Assembly: GCF_947568905.1 (NCBI RefSeq)
Contig: NC_079168.1
Location: 22,196,001 to 22,260,000 of the forward strand
DNA: 64,000 nucleotides
Direction: 5' to 3'
From: Ostrea edulis
Taxonomy: Eukaryota
In this document: in pieces, positions 1-64,000 of the stretch
Numbering within the stretch: position 1 is the first letter of the stretch
How the letters are laid out: each line of letters opens with the position of its first letter
Made by a program: the position numbers and the translations under genes
Notes under the pieces: model-generated
The model's input: only the letters and a program-made list of their open reading frames with translations
Databases searched by the model: none
What the model was told of the DNA's origin: nothing

Positions 1-1923
1 AGGGAGAAACCCTACTATATAGCCAGCTTTCCGAGGGAAAACTAATAAAACCAGTTTCGGGGAAAGTACATGTACGATGACATAGGGGAGGGGGTAATAT
101 ACAACCTGGGTATTATCAAGTCATTAAAAAGAGTCTGATTAAGTTGAAAACGTCCTAGTTCCCCCGCTTAACATGCTTTTTATGAACCACTGGAATCTAA
201 TTCAAAAGATATTTTAAAGTCTCGTAATGCACAGACAATGGAACAGAAAAACAAAAGCAGAGGTTTCAAATGGGCTAATCAAATGAAGAAAATTGTTTCG
301 TCTTAAGAACGGAATGATGAATTATTCATGAACGAGGATGTAAATCAAATTAAAGAATTCCAATTCGATAGCAGACAAAGCCAACACCTCCGAAGTCCAG
401 CTCCGTTCTAGACGAAATGTACTAAAGGAGACTGATACTGAACGAGCATTGTATCAGTGTGATGGGAAAAGGGATATATTTTATCGCAGAGAACTGTTGT
501 CAAACCTTCTTAAATAGCTATGACACACACCTGTTAGTTCCTGAGAAAGAAGAATACTTACTGAACCATCTTTTGGATTATGTCTGTTCTTGACAAAACG
601 TAAAACAAACAAACGACCTTCTTGGATATGTTTAATAAAATTCATGTCAGGCTTCGCATATAATATATAACTAGAATTTTTTTTTTTTTTTTACAAATGT
701 TGAATTAATTTGTCAATCATCTGAATATAAAGAACGGCTTATTATATATTTTCAAAAGAAATATGATGCCAATAATCATGATACTTTTAATTAGCAAGTC
801 TGAACAGTCTCTTTTTGTCACATCAAAATCATTTGCCCTTTATTAATGGAATGAAAAACTATTATCCCTTACGTGTATCTAAGTCCTTCTTTAGGACCGA
901 TGTCTATGCACATTAAGGTAGGTGATTTTAAAGAATATAACAATATGAATATCAAAATACTTATATTTTACATAAGGATATTTCAATACCCCTCCCTGAA
1001 GTCAAACCCCGCAACATTTGCTTTCTCCAGACACGCCTGCAAACTTTGCATGAGGAAAAAACCCAGTGAGAGTTGCTACTATGCGGAACCAGCAAATTAG
1101 CAATACATGTACTATAATGCTACTGAAACTACATGTAAAAATTAACTATATCTACCAGACATATGGGGACCAACTAAGAGTGGACAAAACTGACAGAAGA
1201 TTATCATTTTCGGTCATTCCTGATAGGTATCAGGAAAAGCATGACTGACATTAAATGGTAATTCTACCACGGTTATTGTAAAGGTCATTATTCTACGAAA
1301 ATTGATACACATCTCGCTTGTAATTCGAGGTTTGCTAAAGCAACAATAAAGTCAATGACTGACAATTCAATTCCATAATCATAAAAATCAATCAATATAT
1401 GTTGTAAAACAAAATTCATAAATGACTGAATAACATTTGTCATTCAGTATAAACCAATCGTCTGCATTCTGAGAGCGATACACATGTAAACATGGCGATG
1501 CACTGACAAGTTTTTCTTGAACTACATCCAAAGCAATTGATATAATCCGTTTACATTTAACTAAATACTTGAAACATTTTTTTTTTCCAAAATAGATTTC
1601 GAATACCTCTTCTATCTCACCTTTTTCGCAAGGAAAAAAAACAATATAGGCCGTTTCGGAAACTGCCATCACAGTGACCTAATTCGTAGCTATATAGGAA
1701 AACGATCGGCTGTATATTTCTGAACCAAAATAGAAATAAAGTTCTTGTTTTCGTGTGTGTTGCAGGATAACCTCCTTGGTCTTGAAATGTTGTGTGAAAT
1801 ACTTCTTGATCTCTGAGGTTATCCTGCAACATACACGAAAACACGATCATTATTTCATACATATACAAGCATTTGTAACAAATCTGAAATACTGATGTCT
1901 TGTGAGAAAGACAAAGAAAGGAA

Positions 1924-2005
1924 TCAGGTGTGCTCAAGATGTTCCATTCCTCTGATTCTGTCAGGTGTGCTCAAGATGTTCCATTCCTCTGATTCTGTCA
2001 GGTGT
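1924..2005. repeat. 37-bp tandem duplication (2.2 copies)
   Basis: tcaggtgtgctcaagatgttccattcctctgattctg at 1924 and 1961, followed by tcaggtgt. Confidence 0.9.
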
Positions 2006-2938
2006 AGAATGGAAAGATTTCAATACAAAGTTGGGGGGATCACATGAAAGAGTATAACAATATATTACACTCAAAGAAAGTTCTGAGAAAGAGGCGTATC
2101 CATCGTGCCTCAGCTATAAAACATATGTATCTGTATTACATGTATGTATATGCCGAATTTATTGCAAACAATGGGATTCAATCCAACCTCCAGCAAAGTA
2201 CATAAAGAAATTATACAAATATTGGAAAGCAAACATTTTCCATTTATTACAGATAAAGGTCTAAATACTGCCAAAAAAAGTACAATACGTTCAAGAATAA
2301 GAATGACCGAAATGGTATCTAAAACCGATTTGCAACAGCTGTAGAAAATCTAAGTATCAAAATATACAACCAGACGTGCACGACGCACATTTTTAAATGC
2401 AGATTTCTCCAAGTCGATAATCATTAAATGATCAAAAAGGTTCTCACAGATCTCATGGTACATGTAGCTTCTAATCACTGAAAATTTTATTCCAAGATTT
2501 TATATATATATATATATATATTGCTTTTTATTTATTTTTTTTTTCTCATGTGAATACATAACCATGTACCTCAATCTAAATGAACAGAGAGGCATATTAC
2601 AGAGGGGGGCAATACTTTAAGTACCTATACATAAAGACAGATAAAAAAATTTAATAAAAACTAATTCATCATATTTATTCCTTTTCAAACTTTATCTCAT
2701 GACTACATTTTAAAATTTAATATGAAATTAAGAATCAACAACCTACACCCACGCTGTCTTAATGCAGGTTGTAGTTCATGATAATTAATATATAGTTTAT
2801 ATAAGACCTTCTGTAAATAATACATTAAGCACATACTTCTTATGTATACCTAAGATTATTGTTATCAATGGTTACTTTCTTACAAACAAAATGTATTAAG
2901 GACTTCTATCGTTATCAATGACCATTTAAAAAAAAAAT

Positions 2939-2941
<3 letters not shown>

Positions 2942-2990
<49 letters not shown>
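2942..2990. repeat. (TA)n microsatellite
   Basis: Uninterrupted TA run. Similar runs lie near 2500-2520, 11134-11186, 14425-14463 and 61325-61346. Confidence 0.95.
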
Positions 2991-2991
<1 letters not shown>

Positions 2992-4156
2992 TAAGGATTT
3001 CTTTCTCTTTTAAACATACCCTTCATTAAACTTTGATCCAAACAAAATAACGAGCTCACTAAATGTCTGACAGTGCAGTTCATTGGCTCCACAGAGGAAA
3101 AAGGAACTACCAATAGAGAAAAGGGAACCAAGGGTCCGTTTCTAGATAAAAAGATTTTGATTAATGTATTAAACAGAATGTTGTATTAAACAGAAGGTTA
3201 TTTCAACAGGGAAGCAAGGTTTTTTTGATGTCATCCTATGGCACAAATGCTCGTCCTCCGTGTAACACACAACGTAAAACAAGATTTAGGTCATGACGTA
3301 TTTTTGCGGTTTGATCTACATACATGTACCATCTGCATGGTGTGAAACTGACATACAAGAACGTTTCATTAATTGGCTGTGTAAACAAATGATTACCTAG
3401 CATAGCCTTATTATCAAATGTACATTAGCAGTTTGTGGTAATGTGTACCGTAATGGTATGCATCTGAGAGAGCTTTTTTTCGGCTCTGAACAATCTTCCT
3501 CTGTTACCCATTTTTAGTCACACTACTTACCATACATGTACAAATTATTGCAAGACGTCATTGTATAAAAATACTCTATTAGACTATTATTAGTACTGTT
3601 TTCACGCCATTGGTCCTGAGTTTTAAATTTGAATAATTCCCCTAAAATTCTTCGTTTTGTATGTCGTTACATTTCGTTTTATGATATTAAACGAAACTAT
3701 AGTGTTAGCCATTCGAGCTCAGTTAAAACATGTAACATTTAATGATCAAAGGAATTGATTGATTTTTTCTCTCTCTCCAAACGACATACATTGTACAATG
3801 TTATAAATTATTATCATCATTGTTTCTCAGCATACTCTCTATGCTACATCTATCTTGGGAATTCTGTTGTGCACAAACCTGCCTTTAATCTATTTAAATA
3901 AAAACTTGTAACGATTACATGCAGTTTTCATACAAATATCTATACCCGACCTCGAAAATTGCTACAGATTCAGGAATAAAACAGAATTTGCAATAATTTA
4001 TTTCGTGTGGAGGGTGTCATCAGTTCTATTACTCAGAATATATAGAATAAAAATCACCTAAAGAATTAGTTTTAAAAATCGTTGTTGCACATCATGTTTA
4101 ATATAGTTGAATAACACCGAGAGAGAAAACTTCTCCAAAATAAGTATGACTTATTA

Positions 4157-4228
4157 TAATAAATAATAATAATAAATAAAATTTATATAGCGCCTTACAT
4201 AAAACAAATTACTCTAGGGCGCTTTACA
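4157..4228 (-). mobile_element. 3' tail of an L2/CR1-type LINE or of a SINE using that tail
   Basis: Minus strand reads tgtaaagcgccctagag...taaggcgctatataaat followed by (tta/ttta)n. This is the agcgcc/ggcgct stem plus AT-rich microsatellite end typical of L2-type tails (recognised from family knowledge). Confidence 0.55.
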
Positions 4229-4401
4229 AGGGTAGCGGTGAGGAAAGCAACAATAAAAAAAACAACAATTAAATGAAATTAAATGACAGTATGACATAAA
4301 ATCTTACATCTATAAAATTATCAAAATAAAACATTATTATTAAGATCGATACATGTAGCTAGAGTTGTTTTTGTTTTTGTTTGTTTGTTTTTTTGTTGTT
4401 G

Positions 4402-4434
<33 letters not shown>

Positions 4435-5082
4435 CACAATGCTAAGTATCTAAAATGTCAAAAGCTAAAACACTTTTGGCATAAATGTTCTAGGGAAAAA
4501 GTACGAGAAAATAAATACTTATAACGGATTGATATGACTAGTTTTCGTATCAGATTGCGTTATACGGAGGGAGAAAAGTAGTGGGGGATCCCCCTTTTAT
4601 GCTGAATCCCTCCCAGGTCTACATGTATGTAATTACCTTCTCTTTAATATTGTTAGATCGTCCATCACATTCACGTTTAATTATGGAAGGAAAAATTCAG
4701 ATTCTCCAATCAAAATTTTCTGATGTAATGTAAATCCATCAATTGATTTTTATTTCCATATCTCTTAATGTGTATAGATCCGTCCAAAAAATTTGGTGAA
4801 TTATCTACATGTAGCTTCATCAATAAATGATACAACTCCAACAACATTCATAGTTTCCATATTCAAAAATTTTTGAAAATTCATAATGTTCTTTTTAAAT
4901 AAAACCTCAAAAATGTCTCAAAATAAATGATGCTAAATTTGGAATAACCAAAAGCAGGAGACAATTTTTTAAATCCCCTTTACAATATTTCCATACAGAG
5001 CAGGACTATCTCTGATTAGCATATGATGTCTATACTTGACAATTGACGACATTGGTTATCGTTGATGTTTCCTTTTACGGAG

Positions 5083-5154
5083 TATATATAGAAGCTTTCG
5101 TACGTACATACTTAGGTAAAACATTGATCCCTTGCATACAGTACGCTACACAGG
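5083..5154 (+). promoter_or_regulatory. TATA box and non-coding first exon of secreted gene A
   Basis: TATATATAG at 5083; donor cagg|gtaaga at 5155; acceptor tttgtag| at 5294, directly before the signal-peptide exon. Confidence 0.55.
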
Positions 5155-5295
5155 GTAAGAATATCTGCAGTTTTTTTTATCATAGATTCTTTTCTTTTTT
5201 GTAAGGAAGGACTGATATTATATAGCCATTGATAGATTCACTTTGCATTTACATTAAATGGTGTTTTTTTTAATGTGACCATTTTACTTTGTAGA

Positions 5296-6227
5296 ATGCT
5301 TCTCTGGATAGTCTTTACCGCGTGTTTTCTGGCGGAAGTGTTTAGCCAACATGGTAAGCAGACATCTGGGTGAAAGAAATCATAATCACATTGCGACTAC
5401 AAAGTATTTTCACGAAATTTGCCTGTTTCTAAATCTGAAAACATACAACATATCAATTAAGTTTCTGAAGCTCTAAATTTGACGCGTCTTTTAAATAAAT
5501 TCTTGATTTTTCCAATAATATTGAGTGCATTTTTTCTCCAGCTGGACACAGTCACAATCATGATCACGGACACAGCGCTCACGGAGGTCACGGTGTTGAC
5601 CCGTGGGACATAAGACCAGTGGACCAAGGACCGGGTTTAGGTGAGGTTCACAGGGATACAAGGTTCACACCTGGGCGGGCGGGCCTACCCGCCCCCAGGA
5701 ACCCATTGAGGATCCCGCCGGGTCCCAGAAATCCATTGAGGATCCCGCCGGGTCCCAGGGGTCCACTGAGGACACATCGTCCCTCACATAGACCACTAGA
5801 CGGGCTGGATACTCTACGTGACCATTTCAACAGAGGCCTGCCAAATCATGGTGTCCCACCCCATAACGACCATCCACTTGTTCCGGATCCTTTCCCAGTT
5901 CTGCCAAATGTACATCCTTACCCAGACCCACATGTACCTGTTAGGCCGTTAGTCGACCCCCACTACCCGATTGATGTAAATCCTAGAAAGTATGGAAAAA
6001 GACCCGACAGGTATGGAAGGCGTTCGAGAAAAAACAAAAAGAACAAGAGAAAGCTGGAAAAGAAAATTAGGAAGGCACTGAAGAAACAGAAAAAGATGCA
6101 AAAGAAGAAGCAAAAGAAGGCACTGAGAAAACATTTAAAGAAGCAAAGAAAGATAAAGAAGGCAAAAATGCGATTAGAAAAACATGCAAGGGAGTTAAGG
6201 AGATTACAAAAAGGATACGGAAAGTAA
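5296..6227 (+). CDS. Gene A: secreted His/Pro-rich protein with Lys-rich basic C-terminal helix, 247 aa; join(5296..5353,5542..6227)
   Basis: Exon 5295-5353 encodes the signal peptide MLLWIVFTACFLAEVFSQH and ends G|gtaagc (phase 1). Acceptor tttttctccag| at 5541 continues in frame (HAGHSHNHDHGHSAHGGHGVDPWDIRP) into the tracked ORF 5619..6227. AATAAA at 6239. Confidence 0.85.
5694..5771 (+). repeat. 30-bp coding tandem repeat (PRNPLRIPPG x2 + PRGPLR) in gene A
   Basis: Units start at 5694 and 5724, with a partial unit at 5754. Confidence 0.9.
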
Positions 6228-6238
6228 AGATATGGCAG

Positions 6239-6244
6239 AATAAA
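6239..6244 (+). promoter_or_regulatory. Polyadenylation signal of gene A
   Basis: AATAAA 11 nt after the stop codon. Confidence 0.5.
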
Positions 6245-7249
6245 TGGCCTCAGGATGTTCTACAAATTCCTTGAATGATGTGTGACTGTAATTTGGTTCT
6301 TGTTGATTTCATTAACCGGTTGAACCAAAGATGCCTCCGAAAAGAAATCCGTTCTTCCACGTGTTAATCTTCGTGCGTTTCTTCCACATGTCAATTTTCT
6401 CCCTGTGATTTTCAATTTTATAAGGAGAGTGTTCTAAGTGATGTGAAACTTTTAACACGACGAATCAAAAGGATAGTGTGTCTTTTTATGCATGAATGAA
6501 GATACTAGCTACCTCTTCATCAATAATCCAGAGATACCCGTCAATTTCAAAACTGTAATTTCTATTAAGACAATGGAAAATCATCATGAAATGTGTTTAT
6601 ATCAGAAACTAGTTCATTTATCTTCATTTTATTCAATATATGTATATAAATTCATGGTGATATAATATCGTCTTTCATTACTTCATTTTGTTCATTAGAT
6701 AATTAAATAATGGTTAAATAAAATATTCTTCAGAGTTCTCAATCTTTTGTTTTCATGATTATTCTGGTATAGATTGAACTTTTTCTACTTCAATCGACGT
6801 CAGAAGAACGCTTCACGGATTTATCTGTCGTTAGCGATTGAGATGTTTGGCATCTGTCTATATGTCCAGAAGTTGACACTAGGATGAAATCTAGTGGAGT
6901 CAAATTAGTAGCATAAAAATAGCTCTAAGTCGTGATTACGTACATGTATGTACACGATAACAAGTGATAATAATGAGATAAAACGGTTGTCATTACGAGA
7001 TCAAGCTGTTATTACGATTAACAAAGTTGTAATAAATAGATAAAACGTCGTTAGACTGCAGAAAGTCGTAATTACGACTTTAAATATGTACAAGTGTCTT
7101 TGAATAGCGATGCAATAAAAACTTCATTTGATATATTGACAGAATAACTCATTAGGTCGTCACTTAATCAACTTCTTGCCTATTCGAACTTTTGATATGA
7201 CTGAATATCGGGATGTATGCCCACCCGATGTCACATATGCTTTACAGTT

Positions 7250-7520
7250 TATAAGATATCTCATAAATATATAAGATATCTTATTTGTTTTATAAGATAT
7301 CTCATAAAGTTTATGAGATATCTTATATATTTTATAAAGTTTATGAGATATCTTATAAAAATAGAAGATATCTTATAAATTTATTTTTATAAGATATCTC
7401 ATAAACTTTATAAGATATTTTTAACGTATATAAGATATCTTATAAAAGAGAAAGTTTATAAGAAATTTCATATATTCTATAAGATATCTCATATGATTTA
7501 CAGTTTATATGACATCTCAT
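7250..7520. repeat. Array of palindromic ATAAGATATCTTAT / ATAAGATATCTCAT motifs (probably a MITE interior)
   Basis: Nine exact GATATC cores at 7255, 7275, 7296, 7317, 7347, 7367, 7393, 7434 and 7483; degenerate cores at 7414 and 7511. Confidence 0.8.
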
Positions 7521-7951
7521 AAAATGTGTAACAAAAAAATAAATGAATAAAACCAATCAACAGGTTGATTTATCTAACAAATGAATTCAGAATTTGGTAT
7601 GCAAGTCAACTGTGGTTCTTCAAAAGAGACTGCACGTTGGTTAACAGTTTGTCCATTCTCACATTGATAAATTCTCATTCTTTCATATAATCAGAACTTG
7701 TAATAATAGGTTATATTTCTCTTGCGTGTCAGTACATAAACATTTACAAGAAAGAGTGTTTAACTTTACTATAGTAATTCATCCACTTATGAGTGATGGA
7801 TTCAGTAAGTAATCAAAAAATACTTTAAGGCGCTTCAGGAATTAAGTATGCCAGCGGTAGGCGTCGCAGTTCCTATACCCTTATATATTTTCAAAAGCGA
7901 AACTTAATGATGAACAGGGGGATTCCTGAAATTGTTTATTACGGCTACAAG

Positions 7952-9242
7952 TACAGGAACTGGTAAACCAGTAATTTTGTGTGTAATAATGATAGTAGGG
8001 GTATATCCAATATCACCTCCTAATAAAACAAACTACACCAGGAATGAAATGAGTTTTTACTCAAAACTTTGATTCAAAATAGCTCTAGAATTCTGCTTTT
8101 ATCGTCAGCCACTTTAAAGGGACTGATTCACGATTTCCCCCCAAATTTTGTTTTTCACTTTAAATGATCAAAATCTACAGTCTAATATGTTTAGAAGGTT
8201 TCATACAAAAAATTAAGGTTATTCATCATGACAGAGGCTCATTATATAGAGTCTATTATTTGTTTTGAAAACAAAAATTGAGGTGTGTTATTGTTTACGA
8301 AGTTTTCAAAATAAATGAATATTGATCCAAGTTTTTTTTTTTTTATATATCACATTTCAAGTATACTTAAGGTAAAATGTGTCATTTAAAAGTTAAAATT
8401 TGTGATTGTACAAAATGAAGATGCTTTGAATTACAAAATTAACGTTTCACAGGTTTGTTTGTTTACATAGAAAGACTCGAGTCTTTGTTTACATAACACA
8501 GAATCAAAGCTAAAATATTGCTCTTAACCTTGCATTCAGACGGTCCAAATTTTGGTTGTCAACATTAAATGAGCTATATTTTTAACTTTCAACATCAAAA
8601 ATGAAAAATATTTCTTCTGAAAAACGTGAACCAGTCCCTTTAAAGTTCATTCTGATCCAGTAATTCCAATATCTATGCCATTGATTCCACAGGAATTTTC
8701 AACAGTTCCTGGCGACCAATTTTTCGTGTCACCCTTATGTTTATTCTGATGGTCATGAACAACATCACTTCCGGTATCTTGTTTAGGAAGTCAACTGTTA
8801 CTAGTATATTTGAATATTGAACAACAATACATCTGTTTAAATTTTGTGATGCAGTTATATCAAACACAAATGTTTGAATACAAAAAACGCTCATATATAT
8901 ATTTATTCGATTAATGTAAACAAAAGTATAATATACATATATTTACCGGAAGTGAAGTTGTTCGTGGCCAAAAGGATAAAAACATGGATGACACGAAAAG
9001 TGGTTGCGAAGAACTGTTGAATGTTTCTGGTTACATGTGCCGATGAGAATGATTTTCATGGCTGGATTAATGGCGTAAATATTGAAATTACTGGATAAGA
9101 AAGAACTTTGAGGTGGCTAACGATAAAAGCAGAATTTCAGAGCTATTTTGAATTGAAGTTTTGAGTAAAACCTTGCGTTTTTATTAAGGGTTGGTATGGA
9201 ATAGACCCCTACTTTTTACAGACAAAATTACCAGTTCCTGTG
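7952..9242. mobile_element. Non-autonomous TIR DNA transposon, P-superfamily-like (7-bp TSD)
   Basis: Left end tacaggaactggtaa..ttttgtgtgtaa..agtagggg mirrors right end cccctact..ttacagacaaaattaccagttcctgtg. Direct repeat ctacaag at 7945-7951 and 9243-9249. Long internal imperfect inverted repeats at about 8700-9010. Confidence 0.7.
8118..8639. mobile_element. Kolobok-like MITE with TTAA TSD, nested in the P-like element
   Basis: ttaa|agggactgattcacg ... cgtgaaccagtccct|ttaa. Same family as 15144-15679, in the opposite orientation. Confidence 0.85.
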
Positions 9243-9315
9243 CTACAAGTTACACGTGTGAGGGAAAAGTCGTGCAGGAGTAGGTGCACAACTTACTTAA
9301 ATGATCTGACTAGTT

Positions 9316-9397
9316 ATCTTCTCTCTGTTTAGTAGGGGAGTTACGGTACTGTCACATCTTCTCTCTGTTTAGTAGGGGAGTTACGGTACTGTCACAT
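9316..9397. repeat. 40-bp perfect tandem duplication
   Basis: atcttctctctgtttagtaggggagttacggtactgtcac at 9316 and 9356. Confidence 0.95.
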
Positions 9398-10125
9398 TTC
9401 ATGAGTCGATGTAATGTGTATGATATTAGTCAAACGAAACGAAAATTGTGGGGAGGGAATAATGGAAATTCATTGCACCTCTAAGACTATGCGTGCATTT
9501 TGGAAGATCAGTAGGTCAAAATTGTTTATTATCTAATCTAAGAAGCAAACAAAGCTAAATAGGGTAAATCTAAAAGAAAAAATAGAGAAGAAAAGATACT
9601 TATGATAGCTATTTATACAAGATTTTGAGCTCGCTTGAATTTAAGATAATCGTGCTCTGGGACATTTTTTTAAATTCCTTTTGACATCTAATTTGTCGAA
9701 ATTTCAATTTTGTGCATCTCTTTTTTTTTTTTTTTTTTAGAATGCATGTATGTACATGAATTCAGAATTTAGTGTCTGTCAAATACTTGTACAAAATTCA
9801 TAATTATATTCAGAAGCTTTCTACGTGGGAGTAATACAAATGTTATGCAGTAATGTTTTACTTCATATACAATATAGGTGGTGTCGTTCTTCGCCTATCC
9901 GCACGTGACCACAACCCCTGTCTTCAGCAAGTGGTCAGCGAAAATGATTCTCCCCGCTATTTAGCAGGAAATGTTGTTATCCAAAATTCTGTTTATATTG
10001 TGTTGTTGCGATATATTTATATCATTTTATTAGAGTGTTAATTAATTATGCGTGTTTCTTTAAGCCCAGTTACGTACGACATTTGCGTATGACACAGAAT
10101 TAACATAGATCAATATAAAACACAC

Positions 10126-10218
10126 AGGTCAAAACACCCTCGGCTCTTATATAAACTCAATATAACTCGACGAAATCAATCTTCTTCGTACCTATCTAAG
10201 GGAAAACGCTGAAAAAAG
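10126..10218 (+). promoter_or_regulatory. Promoter (AGGTCAA, ACACCC, TATATAAA) and non-coding first exon of gene B
   Basis: TATATAAA at 10148-10155; donor aag|gtaaga at 10219; acceptor ttctag| at 10382, 2 nt before the ATG. Confidence 0.6.
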
Positions 10219-10384
10219 GTAAGAAACCAATCTGTGTTCCTATTTCATGGCTACATACCTGTAATTATATGAGTTTATGCACGTAATAGTTTTATGACAC
10301 CGAAACATGCAATGAGAAATCAAAATATACCATGTCCTGCTTATTTTATAAATACTGGAGTTCGTGATTTTTTTTATTCTAGAC

Positions 10385-11127
10385 ATGCATGGGGCTTCAG
10401 TGCTAACATCATATTTCCTGTGCATTGTACTTATTTTTGCAGAAGGTAATGTATTTTTTAAAATGTTCTTTTTCTTTCAAAATTTTAAAAAGTAAACAAA
10501 TTAGAATGATTCACACTGCTGCGGATAAGATTTGACCGCGGAGTGTGTTGTACTTTCTAGATCTCTCATTATCAAACCACATCGATGGGAATGCCATATC
10601 TAAAGTCAAGAAGATAAGTAAGTATATTGGTGTTTATATCTTATTTTAAGTTTTCACATACTATTCTGAGACTTTTAAATTTGTTCTAATTGAAATTCTA
10701 TTCATGGCTCAGGGCCGTAAGTAGGGTTCTAAATCAGGGGAGGCAGGGGATTGGGGGCCGCCGATTGACTTTACGACTGAAAATGACACTTTTTAAATCC
10801 CAATTTATCATGTTTGTGTTTCATTTGTACTATGTAAAGAATCGTAATATGGTGTCAAAGACAAAGGTGCTTGTCTTCATTTTAAACATATATCCTATAA
10901 TATAACATTTATATAATTTTATTTTCTTTTTTGCCAAAAAATCAGACGAGGCAGTTGCCTCGTCTGCCTCATCGGCAGTTACGGCCCTGTGGCTGTGGTG
11001 TACTTATTTTTGATTATAACAGATCCATTAGATTACACGCATCCTGTTGGCAGAAATGAAGGTGTTTTCAAACCCCTGTATGAGGAATTAAAAGACAAGG
11101 GAATAGAAAAAATAAGTAAGGAATACT

Positions 11128-11190
<63 letters not shown>

Positions 11191-11846
11191 AAATCATAGA
11201 CTTAATGTTTGAAACAATTCAATTGATATAATTTTAATGAACAAAGCAATCTGACATTTGTTACCTTGGTGTACTTTTAGATTCTGTTGATTTTAAACGT
11301 CCTATTGGTAAAAAGAATAGTCAGAAAGGGGAAGTAAGAACGGCGCTCAGTAAAACAGAATATAAGGGAGATAAAGCTGGTCTCCCTGGCAACCTCAGTC
11401 TAAAGCCATTCAAATTACGAAATGAGGGATTGGATGTACCAAGCACGAGCGAAGTTGGGAAAACCTACGATCCGCCAATATCAGACTTAACAAGACGTAA
11501 ACTTGGCTTAAATGTCCTCGGTATCAACAGTAAACCGAGGAGGAACAAGCAAAACGGACGGCGTTCGAGGAAAAACAGGAGGAGAGGTTTACTAGGGATC
11601 AAAAGGAAACTGCACAGGAGGCTTCGGAGGAAAAAGCTTCAAAGTAGAGCAAAAAATATTCGGAGGAAGAATAAATGGCGGACAGGGCGGAAACTGAAGC
11701 GGAAACATGGACATTTGAGTAGAAAACATGTAGAATTAAAGAGAAAACATAGACGGTTAAGGAGAAAACATAGAAAATTGCAACAGAGACTAAGGAATCT
11801 GGACAGTAAAAACAAAGATCCTAAAATTAACAACCCGATCTTATAA
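10385..11846 (+). CDS. Gene B: secreted Arg/Lys-rich protein with Leu/His heptad C-terminus, 258 aa; join(10385..10445,10561..10617,11023..11115,11281..11846)
   Basis: Signal exon MHGASVLTSYFLCIVLIFAE ends G|gtaatg. Two phase-1/phase-1 exons (57 and 93 nt) have canonical ag|/|gtaag sites. The last exon starts after gtacttttag| at 11281 and is open into the tracked ORF 11430..11846. All junctions keep the frame. Confidence 0.82.
10710..10989. mobile_element. MITE with 11-bp TIR and 5-bp TSD, in an intron of gene B
   Basis: cagggccgtaa ... ttacggccctg; tggct on both sides (10705-10709 and 10990-10994). Confidence 0.8.
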
Positions 11847-12000
11847 AGATTATAAAAATTTGACTAAACGTTTGTATATTTGCAATGATGTGATATCGTT
11901 TCTATACTATTAAATATTTAAAAGTATTACTTTATTAAAGCTCTCATTTGTGTATGTTTTAATGGATTCACCTGCTTAGCTGCTTAGGAGATGTCAACTC

Positions 12001-12097
12001 ACAGGGGGGGGGGGGGGGGGGGGGGGCAAAATGGCAACAAAATGAATTACCGCCAAAGGGTGGTACAACCCCCGTAATCCTCTCTAGATCCACCACT
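12001..12097. mobile_element. Truncated right end of a CAGTGGCGGATC-type MITE
   Basis: Poly-G followed by gtaatcctctctagatccaccact, which resembles the terminus of 29488-29920. Confidence 0.4.
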
Positions 12098-14126
12098 CAC
12101 TTTTTATGTTACGTTAAGTAATTACCTCATCTGCACAGATTCCCAGATTACACACATTTTTAGTGCATACCTTTCCTATAAAGGGTTCATTTAAAGTAAC
12201 TTTCTTAATCCAGTTCACAATTTAGCATATTTTTATCAATTGCTATAGCCCTGTATGACTGTATTTCATCTGTGGTCTGTACTTGTAAATGTAACACAAA
12301 AATGAAGAATTGTTGATTTCTAATATACTGCAATAATAGTATTTGATACATAGTTAATATTTCAATTTAACACAAACAGAATAGATCAGAAATGGTTTAT
12401 CAAACACCGGTCCAAGCTAAGGCTAGATAAATTGTATTATAATTTCTATACTAATATTTTTTTAAATGCTATAAAAATGGACTAAATTCGATAGACTCAT
12501 TTTCTTTCAAAAATCAAAGATAAAAATTAACTATAGATATTATCAATTGATGAACTGCTTTATTCATTATTTACTATGTATACGTACTAATAATGATAAA
12601 ATAAATTTTCTTTTCTTTTCTAAAACACAGACAAAATACATGTGAATCTTATGTACCTGTATAGAATAGTCTATGAAAACACAATTCACACTTATCATCC
12701 TACACTTAAATATCAAACGAAATGTATCCCTTAGGTAGTAAATCAGTGGGGGGGGGGGGATGTTTGGTTTTTAGGGGAGGGATTTCCCACAGTTCCTGTC
12801 GCTCCATCACCCGTCCCTCGATCGCGACATAACACATAACAATTCTATTCAATGAATTAACTGAAATTAAGAGTTAATTCTCATAATCTGTCAGCTTTTA
12901 AAATCGCTTAATCACTGCGTATGAATATTAATCTAACGCTTAAGCGCTCCATTCCGTAAGCAAGTGTGATATAAGAAATATCTGTTTATAATATAAGAGA
13001 TATCTCTTTATTATACTAAAAAGATCTAATATAATCTTATTATTTTTTTTCGAATCAATCCGACAAGGAAAGCAATTATTTCCACTATATTCTCTTTAAA
13101 GAAGTGGACTGGCACAGCCTGAAGGCATCAGCCATGACTGTAGACAATGCCTGTCCACTTCTCTAAAGTGACGTCCTCTGGTTTGTGATTGGTGATACAC
13201 GTGCGGTCCATGTAGCAAATGTTCGCACAATCAAAACGTGTACCTTAGTTTTTTTCCATCCTTCCCTTTATCTATGCAGAGACATGTGGTACACAAATTT
13301 GGTGCAATTACAAATGTTCAGTATCTTTTTTAAGAGAGGGAAGGGGGGGGGGGGGGGGGTCGCGGGTGCTAATTATGGAATACCGCGGTGTTCGATTGGG
13401 TCGCCTAATTCTAAAGGATAGAAGAAAACACCGTTATTAGACATACCCAAGCGCAAAGTTGGTACTCTTTTTAGTGTAAACATCATTGGAGACAACTACA
13501 TGAAGCTTATTATGGGTTATTCATAAAAATAGTTTGCACCATTACGAAGATCTTATGGAATTGTAACCCTCTCCCAAAAACGTCAGAATAAAACAAATCG
13601 GAGAGGGCTACATTATTGCAGCTATGGTTGCAGATATTCATTTGATTATTTGGTACATTACTTTACATAGACAACTTACAGATCAAGTTCGGAGATTGTA
13701 TTTTTGCTGATTTATGGCCCTTAGACAGAAAAATACCACAATACTCAGTTTCCGAACTTTTTTATTATTGTAATGCTCACGGATTTAGTACATTGCTTCA
13801 CCATAACAAGTTACAGATCAAGTTGGAGTTTTGTGAATTTTGAGGAATTCATCTTGGCGAATAAGATGTAATTGATTTGTATGCTTCTTAGCGAAATAAA
13901 GAGGGGTAGTCGTTGGGATAATGGAATATTTTTTCCGACGCTAAAAATTGTCGACGTACATGTATATGTAGGTCGAATTTTTTCTGTCCCGATTACAACT
14001 GATCACACACACACATACACACACACGCGCGCGCGCGCGACGACGACAACTGTATGTTTATTCTGTTGAACACATACACTTGGAAGTTAACTCCTTCAAA
14101 AAAATTGGGACATCAAAGTAATTCCG

Positions 14127-14189
14127 CAATCGTAACAACTCGGCCATTTCCGTAACCGGTTTACGGAAATGGCCGAGTTGTTACGATTG
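14127..14189. mobile_element. 63-bp near-perfect palindromic mini-element with 10-bp TSD (Mutator-like)
   Basis: 29-bp arms caatcgtaacaactcggccatttccgtaa and its exact reverse complement around ccggt; agtaattccg at 14117-14126 and 14190-14199. Confidence 0.85.
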
Positions 14190-14421
14190 AGTAATTCCGC
14201 TGGGTTTTTTTTCCGATTTGATATCAATTTATTTTCACTAGATTTGCACAGTTACATAGGTTTAATGAATTCATATATTCGTTTATTTACTACATGCATA
14301 GACTCAGACGTGAACATGTGGTGTTTCAACCCCTGTAAACAACTAATCAACAATGAACTTGTCCATATATATATAGTGCCTAGTGTGCAATATATAAAAA
14401 AAAAACCTGTATGTATATGTA

Positions 14422-14464
<43 letters not shown>

Positions 14465-15033
14465 CTCATAATTTGAAATAAGCTCTCATTGTTTTGATGA
14501 TTGTGATTATATGGGTTGGAGAATGTTTTCTAGGACATGAGTTATTTCAAACAAGACGAAGGATATGAAGGGGCCCAGTACATAGTCTTTTACAATATAT
14601 TCATGCGCGGCAGTGCGTGATGACGTAGAGAAATTGAACAAAGTTCAACTCCCAAAAACATATTCGTCTTGGAGATGTCCGTTATGGGACCTGTTTCCTC
14701 GGAAGAGGAAAGTACAGAAGTATTCCACACAACTTATTTTACGCGACATCGGTAGTCATCCAAACATGTAGGCCTACAGTGTATCTATATGTACAAGTAT
14801 ACAAATACGCATAATGTTGATATTAGAAATATATATTATATTGTTACAGTATGACCGCCTAAACCGTATTTACGGACTCGGCATGGCGCACTTCCTACAC
14901 GTTATATAAGGAAATAATTCTCGTGATTTTACTTGTTTTATTTAAATTTTCTTGTTTTTGTTTTCTGTAATTAATATTTATGAAATGCGCAATATGGTAC
15001 AAAATTAACTTTGAATTCATACATGACATGACT

Positions 15034-15125
15034 AGGTCAAGGCGTGACACCCGCATTTTTCATATAAAGCTCGATAAAACGTGCAACAATATTCAGAATA
15101 ATCCACGAGTATAAGCTAAATGCAG
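15034..15125 (+). promoter_or_regulatory. Candidate promoter and non-coding first exon, probably of gene C (distal)
   Basis: AGGTCAA at 15034, ACACCC at 15047, CATATAAA at 15061 (same ACACCC-N8-TATA spacing as gene B); strong donor cag|gtaagt at 15126. Confidence 0.4.
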
Positions 15126-15143
15126 GTAAGTTGTCATCCTTAA

Positions 15144-15679
15144 AGGGACTGGTTCACGATTTTTCTTAAAGGGACTGGTTCACGATTTTTTATAAAACTA
15201 TTTTTCATTTTTGATGGTAAACATTAAAAATATAACTCATTTAATATTGACAGCCAAACTTTTGACCTTCTAATGCAAGAATTAAAGCAATTTTTTAGCC
15301 ATAAATCTGTGTTAACAAAGACTTGAGTCTTTTTATGCATACAAACAAACAAGTGAAATATTGATTTTGTAATATAAAGCATCTTTATTTTGCATAGTCA
15401 CAATTTTTAACTTTTAGTGACACATTTACCCCAAAAATGCCACAAAATGTGAAAGGATATAATAAACTTAGGTCGATATCCATTTCTTTTGAAAATTTCA
15501 TAAACAATAACATACCGTAATCTTTGTTTACAAAACAAATAATAAACTCTCTAAAATGAACTTCTTTGATCATGTATAACCTTAATTTATATGTGAACTC
15601 TTTTAAACACAATAGACAGTAGATTTTGATCATTAAAAGTGAAAAACAAAATTTTGGGGAATATCGTGAATCAGTCCCT
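15144..15679. mobile_element. Kolobok-like MITE with TTAA TSD and a duplicated left terminus
   Basis: ttaaagggactggttcacgattttt occurs at 15140 and 15166; right end cgtgaatcagtccct|ttaa at 15679. Confidence 0.85.
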
Positions 15680-16079
15680 TTAAGGTTTATATAATACATG
15701 TGTATTTGCATTTAACGAGGTTTGCATCTGAGTTTTGGAGTATTGTCATTTTCTTCTTTTTTCGGAAGTAGATGTTTGATTTCTACATTGAAGGGGGTTA
15801 TGAAACTAGGGTTGTGGTGCTTATTATTGAGCTACAGTGTGTTAAACTTGACCTTTTTGCACTTGAAATTGTGTACAATATAGCATTTCGAAAAAAAAAA
15901 ATGGTCTTGCGTTGTCTTGTTATCACTTTCGTGCCCATTCATTCTCTAAGTATTTTCAAATTATGGACTTGCTACGTACGTTCGTGCGAACGTTATAAAA
16001 TGGGGGGGGGGGGGTTCCAGCAATTCACTTTTTGTCTAATGTTCTTTTTCAAATCTTAACATCTTTAAATCACATATGC

Positions 16080-16230
16080 ATGAAAGGCGAAGATAACGAA
16101 CAGTGATCAATCTCATAACTCCTATAAGGAATACAAAATAGAGAGTTGGGCGTACACGGACCCCTGGATATACCAGAGGTGGGATCAGATGCCTAGGAGG
16201 AGTAAGCATCCCCTGTCGACCGGTCACACC
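16080..16230 (-). mobile_element. Interspersed repeat, probably a retroelement 3' end (family not assigned)
   Basis: GC-richer island; minus strand ggtgtgaccggtcgacaggggatgcttactcctcctaggcatctgatcccacc resembles an abundant oyster repeat as I recall it (not checked). Confidence 0.4.
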
Positions 16231-17262
16231 GTAACATGTAACGTCTTAGTTTATGCAATATTTATTCATAAATAAGTTTATTTTAGTGTTTACAAACAAT
16301 GTCAAGTATAATTTAGATTGAGAAACAAGCCAAAAGGCTTATATTGATATCGCTCTAAACTTTCTTGGTACAGTATTTTTCAAATTGTTGATTTTTTTTT
16401 CCAAACATTCCGCTGATACTATCAGATATCATATACTATTTTGTACTATGCTTTTTTGATAAATATTAGGGATTTCAACGAATATTCGAATATTCTTTCG
16501 ATGAGATGATATTCGAATATGAAATTAAGATTCGAATATTCGGTTATACAGGTAAAACCGTATATATTTGGACATTTAGAGCTACAGAAAGCTACCGAAC
16601 GATTACCGAACATTCGTACGCAAGAACGGAAAATAGAAGCCAGTGTCCCATGCCAAAAAGTCACACTGCCATTAATATTGCGTGTAAAATGAAAGAAATT
16701 TTAAAAGTTTTTGGTTTTTTTAATGCAAAATTGACGCTGTGTTTGTGTGCACGATAATGCTCGAAACATGGAAAAGGCGGGTATGTTAAGCCCGGAGTGG
16801 GAGGACATGTCGTGTGTCGACCATACTTTACCGCTATGCATAAAACTGGCCCCTGGAATACAGAATGCGGCCTAACTTTTTTCAAAGTGTCGGAAACTCG
16901 TAGGTCTTGCTGCGTGTTAGACGATCGATTTATCAAAAAGAGCCCCAATCAAACTTCCCCTTTTATGCTTTAATAGATAGATATAAGCTACACGAAAAAC
17001 AGGGGCCGCGAGGTAATAAACATACATGTGACCCTGCGTTTTCATGAACATTGATCCTGCACGTGGCCAAGACATTTCACCTCAAATCTCATTCAAGAAA
17101 AATGTTATCAAATTCTGAAATGTGGTCATTTTTTTTATGGTTCATGGCTCTATCTCTTTATTAAACAATGTTTATTGTGTGTGCGCTTTCTTTCTGGTAT
17201 GAAACATACTGTTAAAGAGGAACAACACGTCATCATTACGGCTGACTTCCTTTCGAAATACG

Positions 17263-17460
17263 ATCCGGGGATCCGGGCTCTATAGAATAGGTCCTAAGTA
17301 CCCCTTGCTTGTCGTAACAGGCGACTTAATGGGGCGGTCCTTCGGATGAGACCGCAAAAACCGAGTCCCCGTGTCGCAGCGGTTGTGGCACGATAAAGAT
17401 CCCTCCCTGCTCAAAGGCCGTAAGCGCCGAGCATAGGCCTAAATTCTGCAGCCCTTCACT

Positions 17461-17500
<40 letters not shown>

Positions 17501-17532
17501 AGGGACGTTACACAATATACAACCAACCAACC
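17263..17532 (+). mobile_element. 5'-truncated bivalve SINE (probably Meta/MESC-type central domain)
   Basis: cttgtcgtaacaggcgact, then gtggcacgataaagatccctccctgctcaaaggcc, and a (CAAC)n tail. Related to the 20685-20979 element. Confidence 0.65.
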
Positions 17533-19178
17533 TCTCGAACTACAAGGAGAAAATTAAATACATATTACCTATGTATTCTGTTTCCTGTTCACGTTTATTG
17601 CTTAGCAAAGTGGTTAATGTGCAAGGTTGCCGTTTTGTTCGTAGATCTATAGAAGGTTTAGAAAATCTTGTGAGTTAGTCCTCCTCAAGTATTTGTATGG
17701 TTATAAAACTTGAAACTTTCCTGTGGCGTTTGAATATGGCATCAATTAGATTCAAGTCTAGATTTGTAAGATGTTTCATAACAGACACGGAGGAGGGCTA
17801 CTCGCACCTTGCACAATAAAAACGACATATCGTAGGATATCCATTGTCAACGACCAACAGATGCGAGAAATGAGCTGATCTAAGACTAGCATGCACAATG
17901 TGTAACAAGTTCGTTTGTCATGTTTCCATTGTAAAATCAAAACTCAAATACAATAAATGTAAATGTATGCATGGACATGACAAATCAGCATCAACAGCTG
18001 TACTAGGCCTCAAGACCATAGACTGAGAATTATGGAAAGCCATTGGGGACCCTCAAGTCATGTTCTATATAATCCATTGTATCAATCCTGACCTATCCAT
18101 ATTGACAACCCAGGATGACAACTTGGTCATACCCCAACATTAACCTGGTATTTCCAACTTAAAATCATGACCAAGTCAAGATGCATCTTTGTCATCTCAT
18201 GATTACAGTCATGGCCTGCGCAAGATGTTTAAATGGTCTTGTATTTAAAGAGGGATAACTCTAATCTAATCGTTAATGTTTCCATTGCTGAACATTCGCT
18301 ATCCCTAATGGAGTAACTGCAAAATGTCCTTACTAACAACAGAAAATGTACCACTATTAAATGGTAACACAAATGCTTGTTGAAAATTCGAATTCACAGA
18401 AACACTTCATTGTCGAATCATTTCGGATGGAAATACAGTTTTACACTACAATTACAATGAACCTCAGACAATGGCTTTCTGTAGACATTTTCATGCAGTC
18501 GGCTTCCACCATGCTGTACACGCTGATTGCTTCAATTTCCTGACGGTTATTAGAAATGAAAGTTAGTGATATTTCTTAATGATGACGCCGCCATGCATCG
18601 ACGCTACATGTATGTCAGTTCGAAACAAAGCGGACAGCTTCTCTTACACAGGCGTCTGACCACTGTACCATGCACCCTGGGCACATGACCACTGTACCAG
18701 TAAACACACACATACATATACACACACAGGCACATGACCATGCACCGTGCAACCCTTACTATCTCTGTTTTTCCTCCAACAAAATTGATGTTGGCGATTC
18801 ATGATTTTAGATATGTGATTATTCTCTACCCTACAATAAATATTGTTATAACAGGGTAGCAATCAACTTTTTGAATACTTAACAGAACATATTTTATTTC
18901 CAGTCAAGACCCCCCCCCCCCCCCCCAGGGGCAGCATGAAAATGTATACATATATCAGTCCAAAAAAAAGTTATTGCATGACACTTAGTTTAAATACAAT
19001 GCCAATGTAGTAATTGCATATATTGTTCAAAAATAAATTTCCAAACTATATTTAAAATTGATGGCTCTTCAGAACACAATATGTATATGAATTTTTGTTG
19101 TGTAGTGAAATTCTGTACAGTTTTTTCCCTCTATTACATCACAAACAGGTTTTCTTTCATCATCAACAGACTTTTCAC

Positions 19179-19926
19179 CAGAGCTCCAGATAATTTTTTA
19201 CCACAAAGAGTATTTACCCCCTGATTTTCAAATCAATGAGTATTTTGCTTTTCAGAAAAATTCAAAAGTGTATTTTGTTAATTTACTGATTATCTTTGCT
19301 CTTTTGCACAGAAGATGTCACCAGATAAACGATACTTCTTCCGTTAAACTTTAACTTAAAGTTTATACTAAAAGGCCGCTCCAGCTATTTACGGGGAAAA
19401 TCCTTTGTAGTTCTTTTTATTAAAACTATTCATTGTCATTTGGAATTTGATATTTATTATTGATGCATTAAATTTGAATATGTTGATCAGACACTCAGTC
19501 ACATGATTATGATCCAATTCTGTATATCATTCGTCCACGATTGATAATACAAGTTTTTTCTCTGTGCTTTCGACCGCACACTAACTCTTTAAGAAAGAAA
19601 GTATAACAGGTAGGCTTATATAATAGTGTTCTGAGTTAACTCTTCCAATTTTTCAAAATTGTGATTGTCATCAAAACGTATTTCATAGTGCTAAATATCA
19701 TGCATGATCAAGCCCTGGGCTAACCTCAATTCATATGAATAGATAATTCATATTTATATCATACTACATGTATCACAAATACACGGACTAATACGCATTA
19801 CTTTGGGAGTGTAAAGCGTATTTACATTCGCTAATGCGTAATTGTACGCATGATTTTCAACTTAAATGCGTATTTGGTCAAATTTAATGATTATTTACGC
19901 TGATACGCACCTTATCTGGAGCTCTG
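19179..19926. mobile_element. P-superfamily-like MITE
   Basis: 15-bp TIR cagagctccagataa / ttatctggagctctg; flanks ttttcac and atttcac (7-bp TSD with one mismatch). Confidence 0.75.
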
Positions 19927-20236
19927 ATTTCACAATTGATAAATAAAAAAAGAATCTCGTCTCCTAATGAACCTGAGTTACATTTGTTACAGACTCGTTC
20001 ATTCCTAGTAATATTAGAGTATCTACCAACTTTAATAATTAATTTATGATACATAAATTTACAGATATATATTCTGAAAATAAATTTTTTTGACTTTATA
20101 GATAATTTTCAAAACCAAAGTGCTCATTAAGTTTAAAACATGTATGTGCATAGTTTCCCATCGATCAATTTATTTCGATTATTGTACCAGATTTCAGTGT
20201 ATTTATCACAGAGTAATTTCCTTAGAATTTTCTTAA

Positions 20237-20555
20237 GGATGTATGCTACACCAGAGAAATTTGATGTAGATGAAAAGTGGAGGATATGTACAATAATATT
20301 TGAAGTTGAAAATTATCAAATGTACTTTATTTTGTCAAAAAATACAGTTTTAGTAGAAGGTAACCTGAAAAAAAAAAATTAAATCCCTGCTGGACTCAAA
20401 CCTGCGATCTACAGTTCAGCAGTCGGTATTCTAACCTACTGAGCTACTCTTCTAGGTATTTAAATGGAAAAGGAAAAGTCAAATATTGCTGATATCGATT
20501 TTTCCATCCATGTTTTTAAAGGAAGTCAGCCATTATGACGATGTAGAGTACTACC
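20237..20555. mobile_element. Kolobok-like TTAA MITE carrying an internal tRNA-like segment
   Basis: ttaa|ggatgtatgctacacc ... atgtagagtactacc|ttaa. The minus strand contains tagctcagtagg (A-box) and ggtttgagtcc (B-box). A second copy lies at 51784-52915. Confidence 0.75.
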
Positions 20556-20684
20556 TTAAGCAACCAATATGGGGTGGATAGAGAATCTCAAACTATGGGA
20601 ATAACTGTCATGACCCCTATGACCTCCGTGAGGTTACTAAGGGATAATTTTGTAAGGCCAGGAAACCATTGGTAAAAACGATAA

Positions 20685-20979
20685 CTTGATTGATTGATTG
20701 GTTTACGTCGAGAATGTTTCACTCAGACGTCAACAGCTGTAGGTGAAGTAGGCTTAGTGTTCAGGGCCGTGGCAGTGAGGTTTCTTTAACGTGCCAACGT
20801 CTGCCGCGACACGGGACCTCTGGGGTTTTTTTTAAGGTCATATCCGAGAGACCCATGATTGCCGAGTTTTTTGGCGAAGGAGCGATCACTATTTATGTTA
20901 ACGTCATTAGGTTTGACGCGGCCATGGACCTCCCGGTTACGAAGCGCACGCGCAGAACCACTGAGCTACCGCGACCGGT
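20685..20979 (-). mobile_element. tRNA-derived SINE with 8-bp TSD
   Basis: Minus-strand head accggtcgcggtagctcagtggtt (A-box); (TCAA)n tail; aacgataa at 20677-20684 and 20980-20987. Confidence 0.75.
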
Positions 20980-21674
20980 AACGATAATTTGATATGAATT
21001 TATCAACATTTGTATACTTGTAGGTTAAACCGGATATACCACATACATTTACATTTCCATTGTTTTTGTCTGTGATACCTTTACAAACTGTAACGATAGC
21101 CATTTCCTCATGAATGTGCTACAGTTGTGGACAATGCGCGTATGAATATTGATAAATATAGTACATCTATTTCAACGGCTGGGAAATCCGATAGAAATGA
21201 CAGTAGAATGTACATATACAAAATAAATTTCAGTTTTGAACATACATGAGGGAATGACCTGCAACACCTCACGCCGGTGTACTATTCCTGAGGCGCATTA
21301 CATATTTCCGTGTGAAGCCTCGCAATTCATACCTTTAAAAAAAAAAGATATTTAGATAATTTTGGTGTGTTGATAATACATGCACTAGCTTTTCTTGGAG
21401 GATGACGAAAATATGCCAAAATTAAAAGTACCGAAGTTTCTATTATAATCATAATTGCATAAAATGAAATTTGCTATAAACTAAATTGCAGTATTTCAAA
21501 CTACTTTTCTAATAAAAATTCGCCAAGTATCCCCAACGCCAAAATTATACGATAAACAGTAAAGCAAACCAAAACAATGGTATGATTTACAAAACACCAC
21601 GAAACGCTTTTAAAAATTGTATGGTTAATCACATGTACAATTGTATATACCTGATATTTTTTTTTATTTTAGGA

Positions 21675-22774
21675 ATGTGGAGAATTATCCTGTTGATATA
21701 CTTTCTTATCCTCGTTTCCTGTCAAGGTATCATGGCTACTAGTGTATGACAATTCATCGGGAATAAATGACAGTATCTTCCAAGATATTCATGTAAAACA
21801 AGATAAATAGCTACTGAAGAGTGAAAACATTTCACTGTGATACAAACAGTTTAGTGTAGTCTTTATTTTCAGATCATCTGAAGAAAGATGAAGATCATAA
21901 AGGAGGTGGACGACCAAACAACCGAGAGCGAGGGTGGCTTGATCAGCTGGGTGATTCTCATCCGGGGCGAGCAGTAGGAGACATGGCGACTAAGTTAGAG
22001 AAAGTGGATAACGGAATACAGGACAAATCCGCTTCTATTTTGGACACAAATGAATCCCATAACCAAAAGAGTCGGCAAAACAAATCTAACTCCCAATTTG
22101 GAAGAAGTCGATCGAAGAAAATCAAATCCAAACAGGGAAAAGGTCGACAAGGTAAAACTAGCAATTCCCATCCCGGAAAAGGAAGAGGTCAACAAAATGA
22201 TTTTGACTCTCACCCCGGAAGAGGTCGACAAGATAAATTTGGTGATTCCCATCCCGGGAAAGGAAGAGGTCGACAAGATAAATTCGGTGATTCACATCCC
22301 GGGAAAGGAAGAGGTCGACAAGACAAATTTGGTGATTCCCATCCCGGGAAAGGAAGAGGTCGACAAGACAAATTCAGTGATTCTCATCCCGGGAAAGGAA
22401 GAGGTCGACAAGACAAATTTGGTGATTCCCGTCCCGGGAAAGGAAGAGGTCGACAAGACAAATTCGGTGATTCCCATCCAGGAAAAAGGAGAGGCACACA
22501 GCAGAATAAAGGATCTGACAATACTTACACAGACCAAATCGCTCTGCATTCTATTTTAGGTATACCGGCAAAGACATTGGGAAATAAAGGGATTGCCAAG
22601 AAGACAAACAAACGTGGATGGGAAATGCGTAAACCCGGGGAAAGGGAACGAACGAAAAAGAAAATGAATAGAAAAAGAGGAAGAGGGCACGGCAAAAACA
22701 AAAATGGAAATAAGAGGAACAAGCCGCGGAACAGTGGGCGTGGAAAGAAGTACGGGGGTAGGAAGTGGTTATAA
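21675..22774 (+). CDS. Gene C: secreted Gly/Arg/Lys-rich protein with 15-aa tandem repeats, 317 aa; join(21675..21726,21873..22774)
   Basis: Acceptor ttttag| at 21672; ATG at 21675; signal peptide MWRIILLIYFLILVSCQ ends G|gtatca (phase 1; read-through hits TGA). Acceptor ctttattttcag| at 21872 continues in frame (DHLKKDEDHKGGGRPNNRERGWLDQLGDSHPG) into the tracked ORF 21983..22774. AATAAA at 22830. Confidence 0.83.
22163..22513 (+). repeat. 45-bp coding minisatellite (DSHPGKGRGRQDKFG), 8 units
   Basis: Units start at 22163, 22205, 22244, 22289, 22334, 22379, 22424 and 22469; the first two are 42 and 39 bp. Confidence 0.95.
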
Positions 22775-22829
22775 GTTTTACGCGAGCTTTGAAAGCGACA
22801 TTATATGTGTTCTGTGTCACTTCATTGAT

Positions 22830-22835
22830 AATAAA
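22830..22835 (+). promoter_or_regulatory. Polyadenylation signal of gene C
   Basis: AATAAA 55 nt after the stop codon. Confidence 0.5.
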
Positions 22836-23485
22836 TATTTACATTCCTCATACTGCATATACCATATCACGAATCCCATAGGGATTTGTTTCATGAATAT
22901 GATGGGGATCGGGTTCCTATAAAAAGTACAGTCATAGAGAATTTAGAAGTATACATTATTTCAAAAATCGTTTCCCTTTCCCGGTGATTTATAATTTATG
23001 TCAAGAATTGAGAATTATTGATTATTCCGATTGCAGAATAAAAGAGAGGTCATCATTTCAACCACTGCATGTATACCATAAGAGATTGGATCAATAGATA
23101 TAAGTAAATGTGAATAGAACTCTCGCTCGGTACCCCCATACCTGTAATAATTTACAAGAACATTTAATTGAAAAAGTGTCGAATATAACACAGTCTGACC
23201 TTGTCCATTTTTACGTATTGTGACGAACCAGTCTGGTATTAGAAATAAAATTAAAGGTAGAGAAATCGAGCGAATAAATCCTTGGTATTGATCAATCTGA
23301 CGACAAAGATTGTAACCAACCACACATAAAAGCTAGGTGCTTTAAATGCCTTTGCAAGCTTGAACACCAGACCCATGTTGTTAAGCGAATGAGCATTTTC
23401 TTCTCGTCATAACATGGATATTTTTCACAGTTATGAAAGGGAATAACCATATATGTATGAAATGGAAATTTAAAAAAAGGTTAAA

Positions 23486-25207
23486 ATGGCGGAAGGCGTA
23501 AACTCCGCGCCGTGTGACTTGTGTCACGGTCAGAACGAAATAAACAGAAAATGTCTGTCCTGTGACGAGTTCATGTGTGAAAACTGCAGCAGGATACATT
23601 TAAAGAGCAGACAGTCACGTGACCATGACATTATAACCATCGCTGATTCTGAAAAGTTGACAGCACTAGTGCCGTACCAGCCCCGCGAAGACGATAATCG
23701 GGAAAACGATTGCGTCAATGAGTTCTGTGACGAGCACGTAGGAGAGAGGTGCATTTTGTTTTGTGTTACTCGTGGGTGCGATTGTCTGGTCTGTCGAGTT
23801 TGTATTTTAGATTATCATCAGGGACACCGCTTCGTTGAAATTGATGATATACTTACGTCATTTAAGCGTCACGAGGCCGAAAGAAGTCGCGATGAAATCG
23901 AAAGCAGCATCCTGCCGTATCTTACTGAGAAGAAAATGCTACTGACTACAGCCAGAGAAAGCGTCTTAAATGACATTCAAAGTAAGAAGGAAACCGTGAA
24001 ACACAGGTACGAGGACCTACGAAAAGAGTTAGATAAACATTATCAAACGACTCTGTCTAGTTTAGCTAATGCTGGCAAAGCCAATATCGAGATCATTGAC
24101 GCGTTAGGAAAGTCTATAGATTTTCACCTAACACGATTGAAAGATATCCTGTCTATTGGCGATAAAAGTGCTGAGAACAGAAATGAGATCGGAGATATAA
24201 AATACGCTCGTAGGTTAGAAAATGACATTGAAAGTACCCCTGAGGTGTTGATACCAAGCTTCAATCGACTCATGTTAAATACGCATGGAAATTGCACAAT
24301 TTCCGATATCTTTGGCGATCTCGAAGAAGTCTTCGAATGCGAACCGGAAGTTATATCAAGGTCACCAACGGGCTTCCCTGAAGTGTCTTCTGTTTGTCCC
24401 GTATCACCATTTGCTGCTTGGCATGGACATTATAAGCATAGAGGAATTCAGCTTTTGGAAGTGGATGAATGTGATCATCTTATTCCCGGTGGCGGATTCG
24501 GAAAATCTGGTGTTTTGAATATGGCTGCTACTCCTGAAGGCGATATATACATGGTGATCTATGGAAGTCATGACGTCATCATGTTAAAAACTGACGGATC
24601 AGTTGAAAAGATTTATGAAACTCGACCATATGTTGCTCTAGGGATTGCAGTTACCAGAAACAGAGACATTTTGCTCTGCCTTGCCGAATCATACCCGAAT
24701 GAAATGAATCCTTCCGGAAAGCGCCGAGTGGCTCGAATAACGAACTTCGGTATTACGCGCCAAATCATTGAAAAAGACACAGAGGGACTCGACATTTTTG
24801 TGTATCCATTCCGTGTAGGCGAAAATATCAATGGTGACATTGGCGTCATTGATCACGTGGGTGACGCGGAAGGAGTACTTGTGACGCTAAATGCGGAAGG
24901 CACCACGAGATTTAAGTATAATGGCTTGGAACAAAACGATGGACAAGTGTGTAATTTGACGGACATAACATTTGACGGAGAGGGGTGCATTCTTATGTCT
25001 GATGTGACTAACCAGTGTATACATATGTTGTCTAAGGACGGGAAATTCCTGCGCTTTATTGATGTGTTCATTTACTATAATACCAAATTGTCCCCCACTA
25101 CTCTTGCTGTTGACTCCTCGGAATGCCTCTGGGTTGGAGGTGTCTCCAAGCATAGATACTTCAATAGAACAGATGCCAATGTTGTACGAGTGAAATATAA
25201 AATGTAA
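23486..25207 (+). CDS. Intronless RING-less TRIM-like protein: two B-box zinc fingers, coiled coil, NHL-type beta-propeller (TRIM2/3/71-like family), 573 aa
   Basis: B-box1 CDLC..CLSCDEFMCENCSRIH..DH; B-box2 CDEH..FC..CDCLVCRVC..H..H; helical region around aa 125-240; propeller blades with NHL-like motifs (YVALGIAV, YPFRVGENINGDIGVID, LTDITFDGEGCILMSD, PTTLAVDSSECLWVG). AATAAA at 25277. Confidence 0.92.
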   Translation: MAEGVNSAPCDLCHGQNEINRKCLSCDEFMCENCSRIHLKSRQSRDHDIITIADSEKLTALVPYQPREDDNRENDCVNEFCDEHVGERCILFCVTRGCDCLVCRVCILDYHQGHRFVEIDDILTSFKRHEAERSRDEIESSILPYLTEKKMLLTTARESVLNDIQSKKETVKHRYEDLRKELDKHYQTTLSSLANAGKANIEIIDALGKSIDFHLTRLKDILSIGDKSAENRNEIGDIKYARRLENDIESTPEVLIPSFNRLMLNTHGNCTISDIFGDLEEVFECEPEVISRSPTGFPEVSSVCPVSPFAAWHGHYKHRGIQLLEVDECDHLIPGGGFGKSGVLNMAATPEGDIYMVIYGSHDVIMLKTDGSVEKIYETRPYVALGIAVTRNRDILLCLAESYPNEMNPSGKRRVARITNFGITRQIIEKDTEGLDIFVYPFRVGENINGDIGVIDHVGDAEGVLVTLNAEGTTRFKYNGLEQNDGQVCNLTDITFDGEGCILMSDVTNQCIHMLSKDGKFLRFIDVFIYYNTKLSPTTLAVDSSECLWVGGVSKHRYFNRTDANVVRVKYKM

Positions 25208-25951
25208 CAGCGTAGTGTCAAACGACTTTATTGAGGAGAACAGTGTATTGTCAACAATCCAGCTTATTTTTTATTTAATAAAGATTCAATTTTACAAACT
25301 ATAATTTATAGTGATAAAAGTGTCAATGAAGTAATGCGATACCAAGTGAAAACTCGTTTTATCAAGGTGTTTTCTAAAAAGAACGATACAAATTTCATTT
25401 ATCTATTGCAGAAAAGATATGAAGGAAGTGAATTTTGAATCACGCCCAGTATGTCGCAGATAGTAAAACGTTTCTACAATGAAACAATAAGCACACGTGT
25501 AGTGCACCCTTGATCACGATCCGGTCAATAGCATCTTGGAAAAATTTGTCTTGTAAAAAATATACCAATATATCTTGGATACATAATGTACCAATCTCTT
25601 TCCAATCCATGTCTATGAAAATAATATCCATCAAACCTGCAGTGCCAATTTCACAATGATAAGTGCTCAAGGAACAAAATATCTTGGTAACACCGTTTTA
25701 TGAATACACCAGGGTAATAAAATTCTACACAAGATTGTATAATGATCCTGTATTGGAGCATTTTGTTGAAATCCCTTATACTTAAAACATGTCGCGCTTG
25801 TAACCTCTCGTGCGACTTGCGCAACTTTTCTATGTCATTAAATTTGATGCAAATGGAAACGATTTGTATAGTTGAGATATTTAAAATGCATTGTATAAAT
25901 TTATTCATATGTAGCATAAATGGAGATGTTTTCAGATATATCGCTAAATAT

Positions 25952-26040
25952 TCCGAGATTCCTCAGACTCTTATCCCCGCTTTTATATAGCGAAATGTCA
26001 TAATATAAAAGCGGGGGGTAAGAGCGGGAGGAATCTCGGA
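25952..26040. repeat. Imperfect inverted repeat (hairpin), probably a MITE remnant
   Basis: tccgagattcctc..ctcttatccccgcttttatat pairs with atataaaagcggggggtaagag..gaggaatctcgga. Confidence 0.7.
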
Positions 26041-26170
26041 TTAACCGCTATATAAAAGTACAAAAACTCCTAAGTCTAATTCATTTACTAGTAGTAGTAT
26101 GTCAAATATACATGTACCTCAAAACATACGGGGATTAAGAATTGTCTATGGATTAATTCAGGGCTACGAA

Positions 26171-26261
26171 CAATCTAATTAAAATTAGATGTTAGATCCG
26201 CTCACATACTCGCTACCCAAACGTATGTGAGCGGATCTAACATCTAATTTTAATTAGATTG
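26171..26261. mobile_element. 91-bp palindromic mini-element with 9-bp TSD (Mutator-like)
   Basis: Perfect 39-bp arms (26171-26209 and 26223-26261) around a 13-nt loop; ggctacgaa at 26162-26170 and 26262-26270. Confidence 0.88.
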
Positions 26262-26617
26262 GGCTACGAAATAACATTTAAAATACGTGTAAACAAGTGT
26301 ACATTCATTTTCTTAAAGTGGCAACTGAAATGATGCTGGGCGGACTTTCATTTTCACAAATTTCGGAACTCCCCTCTTTCTTCAATGCAGAATGATATTT
26401 AGGTACAAAGAATTCCTTTGATTTTTCTCATTTAGAATATTTGTTTGGCGGGATCGCCTATTCAGTCTGTTGCGCAAAGCGTGGATCTTCTATTTGTTTA
26501 GACATCTGTATAAACTGAAGAGAAGAGAGAATTAATATTTCAACGCTAAGCCGTGTTAGGTACCAGTCTGTCTTCTACGAGAATGTTTATTCTTGATTTT
26601 CTTAAACGGTAAAGGGT

Positions 26618-26621
<4 letters not shown>

Positions 26622-26660
<39 letters not shown>
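26622..26660. repeat. (GA)n microsatellite
   Basis: Uninterrupted AG run. Confidence 0.95.
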
Positions 26661-26664
<4 letters not shown>

Positions 26665-29487
26665 TACTCATTACAAGCGATGAAATCAGTAATAAGATTC
26701 TATCTTTTAACAATTTGATAATCCACAGGAATTTTCCTGCACACAATATTTGTATTTTGGGGATCATACACGTTTCCCGCAGCTGTCGTTGCTGACTGGG
26801 TACTTCAATTGATGGCTGAAACAATTGCTGAAACAGTTGCGTCTCTGTAATTATTTATCTCTATGCTCCTTCAGATTTGCATCTCTTTTTGCTTTAAACT
26901 TACGGAACGCTGAAGCTTCCTTGATTTTATTTTTTGGGGCAGCCTGGCCGAAAAATGCTTCAAGTGCTGATCAAATAGTGAGTCACCTAAACAAAATATA
27001 AAAGATTAAGGATTGTCTTGGGATGTTAGAAAAATTAGTACACGCTATCCGGTCTTTTCGTTCCAGTGCATTTCGCCGACTTAGGACCATCATTAGCTGG
27101 TGGGAACCTATCCTGGGCTAATCTCCATGTTTTGTCTCTACTTAGACACCTGTACAACAACTATATTAACCGGTGTAGTTTGTCCATCATCACAATCTGT
27201 GTTTGGCAGTCCTCCATTTGTTTTTATGAACATCGTATATATTTATAATGTAAACCTTCCCTGTGTTACCAAAACAACTGAAATGAACTCAGAATATTTC
27301 TAGAACACAAAGGGGTCGCGTCCTTCAGGCAGAACTTTGATCCCGGTATTAGGTAGTAAAACTGCTGCATTTATGGTATGTTACACGACGGACAAATATG
27401 GATGACTAGTGCTCTTTGGTTGTTTTCATTCCATTCCTATGTTAATGAAGAGGCTGATTTAATAACACAAAGATTGAAATTGTTTATGGGATTATCATTC
27501 GCAAATTTTGAAAGTAACCTGAAATAACGTTCCTCTAAAAGACTAGGGGTTGTAACGCGGTGCGTTGTACGCCTCCATTTTTATTTACGAGTCTGTGGCA
27601 GTCATTGAGAAAAATAAATCTCCGCTGTGTTCATCCTATATTCTTCATCTCTGCAATTACCGGGAAGTTTAAACATTAACGTGATATTAATAATTCAACT
27701 ACATAAGAGTTTGGTTTCCAAAACTTCGGCTGTGTGCCGAAAATCTGTCAGATTCCATTTCTAGACGTACGCTCCGAGGTGTTACTTGGTTTTCTACTAC
27801 ATCTATAAACTACAATCATCTGAAAGCCATGCGACGGAGCACGGCAGAATAATAGTAAAACAGACAATCATTTGTCTTCATGTTCCGACTATTTGACTTC
27901 ATACTTAAGAGTATGCTGTAATGCAATACCTTCTCTCTACCGAACTGTACGTTTGGTAACGTTTTAACCATTGCCCAAAGTTAGATAGAGAAAAACTCAT
28001 TATAATCGTCTTTGAATGACAAAAAAAAATCTTATCGTCGACACGTTCCAAGGACTGTATAAAAGAATACGTATTTTATCGAAAATGAGAAAATAACGGT
28101 TGTGACGTCATGAAGATAAATTGGGCATGTCGTGGTAATTTGCTTTTTCTTGGTTACATGATTGTCACTAGACAAATCGACCACATATATTTTGTATACG
28201 TCGGGAAAAAAACAGCATAAATATTGCACTGATAGAATTTAAGATTCAATTAAGTCAATTTAGTTGCGAAGATTTGTGTAATTTTCTGTTCATTTATTTT
28301 ATCTAAGTTTCCTTTGATACGATTTACAACTATGTTAACATTCAATAGAATTCTTCTAACATCCGGGCGTGTTCTGGAACAGAAGGATTCAAATATTTTG
28401 AACAGTCCTTGGAGACTCAAATAATTTTCATGAATACCTGGATGAGAGCGAAGGCCATCAGCTTTGTCGTAATGGTTGCGGGTGGGAGTGTATCGGTGTT
28501 CGGACAAAAGGTGCCATAATGATAAATTTGTTTCATTTCAGTCTGTGTCCAGTTCAAAATAAATATGCGTGTCGTTTTGGAACATATCGCTTGATAGGGT
28601 TGTCATAATACGACAAAACATAGCTTGTCACGAGGATAAAACAGTCCACTTTTCTCTATTTTTCGTCAATTTGCGCCGGGAGCTTCATTAGGACTAGAAC
28701 GATCAAGGTAAGAGATAGCAAAACTGTTTCAATAGATTTTGATTGTTATCAAATTGAAATTCAAACATGGAAGTTAAATTTAAAGTTATAATGATTATAT
28801 ATCGTATTCGTGTGGCGTTAATTGCAACTTGACTCTCAGTTAAGTAAAAGTTAAGTAACTAACTATTGCTGGACCCAGTTGCACACAAGTCAGCTAAATT
28901 TGATTGACAGGTATTCGATATTAACTCTGACGTTTATATATGTTAATTGTCAGTAGAATTTCCGCAGCTTGATTAAGTTTATTGTGGGGGGGGGGGGGGG
29001 GGGGGAGGGGAGGGGATTCGTATGTTATTGGCATTTCAGCATACCTCGCTTAACAGTGCATTGACACGCCGCGTTGTGTGATGAAATAGAGAGGAAACAC
29101 AAAACTGATTTTTCACTGATATCTCGTCGCGTCAACTTTCAAGATGGGTTCAATTTCTTCGTTGTTGTATTATTATCAATACAAATTCGCAATATCCCTA
29201 GCCATGTCCACACATGCAGGACGTCCTATGGACACGTGCGTCCTTTGCTGCAGTCAATAATTCAAAGTTTCGTCCCTGTGCTTTTAATGCTTGGATCAAT
29301 CCTAATATACTCTGTGGCTGATTATCAGCACACAAACAATAAAGATAACTTTAACGGATAATTTATTTATTTATATTTATTTATTTATTTATTTATTTTT
29401 TGTGGGTATAATGTATGTATTAGTATAGTTTGTGAAAGAAGTTAGCTGAAATAGTGTACATTTTGCAAAGATACATGTATGTTAAGT

Positions 29488-29920
29488 CAGTGGCGGATTT
29501 AAGGGGGCGCAGCCGGCCCCCCTCACCCCCCTAAAATTTTCAAATTTAAGGTAAATCGTGGTATCTTGTTTAGAAAAATGTACTAAATGATAAAAGAAGC
29601 AATGATTTCTTCTACTCCTGGAGAAATAAATGACATAATCTTTTGATTTCTTGAATAACTTCATTGGGAGAACTTAATTTTTTCCCCAAAAACCCCTAAA
29701 ATTTGCGTCATATTATTAATTTCACCTTATTAGAAATGATAGAAAATAGTACAAATGACTAAATAGGAGACATATTTCAAGCCCTCTAAATCTGTAAAAA
29801 TCCAGGAGCTTCCGGGGGCTTCGCCCCCTGGGCCCCACCTCAAGGCGGCTCCCAGACCCCCTGTCTCATAAAGTGGTGCCCCCCCCCCCCCCGTAACTGC
29901 AAATCCTGGATCCGCCCCTG
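29488..29920. mobile_element. MITE with CAG(T/G)GGCGGAT TIR and 5-bp TSD
   Basis: cagtggcggatt ... gatccgcccctg; taagt at 29483-29487 and 29921-29925; internal GC-rich gggggc/gccccc motifs. Confidence 0.85.
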
Positions 29921-32900
29921 TAAGTGTCATGTTAAACGAGTCCGAATATTGTCAGGATAATTCAGCTTCCTAATAGACACTGCCACAAGTAACAAGGAAA
30001 TATTGAAGCTGTTGAAGGTTATTTTGTTTTCCATGCGGACTCGTAAAAATAAGCGCAAAGAACTCTTAATTCTTAGTGAATGTAAATTCTTGATTGAGAC
30101 GATATTTTTGAATTACGTTACATATTTCAGCTAAAGATTAATGGTACCCAAATCATTATAAAACCTCCGTTGCATTGTGCTGGGTCTATTCATGACCGGA
30201 ACTTGTTATTTACAGTGTAGCAAGCTGACCTGGGTCCGAGAACTGACCGCGATCTTTTTCTCCTTAACATGATTAATACCTGTCATTAATTTCTGTGTCA
30301 AACCGCCTGGTTGACTCCGGTAATAGGTATGCGTATACACGAGCAACACAAAATACTTGGGAATTCATTTGTGAATACGTACAACCATTTAACCTTAATT
30401 TTCAATGATCAATAAGGTTCCCTTTCTTGTTCCGTAAATTTCATTTCACTCCATAAAACAGGGGATATACGTCTTTGCGTATTTGCATCTCTTTAGTTGT
30501 TGGCAGAAGACATCTTTTTAAACTTGCATTCAGATTGTTTGTACAACATCTCCGGTTTTTAGGGAGAAGTTTTGCTGATATTCATCTCATCTACTTATCA
30601 CCTGTTTAAAACGACTTTCGACACCTTCCACGAGTAAAAAGAAGACACCAGCCTGCGGTGCTTCGTTCGGAGTCTGATTGTCTTCATTCACCATCTCATT
30701 ACCACATAAAAAAAAATCCCTGGTGCCATTACATTATCATGACCATCTCATTAATTCGTTGCTCAAGAATCATCATGCATTGTCTCCAATATTAATTTCA
30801 TATCACCATCCATGGCGGAGTGGAAAACACGTGCCTCAAACGGCAACGTGACTTCAAGCGCTTTTAAAAATATTTTTGGGGATAAAAATCTGAAAATCAT
30901 ATGACACATGATCAAATTATGTGGGAGATAGCGATGAAACATTAGCATACAATTGATGAATGAGCTCGTGTTACGTTAGATATCCATCGGTTCAAAGGTT
31001 CAGCATCCATGCTCCTTTATAATGGACGAGACTGGCCCGTTGTATGTAATTGTATATTGCAAAGGTCATTCTTTTTCTATTGACACATACAACCCATAAC
31101 ATTGAGAAATGTTCCATTTTATATATATTTACTTTCTAGTCAGTATCTTAATTTTTTTCTCAATATATAGCGGTAATTTTGTTCATGTACAAAAGTTCAG
31201 ATGCGATGCTTATAAAAACAATACTGACTTGTCTCAATAGACATAAAAAAACCCCGAAAAATTAGTAGATTTACAACACATACTGTAATAGTCTATTTTA
31301 AAAGGTTCAATACAACATTTATACACCCTCTGATGTCTGAAAACACGGAGAACGAGAGAGAGAGAGAGGGGGGGGGGGGAGGCAGTGAATTAAGACAGAT
31401 ATTTCTTGTGTCCGCAAATGTATTTTTAAAAGTAAATACGCCGTTAATCAGAAAAACTGAATGAAAAACGCCCTATTTCTGTATCTTAAAAAAAAACCCA
31501 GATTCTTCAACAAAGATGTACGGAAACAGAAGGCATCTATAGTAGGGGGTATGACATTTTACATAAAAACAGCCACATTTTAATATATTTTTTCATGCGA
31601 ACGCTATCTGTGTTTAAAATTTCTTTGAAGAAAGTTAAGAAACCTAACACCAATACCTTGATATGATAATAAATTAGTTTATTGAACATATCAAATGAAG
31701 GTGCCCAAAGAGTGCAAACCTCTCTGGTACAAGATCATATGGTTAGATATTACAGTCGCATGAACGCACCACCAGCAACAAGACCCTAAGCCGTCTTGCT
31801 GTTCAGAACCATCGAGTCCCCATGACCGATTTTGCATCTTGTTATTATATCATTGATGCGGAAGTAAAATAATTATATACTACCTCTTTTTCATAGCTAA
31901 TTTCAACAGACAGCCGCTTGTCTTCACACTTGAAGACGTCATTACCTGCACACATGTGGACAATCACGGGCTTCTCAAAATACGTTGCCATCAATCGTAG
32001 CCATCTTGTCTTGCAATAGAGTTCTACTTTTGTTGCAAGATGGTCTTTGGCAAAATCCCTGTTTTCCAAAGAATGGAGTGACGCTGTAAGTCTTTTTTTC
32101 TCTCGCTGATTTTACGTCTATATAGCCATTAGAGCATAATACAAGTCATCCAGTATCATTCAAATGGATTTCTGGATAAACCCAGATTCGTGCGTTGCCG
32201 ATTTGTTGCAGATGACATTTTGATCGAGTCCAGGGCTAGAAAGTCGAATCTTTAGAGTGTTAAAAGGCCTTTATTATCACTATATACATTGTCTACCGGA
32301 AATCGAATTACCTACGCTCTCTAGATTCACAACCGAAGAATATATTTCAAAGTGATAGCAGTGGTGCCAGCTCGGATGACGGAAAATGATTTTAACCAAA
32401 TCCTTTGATTGTTTGTTCAACAGTCAATTTTTATGAGGATAATTATCTTATTCGTATAATGTTATTTAATTTTTACTCTCAACAAAGATATTTCAAGAGT
32501 GACTTAAATCTTCTCCAGTGTTTTATGAGGACGTGAAATTGACACTTCAGACTCGGACCTTTCGGGGGATGTTAATTTCTTTTTGCCCACAAGTGGGTCC
32601 TTGAAGTCTTCCGGGCTACCGAACCGTATGGGGTGTCCCAAAAGGCCACCCAGTGCTCACGATAACTGTAAAACTTCACAAAAGAGGGAATATTTAAACA
32701 AGTGGATATTGTGTATCGATGAAAAGACGGAAAATTAATATAAGGTGTAATCGTCAAATACGAAAAGCCGTCACAGAGGTAACGCCGCACGGACTTTTAT
32801 ATCTTCAACAAAAGAAAGACGTCGCCCCTTCAGCTGTTTGAAATCAAAATTAAGCCGCATGAGGCAAGGTAAATTCATTACTTATCTAACAGAGCCTGAT

Positions 32901-35611
32901 ATTCTTCTTCTACCCATCTCTGTTACGAGGGTTTGCGATGAAACTTAGCGTTTACTTTTGCTCGATAAATAAACTCCGCGGGTCACTGAGGGACGTATTG
33001 GGGAGGTGGATAGGTCGCTGGGCTGCTCAGCTGAGAGCAAAACTCTCCCTTCTGTTTGTTTCTTCTTTATGTAGTATAAAAAAAAAACATAGCAAAATGA
33101 TATATTTTTCGAATAAGGATGTTTAAACATTATTTTCAAGAGGGTAAGTCATGATAATTTAGATTTTAAAATTTGGAATTATTTTTTTGAAATACATGTA
33201 TATTTTTAAAAATAACACAGATCTACCATGATTGTTTGATGGCTTATTTTCATTCAATATTGTGACGCATGCTTTTTTCTTCTTCCGTGTTGCCGATTTT
33301 TCGCAGAATACATACTATTATAATTTTACAAGATAGCTCATGTCATATTACTTATTAGTTTAACTCCCCTTTTGAAAATTCCATATATTGATGCATGTCT
33401 TTGCCACATCAACAGTTTTGCTTGAATACAACCCTATGGTTTTTATGAAATACTTGGTGTCATATTAGTTTACAAAATGCACTGTAAATTAAAGTTTCAT
33501 TTGTTGCCTAAACAACATTGGATTTTGATTTTAGTTGTTTTGTTTTTTTTGTTTTTGTTTTTACATCTTAAGAATGATTTAAATGTGTGTGTCATGCCTA
33601 TCATCTCTATGTGATGTTATTCAAAATAAAATTGTAGTTTATGCATTTTTTTAAGGTGAATAATTTTTCTAAAGTGATGGATAAAGAAAAAGTATATCTT
33701 ACACCATAATATTCATCGAGAGCTACCCTCTCTTTGTCTCGTTGGAATATTTTAAGATCAATTAAAAAACAAATAACTGATTAAGATGCTGTAGAAGTCT
33801 GGGTTCAATCTCAGTTCAATTTGTGTCAAGAAGTAAACTTTTTAAATAATCATAAAAAAATGCATTGCTTTGAGTGATAGCAACACATTTCTAGGTTTTG
33901 ATTTAGAGTCTTGTCCCGAAGAGTTAATTAGGAAACGTTTGTTTATTTGGATCATGAATTCCCGGAAGAGGCTACTAGAAAAAACCACGAGTGTTTTCTG
34001 GCGCGTTCAATCTCCCTCCTAAGTGAATTTCCATGTGAACATATCACCACCATAGGTAAACATGGACGTTACTATTCCAAACTCTTCGTGAATGAAGCAT
34101 TCATATATTTCGTCTACCGTGCTACCGGTTGACTTAGAAGGTGCAATTTTCTGCACAATTGCCTTCCGTTACAAGATGATTTAGCTTCGTGGTTGCTAAG
34201 TCATTTCATGGTAAAAGCTTTTCCGTCTGTTAACAGCAACCCCGGAATGACATTTATCAAATTCCACTGTAGAATTTTCAAGATGTTCCAGATTTACGGG
34301 ATAGTTAAAACCCCGCACAAAATATTAATGACTGTTAAATTCACTACTTAGATACTAGGTTATGACATCTACATGACATGGTATCGGACAGATCAATAAT
34401 AATGATGAAAAATATCATAAGTAGAAAGTTTTCTTGGGTTCCAGAGCTCATTTTATCGGCAACATAATATTTTACGTCTGGTCCAAAGAGATATATACAT
34501 GTGGTATATCTTTATAGAAATGTTCTCTGAAATGAAAATGAATGTCAAATGTCAAGAATTGCCATTAACCTTAAATGAGGATTTTTTCCCCTTCAAATTT
34601 ATTGCCTGTTGTTGATAGTATTTAGATTTACATCCCTTTGACCAGACCTCAGAATATGATAGAGGGGTTTTAAAGAAATGAAAGAGAACAGAAATAGGAT
34701 ATATTAAAATAATCTTTATATTTGATAGATCCTGCAGAAAGCTGTGTTAAGAGATCACTCAACAGAGGTGTGTCTAATGACAAATGAATCCGGGTTCATG
34801 ACGAGCTGCAAAAGATTATCAGAAATCAAATTTAGTGCTTCATTTGTTACAAAAATAACGAGAGATCAGAAGGCAATCATTCACAGATGGATAAGACGCA
34901 TGCGTGCGTCGCGTGTGTCTGCTATTGCAGTAAATGCGACCTTTCTGTACTATTGCCATTGTGTTGTTGTTGGGTTTTTTCGGGGGGGAGGGGGGTTGGT
35001 CTTGTGATTCATATCGGTATCATTTAAAGAATTTGCTGGATTTCAATAAACTCATACATCAAATAGCCAATCAAAACGTTGGGGAAAAAAACCCACCCCA
35101 AACTTATGAAAGTTAATATTTGATTTTCCGGAAAATTCATGTTTGCCGTCATCGCGTGAATTTACTTGTACACATGTTGACATTGACGCGGGAAAGTTTT
35201 GCCCTTTTCTGGTATTTTTCTAAATTTTATTATAGAATAGAATATGATTTATTTCCAAATTAGGGCCCTCTCGGGCATACAGCATACATGCTTGTTAACA
35301 TTATATATATGTTTACACGCACTGTACTATAACAAGCAAAGGCTGGCAGCTGGTGGGCTCGAAGACGTGGGATACTGGATAGCTCGATAGATTGTGATTT
35401 GAAAGACACGTGATGGGTGGAATTATGGTAGATAGTACTAGATTACCGGATATCACTATCAATATTCCTTAAAAATTATCTATTTAAAAAAGATACTGTT
35501 TGTAAAGTGAAATTGAGCGTAGAATTCTTACCAGAATTAAGAAATTCGGGGCAGGGCTAGGTAAAAAAAATTGTATTGTATCAATATGTACACTGATAAA
35601 AATCCTGATCA

Positions 35612-35648
<37 letters not shown>

Positions 35649-35974
35649 ATAAAAGAATCTCCACTGCACAAATTCTTCTTTTCATCAACAGTAAAATTGT
35701 CAATAGTTATTTATTGGTCTCGTAAATTTCATGCAACCTGATGAAAGACTGCATCAGACTCGGAGGATTGTTTAGAACTATGCCTTAATGTTTTTGTTTT
35801 TGTTCATGTCCAGTAAATGTTTGAAAATTGTTGACCCCACCCCTGAACCTGTCCCTGATTTTAGTATACATTGTAACTCTATTTGTTTGCGACAGGCTTG
35901 TACAATTTGTGTTGGATTTTACAGGTACATGTATATATTAGTAACCAGTACATAGTGTATATGGGAATGGAAAG

Positions 35975-36340
35975 ATGGATGGGAAACCTAAGTCCTCGCA
36001 TCCCTCTGGCATTCCAATCCCACGTCGGATTCGGAGAAGTGCATCCCAAACCATATCCCCTAGATTGTCTAGAAGAGACCAATATCAAAGTCAGGCACAG
36101 GACCAGAGAGATCAACGCTGGGAATCTGGCTCCGAAGAAGGGAGGGAGGCCAAGGCTCCATTGCTGAAACAGCTTCACTACACCCAAAAGAGGCTGCTAC
36201 AGTCTTCTGATAGCCTTGGCCTGCAAACAAAAGTTAGAAAAGGAGGTGTTTCTGAAAACGTCCTGAGGCAATCTGTGTCATGTGGTAAATTGGTGACTAA
36301 ACAACCTCAAGGATCAGCAGAAACAGAGGGTGACAACCAG
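35975..36340 (+). CDS. KIF26: Probable first coding exon (122 codons) of the KIF26-like gene; disordered Ser/Arg-rich N-terminus
   Basis: In-frame upstream stop at 35942; ATG at 35975; open to cag|gtaagt at 36341 (phase 0); acceptor ttttacag| at 35924. The link to the 57406 exon rests only on matching phase 0 and the lack of a better exon in between. Confidence 0.5.
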
Positions 36341-39300
36341 GTAAGTTGAAAAGCTAAATTTAAGGAGATTGATCCATTTCTTAAACTAACTGCATCATAG
36401 TTTGATTTCGAAAGTTTTACTGATTAGAGAGTATCAAGGAATTTGTTACTTTCTGTATGACGATCAATTAGTCGACATGGGTTGGAAAAGTAGATTTTGA
36501 ATCTGTATGGTAGAGTTGCCATTCATCATGGCAGTTCACTTTCTTGTGGTTCTGGAGATTTTAAACTTGTGGGTATGTTCATACCACAACAAAAATGTTA
36601 GCAATAAAATCTAGACACATTATTTAGATGATCCTAAGGTATACCAAGCTTTGAAGTTCAATGTAAAAAAAAATTCTCATACGACAAAAATGGCACCACA
36701 TATTTTGGGATAGTGTTGAAGAGTTATGTATGTTGCTATTAAGACAGTTCTAGGTTTGCCCCTTAAAATTGTAAAAAGAATTGATAAACTTGTGAATCCA
36801 TGACCTGCTGCTCACAACAGATTATTGTACTGATTTAACTACTGCAGAGGTACTATTGTGTTGCAAGTGATGAGGAAGATGGTTACCAGTGGATCACTGT
36901 ACGGAGCATGCTGCCTCACAAACACATACTGATATGTAAATGTAATAATTGATCTTTAAGTACTAGAGGTATCAGGTTGGTTGAGAGAGTAAGAGTTTCA
37001 TTGAGAACCAATTAGAAATACTGTAAAACGTGAAAATTTATGCAGGGTCATTGTCGGAAACCCATGATGCAATGTGTTAACGGTGTAACTGTTTCGGTAT
37101 CTCATCATGTCCTGACATGCTTGTTGTCTGCTATAAAAGAGGCTTGAATTAACACTTTCAAAATTGGATGATTCTTCTGAAAACAAAATATAGGAAGAAA
37201 AAAGTCCCTGACAGACTGGGCAGTACCGCTAGAACCAAATTGACAGCTCTGGCCAGGAAATCTCAAAACAATCTTAAGTCACAACAAAAGCAGGACTTAC
37301 CATAAGCCTGAGATTTTACTCAATTTTTGACTGTTTAAATAAAAGAAAACCCAACCTTAAATTTGTCTATGGAGATTATTTCAAGAAATCCAAGCCTGGT
37401 CATTATTTATATATCGGTGTGTCACATGTATTTATTAGATTGATGTATACTGTAACACCACATGCTTATATATTATAAATCAATACGATATTGATATACA
37501 TCATACCTGTTTTAATTAAGTGACCTATTTAAATTATTCGGTAAGTAAGCTCACAAAATGATTTTCATCTCTCTGTGGTGACAGTTGCTGGTCTCTCTTT
37601 CCTTCAACACTCTGATACAGAGTAAGAAAGACATTTATTCCCTCAATCAAAAGTTTGGTTATACCCCATTAGACAAACTAAACTCAAGGTTCATCCTGAG
37701 GACCCTGCTAAGGCAGCCCCATACTCCTGGTCTTTGCTATAGTGTGCACATTATTGTACCCATTTGCACGAGTGTTAATTCTGTCATAAATTTACCAATA
37801 TTATTCTAGAAAGGAACTGTTTTGTGAGAGGAATACATTTGCAATGTTATACAAAGGCAGATGGTTCAAAAAATGTATTTTCAAATGAATGGAATAAAAA
37901 TTTCAATAAAAGCCGAGTCACCCAGTTCTCGCACAGCAGGGTAGAGATGGATGATTTAGCTGACTGGTTACAGGTACATCCTAGAGACCATCGACATTGT
38001 TCTTATCTTGGTAACCTGTGTTTCAGACAATTCCATGGTTTTTGTAAATTAGAAGATTGTATCTTTGATCAATTTTGTATGGACTAGACATTCATAAGGC
38101 AAAGGAAGATTTAAAACCACTATCTCTGCTTCCAGTTTTCGGTGGAACAAATCTGAGAAAATGGGGAGTACTGTATGATACCATAGATTTGTTATCTCCA
38201 TAATAATGGCTTATCAACTTTTTTTAGGGACGTACTTCATAAAATTTAAACCATTTATTTGTGGATGGAGCCAAGTTCAGATAGATAAATTATTAACTTA
38301 TCTTGTGCAAGACAAAACTTTCCTCCTACAGTAATCACTTGCACTGAATGGGTTACCTGCTTCTTCTATCCAAGAAATCTTTTTTGAAGAATAAAAATTT
38401 CTGCAATGTATGTAACACTTCGTTCCAAGTCAGTATTTTGATAACGGCAATTCTTTAAAAGATATGACTAAACACAAGGGAAGGAAGGGAAGAAAAAGAT
38501 GTTGCCCTGAGAAAATGAAAATTTGATTGAATATGGATGAAAAACAAAGGCATCTAATAAAAGGGTTAAAAAATATTGTATCGCTGACAATATCTTTGTC
38601 CAGTCATTAATCTCATTCACTGCATGCAAACAAATCTCGGTGAAAATAGCCAAAATTTGCATAAATTTCAATAAGCTTGACAATGGCTCTATCCTCCTTG
38701 TTATGTGGTTGTATTCCCAATCAGTTTTGAAAGTGTGAAGCAAATTAAAATCAGAAGACAATTCATGACATTACTGGAGAAAAAACGGATGATTTTTGTT
38801 GGAAAAACTCCTATTGATTTTCATGAATGAACCACACAGGACAAAAAGCGTAGAATTTGCTCATTATTGTCAGAGGTATAATTTTGACAACAAAGTCATT
38901 TACAGTGTGGAGAAGGAAGTCCAAGAAGAGACATTTCACCTGCTATTGTTTCCTGCTGTGCTTTTTGGCCCTCCTGACAGTTTGGTGCATGCCACACAGC
39001 AAAAGTTGCTAATTGTCTTTGCGTCTTACATTTTTTTCCCCTCTGAGGAAACGTGTTCCTAGAGTCGGACATGATGTGATATTCCTGGGTATATGGATTT
39101 CTTAATGAGGATTTTCTATAGAAGATGTCTGAAGTGGTGGTGATATGGTGGAGTATACTGTTAGAAAAGTTTGGTAAGTTTTATTTTCTCTCAAAGAAAA
39201 AAATGAGAGAACACATGAACATTTGAATGGATTCTGTGTAATTTGTAGACAACAGTTTAGGAGCAATTCAAGGTTTGATGAGAAAAAATATCAGGAGCAT

Positions 39301-42300
39301 AGGAATTATAATATTGGGATTTTAAAAATATCATTAATAAGCAGCAAAATTATTTTGGTATGCTGCATGAAAGGTTCTGCCACTATATCTGATACTGTCC
39401 ACAGTAAGTGCATTGTTAGATTTTAGATGCTGTTCATGCCTGTATCTGGCTTTTCATTGTTCTCAGCATCTGGCCCATTGCTTAAGTAGGAAATTTTACA
39501 AATATGATTATAGAGATCAGCGGGCCTTTATGAAGCAGAATAATTGCTACTCTTCAACCCATTGCATTGGCTTCACCTGCAGATGTTTGGAATTTCATGA
39601 GAATACCAAATGGACTAGACTTGCAGTGTGTGTGTAGAATCATTGTCATTTTCAGAAGGATGATATATTCAGGAAAATTTACAGGTGGCAGACTGATTAG
39701 GAATGAAATGGAAATTATGTCCTAGTTGTGAAAATGTAAAAAGGTCCTTGCACTTTTATCTTAATCCCACACAATTCTTTTTTTTACGCTTGCTAGTTTT
39801 AATGTTTGGTTCATTGCATGGGCTTAAAGGGAGCTACTATTTTTATAGGCTAATCACATGCAGTTGATTTTAACTGCCCTTCCAAGTTAATGAAGCTAAG
39901 AAATCCAAGGGGTCATTAAAACTGACTATAGAGACAGGACTCTCAGAGGAATGGAAGGCCATTCAGGGTGCAGTGGCTTTCAAAGGCTGTTGTTACAATT
40001 ACTTGGGTGGCCTAGTCTGCACTGCCATTTAAGGGTACACCAGAAAGTATGTTGGTGTTGTGGGAAGTGCCAAGATTGCATAATACAATGAAGCCTGCTT
40101 TTTTTTGGTAAGTTATCTGGCTGAGCATGTCACTTATTTACTTGTCAGTTAGCTTAGAAGACAGCATCATGCAATAAGGATGTCACATAACACCATCTTA
40201 AATGGTTTTAATGTGGTGGTATGGAATCACTGGAGTTTGTTATATTTAACAGGCAGAATAAAAAGTGGGAGAACATGAGCCTTGGTTTGGGGTATATTGA
40301 TTTGGTGATGACACACGCAGGCTCTGAATCCCCCCAAATTATCCTGTCTCCATACCTCTTGACAGAAGAGATCAGTCTGGTCTCAGTATAATGGTGTCTC
40401 TTAAGGTTAATGGCTAGGCCAATAGAGAAAACAGTTTTGTTAATGAACATTTCAGAAAACTCTCGTAAATTTTCATTTCCTAGAATGTAATGAGGAAAAA
40501 ATCTGGCAGTTTTTAAAGACAAATAGCAGGATTATATTCAAGTATCTATAAAATGCACACAGTCATTTGATCTAATATTTCTAATAGGGTATACATATTT
40601 GAAAAACTAAAAAAAAAAAAATTCTCCAGCAAAATGGAGATTAATTGCTGAATCAGCAGACGTGATTGCTAAACAAAGGTCAATTTTTCATCTCTTTGCA
40701 TGCAGTCCTGTCATATGGAGGTGACATGCAAGTCTTCATGTCTTTTAGTTTGCAATTAGGTCCAATTACAAATTTGCCGAGTACAAAAAGTATTATGTAA
40801 TAGATCAATGAAATTTTGCATGCATGAAAGACTGCAATGATATAAATGTGGGAATTCTATATACGCAGTATATTTAGTTGGTGAAGATTTCGCACCACTT
40901 GTCAAAGTAAAGTGCACCTATTACTATGGTGAACAACATATTGAGAGCTTTCTTTGGAAAAACAGAAGAATGTTTATATTATCTGCTGTTTGTTTATTGA
41001 AAAGACCATCCATACAACACATTATGATATTGTTAGTGCAATTGTATATCCTGAAGATTTCCTCGATAACATATGCCCTTAATTCTTTCTTGTGCTATTA
41101 AAATGAATGATTCAGTCTACAAAACTGTCCAAAAATAGATTTTTAGGAATTTAATTACATTTATCTTCATAATGATTATAATGAACATGCAGATTTTATT
41201 AATTTTTTTTGTAGATTTCATTGTGCAAGATTTTAAGTTGTTGAAAGATACATGTTAACTAACCTAAAGCAGGGCATTTGTAGTACAATTCAATGCATTC
41301 CTTGGGAGGTGATAGTTTACCTAGATTTTTCAGAGCATAATTAGAGGTGTATGCTACATGTGACGATTAAACTGCGATCTAGATCCGATTTGTTTACCCA
41401 CGTTTTGTTTTTTTAATTTAGGTTCCTCAGAGAACATATGGGGAAATCTCTCCTGTAAAGCCTGTTAGATTAAGAATTACTTGAAGTAAAATAAAAATGA
41501 TATATAGCTGAACATTGCAGAGAATGTTTTGGTATCTCGTCCACTACTACCCGCCTGCCCCAGAAGGATGCAGAATTTATGCAAAAGTTATCTCCCTTTG
41601 ATTGTAATATTTGTAAAGGAATATGAGCCATTGCACTCTGTGACTTCTAGTAGTGGACCAATTTTTTTATTGATAAAAATATGTATGATATATATGTCAG
41701 TATTTGATCCTACTCACAGATAGATGTTCTGGCAGTAAGAGACCAAAGGCAGACATGGAAGGCTGCACCTGGTGACATTAATTCTGTTTACATGACATTA
41801 CAGGTGTTTTGATACGTTTGGGTTTTTTATTTATCAAGGTACAGTTTTAAGACAGACGGTTAATTTTGTCACATACAGTTGTCATTTAATTCTTTTTTTT
41901 GTGGGTATAAAATCTAATCTGATTCTGAAGTCACGATATTGTGTATATGAGGGTGTATTATTGTTCTTGTCACTGTTTTATGTAACCTAATTGGATTGGG
42001 CCTTATTTATTAATAATACATATATCATGAGAACTGTATATTCTCGTTAGTGTCAGTGAAGTAATTGTTTGGACCACAGAGATAATGTATTCAATCTTCT
42101 TGTGTTTCTTTGATATTACTATTTTAAGCAAGTGATTCAGTTCTTAATCATTTTATTGAATTTCATGAAAATTAATACAGCACTTAAACTTAAATTATAT
42201 CAGTCAGTGAACTTTTTTAAGTAGATGTGTGTTTGAGGTATATATTTCAAAGGAAACTATATTTTAATGGGGTTAAGGCCAGCATGCCTTTTCCCTGTAA

Positions 42301-43846
42301 CTTTGTCACTTATTTGATGACATTAAACTTTGATCAGCCATGTATACTTAATTGGGACTAGTGGGTGGATTACAATTTAGGGAAGTTAAAAGTACACCTG
42401 AATGGACTTCAGAGTCACTTATATATTGTTTACTCAATTCTCTATTGTTCTAACACCCCCCCCCCCAACACCCCCCCCCCCCCCCCCCCCCCGTTTGCCA
42501 AAGCATGTCATCATTTAGTCATTTCACCACTAATACTTGGTGCTTTATTGGTTCTTGGCAATTCTTATTCTTGTACATTTCAATGGTGTTTGATACATGT
42601 ATGTACCTTATGATTTGAACAAATAAGGGAGCAAGTTTAAAAGTTTCCATGTTTTGTAAATTTCAAAATATTTGCATGTGCACTGTTTTGATCCTCTTTT
42701 ACCAGTACCTTACCTGAAAAGAAAGCATTTCAGTTATTTCCTCAATTAAAAGGTAAGGATGGAGTATTAATTGAATAAACTCTAAAGTAAATATTTGGAA
42801 AGGATTGATTTAAATGCAGATTAACTAGAGCATATAATTGTTAGGTCTCGTACCTGTATTCCGCCTTTGTGAAGCGCTGGATAAAGATCAGCCTCTATTA
42901 AAGGCTAAAACTATCGGCTATCAGATTCTGTCAGCAAGTTTGAAGTGGAGTACTTCCTAGTGTTCTGGAGTATAAGAACTAAGTACGTCCTGTTATTCTT
43001 TGTGAAAGAGATCTGACAAAAATAGGTGCATAGTTCTTCAATTACATGTATATAGTTTTCTGTTTACCAAAAATACATGTGGGTGCAGCAAACATAAACA
43101 TTTATCAGTGCCTATTGCCTATTTGTCTTATTCCTCTGTACTTTTAAAATATAAGTTACATTAATCAACACATTCAGTCTGTAGCATTCAGTATAAACCA
43201 TTACTTTGTTGAAGTGTGGACTGCATTTGATAGCATGAAATGGGACCTGTATATCGTAAAACTGAACATCTCTCTTTAGATGCATGTTTTACGACTTATC
43301 ACATATACACGAGGGAAGACAGCGCATTAGAGAGTACAAAACAATAAACTGTACATTCATTGTTTACAAATCTTCATCAAATGCGTATGAAACTTGATTT
43401 ATAAGGAGTATGTTAATTCCAGTGACCTAGGAGCTTTTTTGCTAATTAATAGATGCTGTTATTCAGAGCTAATTGGGATAATGCTAATTGCTATAGCATT
43501 GTTATTTTGGTTTCAGGGTTGGCACAGACTGTGTCCAAGTGTCTGAGGGCATTTTTGTATGACATAATTTAAAACTGTAAACATAAAACTCTCTGACAAG
43601 TGAAAAATATATTGCCTTATTTCAAGACATATATTAAAATGATTTTAAGAAGTATTTTGAGTGACAATTTAAAAGGCTCGATCATTTTGAGGACAGAAAC
43701 AAGTCCAGAAGTGTGTTGTGTTAATTTACAGTAGAACAAAATTATAGCAAAACCCGCTTATAATGAGTTATCATAAAAGGTGTAGTTTCCACTCCCCACA
43801 TTAGTAAAAGTACGGAATAATTCATTAGATGTAACAAATTGCATAG

Positions 43847-43974
43847 CAAACTGCTCACTAGGTGTCCCTGTGGCTTCACTATAACTGTGTCGTACTGTAT
43901 AACTATACAAACTGCTCACTAGGTGTCCCTGTGGCTTCACTATAACTGTGTCGTACTGTATAACTATACAAACT
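43847..43974. repeat. 61-bp perfect tandem duplication
   Basis: caaactgctcactaggtgtccctg...gtataactata at 43847 and 43908. Confidence 0.95.
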
Positions 43975-44014
43975 TGTTAGCATTTAAGGATATACACAGG
44001 TTGACCAGGTACTC

Positions 44015-44388
44015 TTCTTGGACCTTAATAGTAAAGTGACTGTAGTGTTCATGTCAGGTGGTCTATGGGTAGTTCCTTTTCTATTTATAGATCTCCTCGG
44101 ACTTTATTAGTATTCATGTTAGGTGGTCTATGGGTAGTTCTTTTTCTATTTATAGATCTCCTCGGACTTTATTAGTATTCATGTTAAGTGGTCTATGAGT
44201 AGTAACTTTTCTATTTATAGATCTCCTTCTCGGACATTATTAGTGAAGTGACTGGTGTTCATTTTAAGTGGTCTATGGGTAGTTCCTTTTCTATTTATAG
44301 ATCTCCTTCTCGGACCTTATTAGTGAAATGACTGTGTGTTCATGTTAAGTGGTCTATGGGTAGTTCCTTTTCTATTTATAGATCTCCT
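44015..44388. repeat. Minisatellite with about 5 units of 65-81 bp
   Basis: ttcatgt..gtggtctatgggtagttccttttctatttatagatctcc recurs at 44048, 44113, 44178, 44258 and 44339. Confidence 0.9.
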
Positions 44389-47300
44389 TGCATGTAGAGG
44401 ATTTATTAAGTAAAGCAAGAAAAAGAAACAGCATAGAATTTTTCAGGATTCATTTACAAGTTTTGTACGAGAGCACCTTGACTGCATGATCAGTGTAAAC
44501 TGCATTGTTACTTCAGAGATAGGGCATGAGTTCCACTGGTCTAAATGCTCCATATTGTTAATAATTGCCCTGATCAATGACAAGTACTTGTTTATCAGAG
44601 TAGATCATCTTTTCTGATTAACTCAAGGATAGACCTCATCATTGTCTCTATCTTACCATCAGATATTATCACCAGCAATCCAAAGCATTAAACACTGTAC
44701 TCAGTTGTGTTCAGTCAATAACAGGGTGCCAGTCAATGAGTTTAAAATCATGCATCTAATTCACCTTTTTAGACTGTTGGTAAGAAATCTTCTTCAGGTC
44801 ATGGCAACTTGGATTAAATTATACATAAATATATGCATACAAAGTAGAATGAATAAAATATAAAGTTGTGTATCTAAGAATACCCACTCCGTGCGACTGT
44901 TCCTGTTTATTTACTAAGTTGTCCACTGGGTGATTAAATGAGAAAGGTGGACATATAAGTTAGATGCCAAGGTAACATTAAGGTTGTAAATATTTATAAA
45001 TGTAAAAAAGACATTGTCTCTGTATAGCTGTGACTGAAGATTTATTACACTTCGAGTTTTGTGGATCCATTGATCTAAGACTATATATCCAGTATTGTCC
45101 TATATTCTGATGTCCTTGTCTATTGTTTGAACATACATCATCTTAAATATTTATCACGGGTCGCACACCAATAATTAAGAAAACTTCAAACTTCAGCAGT
45201 TTTATTGTTATGAAAAACTTCCTATGACAGTGATTAATAGACAGATCACCGTATAAAGATTACAAAAACTGTCTTTTAATTTCATGATGTGCATTTGATG
45301 GAAATCTGTCTTAGATAAATATTTCTTCAAACGTTAACACCTTATAAATATTTTTTTAAGCAAACGTATCATGTTCTGTTGTGAGAAAACATGGAAACAA
45401 ATTGTTGGAACGTTGAATCTGTTTCAGTTGATGGTGTAAGGGTTATTTTTGTTTCTGCCTGTTTATTGTAAAACATTCTTGCAATTGTTGCACAACCAAA
45501 CATTGTTTTCACTAGAAAAGCAAATCTTAGTTTAAAGACATTTTCTCATGTACCCTTAATCATCCATACACGTAGCGAATGAGAAGAAGATGAAGAAAAC
45601 ATTCCGATTCCCAGTGCTTATTACAGCTATATGGTTAAATATGTTTCTTCTAGAAACTCTTAACTGGTTCCTTCTGGTTTCTTGATGTGCTTATCTTAAT
45701 TTGTAACCTGATACAGTAAAATATGGTTACAGCAAACAGGATTATTCACTTTTTCAGTGAAGTGATTTTCATTTCCTGTCGTTTTGAAACATGAATTTAT
45801 CGAATATAATGAATCACATTTACGAGGAATCGAAATTGTTTTCCTCAGCACTTCACTATAAGCATGTTTTACTGTATAAGTTTGGAATATGACTTTTTTT
45901 TTTATGTCTTTGAAATGAATTTTTCACACCTGGAGGATATCTGTTGCAAGGTTAGTGAGACCACATGACAAAGAACTGGACATACATGCCTCATCTGGCT
46001 CTGCAGTCTCCTTTCATTTAAAGACATAGGAGGACTGAAACTGTGTTCATTAAAGTGATCTGTTTTTGACCTTTGACCTGTCACTCATGATTGGTGTTTG
46101 TCATTTTATTCAGTGAAAGTAACGGAGGACGTTGATCAAAATTAATTCAATAAGATGACACTCGCGATTCCAAATTGAGCAGCTGTTTCAAGTGTAGAAA
46201 AACAAAGGATCTCTGACGATTATACCTTTATACTTTCTTAAATCTACCAAGCAGTAGATGAATGTGTATACAGAGAAACTCTGAATTGCATGTTCTTCAT
46301 TTTCTATTTTTAACTCGCCTATTTCATAGGTTCAGTTGACATTTTCTGACAGAAAACTAACTGTCCAGCTTCTCTCTGTCCCTGTGTTGGTCTTCAGGCA
46401 AATTACTAATTTATATAGGAAACTTGTCCATCCAAAGGGATGCTTGTATAGCAAGCTTTAAAAATTAGAAGAGAGAAAATTTGAGCCTACATATGTTTAA
46501 TGAATTTTCATCATGGAAAAAAACTTTCATAATCCTAATGGCCATCATTTTTTATCTCACAAAGTCACATCTTGTTAACCTGAGATATGAACTGTCCTGC
46601 ATTATCTCAATTTTATCCTATAGTCTTATGATCCCCTGCACAATGCAGTGATTGAAAATGAGTAGGTCCTGTCTTTTGTATAAGGAAATATAATACCAAT
46701 CATAGCTGGTGTTAAAACACATAGGTGTGATGTCACAGTTTTTGTTGTGATGTTATGATACAAATGAATGAGTGGCAGATAGAATTGAGGAGACTAGGTT
46801 TTGTGCAACAAAAAATACAAACCTGCATTTAAGAAATAGCAACTGCTCACATTTATTTTCCAGTTTTAACTCTTAGATGTGAAACACGCTGACACCCCCC
46901 TCCTCACTCCCCTTATCAAATAAATAGCAGCCTTTGGGTTAGTTTAGCATTGGCATGCACAAGATGAAAATCAACCAAGTTACTTTATTGTACTTTTGTC
47001 TATGATCAGCCCAATTTAATGGATCTCAATGTATCCTTACCAAAAGACAGTAAGATAAAAACAACAGAAGGATCTAACATGTAACAAACTTTAATCTGCA
47101 CATTCACTCTATGCAAATGCTGAAAACTATAGAGAGTGTTAAAAAGTGATTAAAGATTACAATTTTGTACAATATGACATTGGTCTTTAATAGATATGTC
47201 GTGCTAATTATGTGGATCATATTAGTACATAAGATTTAAGGATATCGCTGCCTTGCTATTGAATACAGAACTTTGAAGACTTTTTTTTATCCTATTGTGT

Positions 47301-50300
47301 TATCCAGTTTTTTTCAGTTCTGAATTCTGTTACATGCCCCTCCCTGGGCTTAGTAAAACATTAAATATATTTGCTCATTTTTATGCATTTATAGATGTAA
47401 AATACTAAGTGTTACCCCCTAGTGTAGATTGGAACCTCTGGGGAAAAAATTGCGTTGGATGAAACCCATTCCCCTGGAAAGAAAATTGTGGGTCTGCGTA
47501 CGTTTATGTACAGCTGTACTGGAATGATACACTGTCAGCATATAAAATTGTTAGGTAGATTATGTTGCATCTAACTAGCTGACTAATTACAATTTCAGCA
47601 CATTTTTAATTGTGGTCCCTGTCAGAGTCACATGCTACTAAATTGTTATCCTGCTTTTAACCTATTTCAAGTGCCACATAGTCATCAGCTCCGTGTGACG
47701 TGATTTCAACGTTGATTTATAAGATTTTGACAGCATTGGGGAAGATTAATGTCAGAATGTTAAGAATGCACCAGGTGAGCTCGAAACATTATTACAGGTA
47801 ATTGATGATGACTTTACTACAGGGCCAAAAATGAGTGTCGTGTATGGTATACTTCAGGTGAGTGTTATAGCCCATAGGCCTCGTTACCCAATCCCAGGGC
47901 ATGCCTGATAACCACAGTCTCATGTAATCTTGGAAATATTAAATGGCTAGCAACATCTTGGAGAATTAAATACATGTCTGAGATGTTCCTTGGGAATGGA
48001 GGGAGGTGTGCACAAGATCCCGATTAATGTGATTGAAATGCATGAAAAATTGCTAATAGCATGTCCCCCATAGTAAATCACTTCTCAACAAGGGAGTGTG
48101 GCCAACCAGTTATTATAGAAAACGACTGACAACTTAATTATTGTAGTTTGTGCAGCATTACTTTGTGATGTCTAGGACCTGAAATGCATTTTGAGAAAGA
48201 AGGGAAAATTTCTTTTTGAAAAAGAGAGGTTTTTTATGTTTTTAGATGAAACAGATTCTCTGATAGACAATATTTTGATATATTTATGTTTGAAAGATAT
48301 GAATATGTGTAATTGATATTTTGTCAGTGTTAAGATCATTTAATTAAAGTTTACATGAACACACAGAAACATGGTTGCATATGACAGATGAGTGTGTTAA
48401 GTTAAAATTAGCAGTTTTGGGAGTAATATTCTTATGTTCTTGGTGCCAAAATCGTTTTGAAAATCTGACACAAATATAGCAGTTAATAAATTGAATTAAT
48501 TAGGCATGACTTTATGAGGAATAATGACTGGAAATGACCATAAATGAAGTGTTAAAAATGTTATGATGGATGAGGATTAGGCATGAATGGCTGATTATTT
48601 GGAATGGATGTGTCTAATCTGGTGGTAGTAAATGAGGGGGGATCATGCTGAGAACAAACCAGTAATGGTATAGCCTAACAAAGACGCCCATCTCCAGTCC
48701 AGTCTGGGGGATTAAATGGCCTTGATCACATTTTAAACCATGTGAAGATGCTCTTGTTCAGCTTGTTTTCTCAAATATTTTGACATTGGTGTTGCAGAAT
48801 GACCTCAGTGAAGTAGTTTTGACATGAATTGCATGGATTTGTGTGGCAATATTAGGTTTGTTGTCAAGTTTTCAAACTACTTCATTTTAATCTTGAGGAA
48901 ATTTGGGTTAAAATATAGCCTGTTGTAAAGCTAATGGTTTCATATATAATCTGTACATTGTACCCTGACATGTTACGTAAAAGTGAAAAAAATGTTAATA
49001 AATGAAATGTGTCTACAAAATAAGTGAAGGAAATGTTTGTAAATGAAATATATGTCTATAAAGAGCATAAGGCAATATTTTTGTAATTGCCATGAATTGT
49101 ATAATGCAGTAGGTGTTTTTCTCCATTGTAGTGTGTTAACATTTGAACATTTTCTAACTTTTGTGACCAAAATTGGCATAAAAAATTGGTGTGTAGTTTT
49201 ATTGGGGTAAGGGAAACAAAACTTGTGAATTTATTTGGCTGTTTTACTTACTGCAGAGGCATCAAAGCTCAAAAAGTGATAGTCTTAAAAAAATGTTCAT
49301 ACTTAAAACTGCAAGACATCTTGCAGGGAAACTGTATGCATGGTCATGATGAGCAAGGAGGCCTCTACTGAAATAATTCATTGCCTCTTGGTCAGGGTTT
49401 TGGTTCTCTGTACAGTAAAGTTGTCCAGGAGCTGGGGATTTTTCCTGCTGATTCAGATACAAATTTTGGAGTACTGAAACTTTCAGTTAATGACACAAAG
49501 AATGCAGTGGACCACAGATACCTGTTTTCTTAGCTCACCTGAGCTTTAGGCTCAAACTTTCATCACCACATTGTTTAGCAAGGTCATTGGATGAAGTCAT
49601 GGTTACGTGTACCAGGAGGAAAAAGTATTGAATTGTTGTTTAGACAGTAATTCTCAGGCCTGGAAATGATTATTTTTATTCACTGATTACATGGGCTATT
49701 AACTTGAATTGTTACTGGTCAGTTGAAAACGTTTGCTGGCCCTTTAGACCAGTGGAATGGCCCAAATTCTATGATTGAATGATAATGAAATATAATCATG
49801 ATTAATCTCTTGTTTATTCAAACTAGCATCACATGTGGGTTTAAAAAATGTTGTAATCTTGCTACTCTTATCCATGTTTTTCACGTAAACTAAGACAATA
49901 GTTATGGTGTCATCTTCATTTTCATCATTTGTGGAAATTTAATTAGTGTCATGGGATTATGCAGTTAGACATAAAGAAAACATGTAGTTGCATGAAGATA
50001 TTTTTTGGAATACTCAGTTTAAGACAGCTAATGTTCTTAGAAACATTCACGAATTTATTGCCTTACTTTATAGTACAACTTAACAAGAATGAGAAATCAA
50101 GAAATAATATCCAATGATATTACAATGGCAGTAATTGTACTATTCATACCACCACATGTACGCCTATTAAAAAGAGAAAGACAGTGAATTAGATATTTTT
50201 TAGACTTGCTTCATACTGATTGCTTGCAATCTGTGTATGTTTTGTAAATGTGTTTGAAAATGCTCATTGAAATTACCGTAGTAACTCGTTTGCCAACTGA

Positions 50301-51127
50301 AAGTTAATGACACCTGCAAAGGTAATCGTGCATGGCCAGGGACGTAATGGAAGTAAAATAATGTGCACACCAAAAAGGGGCAGTGGCGTTCCTCTGGAAT
50401 CTCATGGGTTTTACTGTTTGTACTGAGCAAATCTAAAAGTAGCTCAAGACTGAGGCAACAAATGCCCATTTTTTAATGATCATTATTTGTCATCAGTTTG
50501 TTGCCAGCATCAATGATAAAAAAAATTCACTAATACAGTACATGTATGCATTCTTCAGGTCATCATCGGTTACCCATGGGTGCTTCTTATCGATTCTCTC
50601 CATCATCACGATATGATTGGTTACCCTGGGTCATGCATAATTCAAAGAGAACATCAGAAAACCATGGGTTTGAGGAAGTGTATTTGGACTCATTGAACCA
50701 TGGTTTGCAACAGTGTCGTTTGGGAAAGGAAAGTGTAGGGGTGGGGCAAAAACTACTCAAAATTGACCAGTTATCAAATATCTTCCCTACAACCCAATGT
50801 CTGTGAAAAAAAAAAACTAAATGCATAGCTATGTAGAGAATTTCATAATCTTCTAGGTAAAGGTTTAGAATGACTCCAAGGTGGAGCTTACACGTGGCAT
50901 AATATATGTAAAACATTTAAACAAAATCTTCTTTGATGCTATTGACACTAAATTGAAATGAAATGGATATTATAGAAGGAGCAGGTAGCCCTTTACAAAC
51001 TTGCAAATTTGATGATCCCAGGGGTAGGGGTTTGGTACCAGAACGGGGCCAAAATGGTCATTGTAGTTGGAAAACAGCTCTTAAGAGCTGTTAAGATGTT
51101 TCTCTGTTTTAAACCCTAGATGAAAAT

Positions 51128-51570
51128 TATTGTACCCTTGTAATTCATTGTGAGAGGGGTCGATATTGTAACAAGACTGTGTGTGTGTTTGTGTGTGTGT
51201 GTGGGTGAGTATGTGTGCAAGTATGTGTAACACTGAGCTGGTATAGACACAATACAGCTAGGCCACATTTTATGCTCGATCAATTTGATACTTCACATGT
51301 TGCTTTTTTATCAAGAGAGGAAGCCTATTGATTTTGAGGTCAAAAGGTCGAAGATCAAGGTCACTATGGGACTCCATAGAAAAAGCTCATACACACCCTA
51401 CAGGCAACAGTTTTTGCTCAATTGATTTGATACTTCACATGTAACTTTGTTATCAAGAGAGGATGGACCCTATTGATTTTGGAATAAAAAGGTCAAGGTC
51501 ACTACAGGACTTCATAGAAAAAGGTTGTAGACATTCATTGCGAGGGGATATGCCCCGCCTTATTGGAGTT
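51128..51570 (+). mobile_element. Degenerate Helentron-associated element (HINE-like) with (GT)n and two satellite-like units
   Basis: T-rich start, (GT)n at about 51178-51212, and two copies of gatacttcacatg..cctattgatttt..ggtcaaggtcacta. Confidence 0.5.
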
Positions 51571-51783
51571 CATAACGTCTATGTTCCTGCTCGTGCTTTC
51601 TCCTCCATACCATGCAGTACATTAAAGGGAGGAGGTTTCATTTGGAGCATTTCCATTTTGGGGAGCTGGAGAGACATTTGTTTTACATCAAACAATCTCT
51701 AGTTATTTTGCACCAACTTTTCTACATTGCCTAAAGATTAATCTACTTGTGACCAAATTAGGACAGCTAGAGTTTGTATTTAA

Positions 51784-52915
51784 GGAGGTACTCTACATCC
51801 TCATAATGGCTGACGTTCTTTAAAAACATGATAGAAAATATAAATATCAGCAATATTTTTAGCCGAGTTGCAACGAAGTTAAACTCGGCTATTGGTTTGG
51901 TGATGCGGGCGGGCGTCAACAATTGGTTTTTGGATGATAACTCGAAAAGTTTACAATCTAATCAAATGAAACTTTGATATATTGTTGGGTACCAAGTAAG
52001 GAAGACCCCTATTAATTTTAGAGAAAAATGGTCAAAGGTCAAGGTCACAGTGACTGAAAATAGAAAGAAAATTTCAGAAAAATTTGGTTTCCGGATGATA
52101 ACTCAGAAAGTTTAAATCCGAATCGAATGATACTTCAAGATATTGTTATGTACCAGGTAAGGAAGACCCCTATTGATTTTGGAGAAAATAGGTCAAAGGT
52201 CAAGGTCACAGTGACCGAAAATAGATTTAAAATTTCAAAAAAATTTGGTTTCAGGAGGATAACTCCAAAACTTTTGATTTGAATCAAATAAAACTTGAAT
52301 ATATTGTTGGATACCAGCAAAGCAAGGCCCCTATTGATTTTGGAGAAAAAGAGTCTAAGGTTAAGGTCACAGTGACCAAAAATAGATTGAAAACTTCAGA
52401 CAAATATGGTTTCTGGACAGTAACTCGAAAAGTTTAAAACTGAATCAAATGAAACTTGGTTATATTGTTGGATAGCAGGTTAGGAAGACCCCCTATTGAT
52501 TTTGGAGAAAAAAGGTCAAGGTCACAGTCCTGAAGAAAGATTGAAAATTTTAGAAATATCTGGATTTGCATAACTCTAAAAGTTTAAATCCGAATATTCA
52601 CAATTATAAATATGCGACATAATTCCTGACTTTACAATGTATCCCATGCAACTCAGCTCATGCACCCCAGGGTGCATATATTTTAAATTTCACCGCCTAG
52701 CTGAGTAGCCCAGTAGGTTAGCGTGTCGATTGCTGAACTGTAGATCATGGGTTCGAGTCCAGCAAGGGTTTTGAATTTTTTTAAATTGCTTTCCACTAAA
52801 ACTGAATTTTTTGATTAGACAAAGTAGATTTTGAAGTTTTCAATTTCAAAATATTGTTTTACACTAAACCTCCACTTTCCATCCATATCAAATTTCTCTA
52901 GTGTAGCATTCCTTC
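51784..52915. mobile_element. Second copy of the tRNA-bearing TTAA MITE, interrupted by a Helentron insertion
   Basis: ttaa|ggaggtactctacatcctcataatggctgac matches the reverse complement of the 20555 end. The sequence resumes after 52680 with tagcccagtagg...ggttcgagtcc and ends gtgtagcattccttc|ttaa. Confidence 0.75.
51857..52680 (+). mobile_element. Non-autonomous Helentron (HINE) carrying about 4.3 units of a roughly 160-bp satellite
   Basis: 5' hairpin tagccgagtt/aactcggcta; short (GGCG)n; units at about 51932, 52092, 52256 and 52414 with ggtcaaaggtcaaggtcacagtgac; 3' subTIR gcaactcagctc (52648) and stem-loop atgcaccccagggtgcat (52660); inserted in a T-run. Confidence 0.85.
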
Positions 52916-53329
52916 TTAACATGTCAATCATTAAATCGCCATTAGATTAAGTCCCTAGCATGTTAAGACTAGCTATTTTGAACTTTAATACTTATGAGTA
53001 ATTTGATGATTTTTGTGAGCATGAGTAATTTCAATGCATGTACTCAAAACAATTACTGCAAATATGGAGATGATAATTACAGTCAGTAATAAAAGCAGTT
53101 CACACTCTGATGTTTTTGTTACGCAATAATTTTTTTTACATATTTCAAAAACTTCTCTTACAAAAACAATACCATTTTAAACATGTAAATAATGCAAAAT
53201 ATAAGTTACAATATTTTCATTACTCTGAATCTGCACAAAACTTAATATACATGACTGCATTATTTTTGAGAGTGCGACTATGAAAAAAAATTATTGCGTA
53301 ACAACTTTGATATCGAATATAATCTACAG

Positions 53330-53391
53330 TAGTCAAGTGGTAAACACACCAGATTGGCAATTCCAGACCACAACAACCCCGGTTCGAATCC
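53330..53391 (+). pseudogene. Decayed tRNA-like / SINE-head sequence
   Basis: A-box-like tagtcaagtgg at 53330 and B-box ggttcgaatcc at 53381; no convincing cloverleaf by eye. Confidence 0.4.
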
Positions 53392-56300
53392 TATCTATGC
53401 TAAAATATTTTTTTTCTTTTTCTAACATATACATAAAAATATGGTATTAAAATACATCTCTTACATTGTCCATGAATACATTTCATATACAATATGTAAT
53501 GGATATGTGAAGTTGATTGTGACCCAGGGGAATAAACTGAAACTATATCTCTGTGGAATTATGGCCCTGTATGTTTGTTGCTTACGACCTCGAGGTCTTT
53601 CATTTGGATAAGGTCATAGGAGAGAAGCATGAAGTTTTTTTTTCTCTCCCTGTCTTGAGGATTCCCTAGGTCCTAGAGAATGCTAACTGCCTTATTTAGC
53701 CACGGAGTGACAGCTGCTGGGACAAATTGATGTAGGATTCAAATGAATCTGTTTATGAAGATCTTTTATGTCTTCATCTTTGAATTGTCACTGTTAATCT
53801 TTGAAAGCATGCAGTGCAGTATTTGTATTTTTAGTTAAACGGAGAAATTAAGCTTTTTAAATGATAGTTTTCTCTGATTAGAAATATTATATTAAGCTTA
53901 TGGATGAGGTCTTAATGATGACTAAACATTACCCTCAACATTATAGTCACAGAAATCGAAAATCTTGTCATGCTAAGTTAGAAAAGGATTGTGGGACATG
54001 TATGCAACATTTCAAATCAAAATTTTAAAACAATTATATATGTAATATTCAGATCCACAGACTGAAGATGCAAACTTTTGAAACTTATTAGAAAGAGAGA
54101 TGTCGTGTTAAAAATCTCCATCATCAGGATCGTTTCAGTTCTGATAAGCACTGATATAGCATAAAAAACAGTGGCAAGGTGGTTGAGGCCTAATTGAGTC
54201 CTATCTCAATAGCAGAAGGTATTAAGATATGAAGCAGTGATGCCTTACAGAACCACGATCTGAGATTTGCACGAATGACAGATTCTCATAAAAACACTTC
54301 ACAAAAATGTTGCTAGACTATCATAGCTGTACTATAAATAAGTGATTTAATTGTGTGTATTTTGAATACTATGCCACATTTAATGTGAAAGTTGCCTTAT
54401 AATGTTCTCTGTATAATATGAATCCGAGATCTTCCACTCAAGGGAGACAACCCATCTTGAGCATCACATTTCTGGAATCCTCTGGCCTGAATATAATGTT
54501 GTTTTTGAGAACATATGTCTGACTGATTTACTGTATTAATGACCCATCATCATGTTCAGTGCCTGGTAGAAGGTGATAAATCGGACATTACGTCCAGGTG
54601 CACACGCTGTAAGAGTGACTGCACTCCTTGATTTAAGACACCTCCAACCTCTCCCTCCTCATAAGCAGAAGTTGTAATGAACTTGTCACCTCTCTGACGA
54701 GGCTTTCTCTGCTGCAGTGAATCTTTACATACATTTGAGATTTTGAATATGACAGGATGTCGTGTGAGGTAAAAATTTTATATGCTGCTCAAATTTTTGC
54801 TTTCTAGCTCTTTTAGTTTTTTTTTCTCTAATGCAATTTGGATACTGGTAGTTATAATCTTGAGGCTTTCCACATTATTTTGATCTGCATTTAGTATATT
54901 TTTTGTCCTTTATCCACTTGACGTGGTCTGTTGTTGAATAAGAACTACAAGAAACCATGTGGCGACATGAGCAATCTGTAAATTTTCAGGGGATTGTTGA
55001 TTCAGATGAGAAGTGTTTCTCCTACTGTTTATATACTGCTCTTGTAGGTAGTGGTGTTAATGTTTTCTTTCAATTGTTTCTTACAATGTTGGAGGAGTTC
55101 ACTGACATCCCTGCCCACAGCTGTTTCATGAGGAACTTCAGACCTCAGCTGATATTTCTGTCTCTGTCTTATGTCAGAGGCTAAAAGCAACACTGCGGCG
55201 AAAATTGGGCCAATACTTATAATAACTGGTAGTGAGAATATTTTAGAATATATGGTAAATTCTTTTTGACAATCATGATCATTTATTCAAAGTAAATTTT
55301 AGTTACGTGACTATGTGTGCAATCTTTTAATTATGAGTGACATTTTTACAGGAATCTTGACTTAGAAAAGGCAAAGGAGACAGTATCTGTCAGAGATTAT
55401 CAGACTTTTTATCAAAATTATTGTATTTATTTACTTGGATATGTATAAACTCTTCTTATCTGATTGCAAAGACACTTTTTGGTAACTTGACACAAAGGAA
55501 AGTGAAGAACTTAGAAAGGATTAACGACCCAGTAATTTCTTGTCTTTGGATTTTATTACTGCCTGTTACACTTTATTTTCACTTTGTCTGGCCAAGATCT
55601 GAATGATCTCCAAGTAGAATGGTCTTTGTCTAATCTTGGCAATTCCATCCTGGATCTTTCTCATTAGGACTGTCTGTAGAATTCGAAGTGTTTACCTTTT
55701 CAAAAGACATATTTTAAACAATTTGGCTTTTATTATGCCTGCTGCCTCTGCAGACATTTTTTTTGCTAAGTAGTAAACTCTTTTTAGACTATTGTCTGAA
55801 TTTATAATTTTATGGCCCAATTTGTTTATATAGATAAACAATAGAAATTATCTTGATATTTTTTATGTTAAAAAATGACTTGATTTACTGCATGTTATGT
55901 TTTCCATATTAAGATCTATTCTTGTAATGAGCGATGTGGTAGGTTTCAAGGAACACATTTCCAAATTAGACAAATTGTGCCAGTTATGAAGACATGCAGA
56001 AATTTAAGTATATTTGAAACATTAATGTCATCACTCAGTATGAATCACAAGCAAATTATGATAAGACTAGCTAATTGGCAAATTTCATATCGTGCAAATT
56101 ATCATAGGCTTCTTTGGGACATTGTTACATTTGCAATTGTATGGTTGTACATGTATAAGGGCTGTCATTGAAGGGGTAACACTGCCTAATGATTTTTTTA
56201 ATCATTTATGATGCGCTTTATTTTTATATCATTGTCAAGAAGGGTCTTCCGAAATTGATTTTAATTAAGAAAACATTCATCAAATATAGGCTAATTAATG

Positions 56301-57405
56301 TTGTTTTTTTGTCAAATAAATATTGAAAAAAATAAGAAAAAGTGTATGGGAATTATTTCTTCTCGGACAAATAAAATGTATATAATTTGCTTGCAGGTTT
56401 TTGGTAGAAAAATATGTTAATGCTATTGTCTTTCTCTGATAAAAATCAAATATAAGTAACTGGTTTACATTTCTCACTGAATGCCCAGAAAATGTTTTAT
56501 TTTTGTAATATTTACTATATGCAGGAAAAAAGTCATGATGTCATATGATTGAGATAAGCACATGAAGTTAATCCACCTCACTCACTACATTTACATATGA
56601 ATTATGTTTCAATTTCTCTTGCATATTAACTGTTGAAATGGTAATGTTGTGATTATAAAGCAAACTTGAAATTCATTGGTAATACAATTCTCTATGCGTG
56701 TTATTGATACCTGTATCTTTTATCAATAACAGTTCAAACATTTAAGTTGCTACTCTGAAGACTTCACCCTATGCATGTATTCACATACATTCTATACATA
56801 TACCAGCCGTGTCAATGTGTTCAAGAAATCACTTTGGATGTTGCGGTTTATTTTCGACTTTATTACAGAATAAACCTCGGAGGTTTCGTGTTTTTGTACT
56901 GTTTTTCACTCCTTGTGGATTTGAGATTTAGTGGGCATTAAGATAAAGCGAAAAAAGCTGTTGGAATCCAGTTAAAAAATACAATATTCCGGCCACATTA
57001 AGCGGTCATATGCTGGCAGGCTTAGGTGTGTAATGAGAAATCCAGGGAGAGGTTTAAGAAATGCTGAGATTGTTTACTGCATTTGCTGATGGAAAAGTGA
57101 AAATTGAATTTTTTTTATCTACCAGGCATATTCTTAAATGAAAATGTTTTTGAAATGAAATTATTAAATGAAAAATAAATTTTCAATTGATGCACTTGGG
57201 TTTTCTCATATTGAAATGTTTGGCTTTTGAAGCATGGTGGCACTTTTTCAATGTTAGTTTAATTTAATGTTGATCAGCATTTTTTTGCCTAACATATGTT
57301 TTATTTCTTGGGAAGTTAGACCTTCATTAATTTGAAATGTGAATTGATGTGTATCCAAGTGCTTTCGACATGGTTTTCAATGGTGTGTAACATTTTATCT
57401 TACAG

Positions 57406-58008
57406 AATGAAGGCAGATTCTGTACAGACAATGTCTCTGTGAAGGCTGCCGTGTGCATGTTTGGTGGTGAGGCCAAAATAAGAAAACTGCCAACACCAGA
57501 CAGGACATTGAAGAAGGATGTGGAAAGAGCAACTTCTCCACTCACAGAGAGAAAAGACAACACAAACCAGAAAATGGATATATTAAACGGAATGGACGAC
57601 CAGGACAGAGCGAATGATAGGGGTTATACAATCAGAGGAACCATATCACCTCTGCCAGGAATTCATGAAAGTCATAAAGACAAAGGAACTGAAAGTAAGA
57701 TCTCTTTTGTTTTTGGTCGACCTTTATCTCCAGAGAGTAGGTGTAAGTCGCCTCCCTATGACAATGAAGTTCCAGCAGTCAGTCACAAAAATCCTGCTCC
57801 TGGAAGATACAGAGGTCGGCATGGTAAGCCACCACTATATGTACCTCCTAGCAAGTCAGCTAAAGTGCCTTACCTAGCCATTGTAGGGATGAACGGGAGC
57901 CAGGGACGACAGTGTTGTGACCAGTGTGTGGCCTGTCTAGTGGATCTGAAGCAACAAGCCCTTCACCTGATGAACACAGAGGATGCCCATAGGAAGACCA
58001 TGTCTAAG
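57406..58008 (+). CDS. KIF26: Internal coding exon (201 codons) of a probable KIF26-like (kinesin-11 family) gene; motor domain not in this window
   Basis: Acceptor ttttatcttacag| at 57405 and donor aag|gtaagg at 58009, both phase 0; fully open frame. The motif CDQCVACLVDLKQQALHLM resembles the C-x2-C...LVELKRQAL motif I recall from KIF26A/B N-termini (unverified). Confidence 0.62.
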
Positions 58009-61000
58009 GTAAGGACTGTATTAGTGTGTACTAATGTACCTTTGTAGTCCAGTTTATTCTTAACATTTCTGTGCAAAGTCTTGTTAGCAAAGTTACAAAC
58101 AATCAAATTTATTTGTGGATGAGTGGACAAGCTGTTTATAAACCTGAAAGCAATGTGTTCCCCCATCAGAAGTAAAGTAGGATACATGGTTAGTTTTGAT
58201 GTGAAGTAGACTCCTAGAATTTTATAGCTCAGTACATCCAAGGTCAAGGTCATTTCACCAAGAATGGATTAATTGTTTGGAATTTGGATGATGTCCTTTG
58301 GTTTGATTGCACCAAAACTTAATGTATATCATGTTATCGTATGAGGAAATTTTAGGCCAATAAATTCAATCATTTTGACCAATACGTACAGAGTGGTTGC
58401 TTTACAGATGATAACTTTGAAGATTTTACACCTTATTTGAAGGCAATCTTTTAAAAATGTATGGTAACCTGCATGTTTCATGTGAGAAAGATTATTCTGT
58501 TTTGTGGGCCTCTTGTTTGAGGGTGTAAGGGACGGACGTAGGGGTCATTGCATGGTAGTCAATGTCTCTTACTTAAAGTAGTAGACTTTGATTTCAGGAA
58601 ATGGTGATTTTTGACAAATATGTTTTAGCAAATTTAAACAAAACTGATAAGTATAATAAGTAGATGTTTGCATTTTCCTAAATGGCCTAATGTTTAGGGG
58701 GATACTACAAGAAAAACACTAGAATTGAATTTATCAAATACTTCATCTCTGGTTGAAGCAAATACTTGGATATTAATATTTCATTAACTTCCAGTCTTGC
58801 ATGTATTAATTTGAAATGCATCAGCAGTTATTGTGTTTAAATGGCTTCCTTGCTCCAACTTCCCATCGTAATTAAACACATTGGTCTAATTGTTAGTTTC
58901 TGAAAGGCTTTGTAAAGTCACACGTCCACCGCTACTGTCTTATTTACTTTTTAAAGAAACCTGCAGATTTTGTGAGCTGAATGTACTCTATTCTTTTGTT
59001 ACTTATCTAACTTTTTGATTTGTCCCTGATCTCATCCATTATTCATGTTGTCATCTGTTGCTAACTGACACTGATTTATGAATTATATCTTTAATATCTA
59101 ATTATTGCCAAAGTTTCAAAGCGAAATTAAAGAACTGGTGACATACGATGGATGAAAATGCTTGAAAAAGATATAATTAATTTGCTAATCCCAATGGCTG
59201 TAACACACTGTTTCCAATGACTTTGTATGGTAACCGTAGCATGTTTACTGTTACTAGAAACAGTATTTTGTGGTCATTGATATACCATTTCCCAGTGATT
59301 CTAAATGATACCTTGCTAATGTCATCTGATGCTTTGTGAAATTTCGTAAAGATTGTAATTGTGTTGTATTTATAGCTGACTGTTTCCTTTGACTCTATTG
59401 TTTTACTTGCTATTTCCAGTTTCTGGTAACTGATTTGCTATTTGCAGTAATTCTATGTGATTAGTAACTATTTCTAATGACTCTCTGAATGGTAACTAAC
59501 TTGTGGTATCTATGGTAAAAAACTTGTTTTAAGTTACTCTATATATATGGAAGGGCTGCAATGGGTACTCAAAATAACCGAAAACCGTGGGGCGTGTTGT
59601 TTGGGTTGGGTTCGGTTCCATTTTTCTGGATTTCGGTTCAGTTTTTAATGATAGAATCCATTTAAACAACATATGGCATCAAAGTCTAAAGTGTGGCTTG
59701 ATTTATTCAATTATTGTTAAATCATGGCCTCGTGGACAAAACAATTACAATATGTAAGATATGTCAGACACATTTAAAATACCCATCATGATCAATATCA
59801 TCATGTATATCGAAAGCATGGAATGGAAACAAGTCAAAGTGGCAATGCTATTTCTAGTATGGACGTCAAGTCTAAACCAGAGTCCAAGTCCGCGAGTAAT
59901 TATTGTAACAAAAGACAAAGTGTTTAAATATGATTTTAACAAGATCCAAACCAAAATACCCAAAACCAAATTAAAAATCCTGAACTAACCCAACCTGAAA
60001 TTTTTTTTGGAACCGGGACAATTATATGGTAATTGATCTGCTACCGTAGGCATGGTAACAAACTGACTATTTTCAGTGGTCTATGTATGGTAGCAGCAAA
60101 CTTTTATTTCTAATAGATGTCATATGTAGTAACAGGTGCTTTGTTGTGTATTGTGTGTGTTGTTTGTACAACATTTATGGTAAAATTTTGTTATGGCCAG
60201 GTGAGAAAAGGGGGCATTTCTATGATGAATTGTGTGACATGTTACATGAATGCACTCGATGACTTCACACCTGATCAAGTCTAATGTCCGAACCATTGTT
60301 CTGAATGTGTCGTTAACTTTTGGGAATTAATAACTGGCAATAATTTTATGGTGTATTTTACTGCCAAATCTGTTTTGAACACCTGCAGTGTCCATTATGA
60401 AAATGTCCATGTATATAATAGAAATACTTTAAATACATATTATATATCGTGTAATTTCAAAATCGATTTAAAATTCCAGGAGTATTGTTAGTTTTCGGGA
60501 TACTAGTGGTATATACATTTGCGACACAATCGTTATGGGCTGCTGTATTTTAACGTCTCTCAGTACAGTTGGTTCTGGATCTGTACAGAGAATTTTAAAT
60601 TGACTACTAAATAAAGCTAGGAACAAAGTCATAAAACCTCCAAAGATGACCCAGGAGGATCAATGTGGTCAGTGTATGGACCAACTTAGATGTCTGCCCA
60701 CTGCAGATAAAAGCTGCAATTTAATTTTGTATGCATTAAAACATGGGACATAACACTTTCTTCATAAAAAAAACGGGAGGATTAAGTTTGTTTGGTCAGA
60801 AGAGGCATATTGTATGACAGATGTTAGATTAGATGAAATGGACAGTTTCTTGGTGTTAAAAGTCAGAAGTTGGGCTATTATTTATGAGGTTAGAGTGATA
60901 TTGATGAAAATTGGTGTGTTTAAGGTGCCTAGGTGATAGCTTCCCCATTGGCAATTTGTCATTATTTAATTAAACACATGTTACTTGTCAAATTTTTCAA

Positions 61001-62593
61001 GAAAATGTCTAAATTTGAGACTACATAGCATACCTGTTTAAAGTTTATGGTCCTTTTCTTTACGGTTGAGGATATGTAATAGTAAAACGTGAAAATATTT
61101 GAAAGCTTGCTAATTAATTTCTTGCATTTATCCAAAAATAAATTACAAAATTCCATAGCACATACCTGAAGAAAGTGTATGAACTTGACATTGTCGAAAA
61201 AGTACATTGCATGACTTGTATAAATACCGGATAATGATCTAATTAGGATACCCCTGGTCTCAAAAAAAAAATTTATATTTATGATCAATGAAAATCAGAA
61301 TGATTGAATTATATTTAAAAGTACATATATATATATATATATATATGTATTCAATAGTAAAGATTTATTTAATGTTGCTATATGTACATGAAGGCCAAAG
61401 TATTTTTTTTAGTGTTAACAAACTTCTGAGGATGGTGTAACTGATTTATTAAATTCCAATGTCCTATTTAAAGATGGATCTGATGTCTAGCTGTATTGAG
61501 TATCACAAGTGTACAAGTAAGAAATCTGTTTGATGTGCTTTTTTCAGCTCTTGTTAATTATAACTGTGATGCCCATTAAAATTGGCTTCTGTACATCAGA
61601 ATTTCTTTTGGCTATTCCTACAGAGTAACCCAATGCCATAAAAACCTTTTGGGATAGTTGTGTAAATGGACTCTACTTGACAAGTCGCTGCACATTTCAT
61701 TCCCAGAAATCATTGTTAATCAATTTTCCATCTTACATTGAGGGGACAATAAATGTCGGTTGGTGTATGGTTTGATTGGTATCATCTTCAGTTGGATCCA
61801 AGGGCCCCTATGTAAAAATTAAGATGGAGAAAGCAGTGAGAAATCTTTTACCAGTGACTCACCCAGGGTCACAATTAAGATACACTTTTTGCTCAGCCAA
61901 GCTGAACTAATTCCATCCATAATATTTTTAAAGACATTATCTGATGTTCATCATTGGAACGAAAAGAGACTCATGGATGACCATAACAGAATTGGTTTAA
62001 GCTTGAGAGATTCTGTGGTTCATAAAGAGATGTAGAGAATTGGAATTTGTCAGAAATGATATTAGGAATGTTAGCAATATGAAAGCTGTTTTCCTGAGAG
62101 AATATTGGAACTCGTCACTATGACATATATTATGATTATATGGCAACTTCTGATTTGTTTTTTCCGGATGGTCATAATCTTTATCCCAACTGTAAAAATA
62201 TTTCTTGGGTAATCCCAAGGTATGGCCATTTGCAACAAAGCTTGAAATTAACTTTATTTAAAATCTGGAAGGATTTGAAGGAAACTTCTAAGGGTCTAGT
62301 TCTTTTGGATGTTTGTTTTCTATCTGTCTGTGTTGTGTTTTTATGATCTATCTTATCTTTGTGATTAGCGTTCTGCCAACAGATTCATGGAGCATGGAAA
62401 AACAAGCTTATCTTTCCATTCTATGCATTTGTGAATTCTACAATCTGCATTTACATTCAAATTTCTTTTGAAAAATTGTATAAATTGACTTATCAGACTG
62501 GTATATCTTGATTCAGCAGGTGAAATGTAAATACCACTGGGAAATGCAAACATTGTCACTTTCCAAAAATAAGAGAGTGAGAGGGACATCATG

Positions 62594-62990
62594 TTTTATG
62601 CCCCTCCATGAATATGGTCGGGGCATATAGTGTTTGCGACGTCTGTTTTTGTCCTTCTGCTCGTCCGTCTGTCCTTCCGTCCTTCTGTCTGTCCTTCTAT
62701 CACACACACTTTGCGTTTAGCTTGGTTTTAAAGAAACTATTCAAGATATTTTTCTATCAAATCTTAAATGCTGATGCAGATTGGTGACATCTATTCAACT
62801 GCATCATTATTTTTTGACCGTGACATTTCGTTTGACCATGACCTCACTTTTCCCGATTTGGTGTTTTTTACTCAGGTTCAAAGCAACTATTGACAATATT
62901 TTTTATGAAAAACCTTACACGGATATGTATTTAGTGGTAGCTATTCAATTGTGGCATTATTTTCTGACCTTGACCTTTCCTGTGATCCCC
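62594..62990 (+). mobile_element. Helentron-associated element (HINE/DINE-like), 5' part
   Basis: ttttatgcccc...ggggcata 5' hairpin, a (CCGT/CTGT)-type microsatellite at about 62660-62700, then tttgacc/gaccttgacc satellite-like sequence; 3' end not clear. Confidence 0.65.
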
Positions 62991-64000
62991 CCCCCATCCA
63001 GGATCAAGTTTCTTATAATTTGTATATTGCATAAAGAATATATGTGAATAAAAGATGGGAATCCAGGTATTTTCTGATTTTTCACTTGCATATTTTTATG
63101 TTTTGATTTGTATGAAATAATTTTCTCAAAAAGAATTAAATTTGAATGAGTCTTATTGATTATATAGTTAGAATATTCTTTGCAAATTGTTTAATAATCA
63201 AGTAAAAGAATAATGAAAGCTTGAAGGAAAATGGGTGTTTTGTTAGAAATTTATTCAAAAGTAACAATTGCTACATTATAATTGTAGATAATTATCTAGT
63301 TTTAAGAAATATGATACTTTTAACTAAGTAAAACAATGGATGCAATGTATTCACATGCATTGTACAGAGCTCAGTTTTCAAAGAACAAAGTTTCAGTTCC
63401 CAGAAGGAATACCCAATGAGTATAGTTCCATTTCCAGTATCAAAGAATGATATCGGGAAACCAGATCATAGTTTGCATCAGTAACTATAATTATAGATCT
63501 ATGGCAACAATCATTGACTAGGCACTATTGTCTTATAACATGCAATTTTTATGAGCTTCTGTTGGTGATACTGAATGTGTTTCCAAAATTGTATTTTGAG
63601 TTTGAATAAGGGTGTAATGAAATCACTCTAAAATTGTGATTTATGAGAGGGAACATTTCTCATTCCTGGCTGACATTTATTGGGGGGGCTGGGAAGAAGA
63701 TGCTGAGATCCCGACTTGTAAGGATATGATCTACAGTCACCCATCACCGTGATTCAATTTTCTCCCTAACTAATGTACTCTTCTGTTTATTACAAGCAAT
63801 CTCCAAGATAGATGGACATCATATGATATCTTCACTAGCCGTCTAGAAATAAACTGGTGCCCTCTTTTTTGTCAGTGGAAAATCAGCTCAACAATTTAAT
63901 AGTTCTAGTGACAGCAGTTAAGCCCTCTGATGTCTTCCACGCTCAACATGTGTTATACAGTCTTTGATTATCAAGTAGTCAATATCTGTTGTTTATCAAT

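What the first reader, a model, noticed from the sequence alone, without database searches (positions are those of the whole stretch)
5083..22835. Tandem cluster of three secreted, polycationic, low-complexity proteins with one shared gene layout
Seen: three same-strand genes in 18 kb. Each has an ATG 1-2 nt after a splice acceptor, a 17-20-codon hydrophobic signal exon ending in phase 1, and one large last exon ending in a very basic tail (A: 38 K/R in the last 70 aa; B: 45 K/R in the last 96 aa; C: G/R/K/N-rich). The ORF track misses all three signal peptides, so the genes look like random basic ORFs. Known: bivalves secrete cationic low-complexity proteins as linear antimicrobial precursors (myticalins, Cg-Prp, molluscidin), adhesive or byssal components and shell-matrix proteins (KRMP-type). 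I do not recognise these three as any named member. Inference: a co-regulated, fast-evolving secretion cassette descended from one ancestor, in which each paralog gained a different repeat module (His/Pro, His-Leu zipper, RG-rich 15-mer).
Basis: partly seen in the sequence, partly recalled or inferred. Interest (0 to 1): 0.85.

Follow-up and report, generated by a model that had tools for sequence, protein, structure and literature searches.

The report
Oyster-only cluster of secreted polycationic proteins
Three neighbouring flat-oyster genes really do encode secreted, cysteine-free, very basic, mostly disordered proteins, and the trio is conserved across oyster genera, but they are already annotated as uncharacterized, their role is unknown, and their shared ancestry is not shown.

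Summary
The window is Ostrea edulis. Contigs from two runs of a related Ostrea, which the tool only guessed to be RNA, confirm three of B's junctions. No paper mentions these genes, and two carry spurious names.

The trio A-B-C lies in the same order and strand in Saccostrea echinata and Crassostrea angulata. Crassostrea has an extra A-like copy. A profile of family A found only oyster proteins among 1.84 billion representatives.

A and B are each predicted as signal peptide, then about 130-155 disordered residues, then a confident 70-90-residue polybasic amphipathic helix. C has a 15-residue DSHPGKG(R/K)GR repeat conserved between genera and a Gly/Asn/Arg/Lys-rich tail with no helical periodicity.

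Common ancestry is not demonstrable. A versus B is marginal and C matches neither. The shared exon layout also occurs in mussel myticalin genes. Co-regulation is untested, and the promoters share no motif.

Most likely these are extracellular polyanion-binding polycations. I favour humoral or mucosal defence (about 0.35), with matrix or adhesive proteins close behind. They are new oyster-restricted families of a familiar kind. Interest is moderate.

The parts
5015..5092 (+). Gene A proximal promoter: a block conserved in four oyster species (ATTAGCAT..ATGTC.AT..TGACA..TTTCC) ending in the TATA box at 5085-5092
   Evidence: Four-species alignment
5117..5154 (+). Gene A non-coding exon 1. The start is inferred from the TATA box. 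The GGTAAG donor after 5154 is conserved in four species.
   Evidence: inferred, not seen in reads
5295..5353 (+). Gene A signal-peptide exon (ATG at 5296, MLLWIVFTACFLAEVFSQH, ends in phase 1)
   Evidence: identical to XP_048736097.2; orthologous junction spliced in Crassostrea contigs
5542..6227 (+). Gene A last coding exon: His-X repeat, Pro/His-rich disordered region, and a polybasic amphipathic helix (protein residues 176-244) ending in GYGK
   Evidence: covered by contigs of X1-X4
5694..5772 (+). 30-nt (10-aa, PRNPLRIPPG) tandem repeat in A. It is Ostrea-specific; Crassostrea has GPLGHLDGPR repeats at the same place.
10200..10218 (+). Gene B non-coding exon 1 (5' end at or upstream of 10200; TATA at about 10147-10155)
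   Evidence: Joint 10218/10383 and an adapter-fused 5' end in X1/X2 contigs
10383..10445 (+). Gene B signal-peptide exon (ATG at 10385, phase 1)
10561..10617 (+). Gene B mini-exon 2 (phase 1-1, 19 codons)
11023..11115 (+). Gene B mini-exon 3 (phase 1-1), starting with the conserved module LDYTHPVGR
11281..11846 (+). Gene B last coding exon: a second module (VDFKRPIGK), conserved GKTYDPPIS, and a polybasic helix (protein residues 160-248)
11703..11779 (+). 21-nt (heptad, RKHxxLx) repeat in B's tail, absent from the Saccostrea and Crassostrea orthologues
21673..21726 (+). Gene C signal-peptide exon (ATG at 21675, MWRIILLIYFLILVSCQ, phase 1), nearly identical in Saccostrea and Crassostrea
21873..22774 (+). 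Gene C last coding exon: DSHPGKGRGRQDKFG repeats and a Gly/Asn/Arg/Lys-rich tail without helical periodicity, ending KKYGGRKWL
22217..22494 (+). 45-nt (15-aa) tandem repeat of C, 6.2 copies, 92% matches. The unit is conserved between genera but homogenised within each species.

Best explanation
The region holds three real genes, and at least A and B show up in run contigs. They represent three oyster-family-restricted (Ostreidae) protein families kept as neighbours in one order and orientation since before Ostrea, Saccostrea and Crassostrea diverged. Shown or directly computed: each product starts with a cleavable-looking signal peptide encoded by its own short exon. The O. edulis mature proteins have no cysteine and a pI of about 11. 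A and B are predicted as a long disordered region followed by one confident 70-90-residue helix carrying +36 to +42 net charge, with a narrow Leu/Ile/Met/Ala stripe. C is a conserved His/Gly/Lys/Arg 15-mer array plus a Gly/Asn/Arg/Lys-rich tail. Inferred mechanism: after secretion the C-terminal polycation acts as an electrostatic clamp for extracellular polyanions such as microbial envelopes, sulfated mucus glycans or acidic matrix. It probably folds into a helix only on binding. The conserved N-terminal modules add metal- or pH-dependent binding; these are the (His-X)n stretch and VDPW..RPLDQGPG in A, the D[FY]x[HR]P[VI]G[RK] exon modules in B, and the DSHPGKG repeats in C. A conserved Gln at the predicted mature N-terminus of family A suggests a pyroGlu block. 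A conserved aromatic-Gly(-basic) C-terminus in family A, and in C of O. edulis, suggests C-terminal amidation. Both point to passage through a regulated secretory pathway. The biological role I commit to is humoral or mucosal host defence. In this reading they are large polycations that work like molluscidin- or histatin-type peptides, by binding polyanions and metals rather than by classical pore formation, because only about 20% of tail residues are hydrophobic. Confidence is about 0.85 for the structural description and about 0.35 for the defence role. The single figure given for this explanation, 0.4, weights the two. Common ancestry is open: about 0.5 for A-B and about 0.3 for C.
For: The gene models equal the public annotation. 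B's junctions appear in contigs of two runs, with A and B both present. The A orthologue is spliced in Crassostrea contigs. Synteny A-B-C holds in S. echinata and in C. angulata as A-A2-B-C. The A profile hits only 6 oyster proteins among 1.84e9 representatives. AlphaFold2 gives A residues 22-175 below pLDDT 55 and helix 176-244 at pLDDT 89-98. For B it gives helix 160-248 at pLDDT 92-98. Helical amphipathic periodicity is present in every A and A2 tail (p<0.01) and in B_Oe (p=0.02), and absent in C. The C repeat is 72% identical between Ostrea and Crassostrea in the annotated frame, against 47-57% in the other frames. All three genes have TATA-box promoters. Myticalins are a precedent for gill-expressed, cysteine-free, probably amidated cationic bivalve defence peptides with a similar 5' gene layout (PMC5577615).
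Against: There are no tissue, stage or challenge expression data, and no protein-level evidence. The proteins are 230-300 aa, far larger than known bivalve antimicrobial peptides. They lack furin-type R-x-[KR]-R sites outside B's tail, so release of small peptides is not indicated. The tails are too polar for a membrane-lytic helix. B's polybasic tail is weak in Crassostrea (12 K/R in the last 60 aa), so the tail is not the conserved core of that family. The promoters share no motif. Lineage-restricted repetitive secreted proteins in bivalves are more often mantle or shell-matrix products.
Confidence: 0.4

Rival explanations
1. They are structural extracellular matrix components: basic shell-matrix, periostracum or ligament proteins, or the polycationic partner of the larval or adult cement. 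In this reading the polybasic tail binds acidic or phosphorylated matrix proteins or mineral. The His, Tyr-Gly and Lys motifs serve metal or oxidative cross-linking or coacervation.
For: They are lineage-restricted, repetitive, low-complexity, tandemly arranged secreted proteins with TATA promoters and in-frame repeat length changes. That is the usual profile of mantle secretome genes. Basic matrix proteins exist, for example KRMP with a basic domain plus a Gly/Tyr domain (PMC4498902). The His-rich, Lys-rich and Tyr-Gly motifs recall adhesive and metal-cross-linked proteins (my own knowledge).
Against: The C. gigas A orthologue's ids were absent from the three held supplementary files of one oyster shell multi-omics paper, a weak negative because ids may differ. 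There is no Gly/Tyr-rich, Asp-rich, chitin-binding or other matrix-type domain. Tyr content is low. There are no expression data.
Confidence: 0.3
2. A, B and C are paralogues from one ancestral signal-exon-plus-body gene, with sequence similarity eroded and only layout and position kept, as in the vertebrate SCPP cluster.
For: The genes share strand and tandem position. All have a short non-coding exon 1, an ATG 1-2 nt after the acceptor, and a phase-1 intron 1-3 codons after the predicted signal cleavage site. The same holds for A2 and for the orthologues. A and B of O. edulis share the heptapeptide GRRSRKN (p<0.002) and a marginal profile score. A and B share one predicted architecture. Family A has duplicated in tandem in Crassostrea, so duplication happens at this locus.
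Against: There is no significant similarity of C to A or B. A-B similarity is absent in Saccostrea and for A2 versus B. The same 5' layout and phase-1 intron occur in unrelated mussel myticalin genes, so the layout may be common among bivalve secreted effector genes.
Confidence: 0.35
3. They are fast-evolving gamete or reproductive secretions, such as acrosomal, egg-coat-interacting or seminal proteins.
For: The proteins are secreted, very basic, taxon-restricted and rapidly diverging with repeat turnover. Few spliced transcript contigs of the C. gigas orthologue were found in the collection, which could mean a rarely sampled tissue.
Against: The rough pN/pS of about 0.5 is not above 1. Short motifs and A's promoter are strongly conserved. 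There are no expression data.
Confidence: 0.08
5. They are not secreted. They are nuclear or nucleolar basic proteins whose hydrophobic first exon is mis-annotated, as the automatic names 'splicing factor 3B subunit 4-like' and 'PP1 regulatory subunit 10-like' would suggest.
For: K/R-rich tails resemble nuclear localisation signals. Atlas structure neighbours are long-helix nuclear or cytoskeletal proteins at TM below 0.35.
Against: A hydrophobic N-terminal exon with a small residue at -1 is conserved in every orthologue of all three families. It is spliced in contigs from sequencing runs. The automatic names rest on composition only, since Pfam finds nothing.
Confidence: 0.03

Closest known systems
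Myticalins (Mytilus linear cationic antimicrobial peptides; PMC5577615)
   Same: Both are bivalve, taxon-restricted, multigenic, cysteine-free and cationic (pI above 11), with a probable Gly-directed C-terminal amidation. Both have a non-coding exon 1, a 5'UTR intron right before the ATG, and a phase-1 intron.
   Different: Myticalin precursors are short: signal peptide, short mature peptide, Lys-Arg site, then an anionic C-terminal extension of 35-75 aa. Here the mature proteins are 230-300 aa and the C-terminus is the most basic part. There is no anionic propeptide, and the phase-1 intron sits right after the signal peptide. There is no sequence similarity, and the tissue is unknown.
cgMolluscidin (C. 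gigas gill dibasic-repeat antimicrobial peptide; as described in PMC5577615)
   Same: Both are from oysters, unstructured, rich in dibasic repeats and very cationic. The tails here have 10-22 dibasic pairs.
   Different: [quoted passage not shown] The proteins here have signal peptides, are much larger, and carry conserved non-basic modules.
KRMP and shematrin basic shell-matrix proteins of pearl oysters (PMC4498902)
   Same: Both are secreted, basic, lineage-restricted, modular low-complexity bivalve proteins. Both have a basic region plus Tyr/Gly near the C-terminus.
   Different: KRMP-3 is 101 aa, with a Lys-rich region followed by a Gly/Tyr-rich region. Here the basic region is C-terminal, helical in A and B, and 70-90 aa long, and there is no Gly/Tyr domain. 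There is no sequence similarity. Neither mantle expression nor shell incorporation is shown.
Vertebrate SCPP gene cluster (caseins, enamel and salivary proteins including histatins); from my own knowledge
   Same: It is a tandem cluster of fast-evolving secreted disordered proteins that share little beyond exon layout: non-coding exon 1 and the signal peptide in exon 2. Histatins are His-rich, cationic, metal-binding mucosal defence peptides.
   Different: It is an analogy only, with no homology. SCPP introns are phase 0. Common ancestry of the oyster trio is not demonstrated.

Membership tests
Myticalins | Signal peptide followed by a short cationic mature peptide | tested here: not met
   A signal peptide is present, but the mature parts are about 228, 238 and 300 aa.
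Myticalins | Conserved Lys-Arg site followed by an anionic C-terminal extension of 35-75 aa | tested here: not met
   The last 70 aa hold 28-38 K/R and only 3 D/E. There is no anionic extension.
Myticalins | Three exons, 5'UTR intron right before the ATG, second intron in phase 1 | tested here: inconclusive
   The ATG lies 1-2 nt after the acceptor and the next intron is phase 1. However, exon 2 here holds only the signal peptide, and B has two extra exons (for the comparison).
Myticalins | Conserved signal-peptide sequence (MKGxxLLLLTIxxALCMIxECEG) showing sequence homology | tested here: not met
   The signal peptides here are MLLWIVFTACFLAEVFSQ, MHGASVLTSYFLCIVLIFAE and MWRIILLIYFLILVSCQ. 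The profile search returns only oyster proteins.
Myticalins | Gill-specific expression and antibacterial activity | not testable with these tools
cgMolluscidin | Short peptide made of dibasic residue repeats | tested here: inconclusive
   The tails have 17, 22 and 10 dibasic pairs, but the proteins are 4-6 times longer and have other conserved modules.
cgMolluscidin | Precursor without a signal peptide | tested here: not met
   All three genes, and all their orthologues, have a hydrophobic signal exon.
KRMP | About 100-aa protein with a Lys-rich basic region followed by a Gly/Tyr-rich region | tested here: not met
   The proteins are 247-317 aa. The basic region is C-terminal and there is no Gly/Tyr-rich domain.
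KRMP and other shell-matrix proteins | Mantle expression and presence in the shell matrix | not testable with these tools
   One shell multi-omics paper's three held supplementary files lack the C. gigas orthologue's ids. This is a weak negative.
Any Pfam, Rfam or solved-fold family | Significant profile match | tested here: not met
   Pfam best E-values were 0.15 and 0.88, below cut-off. Rfam gave none. The Atlas gave no usable feature hit and TM below 0.35.

The most novel reading that the evidence does not exclude
The trio may be an oyster-specific secretion module of large, amidated, metal-responsive polycations with no counterpart outside Ostreidae. It would be either a new class of protein-sized antimicrobial polyelectrolytes or the missing cationic partner of the oyster's phosphoprotein-rich cement or matrix coacervate. 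In this reading A, B and C arose from one ancestral gene in the SCPP manner.
Probability: 0.15. Interest if true: 0.65.

Novelty: new variant of a known kind. Interest (0 to 1): 0.4.

Why it matters
If the defence or coacervate reading holds, these would be the first described oyster-wide families of large secreted polycations. That bears on oyster mucosal immunity; O. edulis stocks are limited by Bonamia and other diseases. It also bears on bio-inspired adhesives and antimicrobial polymers. The locus offers a compact test of how disordered secreted proteins keep short motifs, a conserved promoter and synteny while the rest of the sequence turns over. As it stands, it is an annotated but unstudied orphan cluster of a type common in bivalve genomes. 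Two members carry misleading automatic names that should not be propagated.

Tried and rejected
- **Fourth copy at 57439-58047.** This ORF has the same length as A's ORF but is unrelated in sequence.
- **Protein word-index search with C.** It found nothing, not even the species' own protein, so C orthologues had to be read from synteny loci.
- **Shared B/C motif.** The apparent (S/T)HP.G(R/K) motif is not supported by a profile test.
- **B as a diverged A2.** Crassostrea has a separate B orthologue with its own signal exon.
- **Possible B remnant in C. virginica.** The tblastn hit at L004:16891-17004 is spurious.
- **Upstream C. angulata genes.** The 131-aa and 129-aa genes are small single-pass membrane proteins, not cluster members.
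- **Logan contigs for the O. edulis A protein.** L022 and L023 are unspliced genomic DNA, as are most C. gigas contigs. They say nothing about expression.
- **Literature.** Searches by LOC or XP id, peptide strings, run accessions and descriptive terms all returned nothing.
- **Fold searches.** I did not run them, because only single helices are modelled with confidence.
- **Tissue of expression.** It could not be determined.

Full report
**Identity of the window and check of the observation**

The window is Ostrea edulis: assembly GCA_947568905.1, record OX387708.1, near 22.2 Mb. This gives open frames of 247 aa (A), 258 aa (B) and 317 aa (C).

- A: CDS 5296-5353 + 5542-6227.
- B: CDS 10385-10445, 10561-10617, 11023-11115, 11281-11846.
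- C: CDS 21675-21726 + 21873-22774.

All introns are GT/AG. Each signal exon ends in phase 1. The ATG sits 1, 2 and 2 nt after an AG.

The public annotation calls genes of 247, 258 and 317 aa at exactly these starts. A is XP_048736097.2, misnamed 'splicing factor 3B subunit 4-like'. B is 'uncharacterized protein LOC125651555', 100% identical to my model. These are the only three strongly basic ORFs in the 64 kb. An ORF of equal length at 57.4 kb is unrelated.

**Evidence from sequencing runs**

One reads call was allowed, and I spent it on 5090-11089. Two runs of a related Ostrea, about 90-95% identical, are labelled RNA only by the tool's guess.

- Their contigs show B's joints 10218/10383 (non-coding exon 1 to the signal exon), 10445/10561 and 10617/11023.
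- One contig fuses an Illumina adapter to B's 5' end at 10200.
- The same runs hold contigs over A's last exon.
- Two small RNA libraries hold 100%-identical contigs of A's basic tail.

A's junction 5353/5542 was not seen directly. The equivalent intron is spliced out in two contigs of the Crassostrea orthologue. C was not covered. Contigs cannot rank expression, and these runs were selected using these very sequences. Co-occurrence of A and B is therefore only weak support for co-expression.

**Relatives and synteny**

A has orthologues in four other oysters, at 34-44% identity:

- Saccostrea echinata (P0002);
- Crassostrea gigas (LOC105339576);
- C. angulata (LOC128177378);
- C. virginica (LOC111129586).

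A profile of the family, searched against 1.84 billion cluster representatives, found six proteins, all from oysters. The family is restricted to Ostreidae as far as these data go.

In S. echinata the next two same-strand genes are a B orthologue (196 aa, model rebuilt) and a C orthologue. The C signal peptide there, MWRIVLLVYFLILVSCQ, is almost identical to that of O. edulis.

In C. angulata the order is A, an A-like tandem copy (A2), B, then C. B there is 179 aa and has its own signal exon at L003:15927-15990, a model I built. The public model appears to join A2's signal exon to B's exons. C. virginica has A and A2 within the 10 kb fetched. The trio therefore predates the split of these genera.

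**What is conserved and what is not**

Family A keeps a series of short motifs:

- Gln at the predicted mature N-terminus;
- a (His-X)n stretch;
- VDP(W/F)xV(R/Q)PLDQGPG;
- PLDGLxxLRxxFxR;
- PRKYGxRP;
- the start of the basic helix, LRKNKRKLQKKIRKAxKKH;
- an aromatic-Gly(-basic) C-terminus.

A's Pro-rich 10-mer repeat is Ostrea-specific. Crassostrea has a different repeat at the same place.

Family B keeps a module, [DE][FY]x[HR]P[VI][GW][RK], at the start of two consecutive phase-1 exons. It also keeps GK(T/I)YDPPIS between Ostrea and Saccostrea. B's polybasic tail is strong in Ostrea, moderate in Saccostrea and weak in Crassostrea. The His/Leu heptad repeat is O. edulis-only.

Family C keeps the signal peptide and the unit (F)GDSHPGKG(R/K)GR. 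Identity to Crassostrea is 72% in the annotated frame, against 47-57% in the other frames. Within each species the units are homogenised: RGRQDK in Ostrea and KGREEK in Crassostrea. That pattern is concerted evolution.

A rough pN/pS for A, from the partial list of differences to the related Ostrea, is about 0.5. In-frame length changes occur in the tails.

**Predicted structure**

AlphaFold2 models A as disordered from residue 22 to 175 and as a single helix at 176-244 with pLDDT 89-98. It models B as disordered at 28-155 with a helix at 160-248, pLDDT 92-98.

Fourier analysis shows α-helical amphipathic periodicity in the tails of all A and A2 proteins (p<0.01) and of B in O. edulis (p=0.02). 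C shows none; its tail is 33% Gly+Pro+Asn.

The helices carry +36 and +42 net charge with only 19-24% hydrophobic residues. That is too polar for a classical membrane-inserting peptide and fits polyanion binding. The O. edulis mature proteins have no Cys. A and C have no furin-type sites. Pfam, Rfam and the ESM Atlas give nothing usable.

**Common ancestry**

I compared real sequences against shuffles that preserve local composition.

- An A-family profile scores B of O. edulis at p~0.03, B of Saccostrea at p~0.10 and C at p~0.56.
- A C-repeat profile finds nothing in A or B.
- A and B of O. edulis share GRRSRKN (p<0.002) and a marginal Smith-Waterman excess (p~0.04). The Saccostrea pair shows nothing, and A2 versus B shows nothing.

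The shared layout is real and is conserved in the orthologues: a short non-coding exon, the ATG right after the acceptor, and a phase-1 intron just after the signal cleavage site. Mussel myticalin genes have the same 5' arrangement and a phase-1 intron (PMC5577615). Layout alone therefore cannot carry the claim. I put A-B paralogy at about 0.5 and C at about 0.3.

**Co-regulation**

All three genes have TATA boxes. Their 355-nt upstream regions share no 7-10-mer beyond chance. By contrast, A's own proximal promoter has a block that is nearly invariant across four oyster species (window 5015-5092). That block is better conserved than the protein. It argues for tight regulation of A and gives no link to B or C.

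**Function**

No paper mentions these genes, their ids or their peptide strings. One oyster shell multi-omics paper's held supplementary files do not list the C. gigas orthologue's ids.

From the anatomy, I infer secreted polycations whose C-terminal tail clamps onto extracellular polyanions and whose N-terminal modules add metal- or pH-dependent binding. I commit to humoral or mucosal defence as the most likely role (about 0.35). The reasons are the cysteine-free cationic design, the amidation-type ends, the TATA promoters and the myticalin and molluscidin precedents. A matrix or adhesive role is almost as likely (about 0.3). Reproductive, prohormone and nuclear readings are minor.

**Verdict**

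These are three oyster-restricted, annotated but unstudied families of a familiar general kind. They have an unusual protein-sized architecture of a disordered region plus a long polybasic helix, and the trio is held in conserved synteny. Interest is moderate.

Noticed in passing
window 5015-5092: The proximal promoter of gene A has a block (ATTAGCAT..ATGTC.AT..TGACA..TTTCC..TATATATA) that is nearly invariant in O. edulis, S. echinata, C. angulata and C. virginica. The encoded proteins are only 34-44% identical.
   Followed up: partly
window 10710-10989: A 280-bp MITE-like element with perfect 11-nt terminal inverted repeats (CAGGGCCGTAA) lies in intron 2 of gene B. A contig from a small RNA library matches exactly these bounds, on the minus strand.
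   Followed up: partly
window 8114-8644: This interspersed repeat has very high summed contig depth and many internal joints in the runs laid. It is probably a multi-copy transposable element between genes A and B.
   Followed up: no
window 16109-16260 and 17304-17456: These short stretches are similar, at the protein level, to ORFs in the Saccostrea and C. virginica loci. They lie outside the three genes and are probably transposable-element fragments.
   Followed up: no
window 23486-25207: A single-exon 573-aa ORF with an N-terminal B-box zinc finger (Pfam PF00643) lies directly downstream of gene C on the same strand. It looks like a TRIM-type gene.
   Followed up: partly
L003:13399-16925 (C. 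angulata): The public 199-aa gene model appears to join the signal exon of the A-like copy A2 to the exons of the B orthologue. B has its own signal exon at L003:15927-15990, and A2's body ORF ends at 14044.
   Followed up: partly
L003:9897-10224 and proteins P0023/P0024: Exon 1 of Crassostrea A contains an in-frame upstream ATG. It gives the annotated isoform a 16-aa extension (MALRSLYLLSPQDPNG) in front of the signal peptide. The run contigs L020 and L021 retain intron 1 and reach upstream of the TATA box.
   Followed up: no
L004:12526-13443 (C. virginica): A long tandem satellite between A and A2 is open in three frames, with units such as SSRTVTVYCVQQNGYSLFCPAERLQFIL.
   Followed up: no
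L003:1-2052 and 4685-6678 (C. angulata): Two small same-strand genes lie upstream of A. They encode single-pass membrane proteins with a poly-Ile/Val segment and a Gln/Pro/Gly/Tyr-rich C-terminus. No counterpart was found in window 1-5000.
   Followed up: partly
window 6098 (12-nt gap in the X2 contig): The related Ostrea has an in-frame 4-codon deletion in A's polybasic tail. C. virginica A has a 15-aa duplication in its tail. Tail length is evolutionarily labile.
   Followed up: no

What the first reader, a model, noticed from the sequence alone, without database searches (positions are those of the whole stretch)
11694..11801. His/Leu zipper in gene B: a candidate pH- or metal-switched coiled coil
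Seen: LKRKHGH-LSRKHVE-LKRKHRR-LRRKHRK-LQQRLRN-L. Leu occurs at exact 21-nt spacing (11694, 11715, 11736, 11757, 11778, 11799), His lies four residues after Leu in four successive heptads, and Leu replaces His in the fifth. Known: positions four residues apart correspond to the d and next a core positions of a heptad, and designed coiled coils with core His fold only on binding Zn/Cu/Ni or at higher pH. Inference: a natural secreted zipper that stays unfolded in acidic granules (strong Arg/Lys repulsion, protonated His) and assembles in seawater or with metals or polyanions, as in mussel byssus His chemistry. The end of gene A (LEKHARE-LRRLQK) may be a remnant of the same unit.
Basis: partly seen in the sequence, partly recalled or inferred. 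Interest (0 to 1): 0.7.

Follow-up and report, generated by a model that had tools for sequence, protein, structure and literature searches.

The report
Repeat-made His/Leu heptads in oyster tail
The exact His/Leu heptads are real, but they are a 21-base tandem repeat inside an Ostrea-specific extension of a very basic helical tail on a secreted orphan oyster protein, so a polyanion-binding helix is more likely than a conserved pH- or metal-switched zipper.

Summary
Window 11694-11801 (+) encodes four LKRKHxx-type heptads, then LQQRLRN-L. Leu recurs every 21 nt six times and His sits four residues after Leu four times.

The segment lies in the last exon of Ostrea edulis LOC125651555, a 258-aa protein with a signal peptide. 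Spliced transcript contigs confirm the gene model.

- **Origin.** The heptads are a 21-nt tandem DNA repeat (3.7 copies), so the four His descend from one duplicated codon.
- **Conservation.** The syntenic orthologs in Saccostrea cucullata and S. echinata end about 58 residues earlier. They lack the whole segment and have no His in their tails. Only a shorter basic amphipathic helix is shared.
- **Structure.** AlphaFold2 predicts one continuous helix, residues 167-248, at pLDDT 84-98. The Saccostrea helix is only 30 residues.
- **Charge.** With Leu at d and His at a, positions e and g are almost all Lys/Arg. No g-e' pair is attractive, and net charge is +16 to +21. Unaided self-association is unlikely.

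My best reading is a lineage-specific, repeat-expanded polycationic helix that folds on polyanionic partners. The pH/metal switch is untested and has no support from conservation. No function is known for the family. Interest is modest.

The parts
10385..10445 (+). Gene B (O. edulis LOC125651555) first coding exon: start codon plus a signal-peptide-like hydrophobic stretch; phase-1 donor
   Evidence: Sequence read. The spliced model reproduces RefSeq protein P0001 exactly. Joints 10216/10381 and 10443/10559 appear in spliced contigs of runs X5 and X6.
10561..10617 (+). Gene B coding exon 2 (57 nt, phase 1 to 1)
   Evidence: Joints 10443/10559 and 10617/11023 with GT..AG ends in X5 and X6; model check.
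11023..11115 (+). Gene B coding exon 3 (93 nt, phase 1 to 1)
   Evidence: Contig pieces 11023-11115 joined to 11281 onward in X5 and X6 (table 8); model check.
11281..11846 (+). Gene B terminal exon, including the stop codon at 11844-11846. It encodes a disordered middle part and the polycationic tail.
11568..11669 (+). Conserved basic amphipathic helix (residues 167-200). This is the only part of the tail shared with the Saccostrea orthologs.
   Evidence: Alignments (invariant R, N, I, R, K, L, R, R columns). AF2 predicts a helix in both species.
11670..11843 (+). Ostrea-specific C-terminal extension (residues 201-258) that holds the heptads
   Evidence: Fully gapped in S. cucullata and S. 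echinata. At protein level it resembles the conserved helix: score 61 against 38 +/- 6 for shuffles, reached by 12 of 5000. The DNA-level score was not above shuffles.
11685..11693 (+). Gly-Arg-Lys immediately before the first zipper Leu; a possible dibasic cleavage or amidation site
   Evidence: Motif scan; its meaning is inference only.
11694..11801 (+). The reported His/Leu heptad segment (residues 209-244): d = L six times, a = H,H,H,H,L
11703..11779 (+). 21-nt tandem DNA repeat, 3.7 copies, 73% matches; it generates heptads 1-4
   Evidence: Tandem Repeats Finder; direct-repeat family D1 with 21-nt spacing.
11754..11765 (+). Arg-Leu-Arg-Arg (residues 229-232), a furin-type R-x-R-R motif inside the zipper. 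A second copy lies at residues 184-187 in the conserved helix.
   Evidence: Motif scan; cleavage is not shown.
5296..5353 (+). Gene A signal-peptide exon (58 nt of coding sequence, phase-1 donor), the same layout as gene B
   Evidence: Sequence read. The family members P0006-P0008 have matching N-termini.
5542..6227 (+). Gene A terminal exon: His-rich start, Pro-rich repeats and a Lys-rich tail. It is a paralog of gene B through the shared layout and the GRRSRKN block at 6015-6036.

Best explanation
The segment is part of a roughly 58-residue extension found only in Ostrea. It lengthens a conserved, very basic C-terminal amphipathic helix on a small secreted protein known only from oysters (O. 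edulis LOC125651555). The extension resembles the neighbouring conserved helix at protein level, and a 21-nt tandem duplication then lengthened it. That duplication is why Leu and His fall at exact 7-residue spacing. I infer that the tail works as a long polycationic helix. It would be poorly ordered alone because of charge repulsion. It would fold and dock electrostatically on polyanionic partners such as sulfated or acidic polysaccharides, acidic matrix proteins, nucleic acids or microbial surfaces. The narrow Leu stripe would supply the only hydrophobic contact line. The His residues add about five titratable charges between pH 5 and 8, but they are not a conserved or required core. Shown here: the gene model, transcription, repeat origin, absence in orthologs, helix prediction and charge pattern. 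Inferred: the folding-on-binding mechanism, the partner and the biological role.
For: The gene is real and spliced as modelled. A 21-nt DNA repeat underlies heptads 1-4. Tandem repeats of other periods occur in the sister genes (30 and 12 nt in gene A, 45 nt in gene C), so repeat expansion is a habit of this cluster and 21 nt is one period among several. The gene order A, B, C, then a 573-aa B-box gene is conserved in S. cucullata, which makes P0003 the positional ortholog. P0003 and P0004 lack residues 201-258 and have no His in their tails. AF2 gives one helix at 167-248 with pLDDT 84-98 and a disordered rest. The S. cucullata helix spans only 162-191. In the heptad register e is K,S,K,R,Q and g is K,K,K,K,R. 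Net charge is +16 to +21, mean Eisenberg hydrophobicity is -0.90, and 7 Leu plus 1 Val of 36 residues are hydrophobic. In bZIP data, repulsive Arg-Arg and Arg-Lys g-e' pairs mark non-binders (PMC4335062). The six Leu use three different codons while the b, c and e positions vary, which suggests the Leu stripe is maintained. Copy number is the same in the window, in the X5 contig and in the X1 contig, with no gaps across the repeat.
Against: No binding partner, tissue or secretion has been shown. High AF2 confidence for an isolated helix does not show the helix exists in solution, and it is equally compatible with a coiled coil. The perfect Leu heptad continues one unit beyond the DNA repeat (LQQRLRN-L), with Leu at both a and d. 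That is what a real coiled-coil trigger would look like. Strict Cardin-Weintraub heparin-binding motifs are not present. Only two Saccostrea orthologs could be compared, and no other Ostrea species was available.
Confidence: 0.5

Rival explanations
1. One reading: a homomeric His-a / Leu-d coiled coil. It would stay unfolded when His is protonated and assemble at seawater pH or when Zn, Cu or Ni bridge the core His layers.
For: The register is correct (a = H four times, d = L six times). The helix is predicted with high confidence. Designed three-stranded coiled coils with core His do bind Zn and Co (abstract of PMC13262294 listed). His spaced seven residues apart cannot chelate one metal within a single helix, so any metal site would have to lie between helices, as the model requires (inference from helix geometry).
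Against: The segment and its His are absent from both Saccostrea orthologs. All four His are copies of one codon. There are no attractive g-e' pairs and two repulsive ones. Net charge is +16 even with neutral His, and bound metal ions would add more positive charge (PMC4335062). Only one heptad has hydrophobic residues at both a and d. Designed switch peptides place His within otherwise fully hydrophobic cores (my own knowledge, not checked here).
Confidence: 0.1
2. Precursor model: the tail is cut by proprotein convertases into free cationic peptides of host-defence or signalling type. The heptads would then simply be part of a released C-terminal peptide of about 50 residues.
For: G-R-K sits directly before the first zipper Leu and G-R-R before the conserved helix. 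R-L-R-R furin-type motifs lie at residues 184-187 and 229-232. S. cucullata has F-G-K-R near its C-terminus. Gene A keeps Y-G-K/R-basic motifs across the family. The protein enters the secretory route, where such enzymes act (signal peptide).
Against: In a sequence that is about 47% Lys/Arg, dibasic and R-x-x-R motifs arise by chance. The G-dibasic site is not kept in S. echinata (F-V-K-R). Hydrophobic content of 22% and mean hydrophobicity of -0.90 are low for membrane-active helical peptides. No peptide evidence exists.
Confidence: 0.15
3. Neutral model: the heptads are a tolerated microsatellite-like expansion in a fast-evolving low-complexity tail. They would have no role beyond adding bulk positive charge.
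For: The segment originates from a tandem repeat. The cluster is full of repeats of various periods. Gene B is only 27-33% identical to its Saccostrea orthologs, against 51% for gene A. Six non-synonymous and six synonymous differences plus a 3-nt deletion separate the window from the organism-A transcripts, and a Q-to-K change occurs in heptad 5 in run X1.
Against: Leu is kept at all six d positions through three synonymous codons, and the heptad phase continues past the repeat. The zipper is identical and copy number stable in the X5 transcript, while the 110 nt upstream carry four differences.
Confidence: 0.2

Closest known systems
bZIP-type leucine zipper (Leu every seventh residue at position d)
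   Same: Six Leu at exact heptad spacing next to a strongly basic stretch. As in bZIPs, the charges at e and g would decide partner choice.
   Different: There is no Pfam bZIP hit even at E up to 1. The protein has a signal peptide rather than a nuclear protein layout. Position a is His in four heptads, and e/g are all basic, which in bZIP data marks non-binding pairs (PMC4335062).
Designed metal- or pH-responsive coiled coils with core His (three-stranded His3 metallocoiled coils)
   Same: His occupies a core heptad position and could form interhelical layers that bind metal.
   Different: The designed peptides surround a single His layer with fully hydrophobic a/d layers and balanced e/g salt bridges (my own knowledge; the class is documented by PMC13262294). 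Here four successive a layers are His, and the helix carries +16 net charge with no acidic e/g residues.
Lysine-rich matrix proteins (KRMP) of pearl oysters
   Same: Both are small secreted bivalve proteins with a strongly basic domain. In KRMP-3 the Lys-rich region controls CaCO3 crystal growth in vitro (PMC4498902). This is a precedent for a secreted polycationic domain acting on anionic mineral or matrix surfaces.
   Different: No sequence similarity was detected in any search. Gene B has no Gly/Tyr-rich chitin-binding domain. Presence in mantle or shell has not been shown.
Cationic amphipathic alpha-helical host-defence peptides, including His-rich pH-dependent ones
   Same: Secreted precursor, high positive charge, predicted amphipathic helix and titratable His.
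   Different: Only 22% of residues are hydrophobic and mean hydrophobicity is -0.90, much more polar than typical membrane-active helices (my own knowledge). No homology was found and release of a peptide is not shown.
Mussel byssal His-rich metal-crosslinking domains
   Same: His in a secreted bivalve protein.
   Different: His makes up 5 of 36 residues here. The segment is helical and Lys/Arg-dominated, and no sequence relation to any other family was found. The analogy rests on the presence of His alone.

Membership tests
Canonical homomeric coiled coil | Hydrophobic residues at both a and d over several heptads | tested here: not met
   d is Leu six times, but a is His in four of five heptads. 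Only LQQRLRN has Leu at both.
Canonical homomeric coiled coil | Neutral or attractive g-e' charge pairs | tested here: not met
   The g-e' pairs are K-S, K-K, K-R and K-Q. None is attractive and two are repulsive. Repulsive pairs mark non-binders in bZIPs (PMC4335062).
Canonical homomeric coiled coil | Continuous alpha-helix | tested here: met
   AF2 predicts a helix at residues 167-248 with pLDDT 84-98. This is a monomer prediction only.
Canonical homomeric coiled coil | Oligomer formation | not testable with these tools
   No multimer prediction or biophysics was available.
bZIP transcription factor | Match to the bZIP_1 or bZIP_2 profile, including the basic DNA-contact region | tested here: not met
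   The Pfam scan at E up to 1 returned only ZapB at E 0.88, far below its cut-off.
bZIP transcription factor | L-x6-L-x6-L-x6-L pattern | tested here: met
   Six Leu at period 7. This pattern alone is known to be non-specific (my own knowledge).
Metal- or pH-switched His-core coiled coil | His at core positions | tested here: met
   His occupies a in four successive heptads.
   The segment is absent and no His occurs in the tails of S. cucullata and S. echinata. It is identical only in near-identical Ostrea transcripts.
Metal- or pH-switched His-core coiled coil | Metal- or pH-dependent folding | not testable with these tools
   This needs CD, AUC or ITC on the peptide.
Cardin-Weintraub heparin-binding motif | XBBXBX or XBBBXXBX consensus | tested here: not met
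   The regex scan of the tail found no strict match, because basic residues are too dense to leave the X positions non-basic.
KRMP-type basic shell matrix protein | Signal peptide plus Lys-rich basic domain plus Gly/Tyr-rich domain; presence in shell matrix | tested here: inconclusive
   A signal peptide and a basic domain are present. There is no Gly/Tyr domain in gene B and no detectable homology. Shell localisation cannot be tested here (family definition from PMC4498902).
Cationic amphipathic helical antimicrobial peptide | Amphipathic helix with a substantial hydrophobic face | tested here: not met
   The hydrophobic moment is 0.48-0.57, but mean hydrophobicity is -0.90 and only 8 of 36 residues are hydrophobic.

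The most novel reading that the evidence does not exclude
The Ostrea extension could be a recently evolved natural conditional zipper. Its His-a / Leu-d helices would be kept apart by charge until a polyanion neutralises them, with or without metal ions bridging the His layers. Examples of such polyanions are a phosphorylated or sulfated matrix or cement component. The helices would then bundle. This would give a secreted, trigger-dependent assembly or coacervation module specific to flat oysters.
Probability: 0.1. Interest if true: 0.65.

Novelty: new member of a known kind. Interest (0 to 1): 0.28.

Why it matters
If the switch idea were right, this would be a rare natural counterpart of designed His-core coiled coils and a lead for stimulus-responsive biomaterials. 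The evidence points to something more ordinary. A tandem-repeat expansion roughly tripled the length of a polycationic helix in one oyster lineage. This shows how apparently designed heptad patterns can arise from a single 21-nt duplication. The more durable result is the context. A syntenic cluster of three secreted, polycationic, repeat-rich genes, found so far only in oysters, is conserved between Ostrea and Saccostrea. Gene A's family also appears in further unnamed assemblies. The cluster has no assigned function and would be worth a tissue-expression and proteomic look.

Tried and rejected
- **Family and structure searches.** The Pfam scan of genes A, B and C found nothing significant. 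PDB sequence searches of the tail gave only chance-level hits at E 0.5 or worse. One search used too short a piece by my mistake.
- **ESM Atlas.** Feature searches of the whole protein and of the tail gave no usable hit.
- **Homolog searches.** The word-based search with the last exon found only the protein itself. The exhaustive HMMER search found two other proteins at E up to 0.001. One is the S. cucullata ortholog. The other, P0002, is an ENA repeat protein matching only residues 90-119, which I judged irrelevant to the tail.
- **Paralog comparison.** BLASTP of gene B against genes A and C was not significant. The paralogy rests on gene layout, position and one 22-nt block.
- **Internal duplication.** The DNA-level test of the extension against the conserved helix was not significant: 572 of 2000 codon shuffles scored as well. 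Only the protein-level score stands out.
- **Heparin-binding motif.** The strict Cardin-Weintraub motif was tested and not met.
- **Literature.** A search for the gene identifier found nothing. A search for oyster His-rich or Lys-rich secreted proteins found only unrelated shell-matrix papers.
- **Expression level and tissue.** The runs are coded and held as contigs, so neither could be read.
- **Earlier notes of this scan.** A word search returned nothing.

Full report
**What is at the coordinates.** Window 11283-11846 (+) is one open frame ending in a stop codon at 11844-11846. A word-index protein search matched it at 100% identity to a 258-aa RefSeq protein, "uncharacterized protein LOC125651555 [Ostrea edulis]" (P0001). 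The window is therefore European flat oyster DNA.

I built the gene model by eye from the splice signals:
- a non-coding first exon ending at 10216;
- coding exons 10385-10445, 10561-10617, 11023-11115 and 11281-11846, with every coding intron in phase 1.

This model translates exactly to P0001. Spliced contigs in two public runs (X5 and X6, 95-99% identical) carry the joints 10216/10381, 10443/10559 and 10617/11023 and the piece 11023-11115 joined to 11281. The gene is therefore transcribed and spliced as modelled. The first coding exon encodes a hydrophobic N-terminus of signal-peptide type. The orthologs and the paralog gene A have the same kind of N-terminus.

**The observation.** Residues 209-244 read as four heptads of the form L-(K/S/R)-R-K-H-x-x, then LQQRLRN, then L.
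- The Leu codons sit at 11694, 11715, 11736, 11757, 11778 and 11799.
- A period-7 Leu run of 6 or more occurs in 29 of 200,000 shuffles of the 94-residue tail.
- A period-7 His run of 4 or more occurs in 64 of 200,000 shuffles.
- No other period from 2 to 12 gives a run longer than 2.

So the pattern is real and non-random.

**Why it is so regular.** Tandem Repeats Finder reports a 21-nt repeat at 11703-11779 with 3.7 copies and 73% matches. The direct-repeat tool finds the same array with 21-nt spacing. All four His are CAT, each preceded by AAA. The "four successive His" are thus one codon copied, not four independent placements.

The sister genes carry tandem repeats of other periods: 30 nt and 12 nt in gene A, and 45 nt in gene C. 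A 21-nt period is one outcome among several in a cluster prone to repeats.

Two details argue for some constraint:
- The six Leu use three synonymous codons, while the b, c and e positions vary.
- The Leu phase continues one heptad past the DNA repeat.

**Orthologs.** The exhaustive HMMER search returned, besides the query, a 195-aa Saccostrea cucullata protein (P0003, E 3e-8 over residues 6-191) and an unrelated repeat protein. A profile search added a 196-aa S. echinata protein (P0004).

The S. cucullata contig carries genes of 203, 195 and 298 aa followed by a 573-aa B-box gene. That is the same order and sizes as genes A, B and C and the 573-aa B-box ORF at 23486-25207 in this window. P0003 is therefore the positional ortholog.

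In the alignments, the shared part of the tail is one basic amphipathic helix. O. edulis residues about 165-200 align with invariant R, N, I, R, K, L, R, R columns. Both Saccostrea proteins stop there. O. edulis residues 201-258, including every heptad, align to gaps. Neither Saccostrea tail contains a His. The one His of the shared helix (KLHRRL) is Gln or Leu in Saccostrea.

The extension resembles the shared helix at protein level (IKRKLHRRLRRK..KLQSR against LKRK-HRRLRRKHRKLQQR). The score is 61 against 38 +/- 6 for shuffles, reached by 12 of 5000. The DNA-level score is not above shuffles. An old internal duplication is possible but not shown.

**Structure and physics.** AlphaFold2 with the three-sequence alignment predicts a single helix at residues 167-248 with block pLDDT 84-98. 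Nearly everything between the signal peptide and the tail is below pLDDT 50. For S. cucullata the corresponding helix is residues 162-191 only. The conserved architecture is a signal peptide, a disordered middle and a cationic C-terminal helix. Ostrea has roughly tripled the helix.

With Leu set to d, the register is as follows:

| Position | Residues over the five full heptads (209-243) |
|---|---|
| a | H, H, H, H, L |
| d | L, L, L, L, L (L244 starts a sixth) |
| e | K, S, K, R, Q |
| g | K, K, K, K, R |

- The g-e' pairs of a parallel homodimer would be K-S, K-K, K-R and K-Q.
- The 36-mer has 17 Lys/Arg and 1 Glu. Its calculated charge is +16 at pH 8.1 and +21 at pH 5.
- Mean Eisenberg hydrophobicity is -0.90 and the hydrophobic moment is 0.48-0.57.
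- In systematic bZIP data, repulsive Arg-Arg and Arg-Lys g-e' pairs are enriched among non-binders (PMC4335062).

A homomeric zipper that assembles merely because His deprotonates is therefore unlikely. Losing about five charges still leaves +16 per strand, and bound metal cations would add charge. Something anionic would have to neutralise the helices.

His residues seven apart on one helix cannot chelate the same ion. Any metal site would have to lie between helices (inference from helix geometry).

**Most likely mechanism.** I read the segment as a repeat-generated lengthening of a polycationic amphipathic helix that acts by electrostatic docking on polyanions. Such partners are abundant outside oyster cells: sulfated polysaccharides and mucus, acidic shell-matrix or cement proteins, microbial envelopes and nucleic acids.
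- The helix would fold on binding.
- The Leu stripe would give a narrow contact line.
- His would give mild pH tuning.

The gene model, transcription, repeat origin, absence from orthologs, helix prediction and charge pattern are shown here. The partner and the biological role are inferred. I give this reading about 0.5.

**Rivals.**
- **Processing into free cationic peptides, about 0.15.** G-R-K lies immediately before L209, G-R-R before the conserved helix, and R-L-R-R at 184-187 and 229-232. Such motifs are expected by chance at this Lys/Arg density, and the G-dibasic site is not kept in S. echinata.
- **Neutral, tolerated expansion, about 0.2.** Gene B evolves fast. It is 27-33% identical to its Saccostrea orthologs, against 51% for gene A. 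Six non-synonymous and six synonymous differences plus a 3-nt deletion separate it from the organism-A transcripts, and run X1 has a Q-to-K change in heptad 5.

**Comparison with known systems.** No family membership can be claimed.
- Pfam gives no hit for gene B above noise, including bZIP.
- PDB sequence searches give only chance-level matches.
- ESM Atlas searches give nothing usable.

The segment works most like other secreted polybasic domains of bivalves. One example is the Lys-rich region of pearl-oyster KRMP-3, which acts on CaCO3 growth in vitro (PMC4498902). There is no homology, and gene B lacks the Gly/Tyr domain of KRMPs.

It shares the Leu heptad with bZIP zippers and the core His with designed metallocoiled coils (PMC13262294, abstract). 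It fails the defining features of both, as listed in the membership table.

**Earlier notes of this scan.** The conserved PRKYG(K/G) motif and the terminal YGK(RY) motifs across the gene A family are compatible with the second note. I did not test processing.

**Verdict.** This is a new, lineage-specific member of a familiar kind, the repeat-expanded polycationic tails of fast-evolving secreted mollusc proteins. Interest is 0.28.

Noticed in passing
window 5296-6227 (gene A); proteins P0005-P0011: Gene A belongs to a wider family of secreted proteins of about 180-240 aa. Only the Ostrea and Saccostrea members carry a species name. The family has a conserved His-rich start (H-G-H-D-H..H-G-G-H-G-V-D-P-W/F), a conserved P-R-K-Y-G-(K/G) site, a Lys-rich helical tail (L-R-K-N-K-R-K-L-Q-K-K-I-R-K) and a Y-G-K-(R-Y) C-terminus. 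It is much better conserved than gene B (51% against 27-33% between Ostrea and Saccostrea). One RefSeq member is misleadingly named 'phosphatase 1 regulatory subunit 10-like'.
   Followed up: partly
window 21983-22774 and 22050-22559; L001 17779-18567: Gene C's 45-nt repeat array (6.2 copies, 92% matches) is open in two frames in O. edulis (ORFs of 263 and 169 aa). In S. cucullata one long ORF passes from the S-H-P-G-K-G type frame into the S-I-H-I-L-V-E-V-D-K type frame. That second frame resembles the alternative frame in O. edulis. The repeat may be read in different frames in the two genera.
   Followed up: no
window 5083-25207; L001 6612-20903: The gene order A, B, C followed by a single-exon 573-aa B-box ORF (B-box zinc finger hit, E 8.6e-7) is conserved between O. 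edulis and S. cucullata. The B-box product length is identical in both.
   Followed up: partly
window 10710-10990 (intron 3 of gene B): Small RNA-library contigs from runs X1 and X2 lie on this intronic stretch on both strands. They run on into unrelated sequence at both ends. It looks like a dispersed repeat or transposable element transcribed elsewhere. A 24-nt palindrome lies at 10943-10966.
   Followed up: no
window 11847 onward: The X5 transcript contig matches up to 11847, one base past the stop codon. It then continues for 47 letters unlike the window. This suggests a structural difference in the 3' UTR between this assembly and organism A.
   Followed up: no
P0002 (ENA contig, 498 aa) against gene B residues 90-119 (window about 11340-11430): An unnamed metagenome-assembly protein consists of eight or more tandem repeats of about 55 aa (..E-T-T-N-K-G-E-T-V-G-L-P-G-E-V-S..). 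These match the K-G-D-K-A-G-L-P-G-N-L-S region of gene B at E 2e-13. Its origin and meaning are unknown.
   Followed up: no
window 11130-11186 and 12004-12026: (TA)28 lies in gene B's last intron, and a 23-base poly-G run lies about 160 nt downstream of the stop codon. Another 17-base poly-G lies at 13343-13359.
   Followed up: no
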